64,000 bases of DNA from an uncultured bacterium. Its GTDB lineage: Bacteria > Abyssobacteria > SURF-5. The notes under the pieces were generated by a model, which saw nothing but the letters and a program-made list of their open reading frames with translations, did no database searches and was not told the DNA's origin. Positions 1-64,000 of the stretch are shown in pieces (position 1 is the first letter of the stretch; every line of letters begins with the position of its first letter). The stretch lies in the NCBI GenBank assembly GCA_964453435.1, contig CAYVQZ010000002.1, forward strand, positions 179,439 to 243,438, written 5' to 3'. Made by a program: the position numbers and the translations under genes.

Positions 1-403
1 TCGAAAACGTGTCCGATTCCTTCCGGAACCCCGACCCTATTGTTGCGGCCTCGGCGACGAACAAATGGAGAAAGTCGCCGTGTGTCTTCAGGTGATCGAG
101 CAGAAAGCCCGCTATCCGGTCCGCCAGCAAAAGCCAATCGTCCTGTGTGGTGACCGACTTCAAATCCACATTGAACAGTCCCGAAATCGTGAGTTCTCGG
201 TACTGGTGAAGCAACGCCGAGAAGATGTCGGCCTTGTTCTTAAAGTACAGATAGAATGTTCCCTGGGTCACGCCGGCGGCGCGCACAATGTCGGAAATCG
301 TTGTCGCATAATACCCCTTCTTGACAATGATCTCCAAAGCTGCGCCGAGTAGCTCGCGCTCGGTCACCTCTCGCGCGATTTCCGCTGCTCGTGTTCTCGC
401 CAT
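1..403 (-). CDS. TetR/AcrR-family transcriptional regulator, C-terminus runs off the window start
   Basis: Minus-strand reading frame from ATG at 403 gives MARTRAAEIAREVTERELLGAALEIIVKKGYYATTISDIVRAAGVTQGTFYLYFKNKADIFSALL..., with the typical TetR N-terminal HTH. GGGAGAGGG RBS lies 5-10 nt upstream. It sits 15 nt downstream of the radical-SAM stop, in the same operon. It is absent from the ORF track because it is open at the window edge. Confidence 0.8.
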   Translation of the reverse strand, partial: MARTRAAEIAREVTERELLGAALEIIVKKGYYATTISDIVRAAGVTQGTFYLYFKNKADIFSALLHQYRELTISGLFNVDLKSVTTQDDWLLLADRIAGFLLDHLKTHGDFLHLFVAEAATIGSGFRKESDTFS

Positions 404-418
404 CGGGCTTCCCTCTCC

Positions 419-2179
419 CTAACACACACTATCGGCCGGCTCGGGCTCGTCGTACACTTTCAGCGGAGCGGGTTTCTCCGGACCGCGCCCCCTTTTCACG
501 AGGGGAACCTGGCTTACCTCGGGATTGTAGTACCATTTTCTGATGGGCGGGTCGAATGGGTCATCTGCCTTTGGCGCTTTCAACTGCTCCATCCGTTGCT
601 CGACAAGATTGCAGAATCCCGCGGAGAACAACTGCTGCTCGTCGGTTGCCTCTCCGAAAAGGCGATGGTATTGTTCCTTCGCTTCGAGAACCTTCGTGCG
701 CACGGTCTCGCTGGGCGCGTATTTGGCGCATGCCTCCAGAATCGGGTATGTCCTCTGGCAGCGCTCGGCGAAAAAGGGCGCCTTCTGCTCCCGCAACAGC
801 GGACGGTGAGACGTGCTGCATGTCTCATAACCATTCAAATTGATTTCAAAGCCGCGAAATATTCCGGGCCCGTTCTTTTGATACAGTTTCTGATGAGCCA
901 GCTCGAAGTAATTTTTCAATTCCCCATGCTCGAAATTCTTCGGAATAAATGTTCCGTCATTGCATTGTTGGATGTCGTGATAGGTGAGCTTGGGATTGAT
1001 TCTTCCGTTCTCCTTCATCCTCTTGTACAGTTCCGTTCCCGGACATGCCGTAAGGAACGTAATCTGATATGCCGGCGGCGCGAGGTCCACAAAGAAGTCT
1101 ATATCCTCCACAATATTGTCCGGAGTATGGAAATCCCATCCGAGCACCATCGACGCCGTAGAGCCGATACCGTATTCCGCCATGGCGCGGAACGTGGATT
1201 TAATGTCGTCGCACGAGCGTTTCTCAATTTTGTGTTCCGACGTTATAACGTCGCTGATGCTCGATTCGACACCGATCCAGACCGAATCAACGCCGCATTC
1301 CAACAGTTCTTCCATGCTGTAATGAGTCATGGAGCGCAAATCACCAAAGCAAAAATAGCCCAGCTTGCGCAGACCGTATTCCTTGTCCTCCCGAATCAGC
1401 TTTCCGAGTTGTCTCACATAATCGGGATTGAGAAGAAGGTCCTCATCCAAAAGAGATACCGATGTGGCCATGCCCCCGTTTCGCCTGCAGAAATGCTTCA
1501 GGGTTTCAAACGTCTCCTCGGGCGAGGCAACATACATCTTCTGCTTTTTGAACATGGCGGAAGTGCAGCAGAACTCACAACCGTTCGGACACCCGAGCGC
1601 GACCAGCATCATCGCGTTCATCGACTTCGATGAATATGAAAAACCTTCCGCGCCGGGGAAGTGCGTCTCGTTCAAGGGAAGATACTTCTGCATTATCGGC
1701 CTGTCCACCGGTTCATCCCCCAGTATCTTGCGCATGAAGCGCACACCCTCTTCCCGACACAGGAAATCGGCCTCCCGCAAGAGGTATTCCCCGTCTCCGC
1801 TTGTTTCGCCCGGCGGCGGGTCGTCAAGATTCAGGATGCCGTAACCGCCGATAATGACCTTCGTCCGGGGAGCGATCTCTCGCGCAATACGAATCATCCG
1901 CGCCACTTTTCCAATGTTCAGCGCGATGAGCTGAATACCGACGTAGTCATATCCCTTCCTCAGTTCTTCAACGTAGTCCTCAATATGGGGGAACTCCATC
2001 ACGGTCGCCTGGGCACGAACGTTCTCCGCAATGAGGTAAAGCGCCAGGCAAGGAGAATACGACGAGAGCGAGAAAGGACCCTGTCCCCGCTGGAGGCGCG
2101 ACTGAAGAATGTCATACTGATTCTCGCCCCACTCGAGGTCGTATGGCCCATACGGATTGGTAAGGAGTACGCGTTTCAT
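419..2179 (-). CDS. B12-binding radical SAM protein (class B-type radical SAM enzyme)
   Basis: 586 aa with a CxxxCxxC cluster (GCPNGCEFCC). An N-terminal region precedes the radical SAM core. Function is unknown. Confidence 0.75.
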   Translation of the reverse strand: MKRVLLTNPYGPYDLEWGENQYDILQSRLQRGQGPFSLSSYSPCLALYLIAENVRAQATVMEFPHIEDYVEELRKGYDYVGIQLIALNIGKVARMIRIAREIAPRTKVIIGGYGILNLDDPPPGETSGDGEYLLREADFLCREEGVRFMRKILGDEPVDRPIMQKYLPLNETHFPGAEGFSYSSKSMNAMMLVALGCPNGCEFCCTSAMFKKQKMYVASPEETFETLKHFCRRNGGMATSVSLLDEDLLLNPDYVRQLGKLIREDKEYGLRKLGYFCFGDLRSMTHYSMEELLECGVDSVWIGVESSISDVITSEHKIEKRSCDDIKSTFRAMAEYGIGSTASMVLGWDFHTPDNIVEDIDFFVDLAPPAYQITFLTACPGTELYKRMKENGRINPKLTYHDIQQCNDGTFIPKNFEHGELKNYFELAHQKLYQKNGPGIFRGFEINLNGYETCSTSHRPLLREQKAPFFAERCQRTYPILEACAKYAPSETVRTKVLEAKEQYHRLFGEATDEQQLFSAGFCNLVEQRMEQLKAPKADDPFDPPIRKWYYNPEVSQVPLVKRGRGPEKPAPLKVYDEPEPADSVC

Positions 2180-2272
2180 CGGAACACCTCTCAGACTTTG
2201 TTTTCGCGGCTTCGCGATTCGAGTTTCCGTTGAACACCCCGAAGGCTCAAGGCTCCGGCGCGCTTGAGCTAA

Positions 2273-2292
2273 CTGACTGATACGTCAGTCAG
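2273..2292. promoter_or_regulatory. Perfect inverted repeat CTGACTGA-tacg-TCAGTCAG upstream of the radical SAM-TetR operon; candidate TetR operator
   Basis: 8-bp arms with a 4-nt loop, read directly, about 95 nt upstream of the radical SAM start at 2179. TetR regulators commonly bind such palindromes. Confidence 0.3.
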
Positions 2293-2550
2293 CTTATCAC
2301 ACCCGACGTCTCCTGTCAAGATGTGGCCATCGAAAATACAACCCTCATAGTGGAGTATTCCGGCCCCTGCGCCCCAACGACCCGAAAACATTTCCGCAAC
2401 CTTTCAAGACGACTTGCAACATGCGAAGGCTCCAACTGCAAGATGTATGTATCTTTGATAGCCGGGCCTGTTATCGGAACGCAGGAATTTTGGTGAGCCT
2501 GCTGGCAGTGTCTCCAAAAACGTGTACGGAACGATGTGCCCGATGCCCGC

Positions 2551-2579
2551 TTGACACAGCCCGCAGCACCGTGTAAAAT
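2551..2579 (+). promoter_or_regulatory. Candidate sigma70 promoter (TTGACA-17nt-TAAAAT) oriented toward the cytochrome/oxidoreductase operon
   Basis: TTGACA at 2551-2556, a 17-nt spacer, then TAAAAT at 2574-2579 with TG immediately upstream. About 180 nt upstream of the first operon gene. Confidence 0.35.
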
Positions 2580-2758
2580 AAAGAAACCAACCAAAAAGAC
2601 TGCAAGTTCGGTCCCCGAAACACACACCTCCAGAAGGTTTCATCCTCTGGTTGTTAATTCGGCCTGATAATAAAAAATGAATAAGAGCGACGAATACTCA
2701 AAATCGCATCTGCGGTCACATTCAAATCTGCCGGCCGCGGAACCGGCCGCAGCGTAAG

Positions 2759-3406
2759 TTGAAAAGAGCGATAGTGGGCAAAATATCAAAGAAGAAGAAT
2801 TCGGCCATCACGCTCGGAATATTTGTCGGTGGATTCGTATTCCTCCATCTGGTGGGTCGCCATGGCATGCCCTTACTCATGTATACGCGACAATCACAGC
2901 CGGTGAGCTTCAGTCATGCGATCCACGGTCGGGATGTCGGCATCTCCTGCGAGACCTGTCATTTCTTTTATGCGGATGGCAGTTGGTCGGGAATCCCCAC
3001 TATCGACGTCTGCGCAAACTGCCATAGCGAAGTTCTTGGGGAGTCAGAGGCCGAGAAGCATTTTGTCGAGAACTATGTGAAAAAAGACAGAGAAGTGGAA
3101 TGGGGCCTCTATTTCAGACAACCTCAGTGCGTGTCTTTCTCGCATTCCTCGCACGTCAGAGGCGCAGAACTCGCCTGTGAAACGTGTCACGGCCCCCAGG
3201 GTCTCTCCGACCAATCAACGAGATATCTGACCAACCGAGTTACAAAATACAGCTACGTGCTGTACGGCTCGGAAACAGAAAAGAATCTGAGTGCGGTGAT
3301 ACGCAAGAAGAGAAGCAACGTGTGGGGAACCATGGGAATGAACGAGTGCGCAGAGTGTCATCGAGCCAGAGGAACAAGTACGGCATGTTTTATTTGTCAC
3401 AGATAA
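2759..3406 (+). CDS. Membrane-anchored pentaheme cytochrome c (QrcA/ActA-like)
   Basis: Five CxxCH motifs (CETCH, CANCH, CETCH, CAECH, CFICH) and an N-terminal TM helix ITLGIFVGGFVFLHLV. The start is uncertain: TTG at 2759 or GTG at 2774. Confidence 0.75.
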   Translation: MKRAIVGKISKKKNSAITLGIFVGGFVFLHLVGRHGMPLLMYTRQSQPVSFSHAIHGRDVGISCETCHFFYADGSWSGIPTIDVCANCHSEVLGESEAEKHFVENYVKKDREVEWGLYFRQPQCVSFSHSSHVRGAELACETCHGPQGLSDQSTRYLTNRVTKYSYVLYGSETEKNLSAVIRKKRSNVWGTMGMNECAECHRARGTSTACFICHR

Positions 3407-3437
3407 ACGGAATGTATCGGGGTTGGGAAACCGTCAA

Positions 3438-5825
3438 ATGAATATTAGTCGGAATGCATTCCTCAAAGCCCTCGCGTTTGCCGGCGGAGGCGCCTTCGGC
3501 TTCATCTCTTCGCCTGCTCCCTGGCATCTTGTCAGAGACCTCGCCCGGTGGACCCAAAATTGGCCGTGGGTTCCGGTTCCCCCTGCGGGAGAGCCGTCCT
3601 TTGAAAAGACTGTCTGTTCCATGTGTGACGGCGGTTGCGGCATACGCGTGAGAAAGCTCGGCCAAAGGCTTGTGAGAGTGGACGGAGACCCGCATCATCC
3701 CATCAACCAAGGGGCGCTCTGTCCGCTTGGCACAGCTTCCCTGCAAATGGCGTATGGCCCCTCCCGCATTCGAGAACCAATGAAACGGGTCGGCCCGAAA
3801 ACGAATCCTGGCTGGAGCCCCGTCACGTGGGAGGACGCCATTGCGGAAGTCGCCTCCAAGGTCAATGAACTGCGGAGTTCGGAAGAATCTCAATCGCTCG
3901 TCTGCCTCACAGGCGGCTGCGAGAATACAACAAATCATTTGTTCCAACGCTTCCTCCATGCAGTCGGCTCCCGAAATTTCATTAAGATGAATTCGCAGAC
4001 CCATGCCCGCAACATCGTCTTAAAACTTATGCAGGGAGTCGACGGAAGCCTCGCCTACGACATCGAGCATTCAAAGTTTATCCTCAGTTTCGGATGCTCT
4101 TTGCTTGAAGGATGGGGAACATGGGGACGACTCCATCGGGCGTGTCTCAGAATGTTCGATGAGCCGGACTCGCGTGAGATTGTCCAAGTGGAACCCAACT
4201 TTTCCCTGACCGCCTCCAGGGCCGCGCAATGGATTCCCATCAAGCCCGGCGCCGAGGGGGCTCTTGCGCTCGGCCTCGCGCACGTCCTCATCAGGGAAGA
4301 CCTCTACGACAAAGAATTCGTCGCCAACCATTGTTTCGGCTTCGATGAATGGATAGACCAGGATGGAACGAAACATCTCGGGTTCAAAGAACATGTTCTG
4401 TCGCACTATTCTCCTCCGGCCGTTGAACGCATAACAACGGCGCCGGCGCGCCGAATAGAGGAACTCGCGCATCAGTTTGCTTCGAAACATCCCTCCGTTG
4501 CGCTTGCCGGAGGGGGACGCGGCGACCAGTTTGCATCCATCTACGACCTGATGGCCGTGCACAGCCTGAATGCGCTTGTCGGAAACATCAACCGGCCGGG
4601 AGGCGTTTTTTTGAAACAGAATCCGCCGGTCACACCCCTTCCGCCCGTCGTGATGGATGACGAGGCAAAGCGCGGATATGCTGTTGAGCGGATCGACCGC
4701 GCCGGCTCTGAAGAGTGTCCGTTTTCGGAGTCGCTGCCCGGCAACATTGAGGCCGAACGAATCAGAGTGCTTCTCATCCATGACGCAAATCCGTATTATG
4801 CGCTGCCCGAACGGGAAATCGCTGAGGAGCTGTTCGCAACAGTCCCGTATATCATAAGCTTTGCTTCGTACTGGGATGAAAGCGCGACACGGGCCAATCT
4901 GATACTGCCTGTATCGGAGATTTTCGAGAGGTGGGACGACTGTTTTTCGGCGCCGGAAACGCCGCACCCCGTCTATAACTTTGCCAAACCCGTGGTTGAC
5001 CCGCTTTACAACACCAGAAGCGCCGGTGACATCCTGATACAGGTGGCGGGACAAATGGGCGGAACCGTTGCGGAATCGTTTCCCTGGAACGACATGAAGG
5101 AAGTGTTCGAAGCGAGAACCAAAGGTCTGTTCCAATCGGGAGAGGGAATGATAAATACGCCGGAAGCCGCCAGCATTCTGCAGAAGGGCCATTTCTCCGA
5201 CGAAACTATCTCGCCGAATTATTCCTCCTTCTCGACGATGTGGCGGAAACTCCTGGAGAATAATTGCTGGTTCGATTCATATAAGGAGCAGGACGGAACG
5301 GAAGAGTCTCTAAGAACGCCGAGTCGAAAATTCGAGTTTTTCAGCCAGGCTCTTCGCTCTGCGTTTCGATTCTCTGACGACATCAAATGTATGCCTCATT
5401 ATCAGGAGCGTCTCCCGATCGCAGAAGGTTTCGACCTCATTATAATGCCCGAGGAAAATATCCTCGTGGCCGATGACGGCAAGGGGACCCCACCATTCCT
5501 GATGAAGCAGCTTAGCGATAAAGAGCTCTTGAAGGATGAACTGTTTGTCCGAATGAATCCGATAACCGCCATGTATCACGGTTTGCATGAGGGGGACAGA
5601 GTGCTCCTTGAATCCCCGAAGGGCAAGGTTCAGGTGAGACTGCACCTATTCGAAGGCATTCGCGAGGGAGTGGCGCTCATCCCTCTCGGGTTTGGGCACA
5701 CGGCATTTGATAAATTCATAAGCAACAAGGGAGTCAACGCGCATGAGATTCTCGAAGCGCGGAAGGACGCCGTAAGTGGACTTGCTACCTGGTGGGCTAC
5801 ACCCGGGAGGATAACAAAGGTTTGA
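3438..5825 (+). CDS. Molybdopterin-oxidoreductase family (CISM) catalytic-type subunit, QrcB/PsrA-like
   Basis: About 795 aa. N-terminal S-R-N-A-F-L-K Tat-like motif in which RN replaces RR. CxxCxxxC...C FeS-binding motif (CSMCDGGCGIRV...ALCPLG). Start ATG at 3438 preferred over the track's TTG at 3423. Confidence 0.75.
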   Translation: MNISRNAFLKALAFAGGGAFGFISSPAPWHLVRDLARWTQNWPWVPVPPAGEPSFEKTVCSMCDGGCGIRVRKLGQRLVRVDGDPHHPINQGALCPLGTASLQMAYGPSRIREPMKRVGPKTNPGWSPVTWEDAIAEVASKVNELRSSEESQSLVCLTGGCENTTNHLFQRFLHAVGSRNFIKMNSQTHARNIVLKLMQGVDGSLAYDIEHSKFILSFGCSLLEGWGTWGRLHRACLRMFDEPDSREIVQVEPNFSLTASRAAQWIPIKPGAEGALALGLAHVLIREDLYDKEFVANHCFGFDEWIDQDGTKHLGFKEHVLSHYSPPAVERITTAPARRIEELAHQFASKHPSVALAGGGRGDQFASIYDLMAVHSLNALVGNINRPGGVFLKQNPPVTPLPPVVMDDEAKRGYAVERIDRAGSEECPFSESLPGNIEAERIRVLLIHDANPYYALPEREIAEELFATVPYIISFASYWDESATRANLILPVSEIFERWDDCFSAPETPHPVYNFAKPVVDPLYNTRSAGDILIQVAGQMGGTVAESFPWNDMKEVFEARTKGLFQSGEGMINTPEAASILQKGHFSDETISPNYSSFSTMWRKLLENNCWFDSYKEQDGTEESLRTPSRKFEFFSQALRSAFRFSDDIKCMPHYQERLPIAEGFDLIIMPEENILVADDGKGTPPFLMKQLSDKELLKDELFVRMNPITAMYHGLHEGDRVLLESPKGKVQVRLHLFEGIREGVALIPLGFGHTAFDKFISNKGVNAHEILEARKDAVSGLATWWATPGRITKV

Positions 5826-5833
5826 GAAACGAC

Positions 5834-6583
5834 ATGAAGCGGGATTCCGCTCAAGGAGCGCTTATCCGCTACGGGATGATTATAGACCTTGACAAGTGCA
5901 CCGGATGCGGTAACTGCGCGGTCGCCTGTCATATGGAGAACAACGTCCCATTCATGGTAGACGAAAGCGACAAGGCGCGCAACATTGCCTGGATGAGGAT
6001 TTATCGTGTTACCAATGGGGCGGAATATCCGCGCATTCGAGTGGCCCATATTCCGCGGCCCTGCATGCAATGCGACCACCACACACCGTGCGTCTCTGTC
6101 TGTCCTGCCAGCGCGACAAACTATGACAAAGACACGGGACTCGTCGACCAGATAAACACCCGATGCATCGGTTGCCGTTATTGCATGGCGGCGTGTCCGT
6201 ACATGGTTCGATGCTTTAATTGGTGGGACCCGGTCTGGCCCGCGGACACAGAGAAATACCTCAACCCCGATGTCGCGCCGAGGATGCGGGGCGTAGTGGA
6301 AAAATGCACATTCTGCTCGCATAGGTACACGAAGGCAAAAAACAAAGCTCATGCGGAAGGTCGAACCGCATTGGAAAAGGGTGAGTACATGCCCGCCTGT
6401 GTCGAGGCATGCCCCGTCGGCGCCATGTATTTCGGCGATTTAAACAACCCCGCTGACGAGGTGGCGGTCTTTGCCAGGAGCGAACGCGCATTCAGGCTTC
6501 TCGAAAGCCTGCGTTCCGAACCGAAAGTATATTACCTCAGCTCCGAGAGTTGGGTGAAGCGATGGGCGGACAACGGCAGATGA
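5834..6583 (+). CDS. 4Fe-4S ferredoxin-type iron-sulfur subunit (QrcC/PsrB-like)
   Basis: Multiple CxxCxxCxxxCP clusters (CTGCGNCAVACH, CIGCRYCMAACP, CVEACP). Start taken at MKRDSAQG; the track ORF starts earlier, overlapping the upstream gene. Confidence 0.75.
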   Translation: MKRDSAQGALIRYGMIIDLDKCTGCGNCAVACHMENNVPFMVDESDKARNIAWMRIYRVTNGAEYPRIRVAHIPRPCMQCDHHTPCVSVCPASATNYDKDTGLVDQINTRCIGCRYCMAACPYMVRCFNWWDPVWPADTEKYLNPDVAPRMRGVVEKCTFCSHRYTKAKNKAHAEGRTALEKGEYMPACVEACPVGAMYFGDLNNPADEVAVFARSERAFRLLESLRSEPKVYYLSSESWVKRWADNGR

Positions 6584-6617
6584 ATCGCTCAGGTCTATAA
6601 ATAAGTCATACAGGCGA

Positions 6618-7871
6618 GTGAATCAAATGAGTTCAACAACGAACGACCCTCAGAAAATTCAAAGATGTTCGAGCGCAAGGTTCTTTCTGTGGGTGTCATT
6701 TTGGGCAATCGTGCTGCTCTGGGGGCTCTTCGGGGCGGCGTTGTGCCTGCTCAAAGGCTTGAACCAGACCGGAATGAATAACTATTTCGTTTTCGGCCTC
6801 TGGATTACGGTTGACCTGGCCATTATCGCACTCGGCGCGGGAGCGTTTTTCAGCGGATTCCTTTTCTACGTTCTGCGGATGGAATCTCTGCGAGAATTGA
6901 TCGGAGCCGCAGTTGTCGTCGGCTTTATATGTTATAGCGGCGCCGTCGGCATGTTGACCGTAGACATCGGGCAGCCCCTGCGCGGATACTTCAGCTTTTG
7001 GCACGCGAATGTCCATTCCATGTTGACGGAGGTAATCTTTTGCATTACGACATACTTGTTCGTGTTGACTATTGAATGCGTGCCCCTGGTGACCGGGAAT
7101 GCAACGGTCGGTAAGGCGCCGTTCCTCAGACGGTTGGGAGAGCACTTGCACGAGATCATGGTGGTCTTCGCGATTATCGGGGCTTTCCTCTCATTTTTTC
7201 ATCAGGGCTCTCTCGGAGGGATGTTCGGTGTTCTGTATGCCCGGCCGTTTTCCTACAGAGCCGGTATTGGAATATGGCCGACCACTTTTTTCCTGTTCAT
7301 CCTGTCTGCGGTTGCGGCCGGCCCCGCCTTCACAACTCTTGTGATTTGGACGACCCAGAAAATCAGCGGACGCCGTCTTGTCGCACGAGCGACTCTCTCA
7401 AAAATTGCAAAACTATCAGCCATTCTGCTTATGATTTACCTTGTTCTGAAGGCCGCAGACACAATCTATTGGGCAAATGTTACGGCGCCGTCCATGAATC
7501 TCAATTTCTCCGGCTTTTACCAGTCTCCCTATGGAATGTGGCTGCTGTTTTCCGAACTCTATCTGTTCGGATTGGTGCCGGCAATTATTCTGCTGATACC
7601 GAGGGCGCGGGACAACGATTTCTGGTTGGTCGCGGGATGCCTGTTTATGTGCGTCGGGATCGCCATTAATCGCTTCTCCGTGGCCATCCAGACACTTGCG
7701 ATTCCGGTTCTTCCATTCGAACGATTCATGGTTTACGTCCCCACATGGCAGGAGTGGTCGATTGTGGCCGCCGTCATCGCCTATGGCGTCATTGTCTTTT
7801 CTCTTGCATATCGCTATTTGAATCTGTTCCCCCGGGAAATAGAATTGAACACATTGGAACGCATGGAGTAA
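6618..7871 (+). CDS. NrfD/PsrC-family polytopic membrane quinone-interacting subunit (QrcD-like)
   Basis: 417 aa, highly hydrophobic with multiple predicted TM helices. Position follows the Mo and FeS subunits, as in CISM complexes. Confidence 0.75.
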   Translation: MNQMSSTTNDPQKIQRCSSARFFLWVSFWAIVLLWGLFGAALCLLKGLNQTGMNNYFVFGLWITVDLAIIALGAGAFFSGFLFYVLRMESLRELIGAAVVVGFICYSGAVGMLTVDIGQPLRGYFSFWHANVHSMLTEVIFCITTYLFVLTIECVPLVTGNATVGKAPFLRRLGEHLHEIMVVFAIIGAFLSFFHQGSLGGMFGVLYARPFSYRAGIGIWPTTFFLFILSAVAAGPAFTTLVIWTTQKISGRRLVARATLSKIAKLSAILLMIYLVLKAADTIYWANVTAPSMNLNFSGFYQSPYGMWLLFSELYLFGLVPAIILLIPRARDNDFWLVAGCLFMCVGIAINRFSVAIQTLAIPVLPFERFMVYVPTWQEWSIVAAVIAYGVIVFSLAYRYLNLFPREIELNTLERME

Positions 7872-7875
7872 AAGT

Positions 7876-8073
7876 ATGTGGCCGACAATATTTGAATTCA
7901 GTTGGGATACCGGCCATATGATCTTCTTCGGCGTTTTCTACGCCATAGCCATCGCAATCGCGACAAGTATCGTGTACGCCGTTACACGGTCGATTGTCGA
8001 TATGTTCACCGATGCTGAAGATGTTCTTTCGAATCACTTGGATGAGAGAACAAATTATGCGCAAGAGGAATGA
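7876..8073 (+). CDS. Small (65 aa) membrane protein, possible accessory subunit
   Basis: GGAG 8 nt upstream of ATG. Hydrophobic helix IFFGVFYAIAIAIATSIVYAV. It lies 5 nt after the NrfD-like gene. Confidence 0.4.
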   Translation: MWPTIFEFSWDTGHMIFFGVFYAIAIAIATSIVYAVTRSIVDMFTDAEDVLSNHLDERTNYAQEE

Positions 8074-8193
8074 CCGGCTTTTCCTGCCGATTATTATGTC
8101 GCCCGGCGGCGTGGGAAAGACGCGCGTCCCATGGTCAATGACTGAAGAAGATTGTCGCAACGCCCGGATGGATGAATGGGGGAGGACCAATTG

Positions 8194-9228
8194 ATGTGTC
8201 GAAAGAGACTGATTATCCCTGCTATCGTCATTATCTCCGTATTCTGGTTGGTGTTTTCCGCGCTTGCAGGGGAAGCTGCGAAAGAGCGCGAACCGCAGGA
8301 GTGCGTCTATGTCGGAGTGAAGAAGTGCGCCTTCTGCCATGTCCGGCTCGATGATTCGCTTCGAACATGGGCCATCACCAAGCACGCCAACGCCCTGGCC
8401 GCCCTTCGCACGCCCGAGGCGAAAAAGTTCTCGCCGGCCCCCGACGAAGACCCAAAATGCCTCAAATGTCACATGACGGGCACGATTCTTGACCCCGTGG
8501 ATATCGAGGTTGTTCACGACTTTCAGGGAGTCCAGTGCGAGATGTGTCATGGCCCCGGAAAACTCTACAAGATCGAAATGGCGCGCGCGCTTCCGATTCA
8601 CGAAGAATTGAATGAGGAGGAATGCACTCGAAGAGGTTTGGTCATCCCAACCGAACAAACCTGCCGCAAATGCCACAACGAAGAATGTCCTGTTTATCAC
8701 GGGTTCGATTTCGACGAGGCCGTCAAGTTGATCAAACACGGCCAGAAGGAGGTAAAGTGCGAATATATCGGTCAGGAAAAATGTACCTTCTGCCATGTCA
8801 AGGCTGATGAATCCGCGTCGGTATGGGTAATCTTGAAACATATCAACGCATTCTCGGTGCTTCAAACAGAACTGGCCAAAAAGTTCTCCAACGACCCCAC
8901 CAACGACGAAAGGTGCCTGGAATGCCATTCCACAGGCTTGAATGCGCCGGGTGGCTATTCCGTCGACGATCCCGCAAGTGAAAAGCTTGAGGGTGTCCAG
9001 TGCGAGATGTGCCATGGATGGGGATATAGTTATGTCGAAACCATGGCGAAGGCCAAGACACTGGGTCTTCATGGCGTAAAAAACGATTGTGTGCGGCACG
9101 GACTCGTCATACCGGACGAAAACGTGTGCGTCCGGTGCCACAACAGCCGCTGTCCGGTCTTCACCGGATTCGATTTCGAGGCCAGCCTAAAACAGCTAAA
9201 GCACGGGAAAGCCTTCAAAAAGCACTAA
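8194..9228 (+). CDS. Periplasmic octaheme cytochrome c formed by tandem duplication of a tetraheme unit
   Basis: Eight CxxCH motifs with a signal peptide. The two halves are clearly homologous (CAFCHV../CTFCHV.., GVQCEMCHGPG/GVQCEMCHGWG, CRKCHNEECPVYHGFDFDEAVKLIKHG/CVRCHNSRCPVFTGFDFEASLKQLKHG). GGGGGAGG RBS before ATG 8194. Confidence 0.8.
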   Translation: MCRKRLIIPAIVIISVFWLVFSALAGEAAKEREPQECVYVGVKKCAFCHVRLDDSLRTWAITKHANALAALRTPEAKKFSPAPDEDPKCLKCHMTGTILDPVDIEVVHDFQGVQCEMCHGPGKLYKIEMARALPIHEELNEEECTRRGLVIPTEQTCRKCHNEECPVYHGFDFDEAVKLIKHGQKEVKCEYIGQEKCTFCHVKADESASVWVILKHINAFSVLQTELAKKFSNDPTNDERCLECHSTGLNAPGGYSVDDPASEKLEGVQCEMCHGWGYSYVETMAKAKTLGLHGVKNDCVRHGLVIPDENVCVRCHNSRCPVFTGFDFEASLKQLKHGKAFKKH

Positions 9229-9351
9229 TCCCTTATTGCTCGGTCGGAACTGTCCCGATTGATGCGCTATTGCTCCGTTGCGCGAGCCGGAGCCCCGCGC
9301 CATCGCTGCGCGAGGGAATCCCAGGAGGATGTCCCATGATCGACAATCCGT

Positions 9352-9451
9352 GCGTAGGGGGCAGCCCGCCAATCTATCCCGCGAATGCGCGGGACTTCGC
9401 TCCGCTCAGCGATGAACAAGGGGGGATTCCGTAATTGGGTACAGCCCCTAC
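9352..9451. repeat. Degenerate copy of the dispersed 'tatcccgcgaa(a/t)gcgcgggacttcgct..gctcagcga' hairpin element, bounded by inverted CGTAGGGGC/GCCCCTACG
   Basis: Direct match to the 90-bp element found at 38.3, 41.8, 49.7 and 62.0 kb. Confidence 0.5.
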
Positions 9452-9718
9452 GCTGGCTTATCGGCAATATGGAAAATCGCAGGAAAGTCTCCCCGGGCCT
9501 CTTTGTCCCTCCAATCATCGGTTAATCGGTCTCAGAAACCAGCCGTTTCCGGCGCAGACACTCCGGACTTTTTCCGGGTTCCCTCCGGATTTTTCGTTCC
9601 CCCAAGGCTTGCGCTCATATTGAAAAATAAACTGAACATCTTTCTTGACATTGATTTACAGCTATGCTAAAATGCGCCGAAACGGGAGAATAATATTCAT
9701 CGCATCGAGGAGGCAAGA

Positions 9719-11092
9719 TTGGCACGTCCGGTGTTGATGGTTGTTGATGACGAACAACATGTTCTCGATACCTGCCGCGATATCTTCAAAGAAGTCTACG
9801 AAGTAATCCCCAAGCGCTCAGCCAAAGAAGCGCTGTCCCACATGGCCGATAATCAGGTCGACCTCATCTTCCTCGACATCACAATGCCCGAACTCGACGG
9901 GATGGAAATGCTCAATCGGGTCCGCATGATGGATGACCCGCCGCCCGTCGTGATGGTCACGGCTACGCGCAACATCAAGTCCGCGGTGGCGGCAATGAAA
10001 CTCGGCGCATTCGATTACATCACCAAGCCGTTCGACATCGATGAATTGCGCCTGGTCGCCGAAAAGGCCCTCGAGAACCGCACCCTGGTTAATGAGGTGC
10101 GCAATCTTCGCTCCCAGATCGAAAAGAGATACGGCTTCGAGAATCTCGTGGGCGAAAGCAAGCCCATGCAGGAAATCTACAAGAAAATCGAGCAACTCGC
10201 CAACAAACGCACGACGGTGCTTTTGCTGGGCGAGAGCGGAACGGGAAAGGAATTGGTCGCGAGAGCAATCCATTATCATCAAGACAGTCTTCGCAAGGGT
10301 GGACCGTTCATTGCGCTCGACTGCAACACCCTCCCCGAGTCCCTCTTCGAAAGTGAGTTGTTCGGACATGAAAAGGGCGCCTTCACCGGAGCCACCAAAA
10401 AGGTCGGACGATGTGAACTTGCCGACAAGGGGACATTGTTTCTTGACGAAATCGGGGAAATCCCACACTCCGTCCAAGTCAAACTCCTGAGATTTCTGCA
10501 AGAGCACGAATTCGTCCGTATCGGTGGAACCCAAAACATATCGGTCGACGTCCGAATCGTCGCCGCCACGAACCGCGACCTCGAAAAAGCCGTAAAAGAA
10601 GGAAAATTCAGGGAAGACCTCTATTACCGCGTGAATGTGGTTCCGATCTACATCCCTCCGTTGCGAGAACGCTCCGAGGATATCCCGCTTCTCCTCGACC
10701 ATTTCATCAAGAAGTTCTCGGAAGAGCTGGATGTTCCCCCCAAAACGCTCACGCCGGCGGCGGTCGACCTGCTCGTGACCCACACCTGGCCGGGAAACGT
10801 GCGCGAGCTGCAAAACGTCGTCGAACGACTGCTCGTCCTCTCAAACAAGGAAGTCACCGATATCGAAGACCTCCCCGAAAGCGTCCGGCTTGCGAGACAT
10901 GATGTTTCGCAATACTCCGATTCCATTTTCTCGGGCGAACTCTCGCTCGAACAGGCCGAGCGACAATTCCTCAGCGAGATAATCTCCGAGGCTCTCAGAC
11001 GCGCCAACGGCGTCCAAACCCGAGCGGCCGAAATGCTGAAAACAAGCAGGCGCACCCTCAAGTATCAGATGGATAAACTGGGACTCTCCTGA
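9719..11092 (+). CDS. Sigma-54-dependent Fis-family response regulator (NtrC-like: receiver + AAA+ + HTH)
   Basis: Receiver domain (VVDDE...LIFLDITMP), Walker A GESGTGKE, GAFTGA motif, C-terminal HTH. TTG start with GAGGAGG RBS. Confidence 0.85.
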   Translation: MARPVLMVVDDEQHVLDTCRDIFKEVYEVIPKRSAKEALSHMADNQVDLIFLDITMPELDGMEMLNRVRMMDDPPPVVMVTATRNIKSAVAAMKLGAFDYITKPFDIDELRLVAEKALENRTLVNEVRNLRSQIEKRYGFENLVGESKPMQEIYKKIEQLANKRTTVLLLGESGTGKELVARAIHYHQDSLRKGGPFIALDCNTLPESLFESELFGHEKGAFTGATKKVGRCELADKGTLFLDEIGEIPHSVQVKLLRFLQEHEFVRIGGTQNISVDVRIVAATNRDLEKAVKEGKFREDLYYRVNVVPIYIPPLRERSEDIPLLLDHFIKKFSEELDVPPKTLTPAAVDLLVTHTWPGNVRELQNVVERLLVLSNKEVTDIEDLPESVRLARHDVSQYSDSIFSGELSLEQAERQFLSEIISEALRRANGVQTRAAEMLKTSRRTLKYQMDKLGLS

Positions 11093-11313
11093 CAACGAGC
11101 GGTTTTGTACGCCGCCCGTCCACAAATGTTCCCGAAGCAACCACTTAGACGCCGACTTTTCTTGTGCCTCAACAATCCGTTTACAACCCTATACCCCAAG
11201 ATATAGACGACTCCTTTTCTTTACCTATAGATAAAGTGGCTTGGCATCTTCTTTGCTCAAAAACAATGTACGAAAAGATGCCATATTTATCCTCAATTAA
11301 CGGACCTCGAAAG

Positions 11314-12207
11314 ATGGCGGGCGTGAACCAAGTTGCGGAAAAAAAATTGCGGCGGAAGGAAGAGGGCAAGATGCTGATACTCGAAGTGCTGGAACTGCCC
11401 ACCCTCTCCGTCGTCTTGAACAAAGTCCTCCGAGTCGCCGGCAATGACCGCTCGAGCGCCGACGACATGGCCGAGGTGATTTCGCAGGACCAGGCGCTGA
11501 CATCGAATGTTCTGAAAATCGCAAACTCGGCCTATTTCGGGCTTTCACAAAAGGTAACAACCGTCTCCCGGGCCATCGTTGTGCTCGGTTTCGACGCCGT
11601 GAAAAGCATTGCCCTGAGCGCGTCCGTCATCGACGCGTTCCGCAAACACGCGAATCACGAACACTTTGATCGCAGCCGCTTCTGGACTCACTCGCTGGCA
11701 TGCGCCTATATGTCACGGAAAATCGCCGGAGTGACCCACAAGTCCCAGGCCGAAACCGCCTTCGTGTGCGGGCTTCTCCACGACATCGGCAAGATTGTGC
11801 TCGACATCTATTTCCCCGATAGCTACCGCTGCGTCCTCAACAAGCTCGACAACGGCCGGCGGACGTCGATGGAGGCGGAAGATGAAGTGCTGGGATTCAC
11901 GCATCCGGAAGTCGGCATGTGGGTCGCCCAGCGATGGAAATTTCCGAAATCCATCATCTTCAGCATCGCGAATCACCACGGAATGATAGCCGACGACGCC
12001 CGGTATCGGTCGCTCACGGCTACCGTCCGGGTAGCCAACCACCTCTGTCTGCAAGAGGGTATTTGCCTCTCGAACCAGGCGGTGGTCGAGCCGTTTGAGG
12101 ATTCGATACCCGAGACCATCGGGCTGAAAGCCGAAAGTGTCAAGGAACTCAGGGATGACCTGGCTGCCCGAAAAGATTCTATCCTGTCTCTGTTCGCGGG
12201 CAACTGA
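11314..12207 (+). CDS. HDOD-domain signalling protein
   Basis: HDOD signature (LLHDIGKIVL). Start is uncertain: ATG 11314 or 11371; the track ORF begins at 11164. Confidence 0.65.
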   Translation: MAGVNQVAEKKLRRKEEGKMLILEVLELPTLSVVLNKVLRVAGNDRSSADDMAEVISQDQALTSNVLKIANSAYFGLSQKVTTVSRAIVVLGFDAVKSIALSASVIDAFRKHANHEHFDRSRFWTHSLACAYMSRKIAGVTHKSQAETAFVCGLLHDIGKIVLDIYFPDSYRCVLNKLDNGRRTSMEAEDEVLGFTHPEVGMWVAQRWKFPKSIIFSIANHHGMIADDARYRSLTATVRVANHLCLQEGICLSNQAVVEPFEDSIPETIGLKAESVKELRDDLAARKDSILSLFAGN

Positions 12208-12230
12208 GAACCATCGAGGATGCGGGGATC

Positions 12231-14024
12231 ATGGCAGGTTACAGCAAGGAAACCATGGAAAAAATGGAGGCGGGGATAGGTTCCGACGAGGCCGTCTCTC
12301 TCTGTTCGCTCATTGACCGGCTGGCCGACGCGGCCTCTTTGGTGGAACGCATGCCCGAACTCTGCATGTCCATTCTGAACATGGTCATCGAGTTCACCCC
12401 GTGCGAGAACGCTTCAATCATGCTCACCAATTCCGGAACCGGAGCGCTCGACCTGTTCTGCGCCAAGGGAAGGTCGGACAACGGGGCCTTTTTCGGAAAT
12501 GCCCGACTTTCGCCCCTCTCGTTTGCGCTCGGCGAGGGCGCGGCCGGATGGGTGGCCGAGCAAGCCCGGCCCATCGTCATCAACGATTGCGAGGACGATG
12601 CCCGGTTTATCAGGCTGCCGTCGTCCCGGAAAGGGGTAAATTCCATCATATGCGCTCCGCTCCTCGTCGAACAGTCCGTCATCGGAGTGCTGAACTGCAG
12701 TCATCCGGACAAGCAGAGATTCGGCCCGGCCGACAAGCGCGCCGTGGCTATGATCGCTCGTCACGCCTCCGTTCTCATTCGAACCGCCATGGCCATCGAC
12801 CGGATGCGCGGCGAACGCAGGCGATGGGAGGAACAGGCGGAAAGCGCGAAGCAAAGGATCGCTCAGTTGGACCATACACTCGGAGAAATGCGGGAACAAC
12901 TGTACCGGACGCAGAAATTCGCCTCGCTCGGTGAACTGCTGGCCGGAGCGGCGCACGAACTGAACAACCGCATCGCGCCCATCCTCATCTATTCGCAAAT
13001 GCTCCGGCGCCACGTTACCGATGAGAAAGACCAAAAACGCCTCGGTGTCGTCGAAGACTCGGCCATCGGCGCAAAAACCATTCTCCAAACCCTGCTCAAT
13101 TATTCAAGGACCGAAAAAAGCGAAAAAGAGCCGGTCGACCTCAATCAGATTCTTCTAAACACGGTCACGCTGGTTGAATACAAAATGCGGAATCGGGGGA
13201 TCGAACTCTCGCTGGAACTCTGTTCCGACCTCCCGAGCGTGTCCGCAAACGAAAAACAGATTGCGCAGGTGCTTCTCAACCTCATCAACAACGCAATTCA
13301 CGCCATGGAGGAGAAGGGCGGAAAACTTTACGTGCGGACAACCTGTGACCGCCAAAATGTCAAGCTTACGATTTCGGATTCAGGCGCCGGCATCCCTGAG
13401 GAAATCCTCGATAAAATCTTCGACCCGTTCTTCACAACGAAGGAATCCGGCAAAGGAACCGGCCTCGGTCTGAGCATATCAAAACGATATGTCGATGAAC
13501 ATGGCGGGCGCATCTACATTGAGAGCACTAATAACGCCGGCGCCACCTTCGTCGTCGAGCTTCCCTCGACGCCCGCAGAGACAAATGCATCGGCATCCCG
13601 GCTCGAACAAGCGCCGAAGGAATCCAATGGCGAAGACGGAGCCGCGCGAATTCTCGTTGTCGACGACGACGCCACCATCCGCAACGTGATTCGGGACGTC
13701 CTCGGCAGCGCGTACGATGTCGAATTTGCCGAAAACGGAAATGAGGCGACCCAAAAAATCCAGGGCGATGTGTTCGACCTTCTCGTCGTCGACTACCACA
13801 TGCCCGGACTGGACGGGAAACAGCTCTACGAATGGGTCGCAGACCATCGGCCCGTCATGAAGAACCGGATCGTATTCAGCACCGGCGACATCTGTCGCGA
13901 TGAAATCCGGGATTTCATCGAAAGCACCGGCTGCATATGTCTTTTGAAACCATTCTCCACGGCCGACCTTCGGAAGGTCGTCTCCGCCGGCATTCACACA
14001 GAAGGAGCGGGTCTGCGGATTTGA
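12231..14024 (+). CDS. Hybrid sensor histidine kinase (GAF + HisKA + HATPase_c + C-terminal receiver)
   Basis: H-box [11 protein letters not shown]-box [13 protein letters not shown], then receiver ILVVDDD...[10 protein letters not shown]. Confidence 0.85.
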
Positions 14025-14207
14025 CAGACCCGTTCTTTCAACGAGGCCGCATTTTTTGTTATGAAGAAAATGCGCCGTATGGGCCGTAAACCGCGCCGTG
14101 ACCGTGGAATGAGAAAGAAAACGAGTAACCTCGAAGCATGGTAGGTCTGTCAAATGTGCAGACCTGAACTCTCTGCCCCCAATGGGTGGGCTAGACGGAA
14201 AATCGCA

Positions 14208-15797
14208 ATGAAGGGGTCCGCAAAAATTATGGTCTTCGATCCCGACGCCGAATCCGCCGGCCGCGTCGCGCTCTGCCTTGCGGAAGTCGGATATGAAGTC
14301 GCACGGTTCGAAACCCTCGAGCAAATGGTGACGGCCGTCAAACGATGGCCCGCAGACATCGTGTTGCTCGACCTCGGTGTCGAGGAAATCCGCGGCATGG
14401 AACTCATCAGGGAAGCCAAACGGAGCAACCCCGAGGTTTCCGTCATACTCACGGGCGCCCTGAGCGCGGTCGAGAAAAATCCCCACATGCTCATGTTTGC
14501 CGGATACGAATATGTTCTGAAACCCATCCACAACGAGCTCCTCTGCTCGATTGTCGAACAGCGTCTGAACCAGCAGCATCTCTACAGAATCTGCTCCGCT
14601 CTCAGCGCTTCGCTCGACCTGGGCGGCGTGCTCGACGTCCTGCTCGAGACCACGCTTCGCGAAGTCGGCGCGGACCAGATTGTTGTCTTTCTGAAAGACG
14701 AAGAGACGGGCGACCTGAAAATCGAGGCTGCGAAAGGAATGTCCCGCGAGTCGGTCGGTCGAAGTTTCAAGCTCGACGACGACAGCATCGTCGGCCTGGT
14801 GCTCGGCCACAACGAACCCGTCGTATTGCAGGGAGGCTTTGCGCCCGCTCATCTGTTCGGATTGGCCGCCGGCGCCGCCTCCAGCATCTACGCGCCCATC
14901 CGGCTCGGCGGGAAGACCATCGGGCTGCTCAACGTAAACCGGCTCAATCATTCGGCGCCGTTTCGACAGAGCAACCTCAGGACCGTCGAGATTGTCGCGC
15001 TGCAGACAGCCGTCGCGATTCAGAACGCGCGCGAGTACCGCCACGCTCTCGAACGACAAAAAATGCAAAACGAACTCGAACTCGCCCGCTCGATCCAGCA
15101 GAGCCTGTTCCCCAAAACCGCGGGCTTCGAACAGTATGCCGAAATCGAATCGCATTGCATTCCCGCGCGCATGATCGGAGGCGACTTCTACGATTTCATC
15201 GAGCTCGGATCCCGAAGCTTCGGCGTCGTCATCGGCGATGTCGCCGGCAAAGGGGTGCCCGGCGCATTGCTCATGATGCGCGCGGTCAGCAAGTTCCGGC
15301 TGAGGGCACGTCCCGGCAAAGACCCCGGGGAAGTGCTTTGCCAACTCAATAACGGTCTCCTCGAAAGCAGCGCGCGCGGGATGTATGTCACCGGAATCTA
15401 TGCTGTCTTCGACCTTGAACGAAGCATCGTCCGCTTCGCCAACGCCGGCCATCCGCCGCCCCTGTTCCGCCGCCGCTCCTGCAACGAGGTGGTAAGCCCC
15501 GACGAATCCGGCGGTGTGCCGCTCGGGATTCTTCGTGATTACCGCTACGAGACTGCCGAGATAGAATTCGCGCCGGGCGACCTCGCGCTGTTTTATACCG
15601 ACGGCGTCATCGAAGCCAGGAATCCCGCCGAAGAAGAATTCTCGGTCCATCGCCTAAAACGCCTGCTCCAAAACGGCGTCTCGTCTTCGCGCATGCTCAG
15701 TGAACTCCTGCTGAGCGAGATACGCTCATTCACCGCATGCAGACCTCAGCACGACGACCTCACCCTTCTCACCGTCGCCGGCAAACCCTCGAACTGA
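14208..15797 (+). CDS. Response-regulator receiver + GAF + PP2C/SpoIIE-family Ser/Thr phosphatase
   Basis: Receiver IMVFDPD...VLLDLGV, a GAF-like middle region, and PP2C motifs GGDFYDF and DVAGKG. Confidence 0.8.
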   Translation: MKGSAKIMVFDPDAESAGRVALCLAEVGYEVARFETLEQMVTAVKRWPADIVLLDLGVEEIRGMELIREAKRSNPEVSVILTGALSAVEKNPHMLMFAGYEYVLKPIHNELLCSIVEQRLNQQHLYRICSALSASLDLGGVLDVLLETTLREVGADQIVVFLKDEETGDLKIEAAKGMSRESVGRSFKLDDDSIVGLVLGHNEPVVLQGGFAPAHLFGLAAGAASSIYAPIRLGGKTIGLLNVNRLNHSAPFRQSNLRTVEIVALQTAVAIQNAREYRHALERQKMQNELELARSIQQSLFPKTAGFEQYAEIESHCIPARMIGGDFYDFIELGSRSFGVVIGDVAGKGVPGALLMMRAVSKFRLRARPGKDPGEVLCQLNNGLLESSARGMYVTGIYAVFDLERSIVRFANAGHPPPLFRRRSCNEVVSPDESGGVPLGILRDYRYETAEIEFAPGDLALFYTDGVIEARNPAEEEFSVHRLKRLLQNGVSSSRMLSELLLSEIRSFTACRPQHDDLTLLTVAGKPSN

Positions 15798-16095
15798 AAT
15801 CCGACTTCCGACCACTGATCTCGAATGTGTTTCTGAGCGCTAATAAACTGGCGAAATACAATCATTTGCATCCGCAGATTGCTCAGATTGTCGCAGATTT
15901 AGGGAACACGAATTACACGAACAGGACATAAAGATTTTGGAACCGCTTCGCGCGAAAGAATGGGAACACGAATGGCGCGAATGAAAGGATGCGTAAACCA
16001 CGGAGGGCGCGGAGAAACACGGAGAAGGGAATTGAACCAGAGGGGCACAAAGCCGTGTCAAGAACGATCGCTGATGCGGGGCGAGCGTTTTGTCT

Positions 16096-19000
16096 TCAGG
16101 TGGTTTCGGCCCAATCGCGGCAGAGAACTTCTGCCTGCTCGAGGACAAGCTCCGTAGCGCGGGCCTGCTTGTCGGGCGGGTAGCCGTAGCGGCGGAGAAT
16201 CCTTTTGGTCATCACTCGCATCTGGGCGCGGACGTTCTCGCGCAGCGTCCAATCGATGGTCACGTTGTTGCGCACGGCCTTCACGAGTTCCTGTGCGATG
16301 GTTTTCAGGGTTTCATCTCCGAGAACCTGCACCGCGCTGTCATTCGTCTCCAGGGCGTCGTAGAAAGCCACTTCCTCTTCTGTGAGTCCGAGCTTTTCTC
16401 CGCGCCGGTCGGCCTCGCGCAGGTCCTTGGCCAGATTGATGAGCTCCTCTATGACTTGCACCGTTGCTATGGCCCGATTCTGATACTTTCTGATTGATTC
16501 CTCGAGCATTTGGGCGAACGAGCGGGCCTGCACGATATTCTTTCGTTTGCGTGTCTTGATCTCGCCTTCGAGCAACTTTCGCAGCATCTCGACTGCCAGA
16601 TTCCTGTGCGGCATGCCGCGCACCTCGGCGAGAAATTCGTCGGACAGAATCGAGACATCCGGCTTCTTGAGTCCGGCAGCCGCAAAGATGTCGATTATTC
16701 TGTCCGACGCTACCGCGCGCGATACGATCTGCCGAATCGCATGGTCCAATTCCTCGGGACTGCGCCGGTCGCCTGTCACGCTTTTGCGCAGGACGGATTT
16801 GACCGCCTGGAAGAACGCGACGTCATCCCGAATCGCAAGCGCCTTCTCGTGCGGTACGGACAGCGCGAACGCATGCGACAAATCCGTGACCGCTCTCGAC
16901 AGCCGCTCCTTGCCGTCCTCCTGTTGAAGCACGTGCTCCTGCGCGGCGGGCAACACCGACAGCCGCTCCTGCGGATTGGCGGATTTCCACCGCGACCAGT
17001 CGAACCCGTGGAATATGCCGCAGCAGATTTCGTATTTCTCGAGCATCGCTTCAACGGCCCTCGCCTGGTCAATGGCGGTCTCGCCCTGTCCGCCGCTTCT
17101 CGTATAGTTCTCCACGGCTGACTGCAGTTCGTGCGCGAGGCCGAGGTAATCCACAATGAGGCCGCCGGGCTTGTCCTTGAACTTCCGGTTCACGCGCGCT
17201 ATCGCCTGCATCAATCCGTGGCTTCGCATAGGCTTATCCATGTACATCGTGTGCAGGCTCGGGACGTTGAATCCCGTCAACCACATATCGCGAACAATCG
17301 CCACCTGAAACGAGTCGTCGGGGTCCCTGAACCTGTTTGCAAGCTCCTCGCGCCGCGCTTTCGGCCGGATATGCGGCTGCCACTCGGCGGGGTCGGACGC
17401 CGAGCCGGTCATGACCACTTTGATGATGCCTTTCTTGTCGTCATCGTAATGCCATTCGTGGCGCAGAGCGACAATGGCCCTGTACAGGTCAACGCAGATT
17501 CGGCGGCTCATGCACACAATCATGGCTTTACCGTCCATCGCCCGGAGACGCTCTTCGAAGTGGTTCACGATGTCCTGCGCGATAAGCCTTATTCTCTTTT
17601 CCGCGCCGACAATCGCCTCAAGCTGAGCCCACTTCGTCTTGAGCTGCTCCTTATGTTCGACCTCTTCGCCTTCGGTCACCTCCTCGAAATCCTCATCAAG
17701 CTTTGGCCTTGCAGCCTCGTCAAGTTCCAGCTTTGCAAGGCGGCTTTCGTAGTATATCGGGACAGTCGCCTCGTCCTGCACGGCGCGCTCGATGTCATAG
17801 ATGCTGATATAGTCGCCGAAGACCGCGCGTGTGTTCTTATCGGTCAATTCGATTGGTGTTCCCGTGAACCCGATGAACGAAGCGTTCGGCAGCGCGTCCC
17901 TCATATATCGGGCGAACCCGTCAATGAAATCGTACTGGCTTCGATGGGCCTCATCGGCGATGACGACGATATTGCGCCGGTCCGAGAGCAGCGGGTGCTG
18001 GTCCTCGCCCTGGGTCGGAAAGAACTTGTGGACCGTCGTGAATACGACGCCGCCCGAGGCCACTTTCAGCTTGGCGCGCAAATCGGCCCGACTCGCCGCC
18101 TGCGCGGGCGGCTGCCGCAACAATTCATGACACCGCGCGAACGTGCCGTAAAGCTGGTCGTCGAGGTCGTTGCGGTCGGTGATGACGACAAGCGTCGGGT
18201 TCTCCATTGCCGGATGCTGTATGACGCGGCCGGCGTAGAAGGCCATCGTAAGGCTCTTGCCCGAGCCCTGCGTGTGCCACACGACCCCGACACGCTTGTC
18301 GCCGGGGCGCGCGTCGGGCCGGCTTCGGGCAAAATAGGTTCCTTCCGACTCTTTCGCCACCAGAGCCTTTGCGGGAGAAACGCAGGCGCGGATGGTCTCC
18401 TCGACGGCCACGTTGACGCCGTGGTACTGGTGGTAACCGGCCATTTTCTTGACGAGGACGCCGCTGCTGACATCCTCGAAGACGATGAAGTATCTGATAA
18501 GATCGAGGAACCGCCGCTTGTCGAACACTCCTTGCAGCGCCACCTGCAATTGGGGTACAGATTGCTCGGCGAGTTCCTGCCCTTCGATGGTCCGCCACGG
18601 CATGAACCACTCGCGGTTGGCCGTGAGCGTGCCGATCCGGGCTTCTGTGCCGTCAGAGATGACAAGCGCTTCGTTATAGGCGAAGAGCGACGGGATCTGT
18701 TCCTTATAGGTCTGAAGCTGGTTGAAGGCCGACCAAATGGTTGCGTTCTCGTCGGCGGGGTTCTTCAGTTCTATTACCGCAAATGGCAGGCCATTGACGA
18801 ACAGAACGATGTCGGGCCTGCGCTCGCGGTGGTCCTCGACAACCGTAAACTGGTTCACGGCCAGAAACTCGTTGTTCTCGGGGTCGCCGTAATCCAGCGC
18901 GCGCAAATAATCGCCGCCGAATGAGCCGTCGGGGCGCTGGTATTCCACCGGCACTCCCTCGACCAGGTATTTATGAAGGGTGTGGTTGTTCGCCACGAGT

Positions 19001-19245
19001 GAAGGCGAGTCGAGGCGCGCGAGTTTCCGAAAGCCCTCTTCCAGGACATCGGGCGACATGTGCGGGTTGAGACGTTGGAGCGCCTGCCGGAGCCGGCGCT
19101 CCAGCAGGACTTGCTTGTAGTCGTCGCGCTCGGCATGCAGTTCGCCGGGCGCAATCTCGGGACCCGGGAGGATGAGGTAACCCATGCTTTCGAGCCAGGC
19201 CAGAGCGGCCTGCTCGACGATGGATTCGGTGAAGCCGTGGGTCAT
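16096..19245 (-). CDS. hsdR: Type I restriction enzyme R subunit
   Basis: 1049 aa. Conserved HsdR N-terminus [23 protein letters not shown] and helicase motifs (TGSGKS, DEAH). AGGAGG RBS. Confidence 0.9.
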
Positions 19246-19922
19246 TGGCCCCGCCTCCTGCTGGTCCGGGTGCGGTACAGTCGTTCGGTGAAACCGCCTT
19301 CCTTCTCAAAGGCTTTGGCCTGGGCGGCGATCTGGCGGTTGAGGAAATGACACGCGAGGTTCAAAAGAGAGAGCGCTGCGTTGGCCGCGAGTTCGGCGGA
19401 AGAGACGGACTGACACGGACCTTTACGGACAGGCACGGACGAGGAACTGCGTCGGTTGTTCTTGTTGTTTGCGGCTGTCTGTGCGTGTCCCTGCTTGTCC
19501 GTGAGGTTTCGGGATTGGTGAAGTTCTTCTTCGACCCAGTCTTTGACCTCTTGCAGCGTCGAGCAGCGCTTTGCCTTGAATCGGAGAAGCGCCGGATGAT
19601 CCGGCGCCCAAATCGGCAGCCCGCGCTGCCGCAGGAAATCCTCGTAGTCCAGCTTCAGTTCCTCCAGGCTTGCGCGCGCCACGTTGGTGAGTTTCAGTTC
19701 CATTTTCTTCGAGGTGGCCGAGGCCTGGCTGCCCTCGGCAATGTTCTGGACGCCGGAGCGCGCCGCCTGCACCATCTGGTCGTGGGTGCGGCTGCGCCTG
19801 TCGATGTAGCGGTCGCAGAACCGCGCGGTCATATCATAAACCAACTGAGCGACCTGGAAGCTCTTGAGCTTTCGGTAGCCGCCGTGCTTGGGGATCAGCG
19901 GTTCTTTGTCCATTGTGTCCAT
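19242..19922 (-). CDS. Four-helix-bundle protein (TIGR02436/bAvd-like) with C-terminal extension, embedded in the hsd operon
   Basis: [18 protein letters not shown]...GVQNIAEGS pattern typical of the four-helix-bundle family frequently found in hsd loci. Overlaps the hsdR start by 4 nt. Confidence 0.6.
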
Positions 19923-19931
19923 GGTGTTCTC

Positions 19932-20159
19932 CTAGACGGTTCTTGCCACGGTCCGCTCCGGATTGGGAACCCGCATCTCGCCGGAGATGAGCTTGGGGAG
20001 AAGGGTGTCGCGGAGAGCGGCGAGGGTGGGGAACTTACCACACCCCTTATGTCCTTTGCCACAGGAGATGTCCGGCCCAGACAGGGCCAAATAGCCTATC
20101 CTCTCCAGCCATGCCAAGGCGGCTTGCTCGACTACGGATTCGGTCAACCGTAAGGCCAT
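19932..20159 (-). pseudogene. Chimeric remnant: HsdR N-terminus-like ~30 aa fused to HsdS C-terminus-like ~25 aa (recombination scar)
   Basis: [32 protein letters not shown] resembles HsdR residues 1-33. ...[23 protein letters not shown] resembles the HsdS C-terminus [27 protein letters not shown]. Its ATG overlaps the TIR-gene TGA (ATGA). Confidence 0.6.
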
Positions 20160-21262
20160 CAGAAAGGAATCTCCTCTTCCTTTGTCCGCTCTGGCGATAT
20201 CAGTTCGTTGTTTCTCACTTCCCACCGCTTCCCGGTCCATTTCTTCAAGAGCGGTTGCAGCAAATCCGTTCCCTTGAATGAACGCCTATTCTGTTCATTC
20301 GTGCGGTAAGCTTTGAAAACGTGTGTCACTTGGTCCGGGGTTAGATCCTCGAAAATCGACAAAAGGTGCTCAATCTTCCATGCTGAGTCTTCCCAAGTCA
20401 CCGAAGCAGCATAGGCGGAGAGTGCACAATCGAATAACCTCGACCTGTCTGGTAGACGCTTGTGGAGTACCTGGAATATCTTGACTGCCATGCTGTCGGT
20501 ATCAGACCAGCTACATCCACCAAGCCCTTGCCCTTTCGCCATGAGACCGTAGGGATCAAGCCCCAGCCGGACGGCAATGAGCGGTACACCTCTCCCAATT
20601 GCCACACCCACTTCCTGATCTGTCCAATTGCTGTCTTTATAATCTTCAGAAAGCAACGCCACCAAAGCATCCATACTAAACAACGCCCGTTCAATCTCGC
20701 GCTGCCATTCTTCGGTCGGTTCGATGTCCTCATGTGCGACGAACGCCGCTATCCCGCAGCGAGCGAAGGATTCTTTAAGTCTCGTCGCATGCTGCTTGAC
20801 TGAAGATTTATGGCTGAGGAAGATGCGCACGTGCTCCTGCCCCCATATCCGCTTCAATGCCTCAGCCGGAATCGACGAAGCGGCAATACGCGGTCGAAAC
20901 ACTCCGGCTCTTTCGCGCCAATTATCTACCTTTATCGGTTCCACCTCGATGAACACTTCGCTGATATATTCATTCTGGCTATTATCCAACTTGTTGATAT
21001 CATCCTTGATGTGCTTTTGGAGGCTATCCCTGTTTTCCATCACTTTAAAGTAGATATCTTCTGACACCGTAAGCGTAATTGCATGGCCATAGGTTCCACC
21101 ATTCCAATTATCATAGTCCCATCCTTCATGAATGAAGACGACGCCGTTGACGACGATTTCTCTCAGAAGTCTCTCGCCCGTTTTCTCATAGAAGCGGTTC
21201 AAGGTTGCAAGGTATGAATCCACTTTGCCAGGGAGTCGGAATTGGCGGTCACCGGTGGTCAT
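20159..21262 (-). CDS. TIR-like domain protein (TIR_2/DUF1863-type core, residues ~145-240) with unknown N- and C-terminal domains; candidate anti-phage effector
   Basis: VRIFLSHKSSVKQHATRLKESFARCGIAAFVAHEDIEPTEEWQREIERALFSMDALVALLSEDYKDSNWTDQEVGVAIGRGVPLIAV matches the bacterial TIR pattern (F-S-H-K...D-I-x-G-x-W...S-x-W-x-x-x-E...IP). ATGA-coupled to hsdS upstream and to the scar ORF downstream. Confidence 0.6.
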   Translation of the reverse strand: MTTGDRQFRLPGKVDSYLATLNRFYEKTGERLLREIVVNGVVFIHEGWDYDNWNGGTYGHAITLTVSEDIYFKVMENRDSLQKHIKDDINKLDNSQNEYISEVFIEVEPIKVDNWRERAGVFRPRIAASSIPAEALKRIWGQEHVRIFLSHKSSVKQHATRLKESFARCGIAAFVAHEDIEPTEEWQREIERALFSMDALVALLSEDYKDSNWTDQEVGVAIGRGVPLIAVRLGLDPYGLMAKGQGLGGCSWSDTDSMAVKIFQVLHKRLPDRSRLFDCALSAYAASVTWEDSAWKIEHLLSIFEDLTPDQVTHVFKAYRTNEQNRRSFKGTDLLQPLLKKWTGKRWEVRNNELISPERTKEEEIPF

Positions 21263-22566
21263 TTCACAGCCTCCATCTTTGGCAGGCGCAGTTCGCCCGA
21301 AATCAACTTGGGTAGCAGCGCGTCACGGATGGCAGCGAGCGCGCGAGACTCGTTCCTGTTCACCTCGGCTCGCAGAAACAGTGGTTGCGTGTTCTTGTCG
21401 AAGGTGGCAATGAGTTGTGAATTGTCAGGAAGAACGATGTCGCGGCTACCCACCACCTCGGGACGGATGGCGGGGTATGCTCCGCCGTCGGCAAGCCGAC
21501 CGAGTTCTTGTCCAAACTCCGGCCGTGTCGTCGCAATATGAAGGAACGCCCAGTTGCCATCCTTCGGTGTCAATGCAGCGAAACCTGTGGATGCGATTAG
21601 CGATTTCGATGGGTTCAAGGCAAGGAAGTATGCTCCGCGATCTGGTCGGACGGTCGACAGCACGGTATCGCCATGACTCAATCGTCGACGAGCCCTGCTC
21701 GGTTCTTCACCTCGAAGATAGCGGCTGATTATCCCTACCTCGCCGTGCATGACCTCGCTGATCTCGATATAGTCTATGACATCAAGGTGATCGCGTCGTC
21801 CAAGAGTGAGGGCGTTGATGTTAGCAATGTCTGAAATTTTGCCAATCCTCCACCCCTTCGGAATCTCGCCCAATTCGGAGTTCTCAAACGAATCCGGGAA
21901 GAGGTCGGCGACGTCTTTGGGCAGGTTGGGGTTGCGGCCTTGGGCTTTGGCGTGGACGGGGTCGAAGTCCACGAACCAGCTTTTGAAGATGGCCCGCGCA
22001 ATGGCCTCCAGCGTCTGATTCATTCGCCGGTTCAGCTCGATCTTGTCGTCCAACGCCCCGAGAATGCAGGCGATGGCGCGTTGCTGTTCGAGGGGAGGGA
22101 TGGTGATGTACATGCGACGTTGGTCTCGAAGACTCACATACTCCGCCATGTCCGTTTGGCCTGCCACTCCTGAAAACTGGACAAAGAACTCCCGCGAGTG
22201 CATCCAATAGTAAAGCCAACGAGGGTCCAAGCAATCACGATTCAAGACTCTCCAGAAACACAACTGGGGCGCATAGACGAACCGGGGTGTGTCATGTCGA
22301 ACAAATGCGAACCGTCCAACAGTCCCTTTCGATGTAAAAACCACATCTTCGGCTTGACTAATCTTAATTCCGACTTTTGCGAGGTCTTGTTCTGGAAAGC
22401 AATCCGCACCCGCGAAGTGAAAGCCGTTGTTGATGTTCTGCGCCCGCGCGAAAGGAATTCCCTGCGGTGACAACTCGGAGTTCTTGGCGCGATAGCCATC
22501 GTTGATCGCCAATACTCCGTTGTCGATCAATTCGGCAATGGGAGTAGGAGCGATATCACCCGCCAT
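21259..22566 (-). CDS. hsdS: Type I restriction-modification specificity subunit
   Basis: Two target-recognition-domain halves and a conserved C-terminal [16 protein letters not shown] at 22566 overlaps the hsdM stop (ATGGCGGGTGA). The track ORF is over-extended upstream. Confidence 0.85.
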
Positions 22567-24406
22567 ACCCGATATCCTCCAGATTCGCCCAGATGAGCTT
22601 ATCCAACTTGGCGGATTGGGCGGTTTGTTCGCGCAGTTCGGCGGTGAGGCGGGCCATCTTCTCCTCGAATGGCTCGCCGCCTGCCTGCCGAGCCCTTCCC
22701 TCGGCGATGGCTTGCTTGAGCCACCTACGCCCCGCGGTCGTCTTGAGTTCCTGTTCACGCGCTACAGCCGCTTCACGGCTGGTGAACTCCTCGTAATGTG
22801 CGATATAGCGGGGCTTGTTCTTCTTCGTCCAATCGGTTCCCTGCCCAGACACATGCTCTTGCCATCGCCGAGGGAGGTTATCGGTGTGGCCAATGTAGTA
22901 GCTGCCGCCTTCGCAAGCGATGGCGTAGACGAAATACACGCCAGGTCTCGGCGCAGGCAGGCCGTCCTCGACTTCCGCCGCGCCGACGTAGCGGCCGGGC
23001 GTGAGGATGTGGTTGTGATGGCGAATGTCATCGAGCGTGGCGGATTTGCACAAGCCCGGAACATCCTCATATTTTTGTGCGCAGTCCTTGTCGCCCCGCC
23101 ATGCGTGATATGTGTCGGCGATTTTCCGAATATCCTCGTCGGTCAGTTCGCGGTGGACGCGGTCGATCATGGTTCCGAGCTTGCGGGCGTCGATGATTAA
23201 GGTCTCTCCGCGTCGGTCGCGGAATCGCCGGTTCTTCTTGTCGCGCGCGATGAACCAGAGGCAGACGGGAATCTGGGTGGAGTAGAACAATTGGCCCGGC
23301 ATGGCGACCATGCAGTCAACCAGATCGGCCTCGATGATGTTCCTGCGGATTTCGCCCTCGCCGGATTGGTTGGAGGACATCGAGCCGTTGGCCAGGACAA
23401 AGCCCGCCAGACCGGTGGGCGCGAGATGATAGATGAAGTGCTGGACCCATGCGAAGTTGGCGTTGGAGGCGGGCGGGATACCATACTTCCAGCGCTTGTC
23501 GTCTTTCAGGAGTTCGCCGCGCCAATCGCTGTCGTTGAAGGGCGGATTGGCCAAAACATAGTCCGCCTTGAGGTCGGGGTGCAGGTCGCGGTGGAAACTG
23601 TCGGCGTGTTCCGGCCCGAGGTTGTTGTCGATTCCCCGGATGGCGAGGTTCATTTTCGCCAGACGCCATGTGGTGTGGTTCGACTCCTGCCCGAACACGC
23701 TTACGTTGCCCCTTGCCCGGCCTCCGTTGCCGTTGCCCGACGCATGCGCCTCGACGAACTGGACCGACTGCACGAACATGCCGCCCGAGCCGCAGCACGG
23801 GTCGTACACGCGTCCCTTGAAGGGGGCGAGCATCTCGACCAGCACGCGCACAACACAGCGCGGTGTGTAGAACTGGCCGCCCTTCTTGCCTTCGGCGCTC
23901 GCGAATTGCGAGAGGAAATATTCATACACGCGTCCCAGGATGTCCTTCGAGCGGTTCTCCTTGTCACCGAGGCCGATGTTTCCGATGAGGTCGATAAGCT
24001 GGCCGAGCCGCTGCTTGTCGAGGCGCGGATGCGAATATTCCTTCGGGAGCACACCTTTCAGTGACGGGTTCACGTTCTCAATCGCCTGCATGGCGTCGTC
24101 TATGACTTTGCCGATGGTGGTCTGTTTGGCGCATGCTTTCAGGTGTGACCACCGGGCCTCCTTCGGGACCCAGAAGATGTTCACGGCGCGATACTCATCC
24201 GGGTCCTCCGGGTCGGCGCCCTGCTCACGCTGCGTTTCGAGAAAGGCATGGTGCTCCTCGAAGGCGTCGGATATATATTTCAGGAAAATCAAGCCGAGCA
24301 CGACATGCTTGTACTCGGCGGCGTCCATATTCGAGCGCAGCGCGTCGGCCGCCTGCCACAGTTGCCGTTCGAAACCGAGGTTCGCGCCGTTGCTGGTCTT
24401 GGCCAT
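22556..24406 (-). CDS. hsdM: Type I restriction-modification N6-adenine DNA methyltransferase with an inserted YhbQ-like GIY-YIG nuclease domain
   Basis: HsdM N-terminal domain and NPPF motif. An ~85-aa insertion [67 protein letters not shown]...RRWLKQAI (GIY-YIG/COG2827-like) sits between the catalytic domain and the conserved C-terminal helix ([17 protein letters not shown]...). Start ATG at 24406 with GGGAGA RBS. Confidence 0.8.
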
Positions 24407-24643
24407 TCGGCAGTGTCTCCCATCTGTTCGTTCTGGCGACAGAATAGTTCTTCTCGGACTCTTCCATTGGAAATGATACATCATGTTATTGAAATAATCA
24501 ACTGAAAGTGCATTTGCGTCGCTGCGCTCGGTCAATTCGGGGGGACAGGATACTGATTTTTACTAGCAACGCCTCTGTTTTGCATATTGCTGAACAACGC
24601 GTCCCGCATGATAAGGTCCCCGATGGAGAAGAGCGAAAAGCGA

Positions 24644-24670
24644 ATCACGCGAAACGCGTGACGCGTGGGC
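24644..24670. repeat. Degenerate hairpin CACGCGAAACGCGTG, related to the dispersed CCCGCGAAACGCGGG element
   Basis: Palindrome read directly; flanking bases also resemble the 90-bp element. Confidence 0.3.
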
Positions 24671-25099
24671 TAATCAGTTTGTACATGCATTCACGTTCCC
24701 CGAATCGCCGGGGCAGCTTCGAAAATGCGAGAGCGAATGTTCGAAATTGCACAGTTCAACTGTAACCGGAGCAGGCGAATTCAGACCGTAAAACTCTTAT
24801 TTGAAACAGGTTATGGGCCGACGCCCCGACCGAATTCGGCTCAAAATACCATGGCATAAAAAATGCTCCCGCCTACGGCATCTATATTTGTTTCTTGCCG
24901 CGCGGGACTGTGAAGGTGTGGTGGGCTCGCAAAAACCGTTGTGGATTTACGCGCCCGAGCCTGCCGAAGGTCGCCGAACCGGGACCGCTCGTCGGGCGAG
25001 TCCCGTCGAATCATGGGGCGCATCAGCTCCGCCGCGCGCGGAGGCGGCGCCGAACTGGTATCGGAAAACACACGGAAATATGAAAACGGAGTTATCGCA

Positions 25100-26755
25100 G
25101 TGATTGAGAATCTCGATGTGAAGAAGATGCTGTTCGAGTCCGGGCATCTCCCAACCATGCCCGCTGTTGCCAACCAGTTATTGTCCATTCGGGACTGGGA
25201 AAACATCGAACTCAAAACGATAGCCGAAATAGTGGCGAAGGACGTCTCACTTTCCTCGAAGATTCTTCGCGTGGCCAATTCCCCGTTCTACGGATTCGGG
25301 CAGCGCATCGGCACGGTATCCCAGGCCATAGTGGCCCTCGGCCTTCGCTCCACCCGGTCTCTCTGTCTCAGCTTCTCGCTGCTGAAGGCGTTTCCGAACG
25401 ACGACCGCGCGTGGTTCGACTGCCACGCGTTCTGGACTCGCTCGCTGAACACCGCCGTGGCCGCGCGAGAACTCGCCTTGATTGCCGGCTCACGCACCGA
25501 AGAGGAAGCCTTCCTCGCGGGATTACTGCAAGATATCGGCGTCATGGTAATGGGGCAGTCCATCCCTGATGTATATCTGCCTGTTATCCGTGAAGCGAAA
25601 AACAAAGGCGCCTGCCTCATACAAAACGAGCGCGAGCGCCTCGGGACCGACCATGTCGAAGTCGTCAAATTACTTTTCGACCATTGGAACATGCCCGCGT
25701 CTCTGTATGTGCCCGTCCTTTACCACCACGCCCCTGAAAAAGCGTATAATGCCGATGAGCAGACTCTCATTTCGATTCGCATCCAGCACTTGGCCTCGTG
25801 TATCGGCGATTGGCTGTACACGGCCGATTTCGACAGGGACGCCTTCGAACAATTGAATGAAGCGGCTGAGGCAAACCTTAACATTTCCTCAAAGGAACTC
25901 GAAGCGCTTCTGTACCGTATCGATACTCGGATGAACGAGATATCCGAACTGTTTGAATTCAACGTCTCCCGTCCCAACACATACGCGAACTTGCTCGAAA
26001 AAGTGAATCTCACCCTCGGCGACATTGTGGACGAGCAGGAGCGGCTTCTCAGGGAACTCGAGGCTGCAAAATTGGAGGCGCATAAGCTCACCGAGCAGCT
26101 CCGCATGGCCAACATCCAACTGCTCAATGAGGCCAGAACCGACTCGCTCACCAATCTTGCGAATCGAAAACGGTTCGACGAATTCCTCCAGCAGGAACTC
26201 AACCGCTCCTTCCGCTATCACCGCCCCATCTCGCTGCTGTTCATCGACCTCGACAACCTGAAATCCGTCAACGACCGCTACGGCCACCTCGAAGGCGGAG
26301 CCGTGCTCACCCAGATAGGCGATATCCTCAGACATAAGGTCCGCGCAAGCGATATGGTGGCGAGATACGGCGGCGACGAGTTCATCATCGCGCTCGTTGA
26401 AACCGACCGCCCAGAGGCGGCGGCCACGGCCGAGCGCATACGGCGGTCGGTGGAAGAGACCTCGTTCTACATTAGCGACAGGAAACAAAAAACATATTTG
26501 ACGGTCAGCGTCGGAGTGACCACATGGCAGCCCTTCAGCAAACCCGTCACCATTGAAATTCTTGTCAAGGAAGCCGATTCCGCCATGTATCGGGCGAAAA
26601 ACGATGGGAAAAACTGCGTTGTCCTTGCCGAAGACAGGCGAGAGTCGTTCGGCCAAATTGCTCTCGATTTCCATGAGCAGGTATCGGGCGCGGGAGAGTT
26701 CCGAATTCCTCCCTCCCAAAAAAACAGGCGCATATCCGCACAGGACGGCACGTAA
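25100..26755 (+). CDS. HDOD-domain + GGDEF diguanylate cyclase
   Basis: HDOD (MLFESGHLPTMP...LLQDIGVMV) followed by a coiled coil and GGDEF (RYGGDEF). The start is uncertain: GTG 25100 with GGAG RBS, ATG 25013, or the track's 24941. Confidence 0.7.
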   Translation: MIENLDVKKMLFESGHLPTMPAVANQLLSIRDWENIELKTIAEIVAKDVSLSSKILRVANSPFYGFGQRIGTVSQAIVALGLRSTRSLCLSFSLLKAFPNDDRAWFDCHAFWTRSLNTAVAARELALIAGSRTEEEAFLAGLLQDIGVMVMGQSIPDVYLPVIREAKNKGACLIQNERERLGTDHVEVVKLLFDHWNMPASLYVPVLYHHAPEKAYNADEQTLISIRIQHLASCIGDWLYTADFDRDAFEQLNEAAEANLNISSKELEALLYRIDTRMNEISELFEFNVSRPNTYANLLEKVNLTLGDIVDEQERLLRELEAAKLEAHKLTEQLRMANIQLLNEARTDSLTNLANRKRFDEFLQQELNRSFRYHRPISLLFIDLDNLKSVNDRYGHLEGGAVLTQIGDILRHKVRASDMVARYGGDEFIIALVETDRPEAAATAERIRRSVEETSFYISDRKQKTYLTVSVGVTTWQPFSKPVTIEILVKEADSAMYRAKNDGKNCVVLAEDRRESFGQIALDFHEQVSGAGEFRIPPSQKNRRISAQDGT

Positions 26756-26805
26756 CGTCTCCGCCATCTTGCTCTGCTGCGTCGGCGCGGCACGAACAAC
26801 TTCGC

Positions 26806-27900
26806 TTACCCCTCCATCACGCAAAATTTGTCCGGCCGAATGCGCACGCTTATCGTCTGACCCTCTTCGAATGTGTAGCGGCGATAGAGAAAGTTCGGCA
26901 GCTCCACCTGTATCGTCAAGCCCGACGATTCGTCCGCCAAAGCGAGCGTGTGCGTCGCGCCCTTTTCCAGAAGTTCCTTCACTGCGCCCGTGACAATGTT
27001 GAAACCCCGGCCTTTCCGAACCGGCCGGTCAGGCTTCATCAACATGACCTCCTCGGCGCGCACGCCGAGGAACACGCGCTGCCCCGGCCGCGGCGCGAAC
27101 TGGTCCGAGTCCGCCACAAACTCGTTCGAGCCCCGCCACCGAAAGGTGAAGCGCGATGAATCGGGATCGACCGATACGACCTCTCCTTCCAGAATGTTTT
27201 CCATTCCCGTGAACCGCGCAACCTTCAGGTTCGCCGGATGAAAATACACCCTGTTCCGCTTCGCGACCTGCTCCATTTCTCCGTCAATCAAAACGGCTAT
27301 CACGTTGGCCAGTATGAACGCCTCCTCGCGGTCGTGTGTCACGTGAAGAAACGTTCCTCTCAAGCGCTGTTGCAGCCGCTTCACCAGTATCTGCAGCTCG
27401 CGCCGAATCGGTGGGTCGAGCCCACTGAAAGGCTCATCGAGCAACAGGATGCGAGGCGAGGTCACCAGCGCCCGCGCCAGCGAAACGCGCCTTCGCTCTC
27501 CTCCGCTCAGGTTCGCAGGCGTTCTCTCGAGCAGCTTCCCGACCTGCAGCGATTCCACCAAATCGTCGAACAGCGGTTCCCATTGCTTTTCGGGAATCCT
27601 CCGGGCGCGCACCCCGAACAGAATATTGTCCCGCATGCTCAGGTGGGGGAACAACGACGCGTCCTGCGGCACGTACCCGACCGAGCGGGATTCCGGCGGC
27701 AGACGCGTGACATCGTTCCCGTCGAGAAGAATCCTGCCGGTTCGCGGGCGAACCAGTCCGGCCACCGTTTCCAGAAGCGCTGTCTTACCCGCGCCCGACG
27801 GCCCGAGAAGAATGAAAAACTCGCCGTCCTCCACTTTCAAGGAAATATCGTCGAGCGAGAAATCGCCAAGCCTGAGGCCGATTCGTTCGAGCGAAATCAT
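26806..27900 (-). CDS. modC: Molybdate/tungstate ABC transporter ATP-binding protein with C-terminal TOBE domain
   Basis: Walker A GPSGAGKT, LSGGERRRVSLARAL signature, C-terminal TOBE-like region. Start MISLERIG at 27900 overlaps the modB stop. Confidence 0.8.
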   Translation of the reverse strand: MISLERIGLRLGDFSLDDISLKVEDGEFFILLGPSGAGKTALLETVAGLVRPRTGRILLDGNDVTRLPPESRSVGYVPQDASLFPHLSMRDNILFGVRARRIPEKQWEPLFDDLVESLQVGKLLERTPANLSGGERRRVSLARALVTSPRILLLDEPFSGLDPPIRRELQILVKRLQQRLRGTFLHVTHDREEAFILANVIAVLIDGEMEQVAKRNRVYFHPANLKVARFTGMENILEGEVVSVDPDSSRFTFRWRGSNEFVADSDQFAPRPGQRVFLGVRAEEVMLMKPDRPVRKGRGFNIVTGAVKELLEKGATHTLALADESSGLTIQVELPNFLYRRYTFEEGQTISVRIRPDKFCVMEG

Positions 27901-28724
27901 AGGGCGAGCGTTTTCCCCGCTATCCGTCGCAATCCCACCAGGCTGAGTGTCGCAATCAGGATCAGAATTACCACCAGTGTCAGCGCCCTGTCCACATCGG
28001 CGCTCGAAAAACCGAGATATATCGACGTGGGAATGGTCGCTGTCTTGCGCTCCGTCGCGCCCGCCAGCGTCACCGTCGCGCCAAACTCGCCGATCGCGCG
28101 CGCCCACACGAGAATCGCCGACGCCAGCAGCCCACTGCGCGACAGCGGAAGCGCCACCTTGCGAAACGCCATCCACTCGGTGCAACCGAGCGAGCGGGCG
28201 ACCTTCTCGTATCTCACCGGTATCCCCTCGAACGTCGCCTTCATCAGGCGAATCGCCAACGCGGTCACAATCGTAGCCTGCGCCACAACGACGCCGGGAA
28301 CCTCGAAGACGATCTCCCCAAAATGCTCCTGCAGCCACCGTCCCTGTCCGCTGCTGAAGGCCACCAGCAGCATCGCGCCGATGGCGATCGGGGAAATGAA
28401 CACCGGTATATCGAGCAGCGCGTCCACCAGCGATTTCCCGGGAAACTCGCGCCGGGCGAGGAAGTATGCGCTCGGCACGCCGATCCCCAGAGCGACCGCG
28501 CTCGAAACGGTGGCCGTTGTCAAACTCAAAAAAATCGCGTGCGTGATTTCCGGCGAAAGGAGCACCCCGAAAATCCGCGTTGGCGGATAATCCTGGAAGG
28601 TCATAAACAAGATGCCGAGGTAGAAGAGCACGATGAACAGCAGGGGAAGCGCGAATAATGAACGCTCGAACCCAAAGGAAAATGAATACCTCAACCGCTG
28701 TGTGTGCGTTGCTCCGTCAGCCAT
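27897..28724 (-). CDS. modB: Molybdate ABC transporter permease
   Basis: Polytopic permease with EAA-like loop (YEKVARSLGCTEWMAFRKVALP). Confidence 0.8.
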   Translation of the reverse strand: MADGATHTQRLRYSFSFGFERSLFALPLLFIVLFYLGILFMTFQDYPPTRIFGVLLSPEITHAIFLSLTTATVSSAVALGIGVPSAYFLARREFPGKSLVDALLDIPVFISPIAIGAMLLVAFSSGQGRWLQEHFGEIVFEVPGVVVAQATIVTALAIRLMKATFEGIPVRYEKVARSLGCTEWMAFRKVALPLSRSGLLASAILVWARAIGEFGATVTLAGATERKTATIPTSIYLGFSSADVDRALTLVVILILIATLSLVGLRRIAGKTLAL

Positions 28725-28728
28725 GCGC

Positions 28729-29553
28729 TCACCATCCTTCCGGCAATTCGTAGTCGCCGCCTATCAAAGCGTTCGGCGCGTGTTTTCGGGCTTCCTCCTC
28801 TCGGGTGAGATATCCCCATTTTTCGAATATCCGTTTCCCGGTGTCCGAACACGCGAAGTCCACAAGACTTTGCGCAAGCTCCCTGTTTTTCGAGTACGAA
28901 GATATCGCAATCGGCATGTAGCTGATTCGCGGAATCTGCTCCGGCCGCACCATGACGGTTTCGATTTTTTCCGGGTTCCACCACTGGAACACCCGCCAGC
29001 CCAGAACGGCGTCGGCGCCGTTCAACGCAAGGATGTTCGCCGTCTTCGCGCAGCTCTCCGTGTAGCCCAGGATTCGCGGACGAACCAGCTCGAGCACATT
29101 GTTGCGCTCGATAATCTCGACCGCATACAGGCCCGCGCACACGTGGTGAGGATTCCCGATGGCCACGCGCACGTCCTCGCGCCCGAGGTCTTCGAGTTCT
29201 CGTATGCCCTTCGGGTTCCCTTTCTGCACGTTTATCGAGGGAACCAGATACGTGACGATTCGCGCCGTCCCGGGCGCAACTGCCCCCTCGCGCTCCGCAA
29301 TGCGCATGTAGTCCGGCGAACCCGGAAAATACAGGTCGCCCCGTTTCGCTATCTTCATCTGCGACAGCAGATTCCCGGAACTGCCGAAATGAACTCTCAC
29401 CTTATGTCCCGTTTGGCTCCGGAACGCTTCCACGAGTTCCTGCGTCGCCGGCTTCGAGGCCGACCCCGCAAAGAATTCGAGCTCGCCCGCTTCCGCAACG
29501 CCGCACCACCCAAGCAACGCGACACACACCACCAGGCTAGCGCCAAACCTCAT
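28729..29553 (-). CDS. modA: Molybdate ABC transporter periplasmic substrate-binding protein
   Basis: Signal peptide and GSSGNLLSQM motif typical of ModA. Confidence 0.75.
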   Translation of the reverse strand: MRFGASLVVCVALLGWCGVAEAGELEFFAGSASKPATQELVEAFRSQTGHKVRVHFGSSGNLLSQMKIAKRGDLYFPGSPDYMRIAEREGAVAPGTARIVTYLVPSINVQKGNPKGIRELEDLGREDVRVAIGNPHHVCAGLYAVEIIERNNVLELVRPRILGYTESCAKTANILALNGADAVLGWRVFQWWNPEKIETVMVRPEQIPRISYMPIAISSYSKNRELAQSLVDFACSDTGKRIFEKWGYLTREEEARKHAPNALIGGDYELPEGW

Positions 29554-29930
29554 CTCATCCTCCCTTTCTTCGTTCGAAAAATCCGCTCAAACTGCCGGTC
29601 GGTCGAACGCTGGGCCTGCCGGTCGAACAGCTCATACAACTCCAATATCCTTTGACCCTCCCGAGTCAATAAGGTTCCCCGCTCAGCGCCGCCCCGGCGG
29701 CGGTTCACAAGCTTCAAGTTCAGCCGCTTCTCCATGCTGTCTATCAGGCCCCACGCGCGGCGGTAGTCCATCCCGAGTTCCTTCGCAGCGGCGTTAATCG
29801 AGCCGGTCCGCTCGACCGCCCGGAGCAACTCCGCCCTCCCGGCTCCCATCAGCGGATATCCGTTCAATTCGAGCCATACCTTCGAGCGCACCTCGACGGC
29901 GCGTTTGAGTAGTTCATCGAATGTCGCCAT
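29550..29930 (-). CDS. ModE-N-terminal-domain-like (molybdenum-pterin-binding/winged-helix) transcriptional regulator
   Basis: MATFDELLK...GSINAAAKELGMDYRRAWGLIDSMEKRL resembles the ModE N-terminal HTH. Overlaps the modA start (ATGA). Confidence 0.6.
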   Translation of the reverse strand: MATFDELLKRAVEVRSKVWLELNGYPLMGAGRAELLRAVERTGSINAAAKELGMDYRRAWGLIDSMEKRLNLKLVNRRRGGAERGTLLTREGQRILELYELFDRQAQRSTDRQFERIFRTKKGRMR

Positions 29931-29965
29931 GCTCGTTTCCCTCCCTGAAGGTTCCAACGCCGCCC

Positions 29966-29995
29966 ATTATGACAAATTTGCATAACACATGTCAA
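29966..29995 (-). promoter_or_regulatory. Candidate sigma70 promoter (TTGACA-18nt-CATAAT) driving the modE-modABC operon
   Basis: Minus strand reads TTGACATGTGTTATGCAAATTTGTCATAATGGG, about 36 nt upstream of the modE ATG at 29930. Confidence 0.45.
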
Positions 29996-30280
29996 TAACC
30001 CCCCGCCCGAAACCACATTCTTTGTAGGGCGCAATTCATTGCGCCCGCTTCATCCTCCCCCTTTCCTAACGGGGGACGAAGGGGAATTTTAGAACGCGCA
30101 TTCGCGCGATTCCATATCCCCGGAATCAACCCGGGCTGCCCCAAACCCCCGCACTCATGTCAAGGCCCCGCATTCATTGACTTCCTGCCGACCGCTCTGG
30201 TATCCTTCCTTATTCTGTTGCCATCCCTGCGCCGGACGCCAAGGATTGACGCCTCTCCATCTCATGACAGGCAATCCCCG

Positions 30281-31435
30281 ATGAAAAAACGCATCATATC
30301 CGTCATCTTCGTTGTCATCGCCACCGTGATGATCGGAGTCGGCATCATCGCCCCGCTCATGCCCGTCTATGCCCAGCAGATGGGCGCAACCGGCATGTGG
30401 CTCGGCATCATCTTCGCCGCCTTCGCGACCACCCGCATGATTTTCACACCGCTTTTCGGACGCTTCTCCGACCGCTTCGGAAGAAAATGGTTCCTGATGG
30501 CCGGACTCGTCGCGTTCACGCTGCTCTCGCTCGGCTATGTCGCCTCGACAACGGTCTATCAGCTTACGGTCCTGCGCCTGTTCCACGGACTGACCTCCGC
30601 CCTCGTCGTGCCGATTGCGTTCGCCTACATCGGCGACATCACGCCGCCCGGCGAAGAAGGCAAATACATGAGCCTCGTAAACCTGCCGATCTTCGTCGGA
30701 ATGGGCATCGGACCCTTTCTCGGGGGCCGCATCGCCGACGCCTTCGGCATTCGCTCCGCGTTCCTCGTCCTGTTCGCGCTCGGGGCGCTCGCTTCGCTTC
30801 TCGTGTTGTTTCTGCTGCCCGATTTCCGCGCCCGCCGCTCCGAGCATGCGGGAGAACCGGCGACCTTCCGCGCGATGCTGTCAAACAATCTCGTGAAAGC
30901 GCTCATAACCATCCGGGCGGGCGGCGCCGTCAGGCGCGCAATCGTCATGGCCTTTCTGCCCGCCTTCGCCGACTACATCGGGCTCACGAAAACTCATGTC
31001 GGAACCATGATAAGCGTGTTCATCGTCTCCGCTGCCGTCGTTCAATATCCGGCCGGCGCGCTCGCCGACCGGTTCGAAAAAATCCGTATCGTTGTCATCG
31101 GAGAAATACTCGCCACGGTCTGTTTCGCGTTCTTCCCACTCATAAAAACCTTTCCCCAGTTCCTGGCCGTCGGCGTGGTCGCCGGCGTCGCCGGCGGACT
31201 CGCCATGCCGGCCGTCCTCGCCATCAACACAGAGATCGGCCGCGACTACGGGATGGCCTCGATGATGGGCCTGCACGACGCCGCCATGGGTCTCGGCATG
31301 CTGTTCGGGGCGTTGACCGCCGGCGCCGTCATGGACGTGGTCGGCATTCGCGCTATCTTCTACTACGGCGTCGGCGTCGGCTTCGTCGGTGTCGGGCTGT
31401 TTGCGTTCCTCGCGCGCCGCCGATCCGCCGAATGA
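30281..31435 (+). CDS. MFS transporter
   Basis: 12-TM-like hydrophobic profile with an MFS-type motif (GRFSDRFGRK). Start at MKKRIISVIFVV. Confidence 0.8.
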   Translation: MKKRIISVIFVVIATVMIGVGIIAPLMPVYAQQMGATGMWLGIIFAAFATTRMIFTPLFGRFSDRFGRKWFLMAGLVAFTLLSLGYVASTTVYQLTVLRLFHGLTSALVVPIAFAYIGDITPPGEEGKYMSLVNLPIFVGMGIGPFLGGRIADAFGIRSAFLVLFALGALASLLVLFLLPDFRARRSEHAGEPATFRAMLSNNLVKALITIRAGGAVRRAIVMAFLPAFADYIGLTKTHVGTMISVFIVSAAVVQYPAGALADRFEKIRIVVIGEILATVCFAFFPLIKTFPQFLAVGVVAGVAGGLAMPAVLAINTEIGRDYGMASMMGLHDAAMGLGMLFGALTAGAVMDVVGIRAIFYYGVGVGFVGVGLFAFLARRRSAE

Positions 31436-31488
31436 CCACGGATTCCCACGAATTACACGAAACCATTTCAGCCGCGGATGGACGCTGA

Positions 31489-32450
31489 GTGCGCCAAGGA
31501 AGCGGAGAAGTTCTTACCAGTGAAAGTCTGGGCTGGACAAAGGGTAACCGCCGGTCCAGCACCGAATCCCACGTGTGGGGAGGCGACGAACCGCATGAAG
31601 CTGGGAGGAGGGAGGTATCAGGCTCCAACGAAAGTGAAGGTATTGAGCCCCGAAATTTATCACGTGTCGGAGGCCGACAGCGTTCCGTGGCTGGAAGGCA
31701 GCACTGCGCGAGTCCGCAAGGGCGAGGACTCAGCAGCCCGACGGGGTCAGAGGCCGGTTGCATGATACCACAGGGAGCTTGTATGAACTTGGGAGGGCCG
31801 GGATATTCTCCGCCAGGAGGGGGAGTGTGCGAGGACAAGCGGTGAAAGGCGAGGAGTCGCAAATGGTGTCTCGGCAGTCGGACCACTTCATAGTACCGGT
31901 GAGGCGGGGTAACGCCCGCGGAGACAAGGGGCTGGCGGCAGCGCGATGAGTTCCGTGAGCGGTTCGCGAAGTTCGGGCTGAGGATATTCGAGGCGAAGAG
32001 CAGGACAATCGAGTCCGATCGGAAGACAGGGGCGCAAGGGAAGAAAGCTGGGACCTTCGACTTTCTCGGATTCACGCATTACTGCGGGAAAACGAGAAAC
32101 GGGAAGTTCAAGGTGGCGAAGAAGACCAGCCGGAAGAAGCTCGGTTCCGTCCGGAGCGGGATCAAGGCGATGAACCAGTGGCTGAAGCGCATCCGAAACG
32201 CTGTTGGGATGAAGGCATGGTGGAAGACACTGTGCCGGAAGCTCAGCGGCCATTACCGCTACTACGGAGTGAGCGGGAACATGGAAGGGCATAAGGCGGT
32301 ATTACTGGACAACATTGCGGCTCGTCTTGAAGTGAGTGAATCGGCGCAGCCAGAAGAAGAGCTATACCGGGGAAAATTCCGAGGGGTGCTCGCTGACGCA
32401 AGATCATCTTTGAAATTACACGCTTGTCCAAAATAGCTCTTTGTCTTGGC
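31489..32450 (+). mobile_element. Degenerate group II intron remnant with internally deleted intron-encoded protein
   Basis: 5' GTGCGCC at 31489. IEP N-terminus MVSRQSDHFIVPVRRGNARGDKG at 31863. RT-domain-7/X-like C-terminus (FDFLGFTHYCGKTRNGKFKVAKK...AMNQWLKR...LSGHYRYYGVSGN) in another frame up to 32436. RT domains 0-6 are absent and no recognisable domain V follows. Confidence 0.5.
31863..32436 (+). pseudogene. Group II intron reverse transcriptase/maturase, internally deleted and frameshifted
   Basis: See the mobile-element entry. The N-terminal 29 codons end in a stop, and C-terminal homology continues in a different frame. Confidence 0.5.
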
Positions 32451-32712
32451 CAGCATTTCACGCCCGCGGAACCCTCTCTGGAAATTGTCCTTTCAGACCT
32501 GCTCCTTGAAGAAATTCCATTCCGAAATTCGTTCCTGAGCAGGGTCTTTTTCGCCTGCAAGACCAAAAAGCATTTTGCAAATCTATTTTGCTATCTGGTA
32601 TCATTTATGCACTCCGGAAATACATTTGCAGGGATTCTCGGTCGTTTGTGTTCCGAGATTCACGGTTTTGTGCCGAAGCGGTCACAAGTCTCAATCAACC
32701 TATCCACCCTGA

Positions 32713-35583
32713 ATGGCCGAAGAGACGAAACGCTGTCCATACTGCGACGAGGAAATCCGCGCCCGGGCCGTCAAGTGCAAGCATTGCGGCGCGATGCTCG
32801 ATGAATCCGTTCCCGCTCCTTCCGCCCCCGACCCCTTGGACAGTCATCCTACAATCCCTCCCGGCGAGATCAAGAGTATCCTCGGCGGCAGGTATGAACT
32901 GCTGGAGGAACTCGGGCGCGGCGGAATGGGAATCGTGTATAAAGCGCTCGACACGAAGCTCGACACGGTTGTCGCCATCAAACTCCTTCCCGAATACCTC
33001 GCGCGCGACAACCGGGGCATAAACATCCTGAAGCGCGAGGCGCTCGCGGCCATGAAGCTCTCGCATCCGAACATCATGAAGTTCTACCACTTCGAGGACC
33101 ATCCCGAGGGCAAGTTCCTCATTGTGGAGTATATCGAGGGGAAGACGCTGGACCAGATTCTCGATGAAAGCCCGGGGCATGCGCTTCCCGAGGAACAGGT
33201 CATCAAGTATGCCGTAGAGGCATGTAAGGGTTTGGAATACGCTCACTCCGAAGGCGTCATTCACAGAGACATCAAACCCTCCAACATCATGGTGGACGTT
33301 AATGGCCGGGTGAAGATAACCGATTTCGGCATCGCGCGGGTCCTGAAAGACTCCCACACCCGCCACACCGGCACGGTCACCAGCGGCACGCTCTTATACA
33401 TGAGCCCGGAACAGATACAGGGCGAGAAGTGCGATGCGCGGAGCGATATTTACTCATTCGGCATCAGCCTGTATGAGCTCTTGAGCGGAAACGCTCCGTT
33501 TTCCTCTGGGGACATCACTCATCAGCATATCAACAAGATGCCCGCTCCCATTCCCGATATCTCGGACAGGCTGAATGCAATCCTTGTCAGATGTCTCGAG
33601 AAGAAACCCGAGGACCGATTCCGGAGCGCGGGCGAACTGGCCGATGCTCTCGCGGGCAGGATGAGTGCAGAAACGACCGAAGGCTCCAAAGCTGCTCAGA
33701 AACCTCATGAGCCTTTGTCCGTCAAGCCAGGGATGAGTCGCGCCTGGGTTGTGGCAATGTTGTTTTTGATAGTTGCGCTTATCGGTGGGGCGGTCGCATA
33801 TAGATACGTGCAGGCCGGGAAAGCCGACGATGAGGCCTCCGGAGTTCGAGCACAACCGCCCGATTCGAACTTCAGAAAACTTACTCCGGAGGAAGTAAAG
33901 GCAATGGGCCTACCCCTACCTGGGGCAGAACCGGCCAGGCCGGTTATGGAACAAGACCAGTCGGGAGACGATACGTCAAGCCAACAGCCAGAGGAAGCAA
34001 AAAAGAAGGAAGCGGAAGAGAGGGCAGAGGAGCAATCCAAGGCTGGCGAAGAAGAACGCAGGCGGGAAGAGCTTGAGAAGCAGGGGCTGGCGCAGGAGCG
34101 CGAGACGGCGCTGACACAGGCCGTTGTCGAGGTGAAGGTGGCGATGGAGGCATCGCTCGAGGCTGCAAAAAGGGCGGAGGCGCCGAAGCATGCCTCATCC
34201 GAGTTCAATGTTGCCGAGCAGGAGAGAAAGAAGGCGGCTGAATATGACCAACGGGGAAACAGAGAACTGGCAAAGGCATCATACGAAAAAGCCAAGGCTG
34301 GATATGACAAGTCCGTTCAGTCAGCCAAACAGGAGAAGGCGCGAATAGAGGCCGAGAGGGTGGCGAAGCAGAAGGCAGAGGCCGAGTCTGCGAGGTCGGA
34401 GATGGCGGCCGCCAAAAGCAGGGCCGAATCGGAGGAAGCGCTAAAGTTTGCTGGCGCGGAGTACGAACCGGCACTTACTTCAGAGCGGGAAGCATCGAAT
34501 TCATTCATTAGCGGGTCTTATGTTGAGGCGAAGGCGAAATATATTTCGGCCAAGGATGGATACCTGAGGGCACTCAATTTGGCGAAGCAGATCCGTGCTG
34601 AAATGATCCTCGTCCCTGCAGGCGAATTCATGATGGGGAGTCCGTCCGGTAAAGGAGCTTATGACGAGTACCCGCAGCATAGGGTGTATGTGGATGCGTT
34701 TTATATGGATGAGTACGAGGTGACGATGAGTCAGTATATGGCGTTTATACGCGCGACTGGACATCGTGGTCTGCCTGATTGGGTTTCCAAGTATGCCCCG
34801 AGTGACAACTGTCCAGTGGTGGGGGTAAGCTGGGATGACGCGGTTGCGTATGCTCAGTGGGTTGGCAAGCGGTTGCCGACCGAGGCCGAGTGGGAGTATG
34901 CATGCAGGGCAGGGAGCGCGATGAAATACTCATTCGGCAATGACGAGGGCAGGCTGGGCGAGTACGCCTGGTATGACAAAAACTCCGGCGGGAAGACGCA
35001 TCCTGTAGGCCAGAAGAAGCCGAACAACTGGGGTTTGTACGACATGCACGGGAACGTGTGGGAGTGGTGCTCGGACTGGCATGATTCGAAATACTACCAA
35101 AGCAGCCCATCAAAGAATCCGAAAGGTCCAGCGAACGGTCGGTATCGTGTGCTTCGTGGTGGGTCGTGGGGCCACTATGCGAGTTACATTCGTTCGGCGT
35201 ACCGGGACATCGGCACACCCGTGGACACGCGTAGCGGCGTCGGCTTCCGCTGCGCTAAGGATATTAAAAATAAGCAGTATCCTGCTGCAGAATCGTCCTC
35301 AGAAGAGGTTGAAAATGAAGAAGCAATCCCCAAACCCAGCGCTCGCTATGCGTTGCAAGTTAGCTCAAGTCAAGATAAGGCGCTAGCCTACAGTCTTGTT
35401 GAGATCCTAGGGGTTCAAGGTTACGAAAGCTATGTGGAAGAAACTGCTCTCGATTCGGCATCGGGGACATGGTTCAGGGTTATGGTCGGCCCGTTTCAGG
35501 CTCGAGAAGAAGCTGAAGCAGTATTGAGAACACTAAATAAGGATTCGAGGTTTGCAGGTTTGTATTTGAGATATTTGCCCTGA
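32713..35583 (+). CDS. Ser/Thr protein kinase: N-terminal zinc ribbon + kinase + TM + coiled coil + FGE-sulfatase (SUMF1-like) domain + C-terminal SPOR domain
   Basis: Zinc ribbon CPYCDEEIRARAVKCKHCGAML. Kinase motifs GRGGMGIVYKA, HRDIKPSN, DFG. FGE-like domain from [14 protein letters not shown] to RVLRGGSW...GFRCAKD. SPOR-like tail (YALQVSS...WFRVMVGPFQAREEAEAV). Confidence 0.85.
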   Translation: MAEETKRCPYCDEEIRARAVKCKHCGAMLDESVPAPSAPDPLDSHPTIPPGEIKSILGGRYELLEELGRGGMGIVYKALDTKLDTVVAIKLLPEYLARDNRGINILKREALAAMKLSHPNIMKFYHFEDHPEGKFLIVEYIEGKTLDQILDESPGHALPEEQVIKYAVEACKGLEYAHSEGVIHRDIKPSNIMVDVNGRVKITDFGIARVLKDSHTRHTGTVTSGTLLYMSPEQIQGEKCDARSDIYSFGISLYELLSGNAPFSSGDITHQHINKMPAPIPDISDRLNAILVRCLEKKPEDRFRSAGELADALAGRMSAETTEGSKAAQKPHEPLSVKPGMSRAWVVAMLFLIVALIGGAVAYRYVQAGKADDEASGVRAQPPDSNFRKLTPEEVKAMGLPLPGAEPARPVMEQDQSGDDTSSQQPEEAKKKEAEERAEEQSKAGEEERRREELEKQGLAQERETALTQAVVEVKVAMEASLEAAKRAEAPKHASSEFNVAEQERKKAAEYDQRGNRELAKASYEKAKAGYDKSVQSAKQEKARIEAERVAKQKAEAESARSEMAAAKSRAESEEALKFAGAEYEPALTSEREASNSFISGSYVEAKAKYISAKDGYLRALNLAKQIRAEMILVPAGEFMMGSPSGKGAYDEYPQHRVYVDAFYMDEYEVTMSQYMAFIRATGHRGLPDWVSKYAPSDNCPVVGVSWDDAVAYAQWVGKRLPTEAEWEYACRAGSAMKYSFGNDEGRLGEYAWYDKNSGGKTHPVGQKKPNNWGLYDMHGNVWEWCSDWHDSKYYQSSPSKNPKGPANGRYRVLRGGSWGHYASYIRSAYRDIGTPVDTRSGVGFRCAKDIKNKQYPAAESSSEEVENEEAIPKPSARYALQVSSSQDKALAYSLVEILGVQGYESYVEETALDSASGTWFRVMVGPFQAREEAEAVLRTLNKDSRFAGLYLRYLP

Positions 35584-35595
35584 AAAATATAAGCA

Positions 35596-37785
35596 ATGCT
35601 AGAAAATATTAAAAAGTGCCCATACTGCAAGGAAGAAATCCGTGCCGATGCCATCCGATGCAAGCATTGCCACATGATGCTTAATAAGGAATCTTCTGTT
35701 TCCGATGGATCGGATGTCGCCTCCGCCGGTCCTCTTGATGATGCGGTCACACGGCTTCCCGATGACGTCGGCAGGGTTTTGTCCGACCGATTCGAGATAA
35801 GAGAGCTGATCGCCGAAGGAGGTTTCGGGAAGGTATATCGAGCTTACGACGGGGTGATGAAGATCGATGTTGCGATCAAGGAACTCTCCGACCGCTTTGA
35901 GAAAGACCGGAAGGCGGTCAGGTTCCTCCTGTCGGAGGCAAAGGCCGCTCACGCGCTGGCGCATCCTCGCATCGCGAAGTTTGACTACTACGATGAGAAG
36001 GGTAACTATCTCCTCATGGAGTATGTTCCGGGCCTCGTGGTGGGGGATGCTGTGTGCCACGACGTGGCCCAGCTGCTGGAGGCCCGGGGAGGGAAACTGT
36101 CCGAGGAGGAGGCGACACGGATCATTCTGCAACTGCTCGAAGCGCTCCAATACGCGCACGGTCTGCCCGAGCCGGTCATCCACCGCGATATCAAGCCGCA
36201 GAACCTGCTGCTTGACGCGCAGGGAAACGTGAAGGTATGCGACTTCGGCATCGCAAAGGTGGTGCGGGAGAGCGTGAGCCGGTATGGAATACCCGACACC
36301 AGCGGGACATTGATGTACATGAGTCCGGAACAGTGTGTGGGCAGGGGAGTGGACGCCCGCAGCGACATCTACTCTCTTGGCGTTACCTTGTACGAGCTTC
36401 TGAGCGGAAGGACGCCGTTCGAGGATGCCGAGGACGTCACCTATTGTCACATCAATGTGGAACCCGAGCCGATTCGAGGGGTGGGCGACCGACTGAATGA
36501 GATTGTTCTGAAGTGTCTTGCCAAAAAGCCCGAGGACCGCTGGCAGAACGCCCGCGAGTTGGCCGATGCGCTGGAGGGAAAGATCGAGACGGATTCGGAA
36601 CGCAGGGAGAAGGAAGGAGCACGGGCGGCGCTGAGGAAGCAGGAAGAGGAGCGAAAGCGGAGGGAGAAAGAAGAGGCCGAACGCAAAGCAAAAGAAGAGG
36701 CTGCGCGCCGGCGCGAGCTAGAAGAATCCCGCAGGCTCGGAGAAGAAGAGGAAAGAAGGCAAAAGGAGATCGCCCGACGGTTTGTTCTCCCGAGCATCGA
36801 CCATGAGGAAGCTGCTCGACAGGTCGATGAAGAAAAGCAAAGAAAAGAGGCTGACAGAAAAGCAAGGGAAATGGGAGATAAGTGGAAGAAAATCAGGGCC
36901 CCCGCTGTGACGTTTGCGTTGATATATATTATTGTGGGAGTGGTCGGCGGCGGCATTATTTACTACCGAGCGCAGCCGCGGAAGAAGGCGGAACGCGCCC
37001 GCCGCGAGGCGGCGGTGCGGTATGACCAGCAAGCGAAGACTCTCAGTCCTTCACAAGACACAGTTGAAGAGAAAAAACCTTGGATAGAATTTAGGATCGA
37101 TTCCTCATTATTGAGAGACAGATTAAATGAGATAACTGGGAAAGAGAAACTTGTCTTCCCAGTAATTTTCGAGGAAAGCCCGTTTAGATTTAACGTGTCT
37201 GATGCAATAATGAAAACAAGAGAGATCCAATATACATATAAGAGAAAAGGTGAAGTTTTTGGAGCCGGAAAAGGAGAGTTTGATCGAAACACCGACATAA
37301 TTGACTACGTAGTTTTGCTGCGAATATTTACCTCTTCGAAAATTCCTAAGGACCGCACCAAATTTTTCAGTATGGCCGATTACAGAGCACTTGGAGAGCA
37401 TCTATACTTGGCTGTTGTTTCTTCAGGAACAGATTATATCGATCAATTGAACACAGTATCCATATCGGAGCCCAGCGAGTTTAGATGGGAAGGCAAGAGC
37501 AATATTCCATGGCTTTTTTGCTACGATTTCGATGGGAACGGCCTAGACGAAATCTGTTTAAGCTACATTCAGCCGCGCCAAGGCCCTTATTCTTGCTTCG
37601 AAGTGTATAGACTGGATAGTACCATGAGAAAGCTTGAGAGGATTGTTGATAAGCACGTAAACATCGTAGACCCTCCATATGGAGAGTTGCATTTTGACAG
37701 CGGTTCCCTATTCTTTACGGGAACGTTTTGGGATGATCAGAGGAGAACATTTATTTTGGGAAAGCGCGAGAGGATCTTGCCTTAA
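35596..37785 (+). CDS. Ser/Thr protein kinase: zinc ribbon + kinase + ER/K-rich helix + TM + low-GC C-terminal extracytoplasmic domain (FG-GAP-like DFDGNGLDE motif)
   Basis: [22 protein letters not shown]. Kinase [17 protein letters not shown] tract [42 protein letters not shown] helix at ~aa 440. The C-terminal ~250 aa is AT-rich. Confidence 0.85.
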   Translation: MLENIKKCPYCKEEIRADAIRCKHCHMMLNKESSVSDGSDVASAGPLDDAVTRLPDDVGRVLSDRFEIRELIAEGGFGKVYRAYDGVMKIDVAIKELSDRFEKDRKAVRFLLSEAKAAHALAHPRIAKFDYYDEKGNYLLMEYVPGLVVGDAVCHDVAQLLEARGGKLSEEEATRIILQLLEALQYAHGLPEPVIHRDIKPQNLLLDAQGNVKVCDFGIAKVVRESVSRYGIPDTSGTLMYMSPEQCVGRGVDARSDIYSLGVTLYELLSGRTPFEDAEDVTYCHINVEPEPIRGVGDRLNEIVLKCLAKKPEDRWQNARELADALEGKIETDSERREKEGARAALRKQEEERKRREKEEAERKAKEEAARRRELEESRRLGEEEERRQKEIARRFVLPSIDHEEAARQVDEEKQRKEADRKAREMGDKWKKIRAPAVTFALIYIIVGVVGGGIIYYRAQPRKKAERARREAAVRYDQQAKTLSPSQDTVEEKKPWIEFRIDSSLLRDRLNEITGKEKLVFPVIFEESPFRFNVSDAIMKTREIQYTYKRKGEVFGAGKGEFDRNTDIIDYVVLLRIFTSSKIPKDRTKFFSMADYRALGEHLYLAVVSSGTDYIDQLNTVSISEPSEFRWEGKSNIPWLFCYDFDGNGLDEICLSYIQPRQGPYSCFEVYRLDSTMRKLERIVDKHVNIVDPPYGELHFDSGSLFFTGTFWDDQRRTFILGKRERILP

Positions 37786-37865
37786 GATTTGTAACAACGG
37801 TTTCCACTACTGAATGATGAGCGACCAAAATCTATCAAAACCTGCACATAATCTGGCGAGCAGAG

Positions 37866-37950
37866 AATTGCGTTAAGTATCAAGTGCAAGCATTGTCATG
37901 AAGATGCAAGAAGAGAATGGCCCCTCTCATACCAGGCCATGCAGTCCCTC
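37866..37950 (+). pseudogene. Decayed fragment of a kinase-paralog N-terminus (..IKCKHCHEDA..) within a low-GC tract
   Basis: tatcaagtgcaagcattgtcatgaagatgc versus paralog atccgatgcaagcattgccacatgatgc (22 of 28 nt match). Translates to IKCKHCHEDARREWPLSYQAMQSLV* and is not an intact ORF. Confidence 0.3.
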
Positions 37951-38159
37951 GTATAGTTTTGCTGAATGATGCATTATTGTTTTCGTATCGCGGATATACG
38001 CCGATGACGGTGGAGTGAAATTTATGATGGAGCACATGATGATTGTATCTGTACTTCTGATTTTCAGGCTCTTGAATTCTTGTCGCGATTCTGAGAACGC
38101 GTGCACATAACATCTTGCAATAAAATGCACTCCTGCTTGTGCGAGAATCAGCAAGAAAA

Positions 38160-38440
38160 ACTATTCATTTGTGGCATTCGTGTTCCAAGAGATTCTTCGG
38201 TCGCTTCGCCTCCTGAATGACAGGGAGAGGATATGTTTGAATGAATTATACCCTAAGGGGAATAGACACTGCGCGGATGGCCGAATGAATTTGGCCCCAT
38301 CCCGCGAAACGCGGGACTTCTCTAATAGCTCAGCACACTCTGAGAAAATCTGCGGATGAGGAATATATGGTCGAATGAATTCGACCCCACAGGGGGATTC
38401 GTATTCCGTATTTGTGCAGGCGCCAATTCATTCGCACGGG
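38160..38440. repeat. Intergenic repeat cluster: MITE arm + REP palindromes + 90-bp CCCGCGAAACGCGGG hairpin element
   Basis: gaagagattcttcggtcgct..cctgaatgacagggagag; ggccgaatgaatttggcccc; atcccgcgaaacgcgggacttc...gagaaaatctgcggatgaggaatatatggtcgaatgaattcgacccc; caggcgccaattcattcgcac. Confidence 0.8.
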
Positions 38441-38536
38441 TTTGATTGTATCTTCGTGCATTTGCGGCTTGAAACCCAAGGGTCTTTCCTGTTGCTTAAA
38501 GATTTCATCAGGCTAAACGGCGAATAGAGAAACAGA

Positions 38537-40840
38537 ATGGCTGCAGAGACAAAACGCTGTCCATACTGCAAGGAAGAAATCCTTGCCGATGCCATCCGAT
38601 GCAAGCATTGCCACATGATGCTTGATAAGGAACCTTCTGTTTCCGATGGATCGGACGTCGCCGCCGCCGGTCCCCTTGATGATGCGGCCACCCGGCTTCC
38701 CGATGATGTCGGCAGGGTTTTGTCCGGCCGATTCGAGATAAAAGAACTGATCGCCGAAGGAGGTTTCGGGAAGGTATATCGAGCTTACGACCGGGTGATG
38801 AAGATCGATGTCGCGATCAAGGAACTCTCCGACCGCTTTGAGAAGGACCGGAAGGCGGTCAGGTTCCTCCTCTCTGAGGCAAAGGCCGCGCACGCGCTGG
38901 CGCATCCTCGCATCGCGAAGTTCGATTACTACGACGAGAAGGGGAAATATCTCCTCATGGAATATGTTCCGGGCCTGGTGGTGGGGGAGACTGTGTGCCA
39001 CGACGTGGCCCAGTTGCTGGAGGCCCGGGGAGGGAAACTGTCGGAAGAGGAGGCGACCCGGATCATCCTGCAACTGCTCGAAGCGCTGCAATACGCCCAC
39101 GGTCTGCCCGAGCCGGTCATCCACCGCGACATCAAGCCGCAGAACCTGCTGCTGGACGCGCAGGGGAACGTGAAGGTATGCGACTTTGGCATCGCAAAGG
39201 TGGTGCGGGAGAGCGTGAGCCGGTATGGGATACCCGACACCAGCGGGACATTGATGTACATGAGTCCGGAACAGTGTGTGGGCAGGGGAGTGGACGCCCG
39301 CAGCGACATCTACTCTCTTGGCGTTACCTTGTACGAGCTTCTGAGCGGAAGGACGCCGTTCGAGGATGCCGAGGACGTCACCTATTGTCACATCAATGTG
39401 GAACCCGAGCCGATTCGAGGGGTGAGCGGGCGACTGAATGAAATCATTCTCAAATGCCTTGCCAAAAAGCCCGAAGATCGCTGGCAGAACGCCCGTGAGT
39501 TGGCCGACGCGCTGGAGGGGAGAATCGAGACGGATTCGGAACGCCGGGAGAAAGAACGAGCGCGAGCGGCGCTGAGGAAGCAGGAAGAAGAGCGAAAGCA
39601 ACGGGAGAAAGAAGAAGCCGAGCGCAAAGCAAAAGAAGAGGCTACGCGCCAGCGCGAGCTGGAAGAATCCCGCAGGCTCGGAGAAGAAGAGGAAAGAAGG
39701 CAAAGGGAGGCCGTCCGACGGCTTGACTTCCCAAGCGTTGGCCATGAGGAAGCTGCTCGAGAGTTCGAGGAAGAAAAGCGGAGAAAAGAGGCTGAGAGAA
39801 AAGCACGGGAAGAAGAGGAGGAGCGAGAAAAAAACCGAGCCGTCGTCGTGGTACTGGCGCTGATATTCTTTCTTGCGGTCGCGGTTATCGGTGGTATTTA
39901 CTATCAAGGACGGGTGCGGGAGGAAGGGGAGCGCGCCCTCCGCGAGGCGGCAGGGCGGTCTGAGCAGGAAGCGAAGCAGAAACAGGCGGAGACTGAGAAG
40001 ACGACCCAAAGAGAAGCCGTAAGACCCCAGCCTTCCCCGAAACCGGCGCCGGTTGTTGTTCCACAACCAAAGCCGACCGCTTCTCAAAAGGCGGCGGCGC
40101 AAGCTCCCGAGGGTATGGTTTTGATTCCCGCCGGCGAGTTCATGATGGGGAGCCTGTCGGGCGAGGGACACGATCATGAGCATCCGCAGCACCGTGTGTA
40201 TGTGGACGCGTTTTATATGGACAGGTATGAGGTGACGGTTGGCCAGTACAAGAGGTTTCTGAGCGCGACGGGACATCGAAGCCTTCCGGACTGGGTGTCC
40301 GAGTATTCTCGTACTGCCGACTGTCCTGTGGTGGGAGTGAGCTGGGATGACGCGGTGGCATACGCCCGCTGGGCTGGCAAGCGATTGCCGACGGAGGCCG
40401 AGTGGGAGTATGCGTGCCGGGCCGGGAGCGCGACGAAATACTCATTCGGAAACGACGAGGGCAGGCTCGGTGAGTATGCCTGGTACTATTCCAACTCCGG
40501 CCGAAAGACGCATCCGGTGGGCCAGAAGAAGCAGAACGCCTGGGGCCTGTATGACATGCACGGGAACGTGTGGGAATGGTGCTCGGACTGGTACGACAAG
40601 GATTATTATAGCAACAGCCCTTCACGGAACCCGAAGGGTCCAACGAACGGTCAGTATCGCGTGCTTCGCGGCGGTTCCTGGAACAATAACGCCAACAACG
40701 CGCGGGCGGCGAACCGGAACAACAACACGCCAACGAACACGAACAACAACAACGGGTTTCGGTGCGCCAGGACTGCTCGGAGAAACATCCTTCTCCTTGC
40801 CGGATTTCGGCAGTTCAAGGATTGCCGAAGCGCGCATTGA
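38537..40840 (+). CDS. Ser/Thr protein kinase: zinc ribbon + kinase + ER/K-rich helix + TM + FGE-sulfatase domain with Asn-rich low-complexity insertion
   Basis: About 95% nt identity to 35596..~36800 over zinc ribbon, kinase and ER/K. FGE domain [14 protein letters not shown]...[38 protein letters not shown]. Confidence 0.85.
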
Positions 40841-41039
40841 GGAGTCCAGACTCGCTCCTGCGCCGGCTTCGGGAAGCCGGCCGAAGATCACGCATGCCGG
40901 GGTTGGGCCGGTAGGGCGGGCACTACGGCTCGAACGCTCGGCCTCGGCGAATTTTTCTGGAGAAGTCGGGCTGCCTGAAGCGGGGCGTCGAACTGCGTTG
41001 TCATCCTGAACAAAGTGAAGGATCTCGCTTCTTAAGGAA

Positions 41040-41240
41040 GTTATAGTCTGAAGAGATTCTTCGGTCGCTCCCTCAGAATGACGGGGAGAGTTTTGGCCGA
41101 ATAAATTCGGCCCTACAGTGGGGAAATAGCGATTGGTTGAATGAATTTGTTCCCACGGGAAGCGAGTTTGGGGCAACATAAATTACCGCAAAGGATAGGG
41201 TCGTTGTAGGTGCGAATTTATTCGCACAGGTTTTTGGCGG
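41040..41240. repeat. REP cluster + MITE arm upstream of RAYT
   Basis: gaagagattcttcggtcgctccctcagaatgacggggagag; ggccgaataaattcggccctacag; ggttgaatgaatttgttccc; gtaggtgcgaatttattcgcacagg. Confidence 0.8.
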
Positions 41241-41277
41241 ATATACCCCGCTTCGATAGAGTAAATCGGTTGGATCG

Positions 41278-41736
41278 ATGTCATATGATGAACTGCGGAA
41301 AGGCAGGGTTTCGCGTGCAGGTCAAATATATTTTGTCACCACTGTCACATTGAATCGTAGGCCGTTTTTCGCTGATTTCCGGATGGCCAGAATGGTTGTT
41401 ACCGAAATGCGCAGATTGGATGAAGAAGGGCTTGTCCGCTCGATAGCATGGGTGTTGATGCCTGAGCATTTACACTGGCTCATGCAGATTGGAGAGACAC
41501 AGGAATTATCAAAGGTGGTAAAGTTGTTCAAGGCGCGTTCTGCAAGGCAAATTAACAGGACACTGCAAAGGAAAGGGTCGGTCTGGCAAAGAGCATATTA
41601 TGACCATGCGATTCGGAAAGAAGAAAACATTCATGAGATAGCAAAATACATCATTGCAAATCCGTTGCGAAGAGGATTGGTTTCGGGAATAGAAAAATAT
41701 TCATTTTGGGATATGGCATGGAATCTGGCCGAATAA
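41278..41736 (+). CDS. REP-associated tyrosine transposase (RAYT, IS200/IS605-like TnpA_REP)
   Basis: 152 aa with HuH motif (HLHWLM) and catalytic-Tyr region (YIIANPLRRGL). Immediately flanked on both sides by REP palindromes carrying GTAG/CTAC. Confidence 0.85.
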   Translation: MSYDELRKGRVSRAGQIYFVTTVTLNRRPFFADFRMARMVVTEMRRLDEEGLVRSIAWVLMPEHLHWLMQIGETQELSKVVKLFKARSARQINRTLQRKGSVWQRAYYDHAIRKEENIHEIAKYIIANPLRRGLVSGIEKYSFWDMAWNLAE

Positions 41737-41900
41737 ATTCGAGCCTACACGGGATTGCCGATGCGGTGCGATTGGCCGAATAAATTCGGCCCTATCCCGC
41801 GAAACGCGGGACTTCGCTATCGCTCAGCGAAATCTGAGAAAATCTGCGGATGAAGAATATATGGTCGAATAAATTCGACCCTACATATTAAACGCATTCA
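41737..41900. repeat. REP cluster + 90-bp hairpin element downstream of RAYT
   Basis: gcctacacgggattgccgatgcggtgcgattggccgaataaattcggccctatcccgcgaaacgcgggacttcgctatcgctcagcgaaatctgagaaaatctgcggatgaagaatatatggtcgaataaattcgaccctacat. Confidence 0.85.
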
Positions 41901-42085
41901 CCACGACAGCTAATCGTACTTCCTTCTTCACATCTGTGTGACGGGATGGTCACATTGATTGTGAAGCCTACAGACCGACAATCGTTTTAGTTCCCTTTTG
42001 ACTCTCAAAGGCCTCAATCCATTTTTCCCGCAATATCGACCTTTTTCGGATTTTGCCACGCCACAGACTCCGGCATCTGAAGCCG

Positions 42086-42103
42086 CTGGCATCGTTCCTG
42101 CCT
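42086..42103 (+). promoter_or_regulatory. Candidate sigma54 (-24/-12) promoter TGGCATcgttccTGC upstream of the lipoprotein gene cluster
   Basis: GG and GC elements lie at the canonical 10-nt separation (TGGCAT-N5-CTGC versus consensus TGGCAC-N5-TTGC), about 60 nt upstream of the ATG at 42163. Two sigma54 activators are encoded nearby. Confidence 0.3.
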
Positions 42104-42162
42104 TCTCTCATTCCCGATTCGATTTGTGAACGTGGTCAATGAACAGGAAAGGAGAAAACGAA

Positions 42163-43152
42163 ATGTTCAAGAAACTGATCACACTGTTGGTAGTTGTCGG
42201 GCTCTTGTTCGCGCTGGTCACGCTTTCGGAGGGCGCGCGGGAAACGTTTGCGTTCGCGAGTGAGCCCGCCAGGAAAGTGGCCGAGACAACCTCCGAGCTG
42301 ACCCAGAAAATCGGAGGAGCAATCGGCCAGAAGTTCAGTCCGGCCGACATGATCCCGGAAAATGCCGAGATCGACTGGGGCGACGGCGTCATTCGCGCGA
42401 CAGGCCATGGCGCGCTGCCGGTCGCATCGCAGTCGTATCCCCAGGCGAAACTGATGGCGGTCGGCGCCGCCGAGCTTGACGCGCAGCGTATCCTCGCCGC
42501 GACGCTCCGGGGCGCGATGATAACATCGAAGCGCAAGCTGGAAAACTATATTCAGAAAGAGTATATCGTCGAGGAGAACGTGCACGCGATGATTCACGGC
42601 GCGCAGGTGACCGACGTCCGCGTGATGCCCGACGGCAATGTAGAGGTCGACATGGAGCTTCGGCTCAAGGGAATGGAGAAGAATGCCGTTGCCAAGGCCG
42701 CCGAGGCCGAGCCGCAGCCCGCTCCCGCCAATACCGGCGTCGTTCCCGGACGTATGCAGGGATGGCGCGCGCTCGATTATTACAACCCGACCGCCGATGT
42801 GCTGGGAAGAGAAAAAGACTTCACCGGGCTGATAATCAACGCGCAGAACCTGCACGCCACCGCCGCTCTGGCGCCCGAAATCATCACGGAAACCGGTGTG
42901 CCGGTGTTCCCTCAGAAGACAGAGGGCGAGACCGAGCCCGCGCGCGTGAACGTGGCCTACGAGCCGAGCATCAACCAGGCGATGAGCAATCCGAGAGCCG
43001 GCAGCAACCCCTTGATTCTTGATGCGGTTGCCACCGGCGGGCAGCTCCGCACCGACCTGGTGATTCGCGACGCCGACTATGAGCGCCTCGCCCGAAACCA
43101 GGGCGCAGATTCGGTGCTCTCGAGTGGAAGCATTGTTGTCGTGGTTGACTGA
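42163..43152 (+). CDS. Secreted protein with signal peptide, possibly LPP20-like
   Basis: AGGAG RBS. N-terminal signal MFKKLITLLVVVGLLFALVTLSEGA. No catalytic motifs. Start at the second Met of the track ORF. Confidence 0.6.
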   Translation: MFKKLITLLVVVGLLFALVTLSEGARETFAFASEPARKVAETTSELTQKIGGAIGQKFSPADMIPENAEIDWGDGVIRATGHGALPVASQSYPQAKLMAVGAAELDAQRILAATLRGAMITSKRKLENYIQKEYIVEENVHAMIHGAQVTDVRVMPDGNVEVDMELRLKGMEKNAVAKAAEAEPQPAPANTGVVPGRMQGWRALDYYNPTADVLGREKDFTGLIINAQNLHATAALAPEIITETGVPVFPQKTEGETEPARVNVAYEPSINQAMSNPRAGSNPLILDAVATGGQLRTDLVIRDADYERLARNQGADSVLSSGSIVVVVD

Positions 43153-43277
43153 AGTGGTTAAGGAGTCTGGAGTTAACGAAGTTGACAACCGTGAGGTCGA
43201 ATGATAAAATGTTCCGGCGCTCGAAAAAATTAACCTTCCAGATGATTGACTCACCCCCACAAATAGGAGGGCGCTCG

Positions 43278-44885
43278 ATGAGAAAGAATCTTCTGGCGTT
43301 CGGTGTCCTGCTGCTCCTGATTCTGTCCGGGTGCGCCACCACTACTCCCGTTAGCCCGCCGATGGCCTCCGTCCGCGTCGAGTCCACACCCGACCATGCC
43401 ACGGTCTATTGGTCGAAAAACGAGACCGGCCCGTGGTCAACGTGGGACACGACCGGCGGCCGGCATGTGACACCCACAACTCTCCGTGTTCCCGAGGGCG
43501 ACTATTATTGGATAAAGGTCGGGAAACCGGATTACCTGGACAGCGAGCCGCAGTTTGTGCGCCCGGTTGGCGGTCACGACGCTGAACTCGTTTTCGATCT
43601 TGAGATGGAACCCGAAAAATACGCTGCCCTGCAGCGCGCAAAAGGGCTGGCGCTTCACAATGGCGAATGGGTCGACCCCGCCGCGGCGGGATTGATTCAA
43701 CAGAATGGCCGGTGGGTGGACCCGAAAGAGGAAGGCCTGATCAACTACCGGGGCAGATGGGTCAGACCCACGGACGAAGGCCTTGTGTTTGCGGATGGCC
43801 AATGGATTACTCCGGCGGAGCGCGATGAGCGAATGGGCATCGCTCGCATTCCCGACACCGAAGCCATGGAACCGGAAGCGACGGTTGCCGAGGGAATTGC
43901 GGCGGTTATGAACGGCGACCTTGCGGCCGCGCGACAGGCGGCAATCGACAATGCGCTCAACAATGCTCTTCAACAGCAGATGGGACTGCATATGAAGAGC
44001 AGCCGCGTGTCCGAGAATTACATTTTGATGAAATATCGGATTGAGTCTGAGACATCGGGAGTCGTCGATTCCTACGACATTCTGGAAGAAGCGAACGACG
44101 CCGATTTCTATTGGGTAAAGCTCGAGGTGGTCTTTAGAGAGGATGTTATCAAGAGCAAGAACCTCGACAAGACGCGCGTGCTGATAGCCGGCGATGAGGT
44201 GTTTGTCACCGATAGCGTGTTGTTCACATCTACGCTTGCTTTGCAGGAAATGGCGAGCGCATTCGCCGAGGCGGGATTTCGCGTTGTGGGAGGTCCGGAC
44301 GCGAGCTGGAATCTGCGAACTGATGTTTTTGATGCGAGCGTGTTCGAGACGTATCGCGAACAGGCAAAATTTTCAGGGGCTGACCTTTTGGCTGTTATTA
44401 ACGCCAAAAGCCAGCTCGCCGACAAGTTCGGGAACCTCGTAACATTCAACACGAACATCGAGGGACGCGTTGTCAAGGCGGAGACGGGCGAGATAGTTGC
44501 CGCCAAAACCATGGAATTGCGCGGCGACCGCAAGCTGACCGAGCCGGAGGCCGGAGAGGTCTCGCTTGCGAAGGCCGGGAGAGAAATGGGCGACTATTTG
44601 ATTGGTCAAATTGTGAATCGATATGAGGGCCTGATTTCTCACACGCTCATGGTCAGCGGCGTGAAATCACGCGGGCAGGCCGATTTGATCGTCCGGGAAC
44701 TCAGAACCTGCAAAAGTGTAAAAAGCGCCAGCCTGCTCGAGTACGACTGGGAAACCGCACGGATCGAGGTGGAACTCACGCCGACGGCGAACGAGTTCTT
44801 TCCCGAATGCGTCAACAGGCTTCAGGATGTCCATCTGAAAGTGGTTCGCAGTTTACGTTGCGACACAGTTGCCAGAGTCTATTGA
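43278..44885 (+). CDS. Lipoprotein with PEGA-like domain, GxWVxPxxEGL short repeats and C-terminal domain
   Basis: AGGAGG RBS. Lipobox LLILSGC. PEGA-like segment TTLRVPEGDYYWIKVGKPDYLDSEP. Four NGxWVDPxxxGL-type repeats. Confidence 0.7.
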   Translation: MRKNLLAFGVLLLLILSGCATTTPVSPPMASVRVESTPDHATVYWSKNETGPWSTWDTTGGRHVTPTTLRVPEGDYYWIKVGKPDYLDSEPQFVRPVGGHDAELVFDLEMEPEKYAALQRAKGLALHNGEWVDPAAAGLIQQNGRWVDPKEEGLINYRGRWVRPTDEGLVFADGQWITPAERDERMGIARIPDTEAMEPEATVAEGIAAVMNGDLAAARQAAIDNALNNALQQQMGLHMKSSRVSENYILMKYRIESETSGVVDSYDILEEANDADFYWVKLEVVFREDVIKSKNLDKTRVLIAGDEVFVTDSVLFTSTLALQEMASAFAEAGFRVVGGPDASWNLRTDVFDASVFETYREQAKFSGADLLAVINAKSQLADKFGNLVTFNTNIEGRVVKAETGEIVAAKTMELRGDRKLTEPEAGEVSLAKAGREMGDYLIGQIVNRYEGLISHTLMVSGVKSRGQADLIVRELRTCKSVKSASLLEYDWETARIEVELTPTANEFFPECVNRLQDVHLKVVRSLRCDTVARVY

Positions 44886-44917
44886 GTTCGCATTTGGAAT
44901 GTAAAGGAGTGTGGCAA

Positions 44918-46006
44918 ATGAGAAAAGTCGGATTGACTGCACTGGCGACGCTGCTGCTTTTCCTGTGCCTGGTTCCTTCCGTATCCGCCGCCCTGACTCC
45001 GCTGGAACGCGAGGCCGCGCAGCAGGCCGTCCAGGCCTGCGTTCAGTCGCTGGGAAGCACCGATATCGAGGGCATGAACCGGATCGCCGTGCTGAAGCTC
45101 GATAACGACGACGGCGAGATCACCGACCTGCTTACTATCGCCCTGACGAAGACTCCATACAGCGTCGTGCTGCGGGAGGAGCTCGAGAAAGTTCTCACCG
45201 AGCACGAGTTCAACATTCGACATGCCGACATGATCGATGCATCGACCATGAAAAAACTGGGCGGATTCCTGGGAGTAGATGGTCTCATCATCGGAAGCGT
45301 CCAGGAACAGTCGGGAGACCAGCATCAGGCCCACCTGCGGCTCAACCTCAAGCTGGCGAACGTGGAAACCGGCGAAGCGGTGTGGGGTGAGGTCGCGCTC
45401 GGCGAAACAGGAAGCGCTCCGCCGCCGCCCGCGCCTCCCGAACCGCTCACGAAGAAGCTTTCGCAGCCGGCAGTCCTCATAGTACTCATATGTATTATGC
45501 TGTTCATCATATGGCTGGTCATGGTCGCCCGGAAACCAGTGAGCGACGCGCTGGAGAATCGATACGTTGTAAAACAGGACCGGCTCGACTCCGACCAGCG
45601 GTTGAGAAACAACATGGTGCGGCAGCTCGGCTCGGCTATCGACTCGCTTCGGAACGCGCGGAACCGGGCGCATGACGCAGGCAATGACGACCTGCGGCAG
45701 AAGCTGAAGGACTGCGAGCATTCCGTGGACCTGCTGAGAATGGAAATCAGCAATGCGGAATACGGCGCGTTGCCGTTTTTCGAAAAGGATAAGGTCGAAA
45801 CACGGCATCTCGACAAGATGGTCGATTTCGACAAGACATTCGAGTCGCTGATGAAAGATATCGTCCATGAATGCTCAGAGGTTGAAAAAGCGTCTGCTGA
45901 TAATCCGGGCGATGCAGGCAAATCGATAGAAAAGGTAAGCCGGCTTGCCAAGCAGCTCAAGGACAAATTCCAGGAGCGGAAAAGCTACCTGGCCGGCGTA
46001 GGATGA
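44918..46006 (+). CDS. Bitopic membrane protein: periplasmic LpoB/CsgG-like domain + TM + cytoplasmic coiled coil
   Basis: Signal peptide. RIAVLKLDNDDGEITDLLTIALT...LGVDGLIIGSV...LKLANVETGEAVW resembles the LpoB/CsgG fold pattern. TM helix VLIVLICIMLFIIWLVMV. Confidence 0.6.
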   Translation: MRKVGLTALATLLLFLCLVPSVSAALTPLEREAAQQAVQACVQSLGSTDIEGMNRIAVLKLDNDDGEITDLLTIALTKTPYSVVLREELEKVLTEHEFNIRHADMIDASTMKKLGGFLGVDGLIIGSVQEQSGDQHQAHLRLNLKLANVETGEAVWGEVALGETGSAPPPPAPPEPLTKKLSQPAVLIVLICIMLFIIWLVMVARKPVSDALENRYVVKQDRLDSDQRLRNNMVRQLGSAIDSLRNARNRAHDAGNDDLRQKLKDCEHSVDLLRMEISNAEYGALPFFEKDKVETRHLDKMVDFDKTFESLMKDIVHECSEVEKASADNPGDAGKSIEKVSRLAKQLKDKFQERKSYLAGVG

Positions 46007-46018
46007 GGCAATATCATC

Positions 46019-47326
46019 ATGACTTCAGAACATAGCGGCGCTTCGATCTGCAGCACTTGCCATCACCCGCTGACCCCCGGCGCGAAATTCTGCGGCAATT
46101 GCGGCGCGCCGGTTCCGCGGACGGGCGGCAAAACGACCGACGAGGACATCTGGCGCTTCATCGATGAGGAGAGCGAAACCCGCAAATCCATGGGGGCGGA
46201 GAACATCGAGGAAGAGATTCGGAAGATGGAGTCGAAAATCGAGTCGGTGATCGGGGACTCGAAATCGCCATTGATGGATGAAACTGTTCAAGCAGAGCCG
46301 CCGGCGCCAACTTCTCGTTCGGAACAGCAACGAATGCGGGTCAAGACTCGCGACCTTCGCGTCGAAGTCGAGTACATGAGGAGAATAAACCCCTGCCTGC
46401 TCCACAATGAGCTTCCGGTCATCTGGCAGTTGGTTATAGGGAATTGCGCGGGGGAGGCCGCCGAGAACGGACTTGTAAAGTGCTGGCTTTCTCCTGATTA
46501 CGGTGAATATTGGCAGCGCACATTCCCAGTGATCGCTCCGGGGAAAAAGCTCGTAATCGAGGGAATCAGTATGCCTGTCCGGCTGGAGCGATTACAGAGA
46601 ATCGTCGAGGCCGAAAAAGCTTCGCTCAGGGTCGAAGTAGAAATCGACGATCACGTTTGTTTTTCGGACACGTATCCCGTCGAGATTCTCGCCTATAATG
46701 AGTGGTTTGACCATCCACTTCTGATTCATATGATAGCGTCATTGATCAAGCCAAACGATTCGGCGGTTGAGCAGATAATGACGTATTCCAGGTCGCGTCT
46801 TGCCACACTATGCGGCGAAGACGGATTTAATGGATATCAGTCAAAGGACCCGGAAAAGGTCCGAAAGATGGCGGAGGCGATCTATCTGTCGCTGCAAAAG
46901 GACTTGGATATCAGTTACATCAATCCTCCGGCGAGTTTCGAACGGAATGGACAAAAGGTTCGCTTCCCAGCTCAAATACTTGAACATCGACGAGGTACGT
47001 GTCTGGACCTGGCATTACTCTATGCCGGTTGTCTCGAAAATGCGGCGCTTCATCCCATCATATTCCTCGTGAGAGGTCACGCATTTCTTGGATGTATGCT
47101 GAGTCATGACAATCTTGATGAATCGATACTAACCGATCGTGAAATCATAAAGAAGATGGTCGAAAAAAACGCGTTGTTGACTATGAACTCCACAACATTT
47201 ACGAATGACACATCGACATTCGACCATTGTATAGAGGAAGGCAAGAAGTGTTTGGAAGGAATGCACTTTGAATATGCTATTGACGTGAAAATGGCGCGCA
47301 GGGAAGGAATAAAACCTTTGCCCTGA
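46019..47326 (+). CDS. Zinc-ribbon protein with C-terminal transglutaminase-like putative cysteine-protease domain
   Basis: N-terminal CSTCHHPLTPGAKFCGNCGAPV. C-terminal RRGTCLDLALLYAGCLENAALHPIIFLVRGHAFLGCM has the Cys/His pattern of transglutaminase-like cores. Confidence 0.55.
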   Translation: MTSEHSGASICSTCHHPLTPGAKFCGNCGAPVPRTGGKTTDEDIWRFIDEESETRKSMGAENIEEEIRKMESKIESVIGDSKSPLMDETVQAEPPAPTSRSEQQRMRVKTRDLRVEVEYMRRINPCLLHNELPVIWQLVIGNCAGEAAENGLVKCWLSPDYGEYWQRTFPVIAPGKKLVIEGISMPVRLERLQRIVEAEKASLRVEVEIDDHVCFSDTYPVEILAYNEWFDHPLLIHMIASLIKPNDSAVEQIMTYSRSRLATLCGEDGFNGYQSKDPEKVRKMAEAIYLSLQKDLDISYINPPASFERNGQKVRFPAQILEHRRGTCLDLALLYAGCLENAALHPIIFLVRGHAFLGCMLSHDNLDESILTDREIIKKMVEKNALLTMNSTTFTNDTSTFDHCIEEGKKCLEGMHFEYAIDVKMARREGIKPLP

Positions 47327-47413
47327 GTGGGGTAGAGAAGATGCGATGACTTTCGTACTAGTTTCACAAAACATCAAATATTAGAGATTCGGATCACGCG
47401 TAGGAGGAATGTC

Positions 47414-49045
47414 ATGCCCACCATACGGTGTCCAAACTGCAACAGTGAGGTAAGTGAATCGACTCCTTTCTGCCCCAGTTGCGGAAACAGTCTGTATGCT
47501 CTGTGCGTCGAATGCGGCGCGCCGGTTGAACCCGTCGCCAAATTTTGCGGAAACTGCGGCGCCAAGCTCACACAGGATACTCAGCCGATAAAACAGATGC
47601 GGTGGATGTGCGGGCCCGGCGAATTGGCGCGACGGGTCGAAGAGCGCGACCTCGAGGGAATCGTGCGAAAAGGGCTGATCGTCGAGCATGGCACGCGGGC
47701 GGTATTGCTGCAGGAGGGCCGGCTGGCGGGGACCCTCGATCCGGACTGCTACAACATCAGCACATTCAAGAAGCGTTTCATGAGCTTCGATTTCAATGTG
47801 CCCGCAACCGTCATCCTGCTTCAGGCGGCGGATATCGACTTGAACTTCGAGATTCCCCGACTGCTCTCGAAAGAAGACGTCGAGCTGTCGGTCCAGTGCA
47901 AACTGGTGCAGGGAATCGAAAAGCCGGAGTTCTTTTTCACCAATCTTCTGCGTCAGAGACAGGTTTTTACGAAATCCGACCTGCAGGGATTCCTCCAGCA
48001 GGAAATAACCAATGTGCTCCAGCCATTGATTCGCGCCGAATCCGTGAAAGACCTCTATGCCAACGTGCCTCTGAGGAAAAACATCGAGCAGGCGCTCGAG
48101 TCCGACATGCGGGTCACGCTGGAGCGCAATGGGCTCCGGCTGATCCAGTTGCGGTTCATTGACTATCTCAGCGACACGCTCGAGAAGGTGCGTTCGCAGA
48201 ACCCCGATGATTTCGTGGCGGTCGAAGCTGAGGAACTCGAACAGAAGCGCCGGGAACTCGCGACGACAATTCTCTCGCGCGAGACGATGGAGGAACTGAA
48301 ACGGCGGCGAGTAGAGGCCGACAAGTACAACTATCTGGTCGAACTCGACAAGGAAAAGCTGCTCACCGACCAGGAAAAGCGCGAGCTGGCCGATTCACTC
48401 GAGGACTACGACCTGACTCGCAAGTTCTTTGTGAACAAGACAAAGCTCTTGAACAACCAGAAGTGCGAGCGGCTGATCAACGAGTTTCGAAGAGATGAGG
48501 AATGGAAGGACAAAGAGCTCAAGTTCCGCGAGAAACGCGAGAGAAACAAGCTGTTCGACGAGTTCAAGAAAACAATCCTCGAAAATCAAAGGATAGAGCA
48601 AGATAATAAGGCGGCGTATATAAAACAGCTCGAAGAGCGCGGTCCCGACGCTCTCATTGCCGGCATGGACCCGGAGCGCGTCCGCGAATACCTCGAGTAC
48701 CAGGAAAAACTCAAAGAAATAGAGGTCGAAAAGGTCAAAGCAGGCTCGGTCCTTGACGAAAAAACAAGGGATCTGTATGAGCGGATGGTCGCCGATAGAG
48801 ACAAGATGTTCGAGCAAATGCTCAACGCGATGGTCAAGATGCAGCCCACCACAAGCGTGGTCAGCCCCGGCGGTGGCGGTGGAGGCATGTGGGGGCATGG
48901 CGGCGGGCCCACCGTTGTGCAGCTCGGGGCACAGCCCGGCGGCAGCGGCGAGCAGGCGTCAAAGACGTGCCCAAACTCGTCTTGCGGAGAGCCCGTGAAG
49001 CCGGGCGAGAAATTCTGCGGACATTGCGGAATGGCGCTTTCGTGA
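47414..49045 (+). CDS. Double zinc-ribbon + SPFH/band-7-like domain + coiled coil + C-terminal zinc ribbon protein
   Basis: N-terminal CPNCNSEV...CPSCGNS...CVECGAP...CGNCGAK. SPFH-like segment with conserved aliphatic periodicity. C-terminal CPNSSCGEPVKPGEKFCGHCG. AGGAGG RBS. Confidence 0.6.
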   Translation: MPTIRCPNCNSEVSESTPFCPSCGNSLYALCVECGAPVEPVAKFCGNCGAKLTQDTQPIKQMRWMCGPGELARRVEERDLEGIVRKGLIVEHGTRAVLLQEGRLAGTLDPDCYNISTFKKRFMSFDFNVPATVILLQAADIDLNFEIPRLLSKEDVELSVQCKLVQGIEKPEFFFTNLLRQRQVFTKSDLQGFLQQEITNVLQPLIRAESVKDLYANVPLRKNIEQALESDMRVTLERNGLRLIQLRFIDYLSDTLEKVRSQNPDDFVAVEAEELEQKRRELATTILSRETMEELKRRRVEADKYNYLVELDKEKLLTDQEKRELADSLEDYDLTRKFFVNKTKLLNNQKCERLINEFRRDEEWKDKELKFREKRERNKLFDEFKKTILENQRIEQDNKAAYIKQLEERGPDALIAGMDPERVREYLEYQEKLKEIEVEKVKAGSVLDEKTRDLYERMVADRDKMFEQMLNAMVKMQPTTSVVSPGGGGGGMWGHGGGPTVVQLGAQPGGSGEQASKTCPNSSCGEPVKPGEKFCGHCGMALS

Positions 49046-49189
49046 TACACATATGTTCCCCGAAGAGAGGTACAGCTCAGAGTCGAATTGGCAGTGATAA
49101 AGCAGTAAACGGCGAGCTTGCCGGGAATGCTTCTTTTTCATGAAGGCGCCATGGAGGCGCCTTTGTTATTTAGGAAAATTGATATGGGA

Positions 49190-49330
49190 TTCGGCGAAAC
49201 AAAGATTCTTGGTCGAATGAATTCGACCTTACAGGGGATTGCCGATGCGGTGCGAATGGTCGAATGAATTCGACCCTACAAGGGGGCGCTTTTGTAGGCG
49301 CCAATTCATTCGCACGCTCTGTGACAATCG
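49190..49330. repeat. REP cluster
   Basis: ggtcgaatgaattcgaccttacaggggattgccgatgcggtgcgaatggtcgaatgaattcgaccctacaaggg...gtaggcgccaattcattcgcac. Confidence 0.85.
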
Positions 49331-49394
49331 AAGTAACTCGCGGATAGACAAGGAAGAATAGACGGAACCACGGATGGACGCAGATAAACACGGA

Positions 49395-49535
49395 GTGAGA
49401 TGGAATTTTTCGCCCTGTCATCCTGAACCCTTCGGCTTTGCTCAGGATAAACTTCGTGAAAGGTCTCGGGTTGCGGAGAAGTTATTGAGGTTTGTCATTC
49501 TGAGCGCAGCGAAGAATCTCGGTTATTTTCTCGTA
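49395..49535. repeat. MITE-like element copy (gtcatcctgaac...gctcaggataaacttcgtgaaaggtctcgggttgcggagaagttattga..gtcattctgagcgcagcgaagaatctc)
   Basis: About 95% identical to copies at 54810-55010 and 63762-63945; small ORFs in the track (..FVILSAAKNL..) are translations of it. Confidence 0.8.
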
Positions 49536-49579
49536 CTGCCGCGCGAGGCCGAATGAGATGCCGGATAGGATTTCACACT

Positions 49580-49830
49580 GTAGACATTTTTGGCCGAATA
49601 AATTCGGCCCTACAGGGGATTGCCGATGCGGTGCGAATGGTCGAATGAATTCGACCCTATCCCGCGAAACGCGGGACTTCGCTATCGCTCAGCGAAATCT
49701 GAGAAAATCTGCGGATGAAGAACATATGGTCGAATGAATTCGACCCTGCAGGCGGTGGGTTTAGGGCAAGACGAATTACGGCGTAGGGCAATGAAATTGT
49801 AGGCGCCAATTCATTCGCACAGATTGGATA
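49580..49830. repeat. REP cluster + 90-bp hairpin element
   Basis: ggccgaataaattcggccctacagggg...ggtcgaatgaattcgaccctatcccgcgaaacgcgggacttcgctatcgctcagcgaaatctgagaaaatctgcggatgaagaacatatggtcgaatgaattcgaccctgcagg...gtaggcgccaattcattcgcac. Confidence 0.85.
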
Positions 49831-49905
49831 GTATCTGCGGCTATCTGCAAGCGCCTGCGGTTTTGAAACAACTCTTAATTCGGGAATGTGCAGATAAAAA
49901 AACCA

Positions 49906-51924
49906 ATGCCTGACGAGACAAAAAAGTGTCTCTACTGCGGTGAAGAGATACTCGCCGTAGCCATTAAGTGCAAGCATTGCCAGAGCATGCTCGACACGGG
50001 AAGCGGCGACTCACTGGATGATGCTTCCACGCAGGTTCCGGGCATGGAAGACGAATCGCTCGACGGCGCCGCAACGATGCAACACGGGCAGGCCAGGAAA
50101 TTGCTCGCCGGAAGGTATGAGATACTGGAAGAACTCGGCCGGGGCGGGATGGGAATCGTGTTCAAGGGGCGAGATACAAAGCTCGGCACACTGGTGGCAA
50201 TCAAGCTTCTGTCGAAGGAACTGGAGAGCGACCTGCGCGGCATCGAGCTTTTGAAACAGGAAGCCCGCACGGCGATGGATCTCTCCCATCCGAATATTGT
50301 GAAGCTCTACAATTACGAGGAACATGCCGACGGAAGATTCCTCGTCATGGAGTATGTCGAGGGCAAAACGCTCGAGCAGGTCCTGATTCAGAAAAAGAAG
50401 CTGTCGGAGAGAAGGGTCAGGAAATATGCGGTGGGAATCTGCAACGCGCTCCACTACGCTCACTTCAAGGGAGTGATACACAGAGACATCAAGCCATCGA
50501 ATATCATGCTCGATAAGGACGGTAACATTAAAATCACCGATTTCGGCATCGCGCGCACCCTGAAGGACAGCCAGACCCGTCAAACCGGCAGGATTACGAG
50601 CGGCACCCTGCTGTATATGAGCCCGGAACAATTGATGGGCAAGGAGGCGGACGCGCGAAGCGACATCTATTCTCTCGGAATAACGCTGTACGAACTGCTG
50701 CGCGGCGAGCCGCCTTTCACGGGCGGCGACATATCCATGCAGCACCTAAAACGGCCGATAGACCCCATTCCTGAAGTGAGCGAGGAAATGAACCTCATCG
50801 TGCAGAACTGTTGCGCGAAGGAGCTTTCCAACCGCGCGCAGGGCGCCAGACAGGTCCGGAACGCGCTGCTCATTAAGCCCGAAGCAAAGGCAAAAAGGCC
50901 CTCCGGCACGAGTCAAAAGGAAAAACCATCGGTTGCCGTCGAGGCCAAAAGACAAATAGAGATACCTCTTAATAGGCTCGCTCCGCCGATACTTGTCGGC
51001 TGCCTGATAGTCGGCCTCGTCTTGTACCTGGCGAAAGGCCTCATCTCGACGAGTTCGGATGAAGTCACCCCGCAATTGATCATGCCGGTGCAACCTCAAC
51101 CTCAGGAGGGCATCAAACCTCCGCCAACCGAAGCGGAACTTGCCGAGCGGGAGAGTGTTCAAAAAGTCGTCAAAGTAAAGGTCGCCGCCGAGAATGCGAG
51201 GACACGGGCCAAGGTTTCAGGCGCCGAACGGTTCGCGCCTCAAAGCTGGCAGGCGGGCGAGCGGAAATATCAGGAAGGCTTGAGACACGACGGGCAGAAA
51301 GAGCACACGGCGGCGATACAGGCGTTCCAGGCAGCCGCTTCCGAATTCGGTAAATCCGAGACGGCGGCGAAAAAGCTTTCAGCCCAGAGGAAAGCCGAGG
51401 AGGCCCGCAAGGCCCGGCATGCGGCGGAAAAGGCGGAACAGGAGCGGCAAGAGCAACTCGCTGCCAAAAAGTTCGCCGAAGCCGCAAAACGAGTGATGGA
51501 GCAAAAACGGGCGGCCGCGAGCCAGGTGAGCGCGGCGAGCTATGCGCCCGGTGTCTGGAAAGCTGCGGAAGACGAGCGAATTAAGGGGGACGTGTGTCTG
51601 AACCAACAGGACTACAAGTCGGCCGAGAAATGCTATAGCGATGCAAAGAATGCATATCTTAAGGCCCGCGAGCATGCGCGGTTGGAAGCCCTTGACGAAC
51701 AACTGAAAAGCAAGCAAAAAGCAATTGACCAGCGTAAAGAACAGGCATACGATTGGCATATGGACAAGCTCCGACAACTTGAAAGAGCAAAGGCATCTCA
51801 AAGTTATTTTGTATCCGAAAACAACAGATATCACCGCGAACGGGAAGCTCTGGACCAGGAAGAACAGGACGTGCTGGAATGGTACTACAGACAGAAGGAT
51901 TACATTATCAATGATTACGACTGA
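49906..51924 (+). CDS. Ser/Thr protein kinase: zinc ribbon + kinase + TM + coiled coil
   Basis: MPDETKKCLYCGEEILAVAIKCKHCQSML parallels the other paralog N-termini. Kinase GRGGMGIVFKG, HRDIKPSN, DFG. TM LAPPILVGCLIVGLVLYL. Track start GTG 49888 rejected in favour of ATG 49906. Confidence 0.85.
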   Translation: MPDETKKCLYCGEEILAVAIKCKHCQSMLDTGSGDSLDDASTQVPGMEDESLDGAATMQHGQARKLLAGRYEILEELGRGGMGIVFKGRDTKLGTLVAIKLLSKELESDLRGIELLKQEARTAMDLSHPNIVKLYNYEEHADGRFLVMEYVEGKTLEQVLIQKKKLSERRVRKYAVGICNALHYAHFKGVIHRDIKPSNIMLDKDGNIKITDFGIARTLKDSQTRQTGRITSGTLLYMSPEQLMGKEADARSDIYSLGITLYELLRGEPPFTGGDISMQHLKRPIDPIPEVSEEMNLIVQNCCAKELSNRAQGARQVRNALLIKPEAKAKRPSGTSQKEKPSVAVEAKRQIEIPLNRLAPPILVGCLIVGLVLYLAKGLISTSSDEVTPQLIMPVQPQPQEGIKPPPTEAELAERESVQKVVKVKVAAENARTRAKVSGAERFAPQSWQAGERKYQEGLRHDGQKEHTAAIQAFQAAASEFGKSETAAKKLSAQRKAEEARKARHAAEKAEQERQEQLAAKKFAEAAKRVMEQKRAAASQVSAASYAPGVWKAAEDERIKGDVCLNQQDYKSAEKCYSDAKNAYLKAREHARLEALDEQLKSKQKAIDQRKEQAYDWHMDKLRQLERAKASQSYFVSENNRYHREREALDQEEQDVLEWYYRQKDYIINDYD

Positions 51925-51944
51925 CCAATGTGGGGTGAAGGCGC

Positions 51945-53513
51945 GTGAGCATTAAGTGTCTGCAATGCGGCGATCTCAACGATAATCCAGCGAAGTTCTG
52001 CATTCACTGCGGCGAGCAACTGCCGATTGAGGCCGTGTTTACGGATTTGCGATTGAGGCTGCTGACCCGCCAGGAACTGCGGATAGGAGAATTTTCGGTT
52101 TTTGACTGCGAGGTTCTGAACGATTCCTGCCTTCCGGTAACGAATGTGAGCCTCTCCCTGTCAAGTTCGGTATTCGTCAGGAAAAGCGAATGCACTGTCG
52201 ATCTCCTCGAAAGTGCGGCCGGCGAGCGAATCGAACTCGAAGTGGAAGCCGACTCTGAAAAAAAAGGGACCGTTCTTCTTTACATGGCTCTCCGCGGGCT
52301 TGTCGATGGAAAAATTCCGCTTTGTTATAAAGGGCAAACTCGCATAAATGCCGCGCAACCGGTAATCAAAAGAGACAGTGATCAGAAGAAAATCAATATC
52401 GTTGTGGGAAACGACGCGATTTTCGACAGGATTGTCGTGAACGCCGGCGACCCGGATGAGGCTCCGGCCCCTCAGGTCACGGAGGAATGGGTAACCATCC
52501 CATTGAAACGGGACCCGAGTTCCGAGAGGGACTGGTTCGAGCAAATTCGGGCAAAATCGCTTCGCGAATGCCCGTACTGCTCCTGCAAGATTGACGTGCG
52601 CGCCGGGCGATGCGAATTCTGTTCGGCGACGATGCCTTCCTGGTTTTCAAAGCGGCAGGAGGCGCTTCACGAGTTCCGGCATTCGCCACCGCCCCCGTCA
52701 CGGGTCGAGCTGACCATTCCTTCCCTGAACAATAAAGTCTTTCGTTTCTACGTCAACTCACGAATACGGTTTGGAAGACATTCAACGAATGATATTTCGA
52801 CTCTCTTCTATGACGAAAGTGGAGCTCTGGACAGAGACAAGAGCCTGGCAATTAGCAACGAGGCTGGCGAACTTATTGTGGATGGCGGACGCGCCAACCT
52901 GCTCAATATCAACAGATTTGGCGCGCAATTCACGACTCGGCATACGTCCGAATCGATAGAAATCCAGCAAAACGAGAGAATCGAGCTCAAGCAGGGTGGC
53001 ACATTAACGTTCAGTGACACGTGCAGCCTCGATATCAGCCTGTTCACCTCGCAACGCCAGAAAGATATGAGAACGAGCGTGTTGGATGCCCAAGAAGAGA
53101 AGCTTTCTCAAGTGAACTCGCCGCCCGCGCTCGAGCGCCAAAAACAGCGCAGCTCGTGCATTATCTGGCCTGAAAGGCACGTCGAGGCCGTCCGGATATG
53201 CCGGACCGATTCTCCTGCCAATGAGGAGCACATTCTCCTTCAGAACTCCGCCTCAATCGGGAGCGGGGAAAACTGTTGTGTCCAAATCCCGAAGTCAGGG
53301 GTGCAAAAGGTCCATGCTCGCATTATCCGATACGCCGACAGCATATGGTTCGAGAACTGTTCGGGGGCGCCATTGAAATTTGAGACGGGCTCTACGACCC
53401 GGCATCTCAAAAATGACGCGATAATGAAGGTCGAAGCCGATTGTACGGTGAAATTCGAATATCTTGAAACACACCTGAAATTCCGCAGGGAAGCAAGGAT
53501 GGAAGAGTTATGA
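51945..53513 (+). CDS. Zinc-ribbon + two FHA-like domains protein
   Basis: N-terminal CLQCGDLNDNPAKFCIHCG, internal CPYCSCK..CEFC, and FHA-like blocks (VFRFYVNSRIRFGRHSTNDI...; ..SIGSGENCCVQIPKSGVQKVHARIIRY..IWFENCSGAPLKFETG). GTG start. Confidence 0.55.
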   Translation: MSIKCLQCGDLNDNPAKFCIHCGEQLPIEAVFTDLRLRLLTRQELRIGEFSVFDCEVLNDSCLPVTNVSLSLSSSVFVRKSECTVDLLESAAGERIELEVEADSEKKGTVLLYMALRGLVDGKIPLCYKGQTRINAAQPVIKRDSDQKKINIVVGNDAIFDRIVVNAGDPDEAPAPQVTEEWVTIPLKRDPSSERDWFEQIRAKSLRECPYCSCKIDVRAGRCEFCSATMPSWFSKRQEALHEFRHSPPPPSRVELTIPSLNNKVFRFYVNSRIRFGRHSTNDISTLFYDESGALDRDKSLAISNEAGELIVDGGRANLLNINRFGAQFTTRHTSESIEIQQNERIELKQGGTLTFSDTCSLDISLFTSQRQKDMRTSVLDAQEEKLSQVNSPPALERQKQRSSCIIWPERHVEAVRICRTDSPANEEHILLQNSASIGSGENCCVQIPKSGVQKVHARIIRYADSIWFENCSGAPLKFETGSTTRHLKNDAIMKVEADCTVKFEYLETHLKFRREARMEEL

Positions 53514-54694
53514 ACCGACCAAATAGGAACACCTGCAAAAGCTGTGGCTCGCTCATCGCCCCGGACAAAAGCCTCTGCAGAAAATGTGAAATGAAAACAG
53601 GAGCGAAGCCTGGCGACATGAGTTCGAGAATCGCAGAGATGGAAGCGGCGACTTCACAGCGCCTGGCGGAAATGGAAAAGAGGCGGCAGGGCTTGGCCGA
53701 AAGCCTCGATACCTCGTTGCAGGAGAGATTGACGGCGAAGAAGAAAACCGAAACCCCCGCCTCCGTCGCTGAATCCCAGGAGACCCGAACGGCGGACGCC
53801 GACCCGCTCGAGGCGCAAAACCCCGGCGCGTTCGCCAAGCTCGAGCGGCTCTGCTCGGAGATCCGCCATTCGATTGTCGAGGCATGTTTTTACAACTTGA
53901 AGCTGCAATCTCAACTGTTGCCGAAAAAGGTCGGGTCAACTGATTTCATGCAGGAATTTCGTCGCAACCTCTCGCAGTTGCCTGCGGTCGCTTCCAGGTT
54001 ACAGGATTTTTTTAATCAAGAAATCGATGCACGCTTGAAGGTTTCTTCCCTTTTCAAGGAGGAATATGGGCGAGTAATGAATGGCCTGCAGCGCCTGAAG
54101 GGGACATCCTCCGAAAACGGCGAGCCAGCAGATGAATCGATCGAGGCCGCAAGGAACATTTCGGAATCGATTGACACGATTGTTGCGGGCCTGCAATCGA
54201 TTGACGACCGGGTCAGGAAGAATAAGGTTGACGTGAAAGACCTCCTTACAGGTGTTGCGGCGGCTTCGAGAGAGCGATGCGAGGAAGCCGGGGTGAAATT
54301 GTCCGTTCATTTACCCGATGGCTCCTTTCCCAGGGTGTATTCGACCGGAAGCCTCCTCTCGGACGTCCTCCACGAACTCATTCGCAATTCGCTCAAGCAT
54401 GCGTTCCCGCTGGCTGCCGCCGTGGAGAAATGCATTGAAATCGTTGCGGACATGAGCGAGGAACCCAACCGCTCGATCATCATTCAGGTCGCGGACAACG
54501 GGCAGGGATTCCCCTTGGAAACATTGGAGCGCGCTCGGACCGAAGAAACTCCGGCAAATGGCAATGGCTACGGGCTTCCCATGGTTATCCACAACATCGA
54601 GAACCTGCATGGAGGGCAGGTAACCTGCGACAGTTCACCGGAGAACGGAACGAAATTTGTCATCAGCATACCGACCAGGCCTCCGAAAGAATAA
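53510..54694 (+). CDS. Zinc-ribbon + coiled-coil + HATPase_c (GHKL) protein without recognisable His phospho-acceptor box
   Basis: N-terminal CKSCGSLIAPDKSLCRKCE. C-terminal N-box LHELIRNSLKHAF, G1 DNGQGFP, G2 GYGLPMV. ATGA overlap with the upstream FHA gene. Confidence 0.6.
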   Translation: MNRPNRNTCKSCGSLIAPDKSLCRKCEMKTGAKPGDMSSRIAEMEAATSQRLAEMEKRRQGLAESLDTSLQERLTAKKKTETPASVAESQETRTADADPLEAQNPGAFAKLERLCSEIRHSIVEACFYNLKLQSQLLPKKVGSTDFMQEFRRNLSQLPAVASRLQDFFNQEIDARLKVSSLFKEEYGRVMNGLQRLKGTSSENGEPADESIEAARNISESIDTIVAGLQSIDDRVRKNKVDVKDLLTGVAAASRERCEEAGVKLSVHLPDGSFPRVYSTGSLLSDVLHELIRNSLKHAFPLAAAVEKCIEIVADMSEEPNRSIIIQVADNGQGFPLETLERARTEETPANGNGYGLPMVIHNIENLHGGQVTCDSSPENGTKFVISIPTRPPKE

Positions 54695-54809
54695 GCCTCA
54701 TGAAGCTCACAAAATCTGTCGGCAAAATCCGATCCAGGGCCGAATTCATTCGGCCAGTTTTCGATTGTCAACCTTTGCGCCCTGACTTTTATTCTGAGCT
54801 TCCTGAATG

Positions 54810-55110
54810 TCATCCTGGCGCGCTCGCTGTCTTTCTGAGCGTTAGCGAAGAATCTCAGGATAAACTTCGTGAAAGGTCTCGGGTTGCGGAGAAGTTATTG
54901 ATGTTTGTCATTCTGAGCGCAGCGAAGAATCTTGTTTTTAAAGAAGTTATCTTGTGGAAGAGATTCTTCGGTCGCTCCGCTCCCTCAGAATGACAGGGAG
55001 AGACCGTCAGAACGATCAGAATCATAGGGAAGGAATCTGGCCGAATAAATTCGACCCTACAGGTGGGCGGATTGTGTAGGCGCGAATTCATTCGCACAGA
55101 TTTGATATAT
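54810..55110. repeat. Full MITE-like element with ~38-bp terminal inverted repeats, followed by REP palindromes
   Basis: gtcatcctggcg...tgtcattctgagcgcagcgaagaatct...gaagagattcttcggtcgctccgctccctcagaatgacagggagag; then ggccgaataaattcgaccctacagg and gtaggcgcgaattcattcgcac. Confidence 0.85.
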
Positions 55111-55158
55111 CGGCGTGCATCTGCGGTTGCAGGGACTCATTAGCAGGGATAAACTCTC

Positions 55159-58100
55159 ATGCCCGAAGATTTGAAAAATTGCCTTAATTGCAATACGCAA
55201 CTTGGCAAAGATGACTCCGTCTGCCCGAATTGCGGCCTCGAGGTTCATGTGGACCACTTGGACGACCAGCCGACCCGGCTGGCTGGCGGTCCACTCGTAG
55301 GCGGTGAGCCGGGGACCGGAGAATTGCTCGACGACGCCGAAACCGTATTAGGAGCGCAGAGAGAAGGGTTGGGATTTGATTCTTCGCTGACTCGTGAATC
55401 CGCAACCCGTAGCAGGTACCGGATACTCGACACACTCGGCGAGGGCGGTATGGGAGTGGTCTACAAGGCCGAGGACACCAAGCTCCGCCGCACCGTCGCG
55501 ATCAAAAGACTGCTTCCGAAAGCCGAAGCCCAGCAGAAAGGTCTCGACCGATTCCTGCGGGAGGCGCACGTTGTCGCAGGCCTGAACCACATCAACATCG
55601 TGAATGTCTTTGACATAGAGCGGGACGCGAAGGGTCCGTTCATCGTAATGGAGTACGTGGAAGGAAAGAGCCTGGAGAGGGTTATCGAAGAGGAAGGGAA
55701 GATTGAGGAATCACGGGCGATAGAGCTGTTCAAGCAGGTATGTCAGGCAATCGGGTATGCCCACAGAGTGGATATCATCCATCGAGATATAAAACCGGCA
55801 AACATTATCATTACTTCCGACGGCGTTCCCAAGGTGCTGGACTTCGGGCTGGCGCAGATGGCGACCGAGTCGGATCTCTCGAAGACGGGCTACGGCATGG
55901 GCACGATGTACTACATGCCGCCGGAGCAGACGAGGGACGCGAAGAATGTCGACCACCGGGCGGATATCTATGCGCTTGGCGCCACGCTGTATCACATGCT
56001 GACCGGCGAGCGTCCGAAGCTGATAAAGGCCGACAAACTCTCTGCGGGACTGAAGGCTTTGGTCTTCAAATGCATGGAAGAGAATCCGCGGGACAGATAT
56101 TTCAGCATATCCGAAATTCTTGTTGACGTAGAGTCTTCCGTTTCGGCAAAAGACTCGAAGCCACCGAGACTGGAGTCGGAGGACGCCTGCCACAACTGCG
56201 GCTATGTCAACCCCGAAAGCGCGCGTTTCTGCAAGGCATGCGGCACGGGTTTGTTCGAGAAATGCCCGAAATGCGAGGGCGAGAACCGAGTCGGCTCGAA
56301 ATACTGCATGTCGTGCGGGCTCAACATACCGGACTTCAGGAAAGCCCGTGAGCATACCCAGCGCGCGCAGGAGTATCTCAAAAATTACAAATATTCCCGC
56401 GCCATCAAGGAACTTAAAGCAGCCCTCCAACTTGAGGTCGGGAAGATAGAAATGGAAGCTTTGCTCGCGACAGCGGAAGAGAGCCTGGCAAAGCTCAATG
56501 CACACAAAGAGAGAGCCCAAACGCTCAAGCGCGAAGAGAAATATAAGGAAGCAGAGCAAGAAATCTTGAAGGCGCTCGAACTCGACCCATCCGATGATTC
56601 CGCCGAAGAACTGAGGAGGGAAATCGGCGCTCTCATTCAGGAAGAACATCTGGCTAAAGCCGAGGCTCTGAGACGTGAATACAAATTTGAGGAGGCGGCA
56701 GCCGAATATCAACTGGTCCTGGAGCGGAACTCGGCCCATGAGAGAGCAATAAAGGCGCATAAAGAGGTCCGGGAAATCCTCGATAGTATTCTGAACCACA
56801 AAAAGAGAGCGGACGCGTTGCTCGAGCAGAAGAGATATCAGCAAGCGATAGATGAATATGAACAGATACTGAGCCTTGCGCCGACTGATGCATATGCCAA
56901 GGGTTCTGTAAAGAAGTGCCAGAAGCTACTTGAGGAAATTGAGTCGCTCAACAGGAAAGCGAACGAGGCGCTTGCCGACAAAGCATTTCCAGACGCCATA
57001 CAATTTCTGCAAAGGCTTCTCAATCTTTCTGACGATGTCGAGTCAGTTACGCATAAGCTCGAATTAGCGCGAAGCGCGCAAAAGCAAATAGTTGCCCATC
57101 TCAAGGAGGGCCGCAGACTTGCAGATAACGGCCGATACGATGAGGCGATAGAAGAGTACCGGAAAGTCCTCTCTGTTGACAGAGAACACTCGAAAGCCTC
57201 CGAGGAACTGGCTCGAATCGGGCAAACTGTTAGAGAAATAGAGAAGCTGGAAGAAGACCTGACGGCAAGCCTGGACAGGGGAGACTTTGCCGAAGCGGTT
57301 CGCCTCATACAGGCCCTGCAAGAGCACAAGCGTGATACGAAGTGGGCGGAGAACCTGTTGCAGGAGGCAAAGTCAAAGGAGGCAAGGATACGGGCGCACT
57401 ACAACGCCGCGACCAATTGGTATGGTGTCAGGAAGTATTGCAAATCAATCAGAGAAGCCGAGCGCATACTCGAAATAGCGCCATCCCATGCGGGGGCGTT
57501 GGAGATAATCGAGAAATCGAGAAGAAAAATCTCATTAATGTTGAAAGGCTTCGCGGCACTCGTGATACTCGGTCTCTCAATCGCGTTGGTCGCATACATC
57601 TCTTATCAAATTCGCAATTATTCAAAATATGTGGAGCAGGCCGAGGAAGCATTCAAGCAGGAAAAATGGGTGGAGGCGAGCAGCTACTGCATGGAGGCGC
57701 TGGAGCTCAATTCCGACGGCAAGAGAGCACTACAACTCTTGGCTGAACTGGCGCCGGCGTTGGAGACAATTGCCCAAGATGCCCGAGAGGAAGCCTTGAG
57801 CGCAAGAAAAACCGCTGAAGATGCGATGGCGCCTCTCTATGCCAAAACGACTTACGAGAGCGCCTCCAGGAGCCATGCCGAGGCGGATTCCCATTTTGGA
57901 GCAAACGGTTTTGGCCCGGCTGCACAAGCGTACAGGGGCGCCGCCGAGCAGTATCAGAACGCAACGAGCGAGGCAAAAACCGCAATGGCCAAAGCGAAGG
58001 AAGAGGCTGACAGGGAAAAATCAGCGCTCGGGGAGACGAAAAACAAGATTGATGCGCAGAAAGCAGGAAGCTATGCCCGTGAATCATTCGAGGCGGGCAA

Positions 58101-58761
58101 GCAGGCTGAGCGGTCAGCAAGTATTGAATATGACAAACAACGCTATGCGGCGGCGGCTCAAAAATATCGCCAAGCACATGCCTATTATAAAAATGTCTTA
58201 GAGCATGTCAGCAGAGCAATGGCCGAGGAAGAACTGCGCAAGCAAGCTGCTAAGGCGAGGGTGGCGATGGAGGGGTTGCTTGATGCGGCAAAGGAGGCAG
58301 AGGCACCGAAGTATGCCTCATCAGAGTTCACTTCTGCCGAGCAAGAGAGAAAGAAGGCGGAGGAATATGACCGGCGAGGAAACAGTCAACTGGCAAAGAC
58401 ATACTACGAGAAAGCCCAATCCTTATATGAGAATTCCGTTCGAACGGCTAGGCAGGAAAAGGCCCGGCTCGAGGCCACTGCGAAGAAAGCTGAGAGAATG
58501 GAAGGGCTGGTAAATTTCCTCGTTTGGCTTGTTCTGATACTTTTTTGCTTTTTTATAGCGCGTGCATTGTCCCGTTTGAGCTTTAGAGGTGGTTGTGGGT
58601 TTCTGATTTTCATATTCTTAGTAGTGCTGCCTATTTTACAGATTGTAATGGACGAATATTTTGATTCTGTAACTAAGGTGAAAATGATGGCGCCCATAAC
58701 GATTTTATTTACGATAGTTGCAACGATATTCCTTATTTTAAAAGCTCCGCGCCACCTATAA
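55159..58761 (+). CDS. Ser/Thr protein kinase: zinc ribbon + kinase + triple zinc-ribbon module + TPR repeats + TM + TPR/coiled coil + C-terminal multi-TM segment
   Basis: 1200 aa. CLNCNTQLGKDDSVCPNCG. Kinase motifs. CHNCGYV..CKACG..CPKCEGE..CMSCG. TPR-like helices. TM helices at ~aa 795 and at the C-terminus. Confidence 0.85.
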   Translation: MPEDLKNCLNCNTQLGKDDSVCPNCGLEVHVDHLDDQPTRLAGGPLVGGEPGTGELLDDAETVLGAQREGLGFDSSLTRESATRSRYRILDTLGEGGMGVVYKAEDTKLRRTVAIKRLLPKAEAQQKGLDRFLREAHVVAGLNHINIVNVFDIERDAKGPFIVMEYVEGKSLERVIEEEGKIEESRAIELFKQVCQAIGYAHRVDIIHRDIKPANIIITSDGVPKVLDFGLAQMATESDLSKTGYGMGTMYYMPPEQTRDAKNVDHRADIYALGATLYHMLTGERPKLIKADKLSAGLKALVFKCMEENPRDRYFSISEILVDVESSVSAKDSKPPRLESEDACHNCGYVNPESARFCKACGTGLFEKCPKCEGENRVGSKYCMSCGLNIPDFRKAREHTQRAQEYLKNYKYSRAIKELKAALQLEVGKIEMEALLATAEESLAKLNAHKERAQTLKREEKYKEAEQEILKALELDPSDDSAEELRREIGALIQEEHLAKAEALRREYKFEEAAAEYQLVLERNSAHERAIKAHKEVREILDSILNHKKRADALLEQKRYQQAIDEYEQILSLAPTDAYAKGSVKKCQKLLEEIESLNRKANEALADKAFPDAIQFLQRLLNLSDDVESVTHKLELARSAQKQIVAHLKEGRRLADNGRYDEAIEEYRKVLSVDREHSKASEELARIGQTVREIEKLEEDLTASLDRGDFAEAVRLIQALQEHKRDTKWAENLLQEAKSKEARIRAHYNAATNWYGVRKYCKSIREAERILEIAPSHAGALEIIEKSRRKISLMLKGFAALVILGLSIALVAYISYQIRNYSKYVEQAEEAFKQEKWVEASSYCMEALELNSDGKRALQLLAELAPALETIAQDAREEALSARKTAEDAMAPLYAKTTYESASRSHAEADSHFGANGFGPAAQAYRGAAEQYQNATSEAKTAMAKAKEEADREKSALGETKNKIDAQKAGSYARESFEAGKQAERSASIEYDKQRYAAAAQKYRQAHAYYKNVLEHVSRAMAEEELRKQAAKARVAMEGLLDAAKEAEAPKYASSEFTSAEQERKKAEEYDRRGNSQLAKTYYEKAQSLYENSVRTARQEKARLEATAKKAERMEGLVNFLVWLVLILFCFFIARALSRLSFRGGCGFLIFIFLVVLPILQIVMDEYFDSVTKVKMMAPITILFTIVATIFLILKAPRHL

Positions 58762-58979
58762 CAATCATTGTGATTTTCGAAAGGTCACACGCATAGCTTT
58801 TTGTCGTGAAATGGATTCCAGCTTTCGCGGGAATGGCAAGGAAAAAGCTTTCATCCGCTCAATTCGTTGCAATTTGTGGTATTCGTGTTCCAAAAGTTTG
58901 GATGTGGCTACGCTACGCCATGTAACGCGTTAACTTCTTTGAAAACGAGATCCTTCAATACGTTCAGGATGACAACGGA

Positions 58980-59160
58980 GAAACGGTGGTTCTCAGCATG
59001 TTATTTTGTCATTCTGAGGAAGCGCAGCGACCGAAGAATCTCAATCATTTTCTTGTACTACAAATGAACGCGAGGCTGAATGACATACCGGGTAAGATTT
59101 TAAACTTTAGACATTTTTGGTCGAATGAATTCGGGCCCACAGAGATGCGATTAAAGGCAT
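58980..59160. repeat. MITE arm + REP
   Basis: tgtcattctgaggaagcgcagcgaccgaagaatctc; ggtcgaatgaattcgggcccacag. Confidence 0.7.
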
Positions 59161-59182
59161 CGGAGGGTAACTGAAATCAATT

Positions 59183-61645
59183 ATGGCTGAAGACCTGAAG
59201 ATATGTCGGAATTGCGGCGCGCCGCTGAGCGAGAACCAGTTGATGTGCCCGGCCTGCGGAACGCGATGGGGCACGGATGCACTCGATGCTGAACCGACGC
59301 AACTGGCCGGCCACGCAAAAATCCAGGGCGAGTCGCTCGATGACGCCGAGACCATACTGAAAGAGCAGGGCATCGGGCCGGGACTTGATTCCACGGTAAC
59401 CAGCGAATCCGCAACCCGTAGCAGGTACCGGATACTCGACACACTCGGCGAGGGCGGTATGGGAGTGGTCTACAAGGCCGAGGACACCAAGCTCCGCCGC
59501 ACCGTCGCGATCAAAAGACTGCTTCCGAAAGCCGAAGCCCAGCAGAAAGGTCTCGACCGATTCCTGCGGGAGGCGCACGTTGTCGCAGGCCTGAACCACA
59601 TCAACATCGTGAATGTCTTTGACATAGAGCGGGACGCGAAGGGTCCGTTCATCGTAATGGAGTACGTGGAAGGAAAGAGCCTGGAGAGGGTTATCGAAGA
59701 GGAAGGGAAGATTGAGGAATCACGGGCGATAGAGCTGTTCAAGCAGGTATGTCAGGCAATCGGGTATGCCCACAGAGTGGATATCATCCATCGAGATATA
59801 AAACCGGCAAACATTATCATTACTTCCGACGGCGTTCCCAAGGTGCTGGACTTCGGGCTGGCGCAGATGGCGACCGAGTCGGATCTCTCGAAGACGGGCT
59901 ACGGCATGGGCACGATGTACTACATGCCGCCGGAGCAGACGAGGGACGCGAAGAATGTCGACCACCGGGCGGATATCTATGCGCTTGGCGCCACGCTGTA
60001 TCACATGCTGACCGGCGAGCGTCCGAAGCTGATAAAGGCCGACAAACTCTCTGCGGGACTGAAGGCTTTGGTCTTCAAATGCATGGAAGAGAATCCGCGG
60101 GACAGATATTTCAGCATATCCGAAATTCTTGTTGACGTAGAGTCTTCCGTTTCGGCAAAAGACTCGAAGCCACCGAGACTGGAGTCGGAGGACGCCTGCC
60201 ACAACTGCGGCTATGTCAACCCCGAAAGCGCGCGTTTCTGCAAGGCATGCGGCACGGGTTTGTTCGAGAAATGCCCGAAATGCGAGGGCGAGAACCGGGT
60301 AGGCTCGAAATACTGCATGTCGTGCGGGCTGAACATTCCTGACTTTAAGAAATCTCAGGAGCATCTGCAGCGCGCCCAGGAATACCTGAAGGAATACAAG
60401 TACTCGCGCGCGATAAAGGAACTGAAGGCCGCGCTGGAGCTCGAGGTCGAGAAGGCGGAGCTTCAAAGCCTTCTCTCGGAAGCCCAGGAAAAACTTTCGC
60501 GGCTTAACGAGCACCGAGAGAAGGCCGAAGTCCAGAAGCAGGATGGAAGCTACGAAGAAGCCGAACAAGCGGTTCTCGCAGCGATTGACTTGGACCCACA
60601 TGATGAAACGCTTCATTTGTTAAAGGGTGACATCCAGAATTTGATTCAGGAGATGCATCTGCGCGAAGCGCGCGCCAAGGCGGAACAAGAAGATTATGAA
60701 GGGGCGCTTTGTGGATGCGATAAGGTGTTCAAGTACAATCCGAACAATCGTGAGGCGAGCGAATTGCGTGACGAAGTTCTCGCCAACACAAAGAGGAAGG
60801 TCGAATTCATCTGTGCGAAGATAAAAGAGAGTCGCGCTCGCATTAACATCGAAGTCGCCGAAGGGCTGCGTCATTCGAGGTATATGCAGGGGGAGAAAGA
60901 ATGCCGACTTGCCGAAGAGGCGTTAAACTGTGGAGAGATAGGAAAGGCGCTTCGTTATTACAATCAATCGCTGGAGCAATATAGCGCTGCGGCGCGGGAA
61001 CTGGCTATTTATGATGCTTTGCCGCTCAAGTTTGAGAACTCTGTCGGCATGGAATTTGTTCTGATACCGGCGGGCGAGTTCATGATGGGCAGCCCTGAGG
61101 GCGAGGGAGACTATGATGAGCGCCCGCAACACAAAGTGATAATAACCAGACCCTTCTATATGCAGACCACTCCCGTTACACAAGCGCAGTGGAAGAAGGT
61201 GATTGGCAGGAAATTCTTGAGGAGAACCAAAAACCCATCGTACTTCAAGGGGGATGACCTGCCTGTGGAGAGAGTCAGTTGGAAAGATGCGCAGAGATTT
61301 CTGGAAAAGCTGAATCAGAAGGAACAAAAGGGAAGGTATCGCCTGCCGACGGAGGCCGAGTGGGAGTACGCATGCCGCGCCGGAAGCGCGACGAAATACT
61401 CATTCGGCAATGACGAGGGCAGGCTTGGCGAGTACGCCTGGTATGATAAAAACTCCGGCGGAAAAACGCACCCGGTGGGCCAGAAGAAGCCGAACGCCTG
61501 GGGCCTGTATGACATGCACGGCAACGTGTGGGAGTGGTGCTCGGACTGGTACGACAAGGACTACTATCGTAACAGCCCTTCACGGAACCCGAAGGGTCCA
61601 ACGAACGGTCGGTATCGCGTGCTTCGCGGCGGCTCGTGGTCTTAG
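59183..61645 (+). CDS. Ser/Thr protein kinase: zinc ribbon + kinase + zinc-ribbon module + TPR + FGE-sulfatase domain interrupted by in-frame TAG
   Basis: Nucleotides 59405-60297 are 100% identical to 55396-56288. FGE domain [18 protein letters not shown]...RVLRGGSWS then TAG at 61643-61645. Confidence 0.8.
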   Translation: MAEDLKICRNCGAPLSENQLMCPACGTRWGTDALDAEPTQLAGHAKIQGESLDDAETILKEQGIGPGLDSTVTSESATRSRYRILDTLGEGGMGVVYKAEDTKLRRTVAIKRLLPKAEAQQKGLDRFLREAHVVAGLNHINIVNVFDIERDAKGPFIVMEYVEGKSLERVIEEEGKIEESRAIELFKQVCQAIGYAHRVDIIHRDIKPANIIITSDGVPKVLDFGLAQMATESDLSKTGYGMGTMYYMPPEQTRDAKNVDHRADIYALGATLYHMLTGERPKLIKADKLSAGLKALVFKCMEENPRDRYFSISEILVDVESSVSAKDSKPPRLESEDACHNCGYVNPESARFCKACGTGLFEKCPKCEGENRVGSKYCMSCGLNIPDFKKSQEHLQRAQEYLKEYKYSRAIKELKAALELEVEKAELQSLLSEAQEKLSRLNEHREKAEVQKQDGSYEEAEQAVLAAIDLDPHDETLHLLKGDIQNLIQEMHLREARAKAEQEDYEGALCGCDKVFKYNPNNREASELRDEVLANTKRKVEFICAKIKESRARINIEVAEGLRHSRYMQGEKECRLAEEALNCGEIGKALRYYNQSLEQYSAAARELAIYDALPLKFENSVGMEFVLIPAGEFMMGSPEGEGDYDERPQHKVIITRPFYMQTTPVTQAQWKKVIGRKFLRRTKNPSYFKGDDLPVERVSWKDAQRFLEKLNQKEQKGRYRLPTEAEWEYACRAGSATKYSFGNDEGRLGEYAWYDKNSGGKTHPVGQKKPNAWGLYDMHGNVWEWCSDWYDKDYYRNSPSRNPKGPTNGRYRVLRGGSWS

Positions 61646-61735
61646 GCCGGGGGCGTGCGGGCGGCGCTCCGGTACGGCGACACGCCGACGGGCGCGAGCA
61701 GCAACGTCGGTTTTCGTTGCGCCCAGGATAAATAA
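61646..61735 (+). other. In-frame post-stop continuation encoding the conserved end of the FGE-sulfatase domain (AGGVRAALRYGDTPTGASSNVGFRCAQDK*)
   Basis: Same frame as the kinase ORF, immediately after the TAG. It matches the paralog C-termini (..[14 protein letters not shown] / ..RSAYRDIGTP..VGFRCAKD). Confidence 0.7.
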
Positions 61736-61799
61736 TTACCACTTAGCTCCTTTAGAACTTTACCAGTTGCAATGCCGCGCAATGCGCGGCATCGAAAAT

Positions 61800-62140
61800 A
61801 TTTTTTGGAAATTGGAATCGTGGAAGAGATTCTTCGGTCGCCGCGCTCCCTCAGAATGACAGGGAGGGTTTTGGTCGAATGAATTCGGATTCATGGTGTG
61901 TAGGTGCGAATTCATTCGCACACGGTGTTGGTCGAATAAATTCGACCCTACGTGAGAACGCGGATATTGGTGCGATTGGCCGAATAAATTCGGCCCTATC
62001 CCGCGAAACGCGGGACTTCGCTATCGCTCAGCGAAATCTGAGAAAATCTGCGGATGAACAACAGATGGTCGAATGAATTCGACCCTACAGGGGGATTGTG
62101 GATTATGCAGGCGCGAATTCATTCGCACAATTGTCTGTCA
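61800..62140. repeat. MITE arm + dense REP cluster + 90-bp hairpin element
   Basis: gaagagattcttcggtcgccgcgctccctcagaatgacagggagg; ggtcgaatgaattcggat; gtaggtgcgaattcattcgcac; ggtcgaataaattcgaccctacg; ggccgaataaattcggccctatcccgcgaaacgcgggacttcgctatcgctcagcgaaatctgagaaaatctgcggatgaacaacagatggtcgaatgaattcgaccctacaggg; gcaggcgcgaattcattcgcac. Confidence 0.85.
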
Positions 62141-62238
62141 TCTGCGTGAATCAGCGGTTAATAAGACAACAAAGGCAAATAACAATATCGGAATCAACCA
62201 CAACCTATGGATATCGGCAATAAAGCAGAGAAAAAATC

Positions 62239-63729
62239 ATGGCTAACATACTGATCGTTGACGACGCCATCGACAACCTAAAACTGGTTCTCGAGCACTC
62301 CCTCGAAGAGCATCAACTCTGTTACGCGAAGAGCGGCTCCGAGGCGCTTTCAGCCTTGCAGGAATCGCCCGACACGGACCTCGTTCTCCTCGATGTCAAG
62401 ATGCCTCCCGAGTTCGCCGACGCGGAAGAAGGTGAGGGAATCGAGGTGCTCAAGCGGATAAAGCAGCTCAATCCATCTCTTCCGGTCATTATGCTTACGG
62501 TGTACCACGACATCGATACTGCGGTCGAGGCAACCAAGGAAGGCGCGTTCCATTATCTTACGAAGCCGCCGGACCTCGACAAGCTTCGCGATGCGATTGA
62601 GCGCGCATTGGAAAATCGAAATCTCAGGGAAGAGGTGGGCCATCTTCGCCGGACCGTCGACGCGCTCACTCGCCTTCGCGGTTCGAAAGGCGCGAAGCGG
62701 GAGAGGTTGTCGTTCGGAGACCTGATTGGTCGGAGCCGGAAGATGCAGTCTCTGTTCGACGAGATCGAACAGGTGGCGGGCATGGATGTGTCTGTGCTCC
62801 TTCTCGGTGAGACCGGAACAGGCAAGGATGTCGTCGCCCGCGAAATCCATCGGCGCAGCCCGAGGAACAAGGGTCCGTTTCTTGCCGTGAACTGTTCCGC
62901 GCTTCCCGAGAATCTCCTCGAAAGCCAGATGTTCGGGCACCGGAAAGGCGCATTCACGGGAGCTGTCCGGGACCAGGTCGGCGATTTCGAGCTGGCGAAT
63001 GCGGGAACCATTTTCCTCGATGAAATAGGCGACATGCCGCTTTCTCTCCAGGCGAAGCTGTTGCGCGTGCTGCAGGACGGGCTGGTGAGGCCGCTCGGGG
63101 CAACCAAACCGGTGAAAGTCGATGTGCGGGTAATAAGCGCGACGAACAAGAACCTGAACGACCTCGTCTCCCGCGGGCTGTTTCGCGAGGACCTTTTCTA
63201 CCGCCTCAACGTGGTCCCCATCAGCATATCCCCGCTTCGGGAGAGACCCGAGGATATCCCCCTGCTCGCCGAACACTTCCTCAAGAAGTTCTCATCGGAA
63301 CTCGGCAAGCGGGTTTCCGGATTCACGAGCGACGCTTTGTCAAAGCTGGAGTCTCACAACTGGCCCGGAAACGTGCGCGAACTGGAAAACATTATCAAGC
63401 GCTCGATTGTTCTGGCCCGCTCCGACACGATTGACGGTTCGGACGTCATACTGGGCGAATCGCCTGCAGTTCCCGTCCGTGATGACATCTGGAAAAGCAT
63501 CCTATCGGGCGAGAATCCCATAGATGACCTCACCAGGTTCCGGAATCTTCATGGAGAGAACGCTTTAAAAGACGTGCTCACCAGGGCAATCCAGGAAAAG
63601 AACGATATCCGCGCCGCTGGCAAGCTGATCGGCTATCTCGGCCATTCCGACGACAAGACACGGTACGATAACCTGCGCAAATGGATCAGCCGCCTCGGCA
63701 TCTCGACGCGGGATATCAGGAGGAGTTAG
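62239..63729 (+). CDS. Sigma-54-dependent Fis-family transcriptional regulator (receiver + AAA+ + HTH)
   Basis: Receiver ILIVDDA...LVLLDVKMP, Walker A GETGTGKD, GAFTGA motif, C-terminal HTH. Confidence 0.85.
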   Translation: MANILIVDDAIDNLKLVLEHSLEEHQLCYAKSGSEALSALQESPDTDLVLLDVKMPPEFADAEEGEGIEVLKRIKQLNPSLPVIMLTVYHDIDTAVEATKEGAFHYLTKPPDLDKLRDAIERALENRNLREEVGHLRRTVDALTRLRGSKGAKRERLSFGDLIGRSRKMQSLFDEIEQVAGMDVSVLLLGETGTGKDVVAREIHRRSPRNKGPFLAVNCSALPENLLESQMFGHRKGAFTGAVRDQVGDFELANAGTIFLDEIGDMPLSLQAKLLRVLQDGLVRPLGATKPVKVDVRVISATNKNLNDLVSRGLFREDLFYRLNVVPISISPLRERPEDIPLLAEHFLKKFSSELGKRVSGFTSDALSKLESHNWPGNVRELENIIKRSIVLARSDTIDGSDVILGESPAVPVRDDIWKSILSGENPIDDLTRFRNLHGENALKDVLTRAIQEKNDIRAAGKLIGYLGHSDDKTRYDNLRKWISRLGISTRDIRRS

Positions 63730-63761
63730 GTCCGCGGTCTGTGATTTTACGAATTTACTTC

Positions 63762-63945
63762 TGTCATTCTGAGGGAGCCGAAGCTCAGGATAAACTTCGT
63801 GAAAGGTCTCGGGTTGCGGAGAAGTTATTGATGTTTGTCATTCTGAGCCAAGCGAAGAATCTCTTTTTTAAAGAAGGGATCGCGCAGAAGATATTCTTCG
63901 GTCGCTGCGCTCCCTCAGAATGACAGGGAAGGCGACTCTCGGGCA
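63762..63945. repeat. Full MITE-like element copy with terminal inverted repeats
   Basis: ctgtcattctgagggagccgaagctcaggataaacttcgtgaaaggtctcgggttgcggagaagttattgatgtttgtcattctgagccaagcgaagaatctc...gatattcttcggtcgctgcgctccctcagaatgacaggg. Confidence 0.85.
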
Positions 63946-64000
63946 ACTATACATAACGACATAAATAATTGCGCATAATCTCCTTTCCTGTTATACTCAA

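Follow-up and report, generated by a model that had tools for sequence, protein, structure and literature searches.

A TAG codon in the variable region of a kinase-borne FGE-type lectin domain, a probable DGR target of an uncultured SURF-5 bacterium

Introduction

A predicted protein kinase gene of an uncultured bacterium of the SURF-5 lineage is interrupted, close to its 3′ end, by an in-frame TAG codon, behind which the reading frame remains open up to a TAA. What does this codon represent: an ordinary nonsense mutation, an error in the sequence, a codon that is read through, or a by-product of a mechanism that rewrites this part of the gene? The first-pass annotation of this DNA named nonsense mutation and sequence error as possible causes, and our analysis leaves both as live options, with a third element added: the codon lies in a region that bears the marks of a DGR. 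The analysis covered a stretch of 64,000 nucleotides (contig CAYVQZ010000002.1, positions 179,439 to 243,438), referred to below as the window.

Results

The K6 gene and its in-frame TAG

Pkinase profile matches identified six Ser/Thr kinases in the window: K1 (32713), K2 (35596), K3 (38537), K4 (49888), K5 (55159) and K6 (59183). The interrupted gene is K6, which encodes a Ser/Thr kinase, zinc ribbons, a TPR/coiled-coil part and a truncated FGE-type lectin domain. Its features are as follows:

59183-61645, + strand: K6 kinase ORF as ended by the TAG, 820 aa
61643-61645, + strand: in-frame TAG, opposite AAC, the third Asn codon in the template described below
61646-61735, + strand: post-stop tail, 29 open codons plus the original TAA

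The post-stop frame reads AGGVRAALRYGDTPTGASSNVGFRCAQDK (61646-61732), the 29 codons that were noted when the TAG was first seen in the sequence, and ends with the TAA at 61733-61735. The K6 product matches the Pkinase profile with an E-value of 3.4e-51 and the FGE-sulfatase profile with 4e-52, the latter match spanning only profile positions 4-222 of 255. It stops at residue 203 of the 233 of the FGE-type domain. The TAG truncates the lectin fold by approximately 30 residues, with the loss of the terminal GFRCA strand and of the greater part of the variable binding surface. The kinase, the zinc ribbons and the coiled coil are unaffected. The initial description of a gene that is intact apart from a premature stop is upheld.

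An open tail of 29 codons is not improbable as a chance occurrence in DNA of 55% GC. The lesion is considered recent not because the tail is open but because the tail retains the scaffold residues R..A.R...TP......GFRCA, which are common to K1, K3 and database homologs; the resemblance of the post-stop peptide to the domain ends of the paralogs had been recognized correctly. A homolog search with the K6 domain gave best identities of 57-70% and no orthologs, and no exact protein matches to K6 or K3 are on record.

The same 29 codons with their conserved scaffold residues would be expected if the TAG were subject to programmed readthrough or recoding (by pyrrolysine or a suppressor tRNA), which would yield a full-length protein, but a recent lesion explains the intact tail equally well. 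Moreover, TAG terminates 2 of the 33 other genes in the window, both of them well supported, a radical SAM gene (419-2179) and a sigma-54 regulator (62239-63729). A called protein identical to the product of the latter is known, but only from a Logan contig of 1.8 kb. This bears out the earlier opinion that reassignment of the genetic code is unlikely, since other genes end in TAG. Neither pyl genes nor corresponding Pfam matches were found among the approximately 45 annotated ORFs of the window, and Rfam detected no recoding element in it. We consider readthrough extremely improbable.

Fold of the truncated domain

The profile PF03781 was matched in K1, K3 and K6. The best match of the K6 domain among PDB sequences is TvpA (2Y3C; E=8.6e-37), which is not an FGE, and the AlphaFold model (pLDDT 88.7) gives TM scores of 0.82-0.85 to FGE/TvpA structures (0.82 to TvpA). 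The catalytic cysteine pair of human FGE, Cys336/Cys341, is located in the C-terminal loop after the GGS motif. K1, K3 and K6 contain no cysteine between GGSW and GFRC, where the loop is occupied by a hypervariable tract. A catalytic FGE/SUMF1 identity was rejected on the grounds of the missing loop cysteines and of the best PDB match being TvpA. [quoted passage not shown]

Only one codon separates the TAG from the conserved GGSW, and its position is a hypervariable one where the template carries adenines. The TAG was originally placed inside a conserved FGE-sulfatase motif, a description that fits neither this position nor the non-catalytic fold. The suggestion that the stop replaces a single codon also had to be abandoned: immediately after the TGG codon K6 is one codon short compared with K1, K3 and 49 of 49 related templates.

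A template repeat in K3

The 3′ end of the K3 gene consists of a DGR template repeat (TR) read in frame, located 21 kb upstream of the K6 stop:

38537-40840, + strand: K3, full-length kinase with FGE-type domain, its 3′ end being the TR
40654-40774, + strand: TR, 16 AAY codons, an all-Asn template
40774-40960, + strand: conserved DGR RNA element 3′ of the TR
40895-40949: P2 stem of this element, enclosing GGTAG..TCGAACG

The order within the RNA element is a hairpin, GCGCGC..GTCCAGAC..CTCCTG, the P1 hairpin (40862-40881), CCGAAGAT (40881-40888), P2 and a U-run.

A database search with the K3 TR gave 179 matches with identities of up to 92%, each of them a short, stand-alone TR ORF. Such ORFs adjoin the 3′ end of bAvd-RVT_1 in cassettes with the order target-bAvd-RVT_1-TR, and 49 further TRs of this family were found beside related RTs. 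An HMM built from 46 TR 3′ flanks originating outside the window produced a single match in it (40774-40924, E=4.6e-12), directly after the K3 TR; single-sequence nhmmer searches of the window with TR flanks gave no matches. The energy z-score of the K3 element is unremarkable (-1.1), and the support for its structure comes instead from the covariation seen in P2 among the RNA elements and from the profile. The tail of K3 is a bona fide TR, followed by the conserved RNA element.

The variable region of K6

Comparison with the K3 TR delimited a variable region (VR) in K6, as well as possible target-site elements behind it and a VR-like segment in K1:

61612-61729, + strand: K6 VR, its extent set after canonical TR/VR pairs; a conserved 5′ arm is followed by TGG (61637-61639), the hypervariable tract (61640-61708), GFRCA (61709-61723) and the homology end GCCCAGGAT
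61736-61771, + strand: pyrimidine-rich spacer (TTACCACTTAGCTCCTTTAGAACTTTACC...), resembling, by eye only, the CYTTTAC-repeat spacers after canonical VRs
61772-61792, + strand: candidate DGR target-recognition hairpin, a GC-rich stem of 9 bp with a 3-nt loop (ATGCCGCGC-AAT-GCGCGGCAT)
35167-35262, + strand: VR-like segment of K1, internal and more diverged, followed by a SPOR domain

DGRs carry out adenine-specific mutagenesis from AAY-rich templates, in which the AAY codons normally preclude stops (PMC7826257). Between the K3 TR and the K6 VR 21 of 30 template adenines are changed, compared with 5 of 53 other bases (Fisher p=1.8e-8), and at the AAY codons positions 1/2 are altered in 12/13 cases and position 3 in 2/13. 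The segment in K1 shows the same tendency (21/32 adenines versus 15/54 other bases, p=7.5e-4; positions 1/2 altered in 14/14 AAY codons and position 3 in 4/14), but neither a 3′ hairpin nor VR-end recognition elements were found there. Among 50 TRs that of K3 is the closest to the K6 VR, although it is not an exact counterpart, and the TAG falls within the tract that is rewritten in all canonical TR/VR pairs.

The non-adenine positions are less orderly. Across the full TR span K6 differs from K3 by seven non-A mismatches, a 3-nt indel and a 1-nt indel, whereas canonical TR/VR pairs (n=27) have 0-3 non-A mismatches and no indels, a strict range outside which K6 falls. This implies either that K6 was copied from a sibling TR or that it drifted after homing. 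The non-A divergence between K3 and K6 is 9.4% in the VR and 9.1% in the flank, i.e. at the ordinary level for paralogs. Together with the lack of an RT in the window, this equality would suit an ordinary paralog with an ordinary nonsense mutation, in which the variability of the tail reflects divergence or positive selection and no retroelement is involved. That explanation is contradicted by the nature of the K3 tail. It is also contradicted by the adenine asymmetry together with third positions that are conserved inside otherwise hypervariable codons, a pattern not expected from selection. We regard it as very unlikely.

The candidate hairpin lies approximately 60 nt past GFR, and the offset in the canonical loci L017, L024, L042 and L062 is 58-63 nt. 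Of just 11 hairpins of this type that the 64 kb contain, it has the longest stem; it is not terminator-like and it is present in the centroid DNA fold. Its loop is AAT; most of the canonical hairpins compared have G-N-A loops (one has ATA and one a 4-nt loop). When the window was searched with a profile made from the 3′ flanks of canonical VRs, no match was obtained, so the argument for the hairpin is one of position and rarity.

Search for RT and Avd

No DGR-clade RT is encoded in the 64-kb window: there is no YxDD ORF and no RVT_1 match among the approximately 45 ORFs, and tblastn with four lineage RTs gave only E>0.1. The sole sequence related to RTs belongs to a degenerate group II intron (31523-31756), which was rejected as a source of RT because the RT core has been deleted from this remnant. 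Avd is likewise missing from the window (tblastn with three lineage bAvd proteins, E>0.3). An ORF matching PF05635 (19242-19922) was rejected as Avd, since it forms part of a Type I R-M operon at a distance of 19 kb from K3 and is also unlike the lineage bAvd proteins. Two homologs of the K6 domain, P0006 and P0002, have no RT within 10 kb. An A-masked TR/VR DNA pattern found only chance matches among genome contigs, in GC-rich genomes, and a longer pattern gave 0 matches among metagenome contigs. The surroundings of K3 and K6 in the window contain a Y1 transposase and REP-like repeats.

Discussion

Is the TAG real?

Compared with the template AAC, the TAG has a T at the first adenine, keeps the second and carries a G opposite the C, which is a non-adenine difference. 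All the anomalies of K6 fall within 21 nt at the start of the hypervariable tract, namely the one-codon deletion, two C->G changes at third codon positions (61645 and 61651) and one C->T change, and the following 52 nt contain no non-A mismatch to K3. Such clustering could betray an artefact of assembly, long-read polishing or consensus where the variants of a VR that is heterogeneous within the population begin to differ, in which case no cell would contain the TAG or the adjacent 3-nt deletion. The total lack of stops in the 27 canonical VRs points in the same direction, as does an unrelated metagenome homolog (P0012/L102) that is frameshifted at exactly the same place and has an intact VR in the other frame; the K3::TR fusion, too, could be a VR/TR assembly collapse. 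However, a chimera of valid variants would retain C as the last base of every codon templated by AAC, so TAG is not explained by mosaicism alone, and a 64-kb contig that runs across several kinase modules of 90-95% identity argues for a reasonably robust assembly. We consider an artefact unlikely, if still worth keeping in mind.

It is our conclusion, with a probability of roughly three in four, that K6 is a DGR target and that the TAG is a genuine nonsense codon in the VR of its FGE-type lectin domain. Read in this manner, K6 is a knocked-out variant of an already known type of self-diversifying gene and not a case of recoding.

Origin of the TAG

The K6 VR would have been written by adenine-mutagenic reverse transcription of a TR closely related to that of K3. 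The TAG cannot be obtained from the AAC of K3 by adenine mutagenesis, because its G opposes a template C. One deletion of 3 nt in a K3-like NNC NNT NNC tract was rejected as its source, since the C->G mismatch persists wherever the deletion is placed. Two routes may be envisaged. By the first (a), a single retrohoming event copied a sibling TR with a stop-capable Lys codon (AAA/AAG) at the position of the TAG. The codons of K6 that carry the 5′ non-A mismatches are TAG, GGG and GTG, and sibling TRs have AAA (4/49), AGG (16/49) and GTG (5/49) at these places; a stop-capable codon is present in 8/49 related TRs. The sibling TR that this route calls for is hypothetical, none having been observed. 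By the second (b), a TAC codon would have become TAG through a later point change in a VR that was no longer rewritten, the local cassette having lost its Avd-RT when recombination between VR and TR created the K3::TR fusion. This route is supported by the lack of RT and Avd in the window and by the fact that TAC->TAG is one C->G change. We infer route (b) slightly above route (a).

The gene had also been termed a nascent pseudogene. The premature stop stands, but the label may be too strong: if the genome has an RT elsewhere that acts in trans, the next homing event could in principle write over a lesion in the VR, since the VR 3′ end and the hairpin have been kept. In a bolder version a DGR produced the TAG as a reversible OFF state of a sensor kinase, the mRNA of the K3::TR fusion serves as template with an intact priming element, and the RT is encoded elsewhere; we find this doubtful. 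If true, it would provide a stochastic on/off switch for individual receptors, in addition to specificity switching.

K6 offers a concrete case of a DGR target in which hypermutation or decay has gone wrong, a VR nonsense allele in the vicinity of an RT-less template fused to its target paralog K3. Provided that the allele is real in vivo, the VRs of DGRs are not fully stop-proof, as the stop-capable templates of the lineage would also suggest, and recombination between VR and TR could be a path by which DGR cassettes rid themselves of Avd-RT. Premature stops and frameshifts found where an FGE-type VR begins call for caution in the annotation of metagenome assemblies, and short ORFs of the "SUMF1/EgtB/PvdO family" are often translated template repeats.

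Comparison with known DGR systems

Among solved structures the best match to the K6 domain is the Treponema denticola DGR protein TvpA. Both have an FGE-type C-type-lectin fold whose C-terminal extremity is the VR, although TvpA is a lipoprotein and K6 a kinase. The Treponema DGR has several paralogous targets far from the RT (PMC5758913). Its RT and TR have been identified and its targets agree at non-A sites, whereas no RT was seen in the K6 window, whose only TR is fused to the target paralog K3 and is inexact for K6.

Targets that combine a kinase with CLec have been described before, as have remote targets and degenerate loci that lack an RT (PMC10907252, PMC11661182, PMC5758913). In Thiohalocapsa PB-PSB1 (PMC10907252), cellular DGRs diversify CLec/FGE domains on signalling modules, including protein kinases, as in K6. 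The same study describes "degenerate" loci without RT and/or TR, trans-diversification judged by non-adenine identity, and loci reshaped by transposons and MITE-like repeats, to which the Y1 transposase and REP-like repeats of our window may be compared. PB-PSB1 has one complete locus per class and population data show that its DGRs are active, whereas the window of K3 and K6 contains no complete locus; neither an in-frame fusion of a TR with a full-length target nor an in-frame stop in a VR was found in the passages of that study that a keyword search brought up.

The canonical target-bAvd-RT-TR cassettes used here (L017-L020 and 45 others, from Poribacteria, Nitrospinae and metagenomes) share with K3 the TR family W-NNN-x-N/R-N-x-R-x-A-N-R-N-R/N-N-x-P-x-N-R/T-NNN-x-GFR and the conserved 3′ RNA element, and their VRs have a GC hairpin approximately 60 nt behind GFR, to which the candidate hairpin of K6 would correspond. 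In these loci Avd and RT lie between target and TR, whereas the K3/K6 window has neither, and their VRs are free of the mismatch excess and of the stop that characterize K6.

The DGR of Bordetella phage BPP-1 (mtd-avd-TR-brt), the model for the mechanism of these elements, has adenine-specific mutagenesis and an AAY-rich template in common with the K6/K3 system. In BPP-1 the VR is likewise C-terminal in a CLec fold, it is followed by a target hairpin, and priming makes use of a structured RNA that lies 3′ of the TR. The gene order differs, the TR preceding the RT in BPP-1 and following it in the K3-family cassettes. The BPP-1 target is a phage receptor-binding protein, and stops are precluded by the AAY-only design of this DGR.

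An in-frame stop codon in the sixth kinase gene

Six Ser/Thr kinase genes (K1-K6) were recognized in the window by their Pkinase matches. Three of them, K1 (32713-35583), K3 (38537-40840) and K6, also carry a C-terminal PF03781 "FGE-sulfatase" domain, while K2, K4 and K5 are kinases without any FGE domain (Pfam scans). The ORF of the sixth gene, K6 (59183-61645, + strand), encodes an 820-aa protein, which is terminated by TAG at 61643-61645 and spans only positions 4-222 of the 255-position PF03781 profile. Reading of the ORF confirmed the first-pass annotation in that the frame continues past this TAG for 29 more codons (AGGVRAALRYGDTPTGASSNVGFRCAQDK), up to TAA (61733-61735). The stop had been placed inside a conserved FGE-sulfatase motif; it lies instead two codons past the conserved GGSW, at a site that is hypervariable among homologs. 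Nor does it simply replace a single codon, since in the paralog alignment K6 is also one codon shorter directly after TGG. Recoding of the TAG, already doubted in the first-pass annotation, appears unlikely, because TAG terminates two other well-supported genes in the window, in which neither pyl genes (Pfam scans of about 45 ORFs) nor recoding RNA elements were found.

Adenine-specific variation in a lectin-type domain

The 3′ end of the K3 FGE domain holds 16 AAC/AAT codons. In an alignment of the three paralogs K1, K3 and K6, K6 differs from K3, over 86 columns after TGG, at 21 of 30 K3 adenines versus 5 of 53 other bases (Fisher p=1.8e-8), and the AAY codons of K3 (n=13) are changed in K6 at positions 1/2 in 12 cases and at position 3 in 2. 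K1 shows the same, weaker bias (21/32 adenines versus 15/54 other bases, p=7.5e-4). Such adenine-specific variation with preserved third positions is the signature of a diversity-generating retroelement (DGR). DGRs copy a constant template repeat (TR) into cDNA by a reverse transcription that is error-prone at adenines, and this cDNA then takes the place of a variable region (VR), as described in PMC7826257 and PMC6182149.

The closest solved structure to the K6 domain by sequence is TvpA, a DGR variable protein of Treponema denticola (2Y3C, E=8.6e-37), which ranks above all true formylglycine-generating enzymes. The predicted structure of the intact K1 domain (pLDDT 88.7, pTM 0.88) adopts the FGE-type C-type-lectin fold (TM 0.82-0.85). 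Catalytic FGEs carry a Cys pair in the region between GGSW and GFRC; K1, K3 and K6 have no cysteine there, so their domains are predicted to be binding domains and not enzymes. According to the K1 model, the K6 product stops at the equivalent of residue 203 in the 233-residue domain, so that three terminal beta segments, GFRCA among them, and the greater part of the variable surface are lost.

The TR/VR homology of canonical pairs, taken from target-Avd-RT-TR cassettes of database loci, begins 20-30 nt 5′ of TGG and extends about 95 nt 3′ of it, and the first A-rich codons after W have A-site changes in nearly every pair; the K6 TAG thus falls within the retrohoming tract. Downstream of many canonical VRs lie a stop codon and a pyrimidine-rich CYTTTAC-type spacer, and about half of those inspected also have a GC hairpin whose loop is 3 nt long (58-63 nt past GFR in four). 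K6 has GCCCAGGAT-AAA-TAA and a similar pyrimidine-rich spacer, and a GC hairpin of 9 bp (61772-61792) stands at offset 60. Such hairpins number only 11 in the window, and this one is the longest; it is not terminator-like and dominates the local DNA fold. Its candidacy as a target-site hairpin rests on position and rarity, since a profile of canonical VR flanks gave no match in the window. K1 is without the hairpin and the VR 3′ elements, and reads on into a SPOR domain.

The 3′ end of K3 as a template repeat

The last 74 residues of K3 gave 179 matches in the protein database, all of about 40-130 aa (41-129 aa in the 120 listed). The inspected short matches are translated stand-alone TRs, one of them 92% identical, and their contigs (L017/L018, L019, L020) contain an FGE-domain target, bAvd, RVT_1 and then the short TR ORF. 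With four reverse transcriptases (RTs) of these cassettes as queries, 80 further loci of the same RT lineage were obtained (85 in total); 49 of the 85 have a TR that belongs to the K3 family and in most cases immediately follows the RT gene. The DNA 3′ of these TRs has a common architecture: a hairpin; GYGYGC...GTCCAGRC...CTCCTG; hairpin P1; CCGAAKAW; a long stem P2 around GGTAG...CGAAMG; and a U-run. A profile HMM of 46 such flanks, from which the TR itself and the window were left out, gave a single match in the 64-kb window, at 40774-40924 (+ strand, E=4.6e-12), immediately after the K3 TR. In the RNAalifold consensus of 25 flanks the inner stem of P2 reappears, each of its six pairs showing compensatory changes, and the K3 copy folds into P1 and P2.

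40774-40960 of the window, and the TR 3′ flanks of loci L017-L100: conserved structured element 3′ of the TR (P1, CCGAAKAW, P2, U-run)

Judging from the stand-alone TR matches, the HMM match and the P1/P2 fold, the last ~120 nt of K3 and the next ~190 nt make up a complete TR together with the RNA element 3′ of it. The P1/P2 element of this Avd-RT-TR lineage may correspond in function to the BPP-1 spacer/priming RNA.

Many short public ORFs (P0121-P0240) named "SUMF1/EgtB/PvdO family nonheme iron enzyme" or "formylglycine-generating enzyme" are translated DGR TRs and not genes, which is a systematic mis-annotation.

In K3 (38537-40960 including the element), the TR itself forms the 3′ end of a full-length kinase-FGE gene; the encoded protein would have a "naive" binding site made up of Asn only, plus 22 residues encoded by the RNA element. 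No long fusion of this kind occurs among the matches listed (120 of 179 TR-like proteins). Given the canonical order target(VR)-Avd-RT-TR, the fusion would be the expected remnant of a VR x TR deletion that removed Avd-RT from between these direct repeats, and equally the expected outcome of their collapse by the assembler. No RT was found in the window by motif search, Pfam scans (about 45 ORFs) or tblastn with lineage RTs, and no Avd by tblastn with lineage Avd proteins (all E>0.1).

Two candidates for these genes were rejected. The group II intron match at 31523-31756 is a remnant with a deleted RT core. It belongs to a degenerate intron (31523-32436) just upstream of K1, in which ribozyme D1-D4 (RF02005, 118 bits; no match to D5/D6 was found) precedes what is left of the intron-encoded protein, N-terminal and maturase-like C-terminal fragments that lack the RT core. 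The PF05635 ORF, considered as Avd, sits in a Type I restriction-modification operon (16096-24535, - strand) with unusual insertions, whose HsdM has a C-terminal GIY-YIG nuclease domain:

19242-19922, - strand: PF05635 four-helix-bundle (Avd/IVP-like) gene
20159-21262, - strand: TIR-domain gene

Origin of the TAG

Among 50 TRs, that of K3 is by far the closest to the K6 VR (5 non-A mismatches in 87 nt; every other TR has 10 or more). Across the TR span, however, K6 differs from K3 by 7 non-A mismatches and two indels, versus 0-3 and no indels in canonical pairs (n=27); the K3 TR is not the exact template of K6. Non-A divergence in the K6 VR (9.4%) equals ordinary flank divergence (9.1%). The TAG is aligned to an AAC of K3, with T at an A site, A kept and G opposite C.

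Three explanations of the stop remain. The K6 VR may have been copied from a related, sibling TR, the TAG arising by adenine-only change: the 5′ non-A mismatches TAG, GGG and GTG sit where related TRs have AAA (4/49), AGG (16/49) and GTG (5/49), and if such a TR was the template, adenine-only changes would account for all three. Stops do not normally arise from AAY codons (PMC7826257), but 8 of 49 related TRs contain a stop-capable codon. Alternatively, point changes may have accumulated later in a VR that is no longer rewritten; TAC->TAG and GGC->GGG each require a single C->G change, and decay fits the missing RT in the window. The third explanation is an assembly or sequence error, with which it is consistent that stops occur in 0/27 canonical VRs, that the K6 anomalies are all confined to the 21 nt at the start of the hypervariable tract, the point at which population variants diverge, and that an unrelated metagenome homolog is frameshifted at the same spot. 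The latter (protein P0012; L102, 3330-3460, JGI 3300035099) is an FGE-domain gene with a frameshift exactly at the start of the tract (RVLRGG|GELQRH*) and an intact VR tail (...CHSADRGWNRPTFHGDYNGFRAARSSE) in another frame, which parallels the position of the K6 lesions.

Surroundings of the kinase genes

The N-terminal kinase modules of K5 and K6 (55159-56500 and 59183-60500) share 94.8% identity over 1121 nt, and those of K2 and K3 (35596-37040 and 38537-39980) 89.9% over 1435 nt, the modules being recently duplicated or converted. The C-terminal halves within both pairs are unrelated (TPR/coiled coil/transmembrane versus FGE domain), which points to domain shuffling within the cluster.

An IS200-like Y1 transposase gene, possibly RAYT (41278-41736), lies 440 nt downstream of K3. 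Short repeats of three REP/MITE-like families (TCCCGCGAAACGCGGGA, GGTCGAATGAATTCG, GTCATTCTGAG) occupy the intergenic DNA around the kinase genes and are also present directly downstream of the K6 hairpin:

38300, 41795, 49660, 61999: repeat sites, first coordinate group
38369, 49211, 49258, 49639, 49728, 59119, 61873, 62067: repeat sites, second coordinate group
41072, 49494, 54907, 54984, 59008, 61850, 63763, 63837, 63914: repeat sites, third coordinate group

The region between K3 and K5 contains genes which may form one signalling or envelope module:

43182-46006: lipoprotein-like genes (FlgT_N, CsgG/LpoB-like)
46019-54694: genes with kinase-like N-terminal double zinc-ribbon domains (46019; 47414, with SPFH/Band-7; 51945)
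53510: histidine-kinase-like ATPase gene, within the preceding set

Consequences and relation to known systems

The truncated lectin domain of K6 is probably unable to fold or to bind a ligand. K6 may nevertheless function as a kinase without a sensor, since K2, K4 and K5 do without the FGE domain. Should a DGR RT be active in trans, which is documented for remote targets (PMC5758913, PMC10907252), a new copy could replace the stop, the VR 3′ end and the hairpin of K6 being intact. The literature describes DGR targets that join a kinase to a CLec domain, as well as remote targets and "degenerate" loci without an RT (PMC10907252, PMC11661182, PMC5758913); less usual are two candidate features, a nonsense allele in a VR and the in-frame fusion of a TR with a full-length target paralog.
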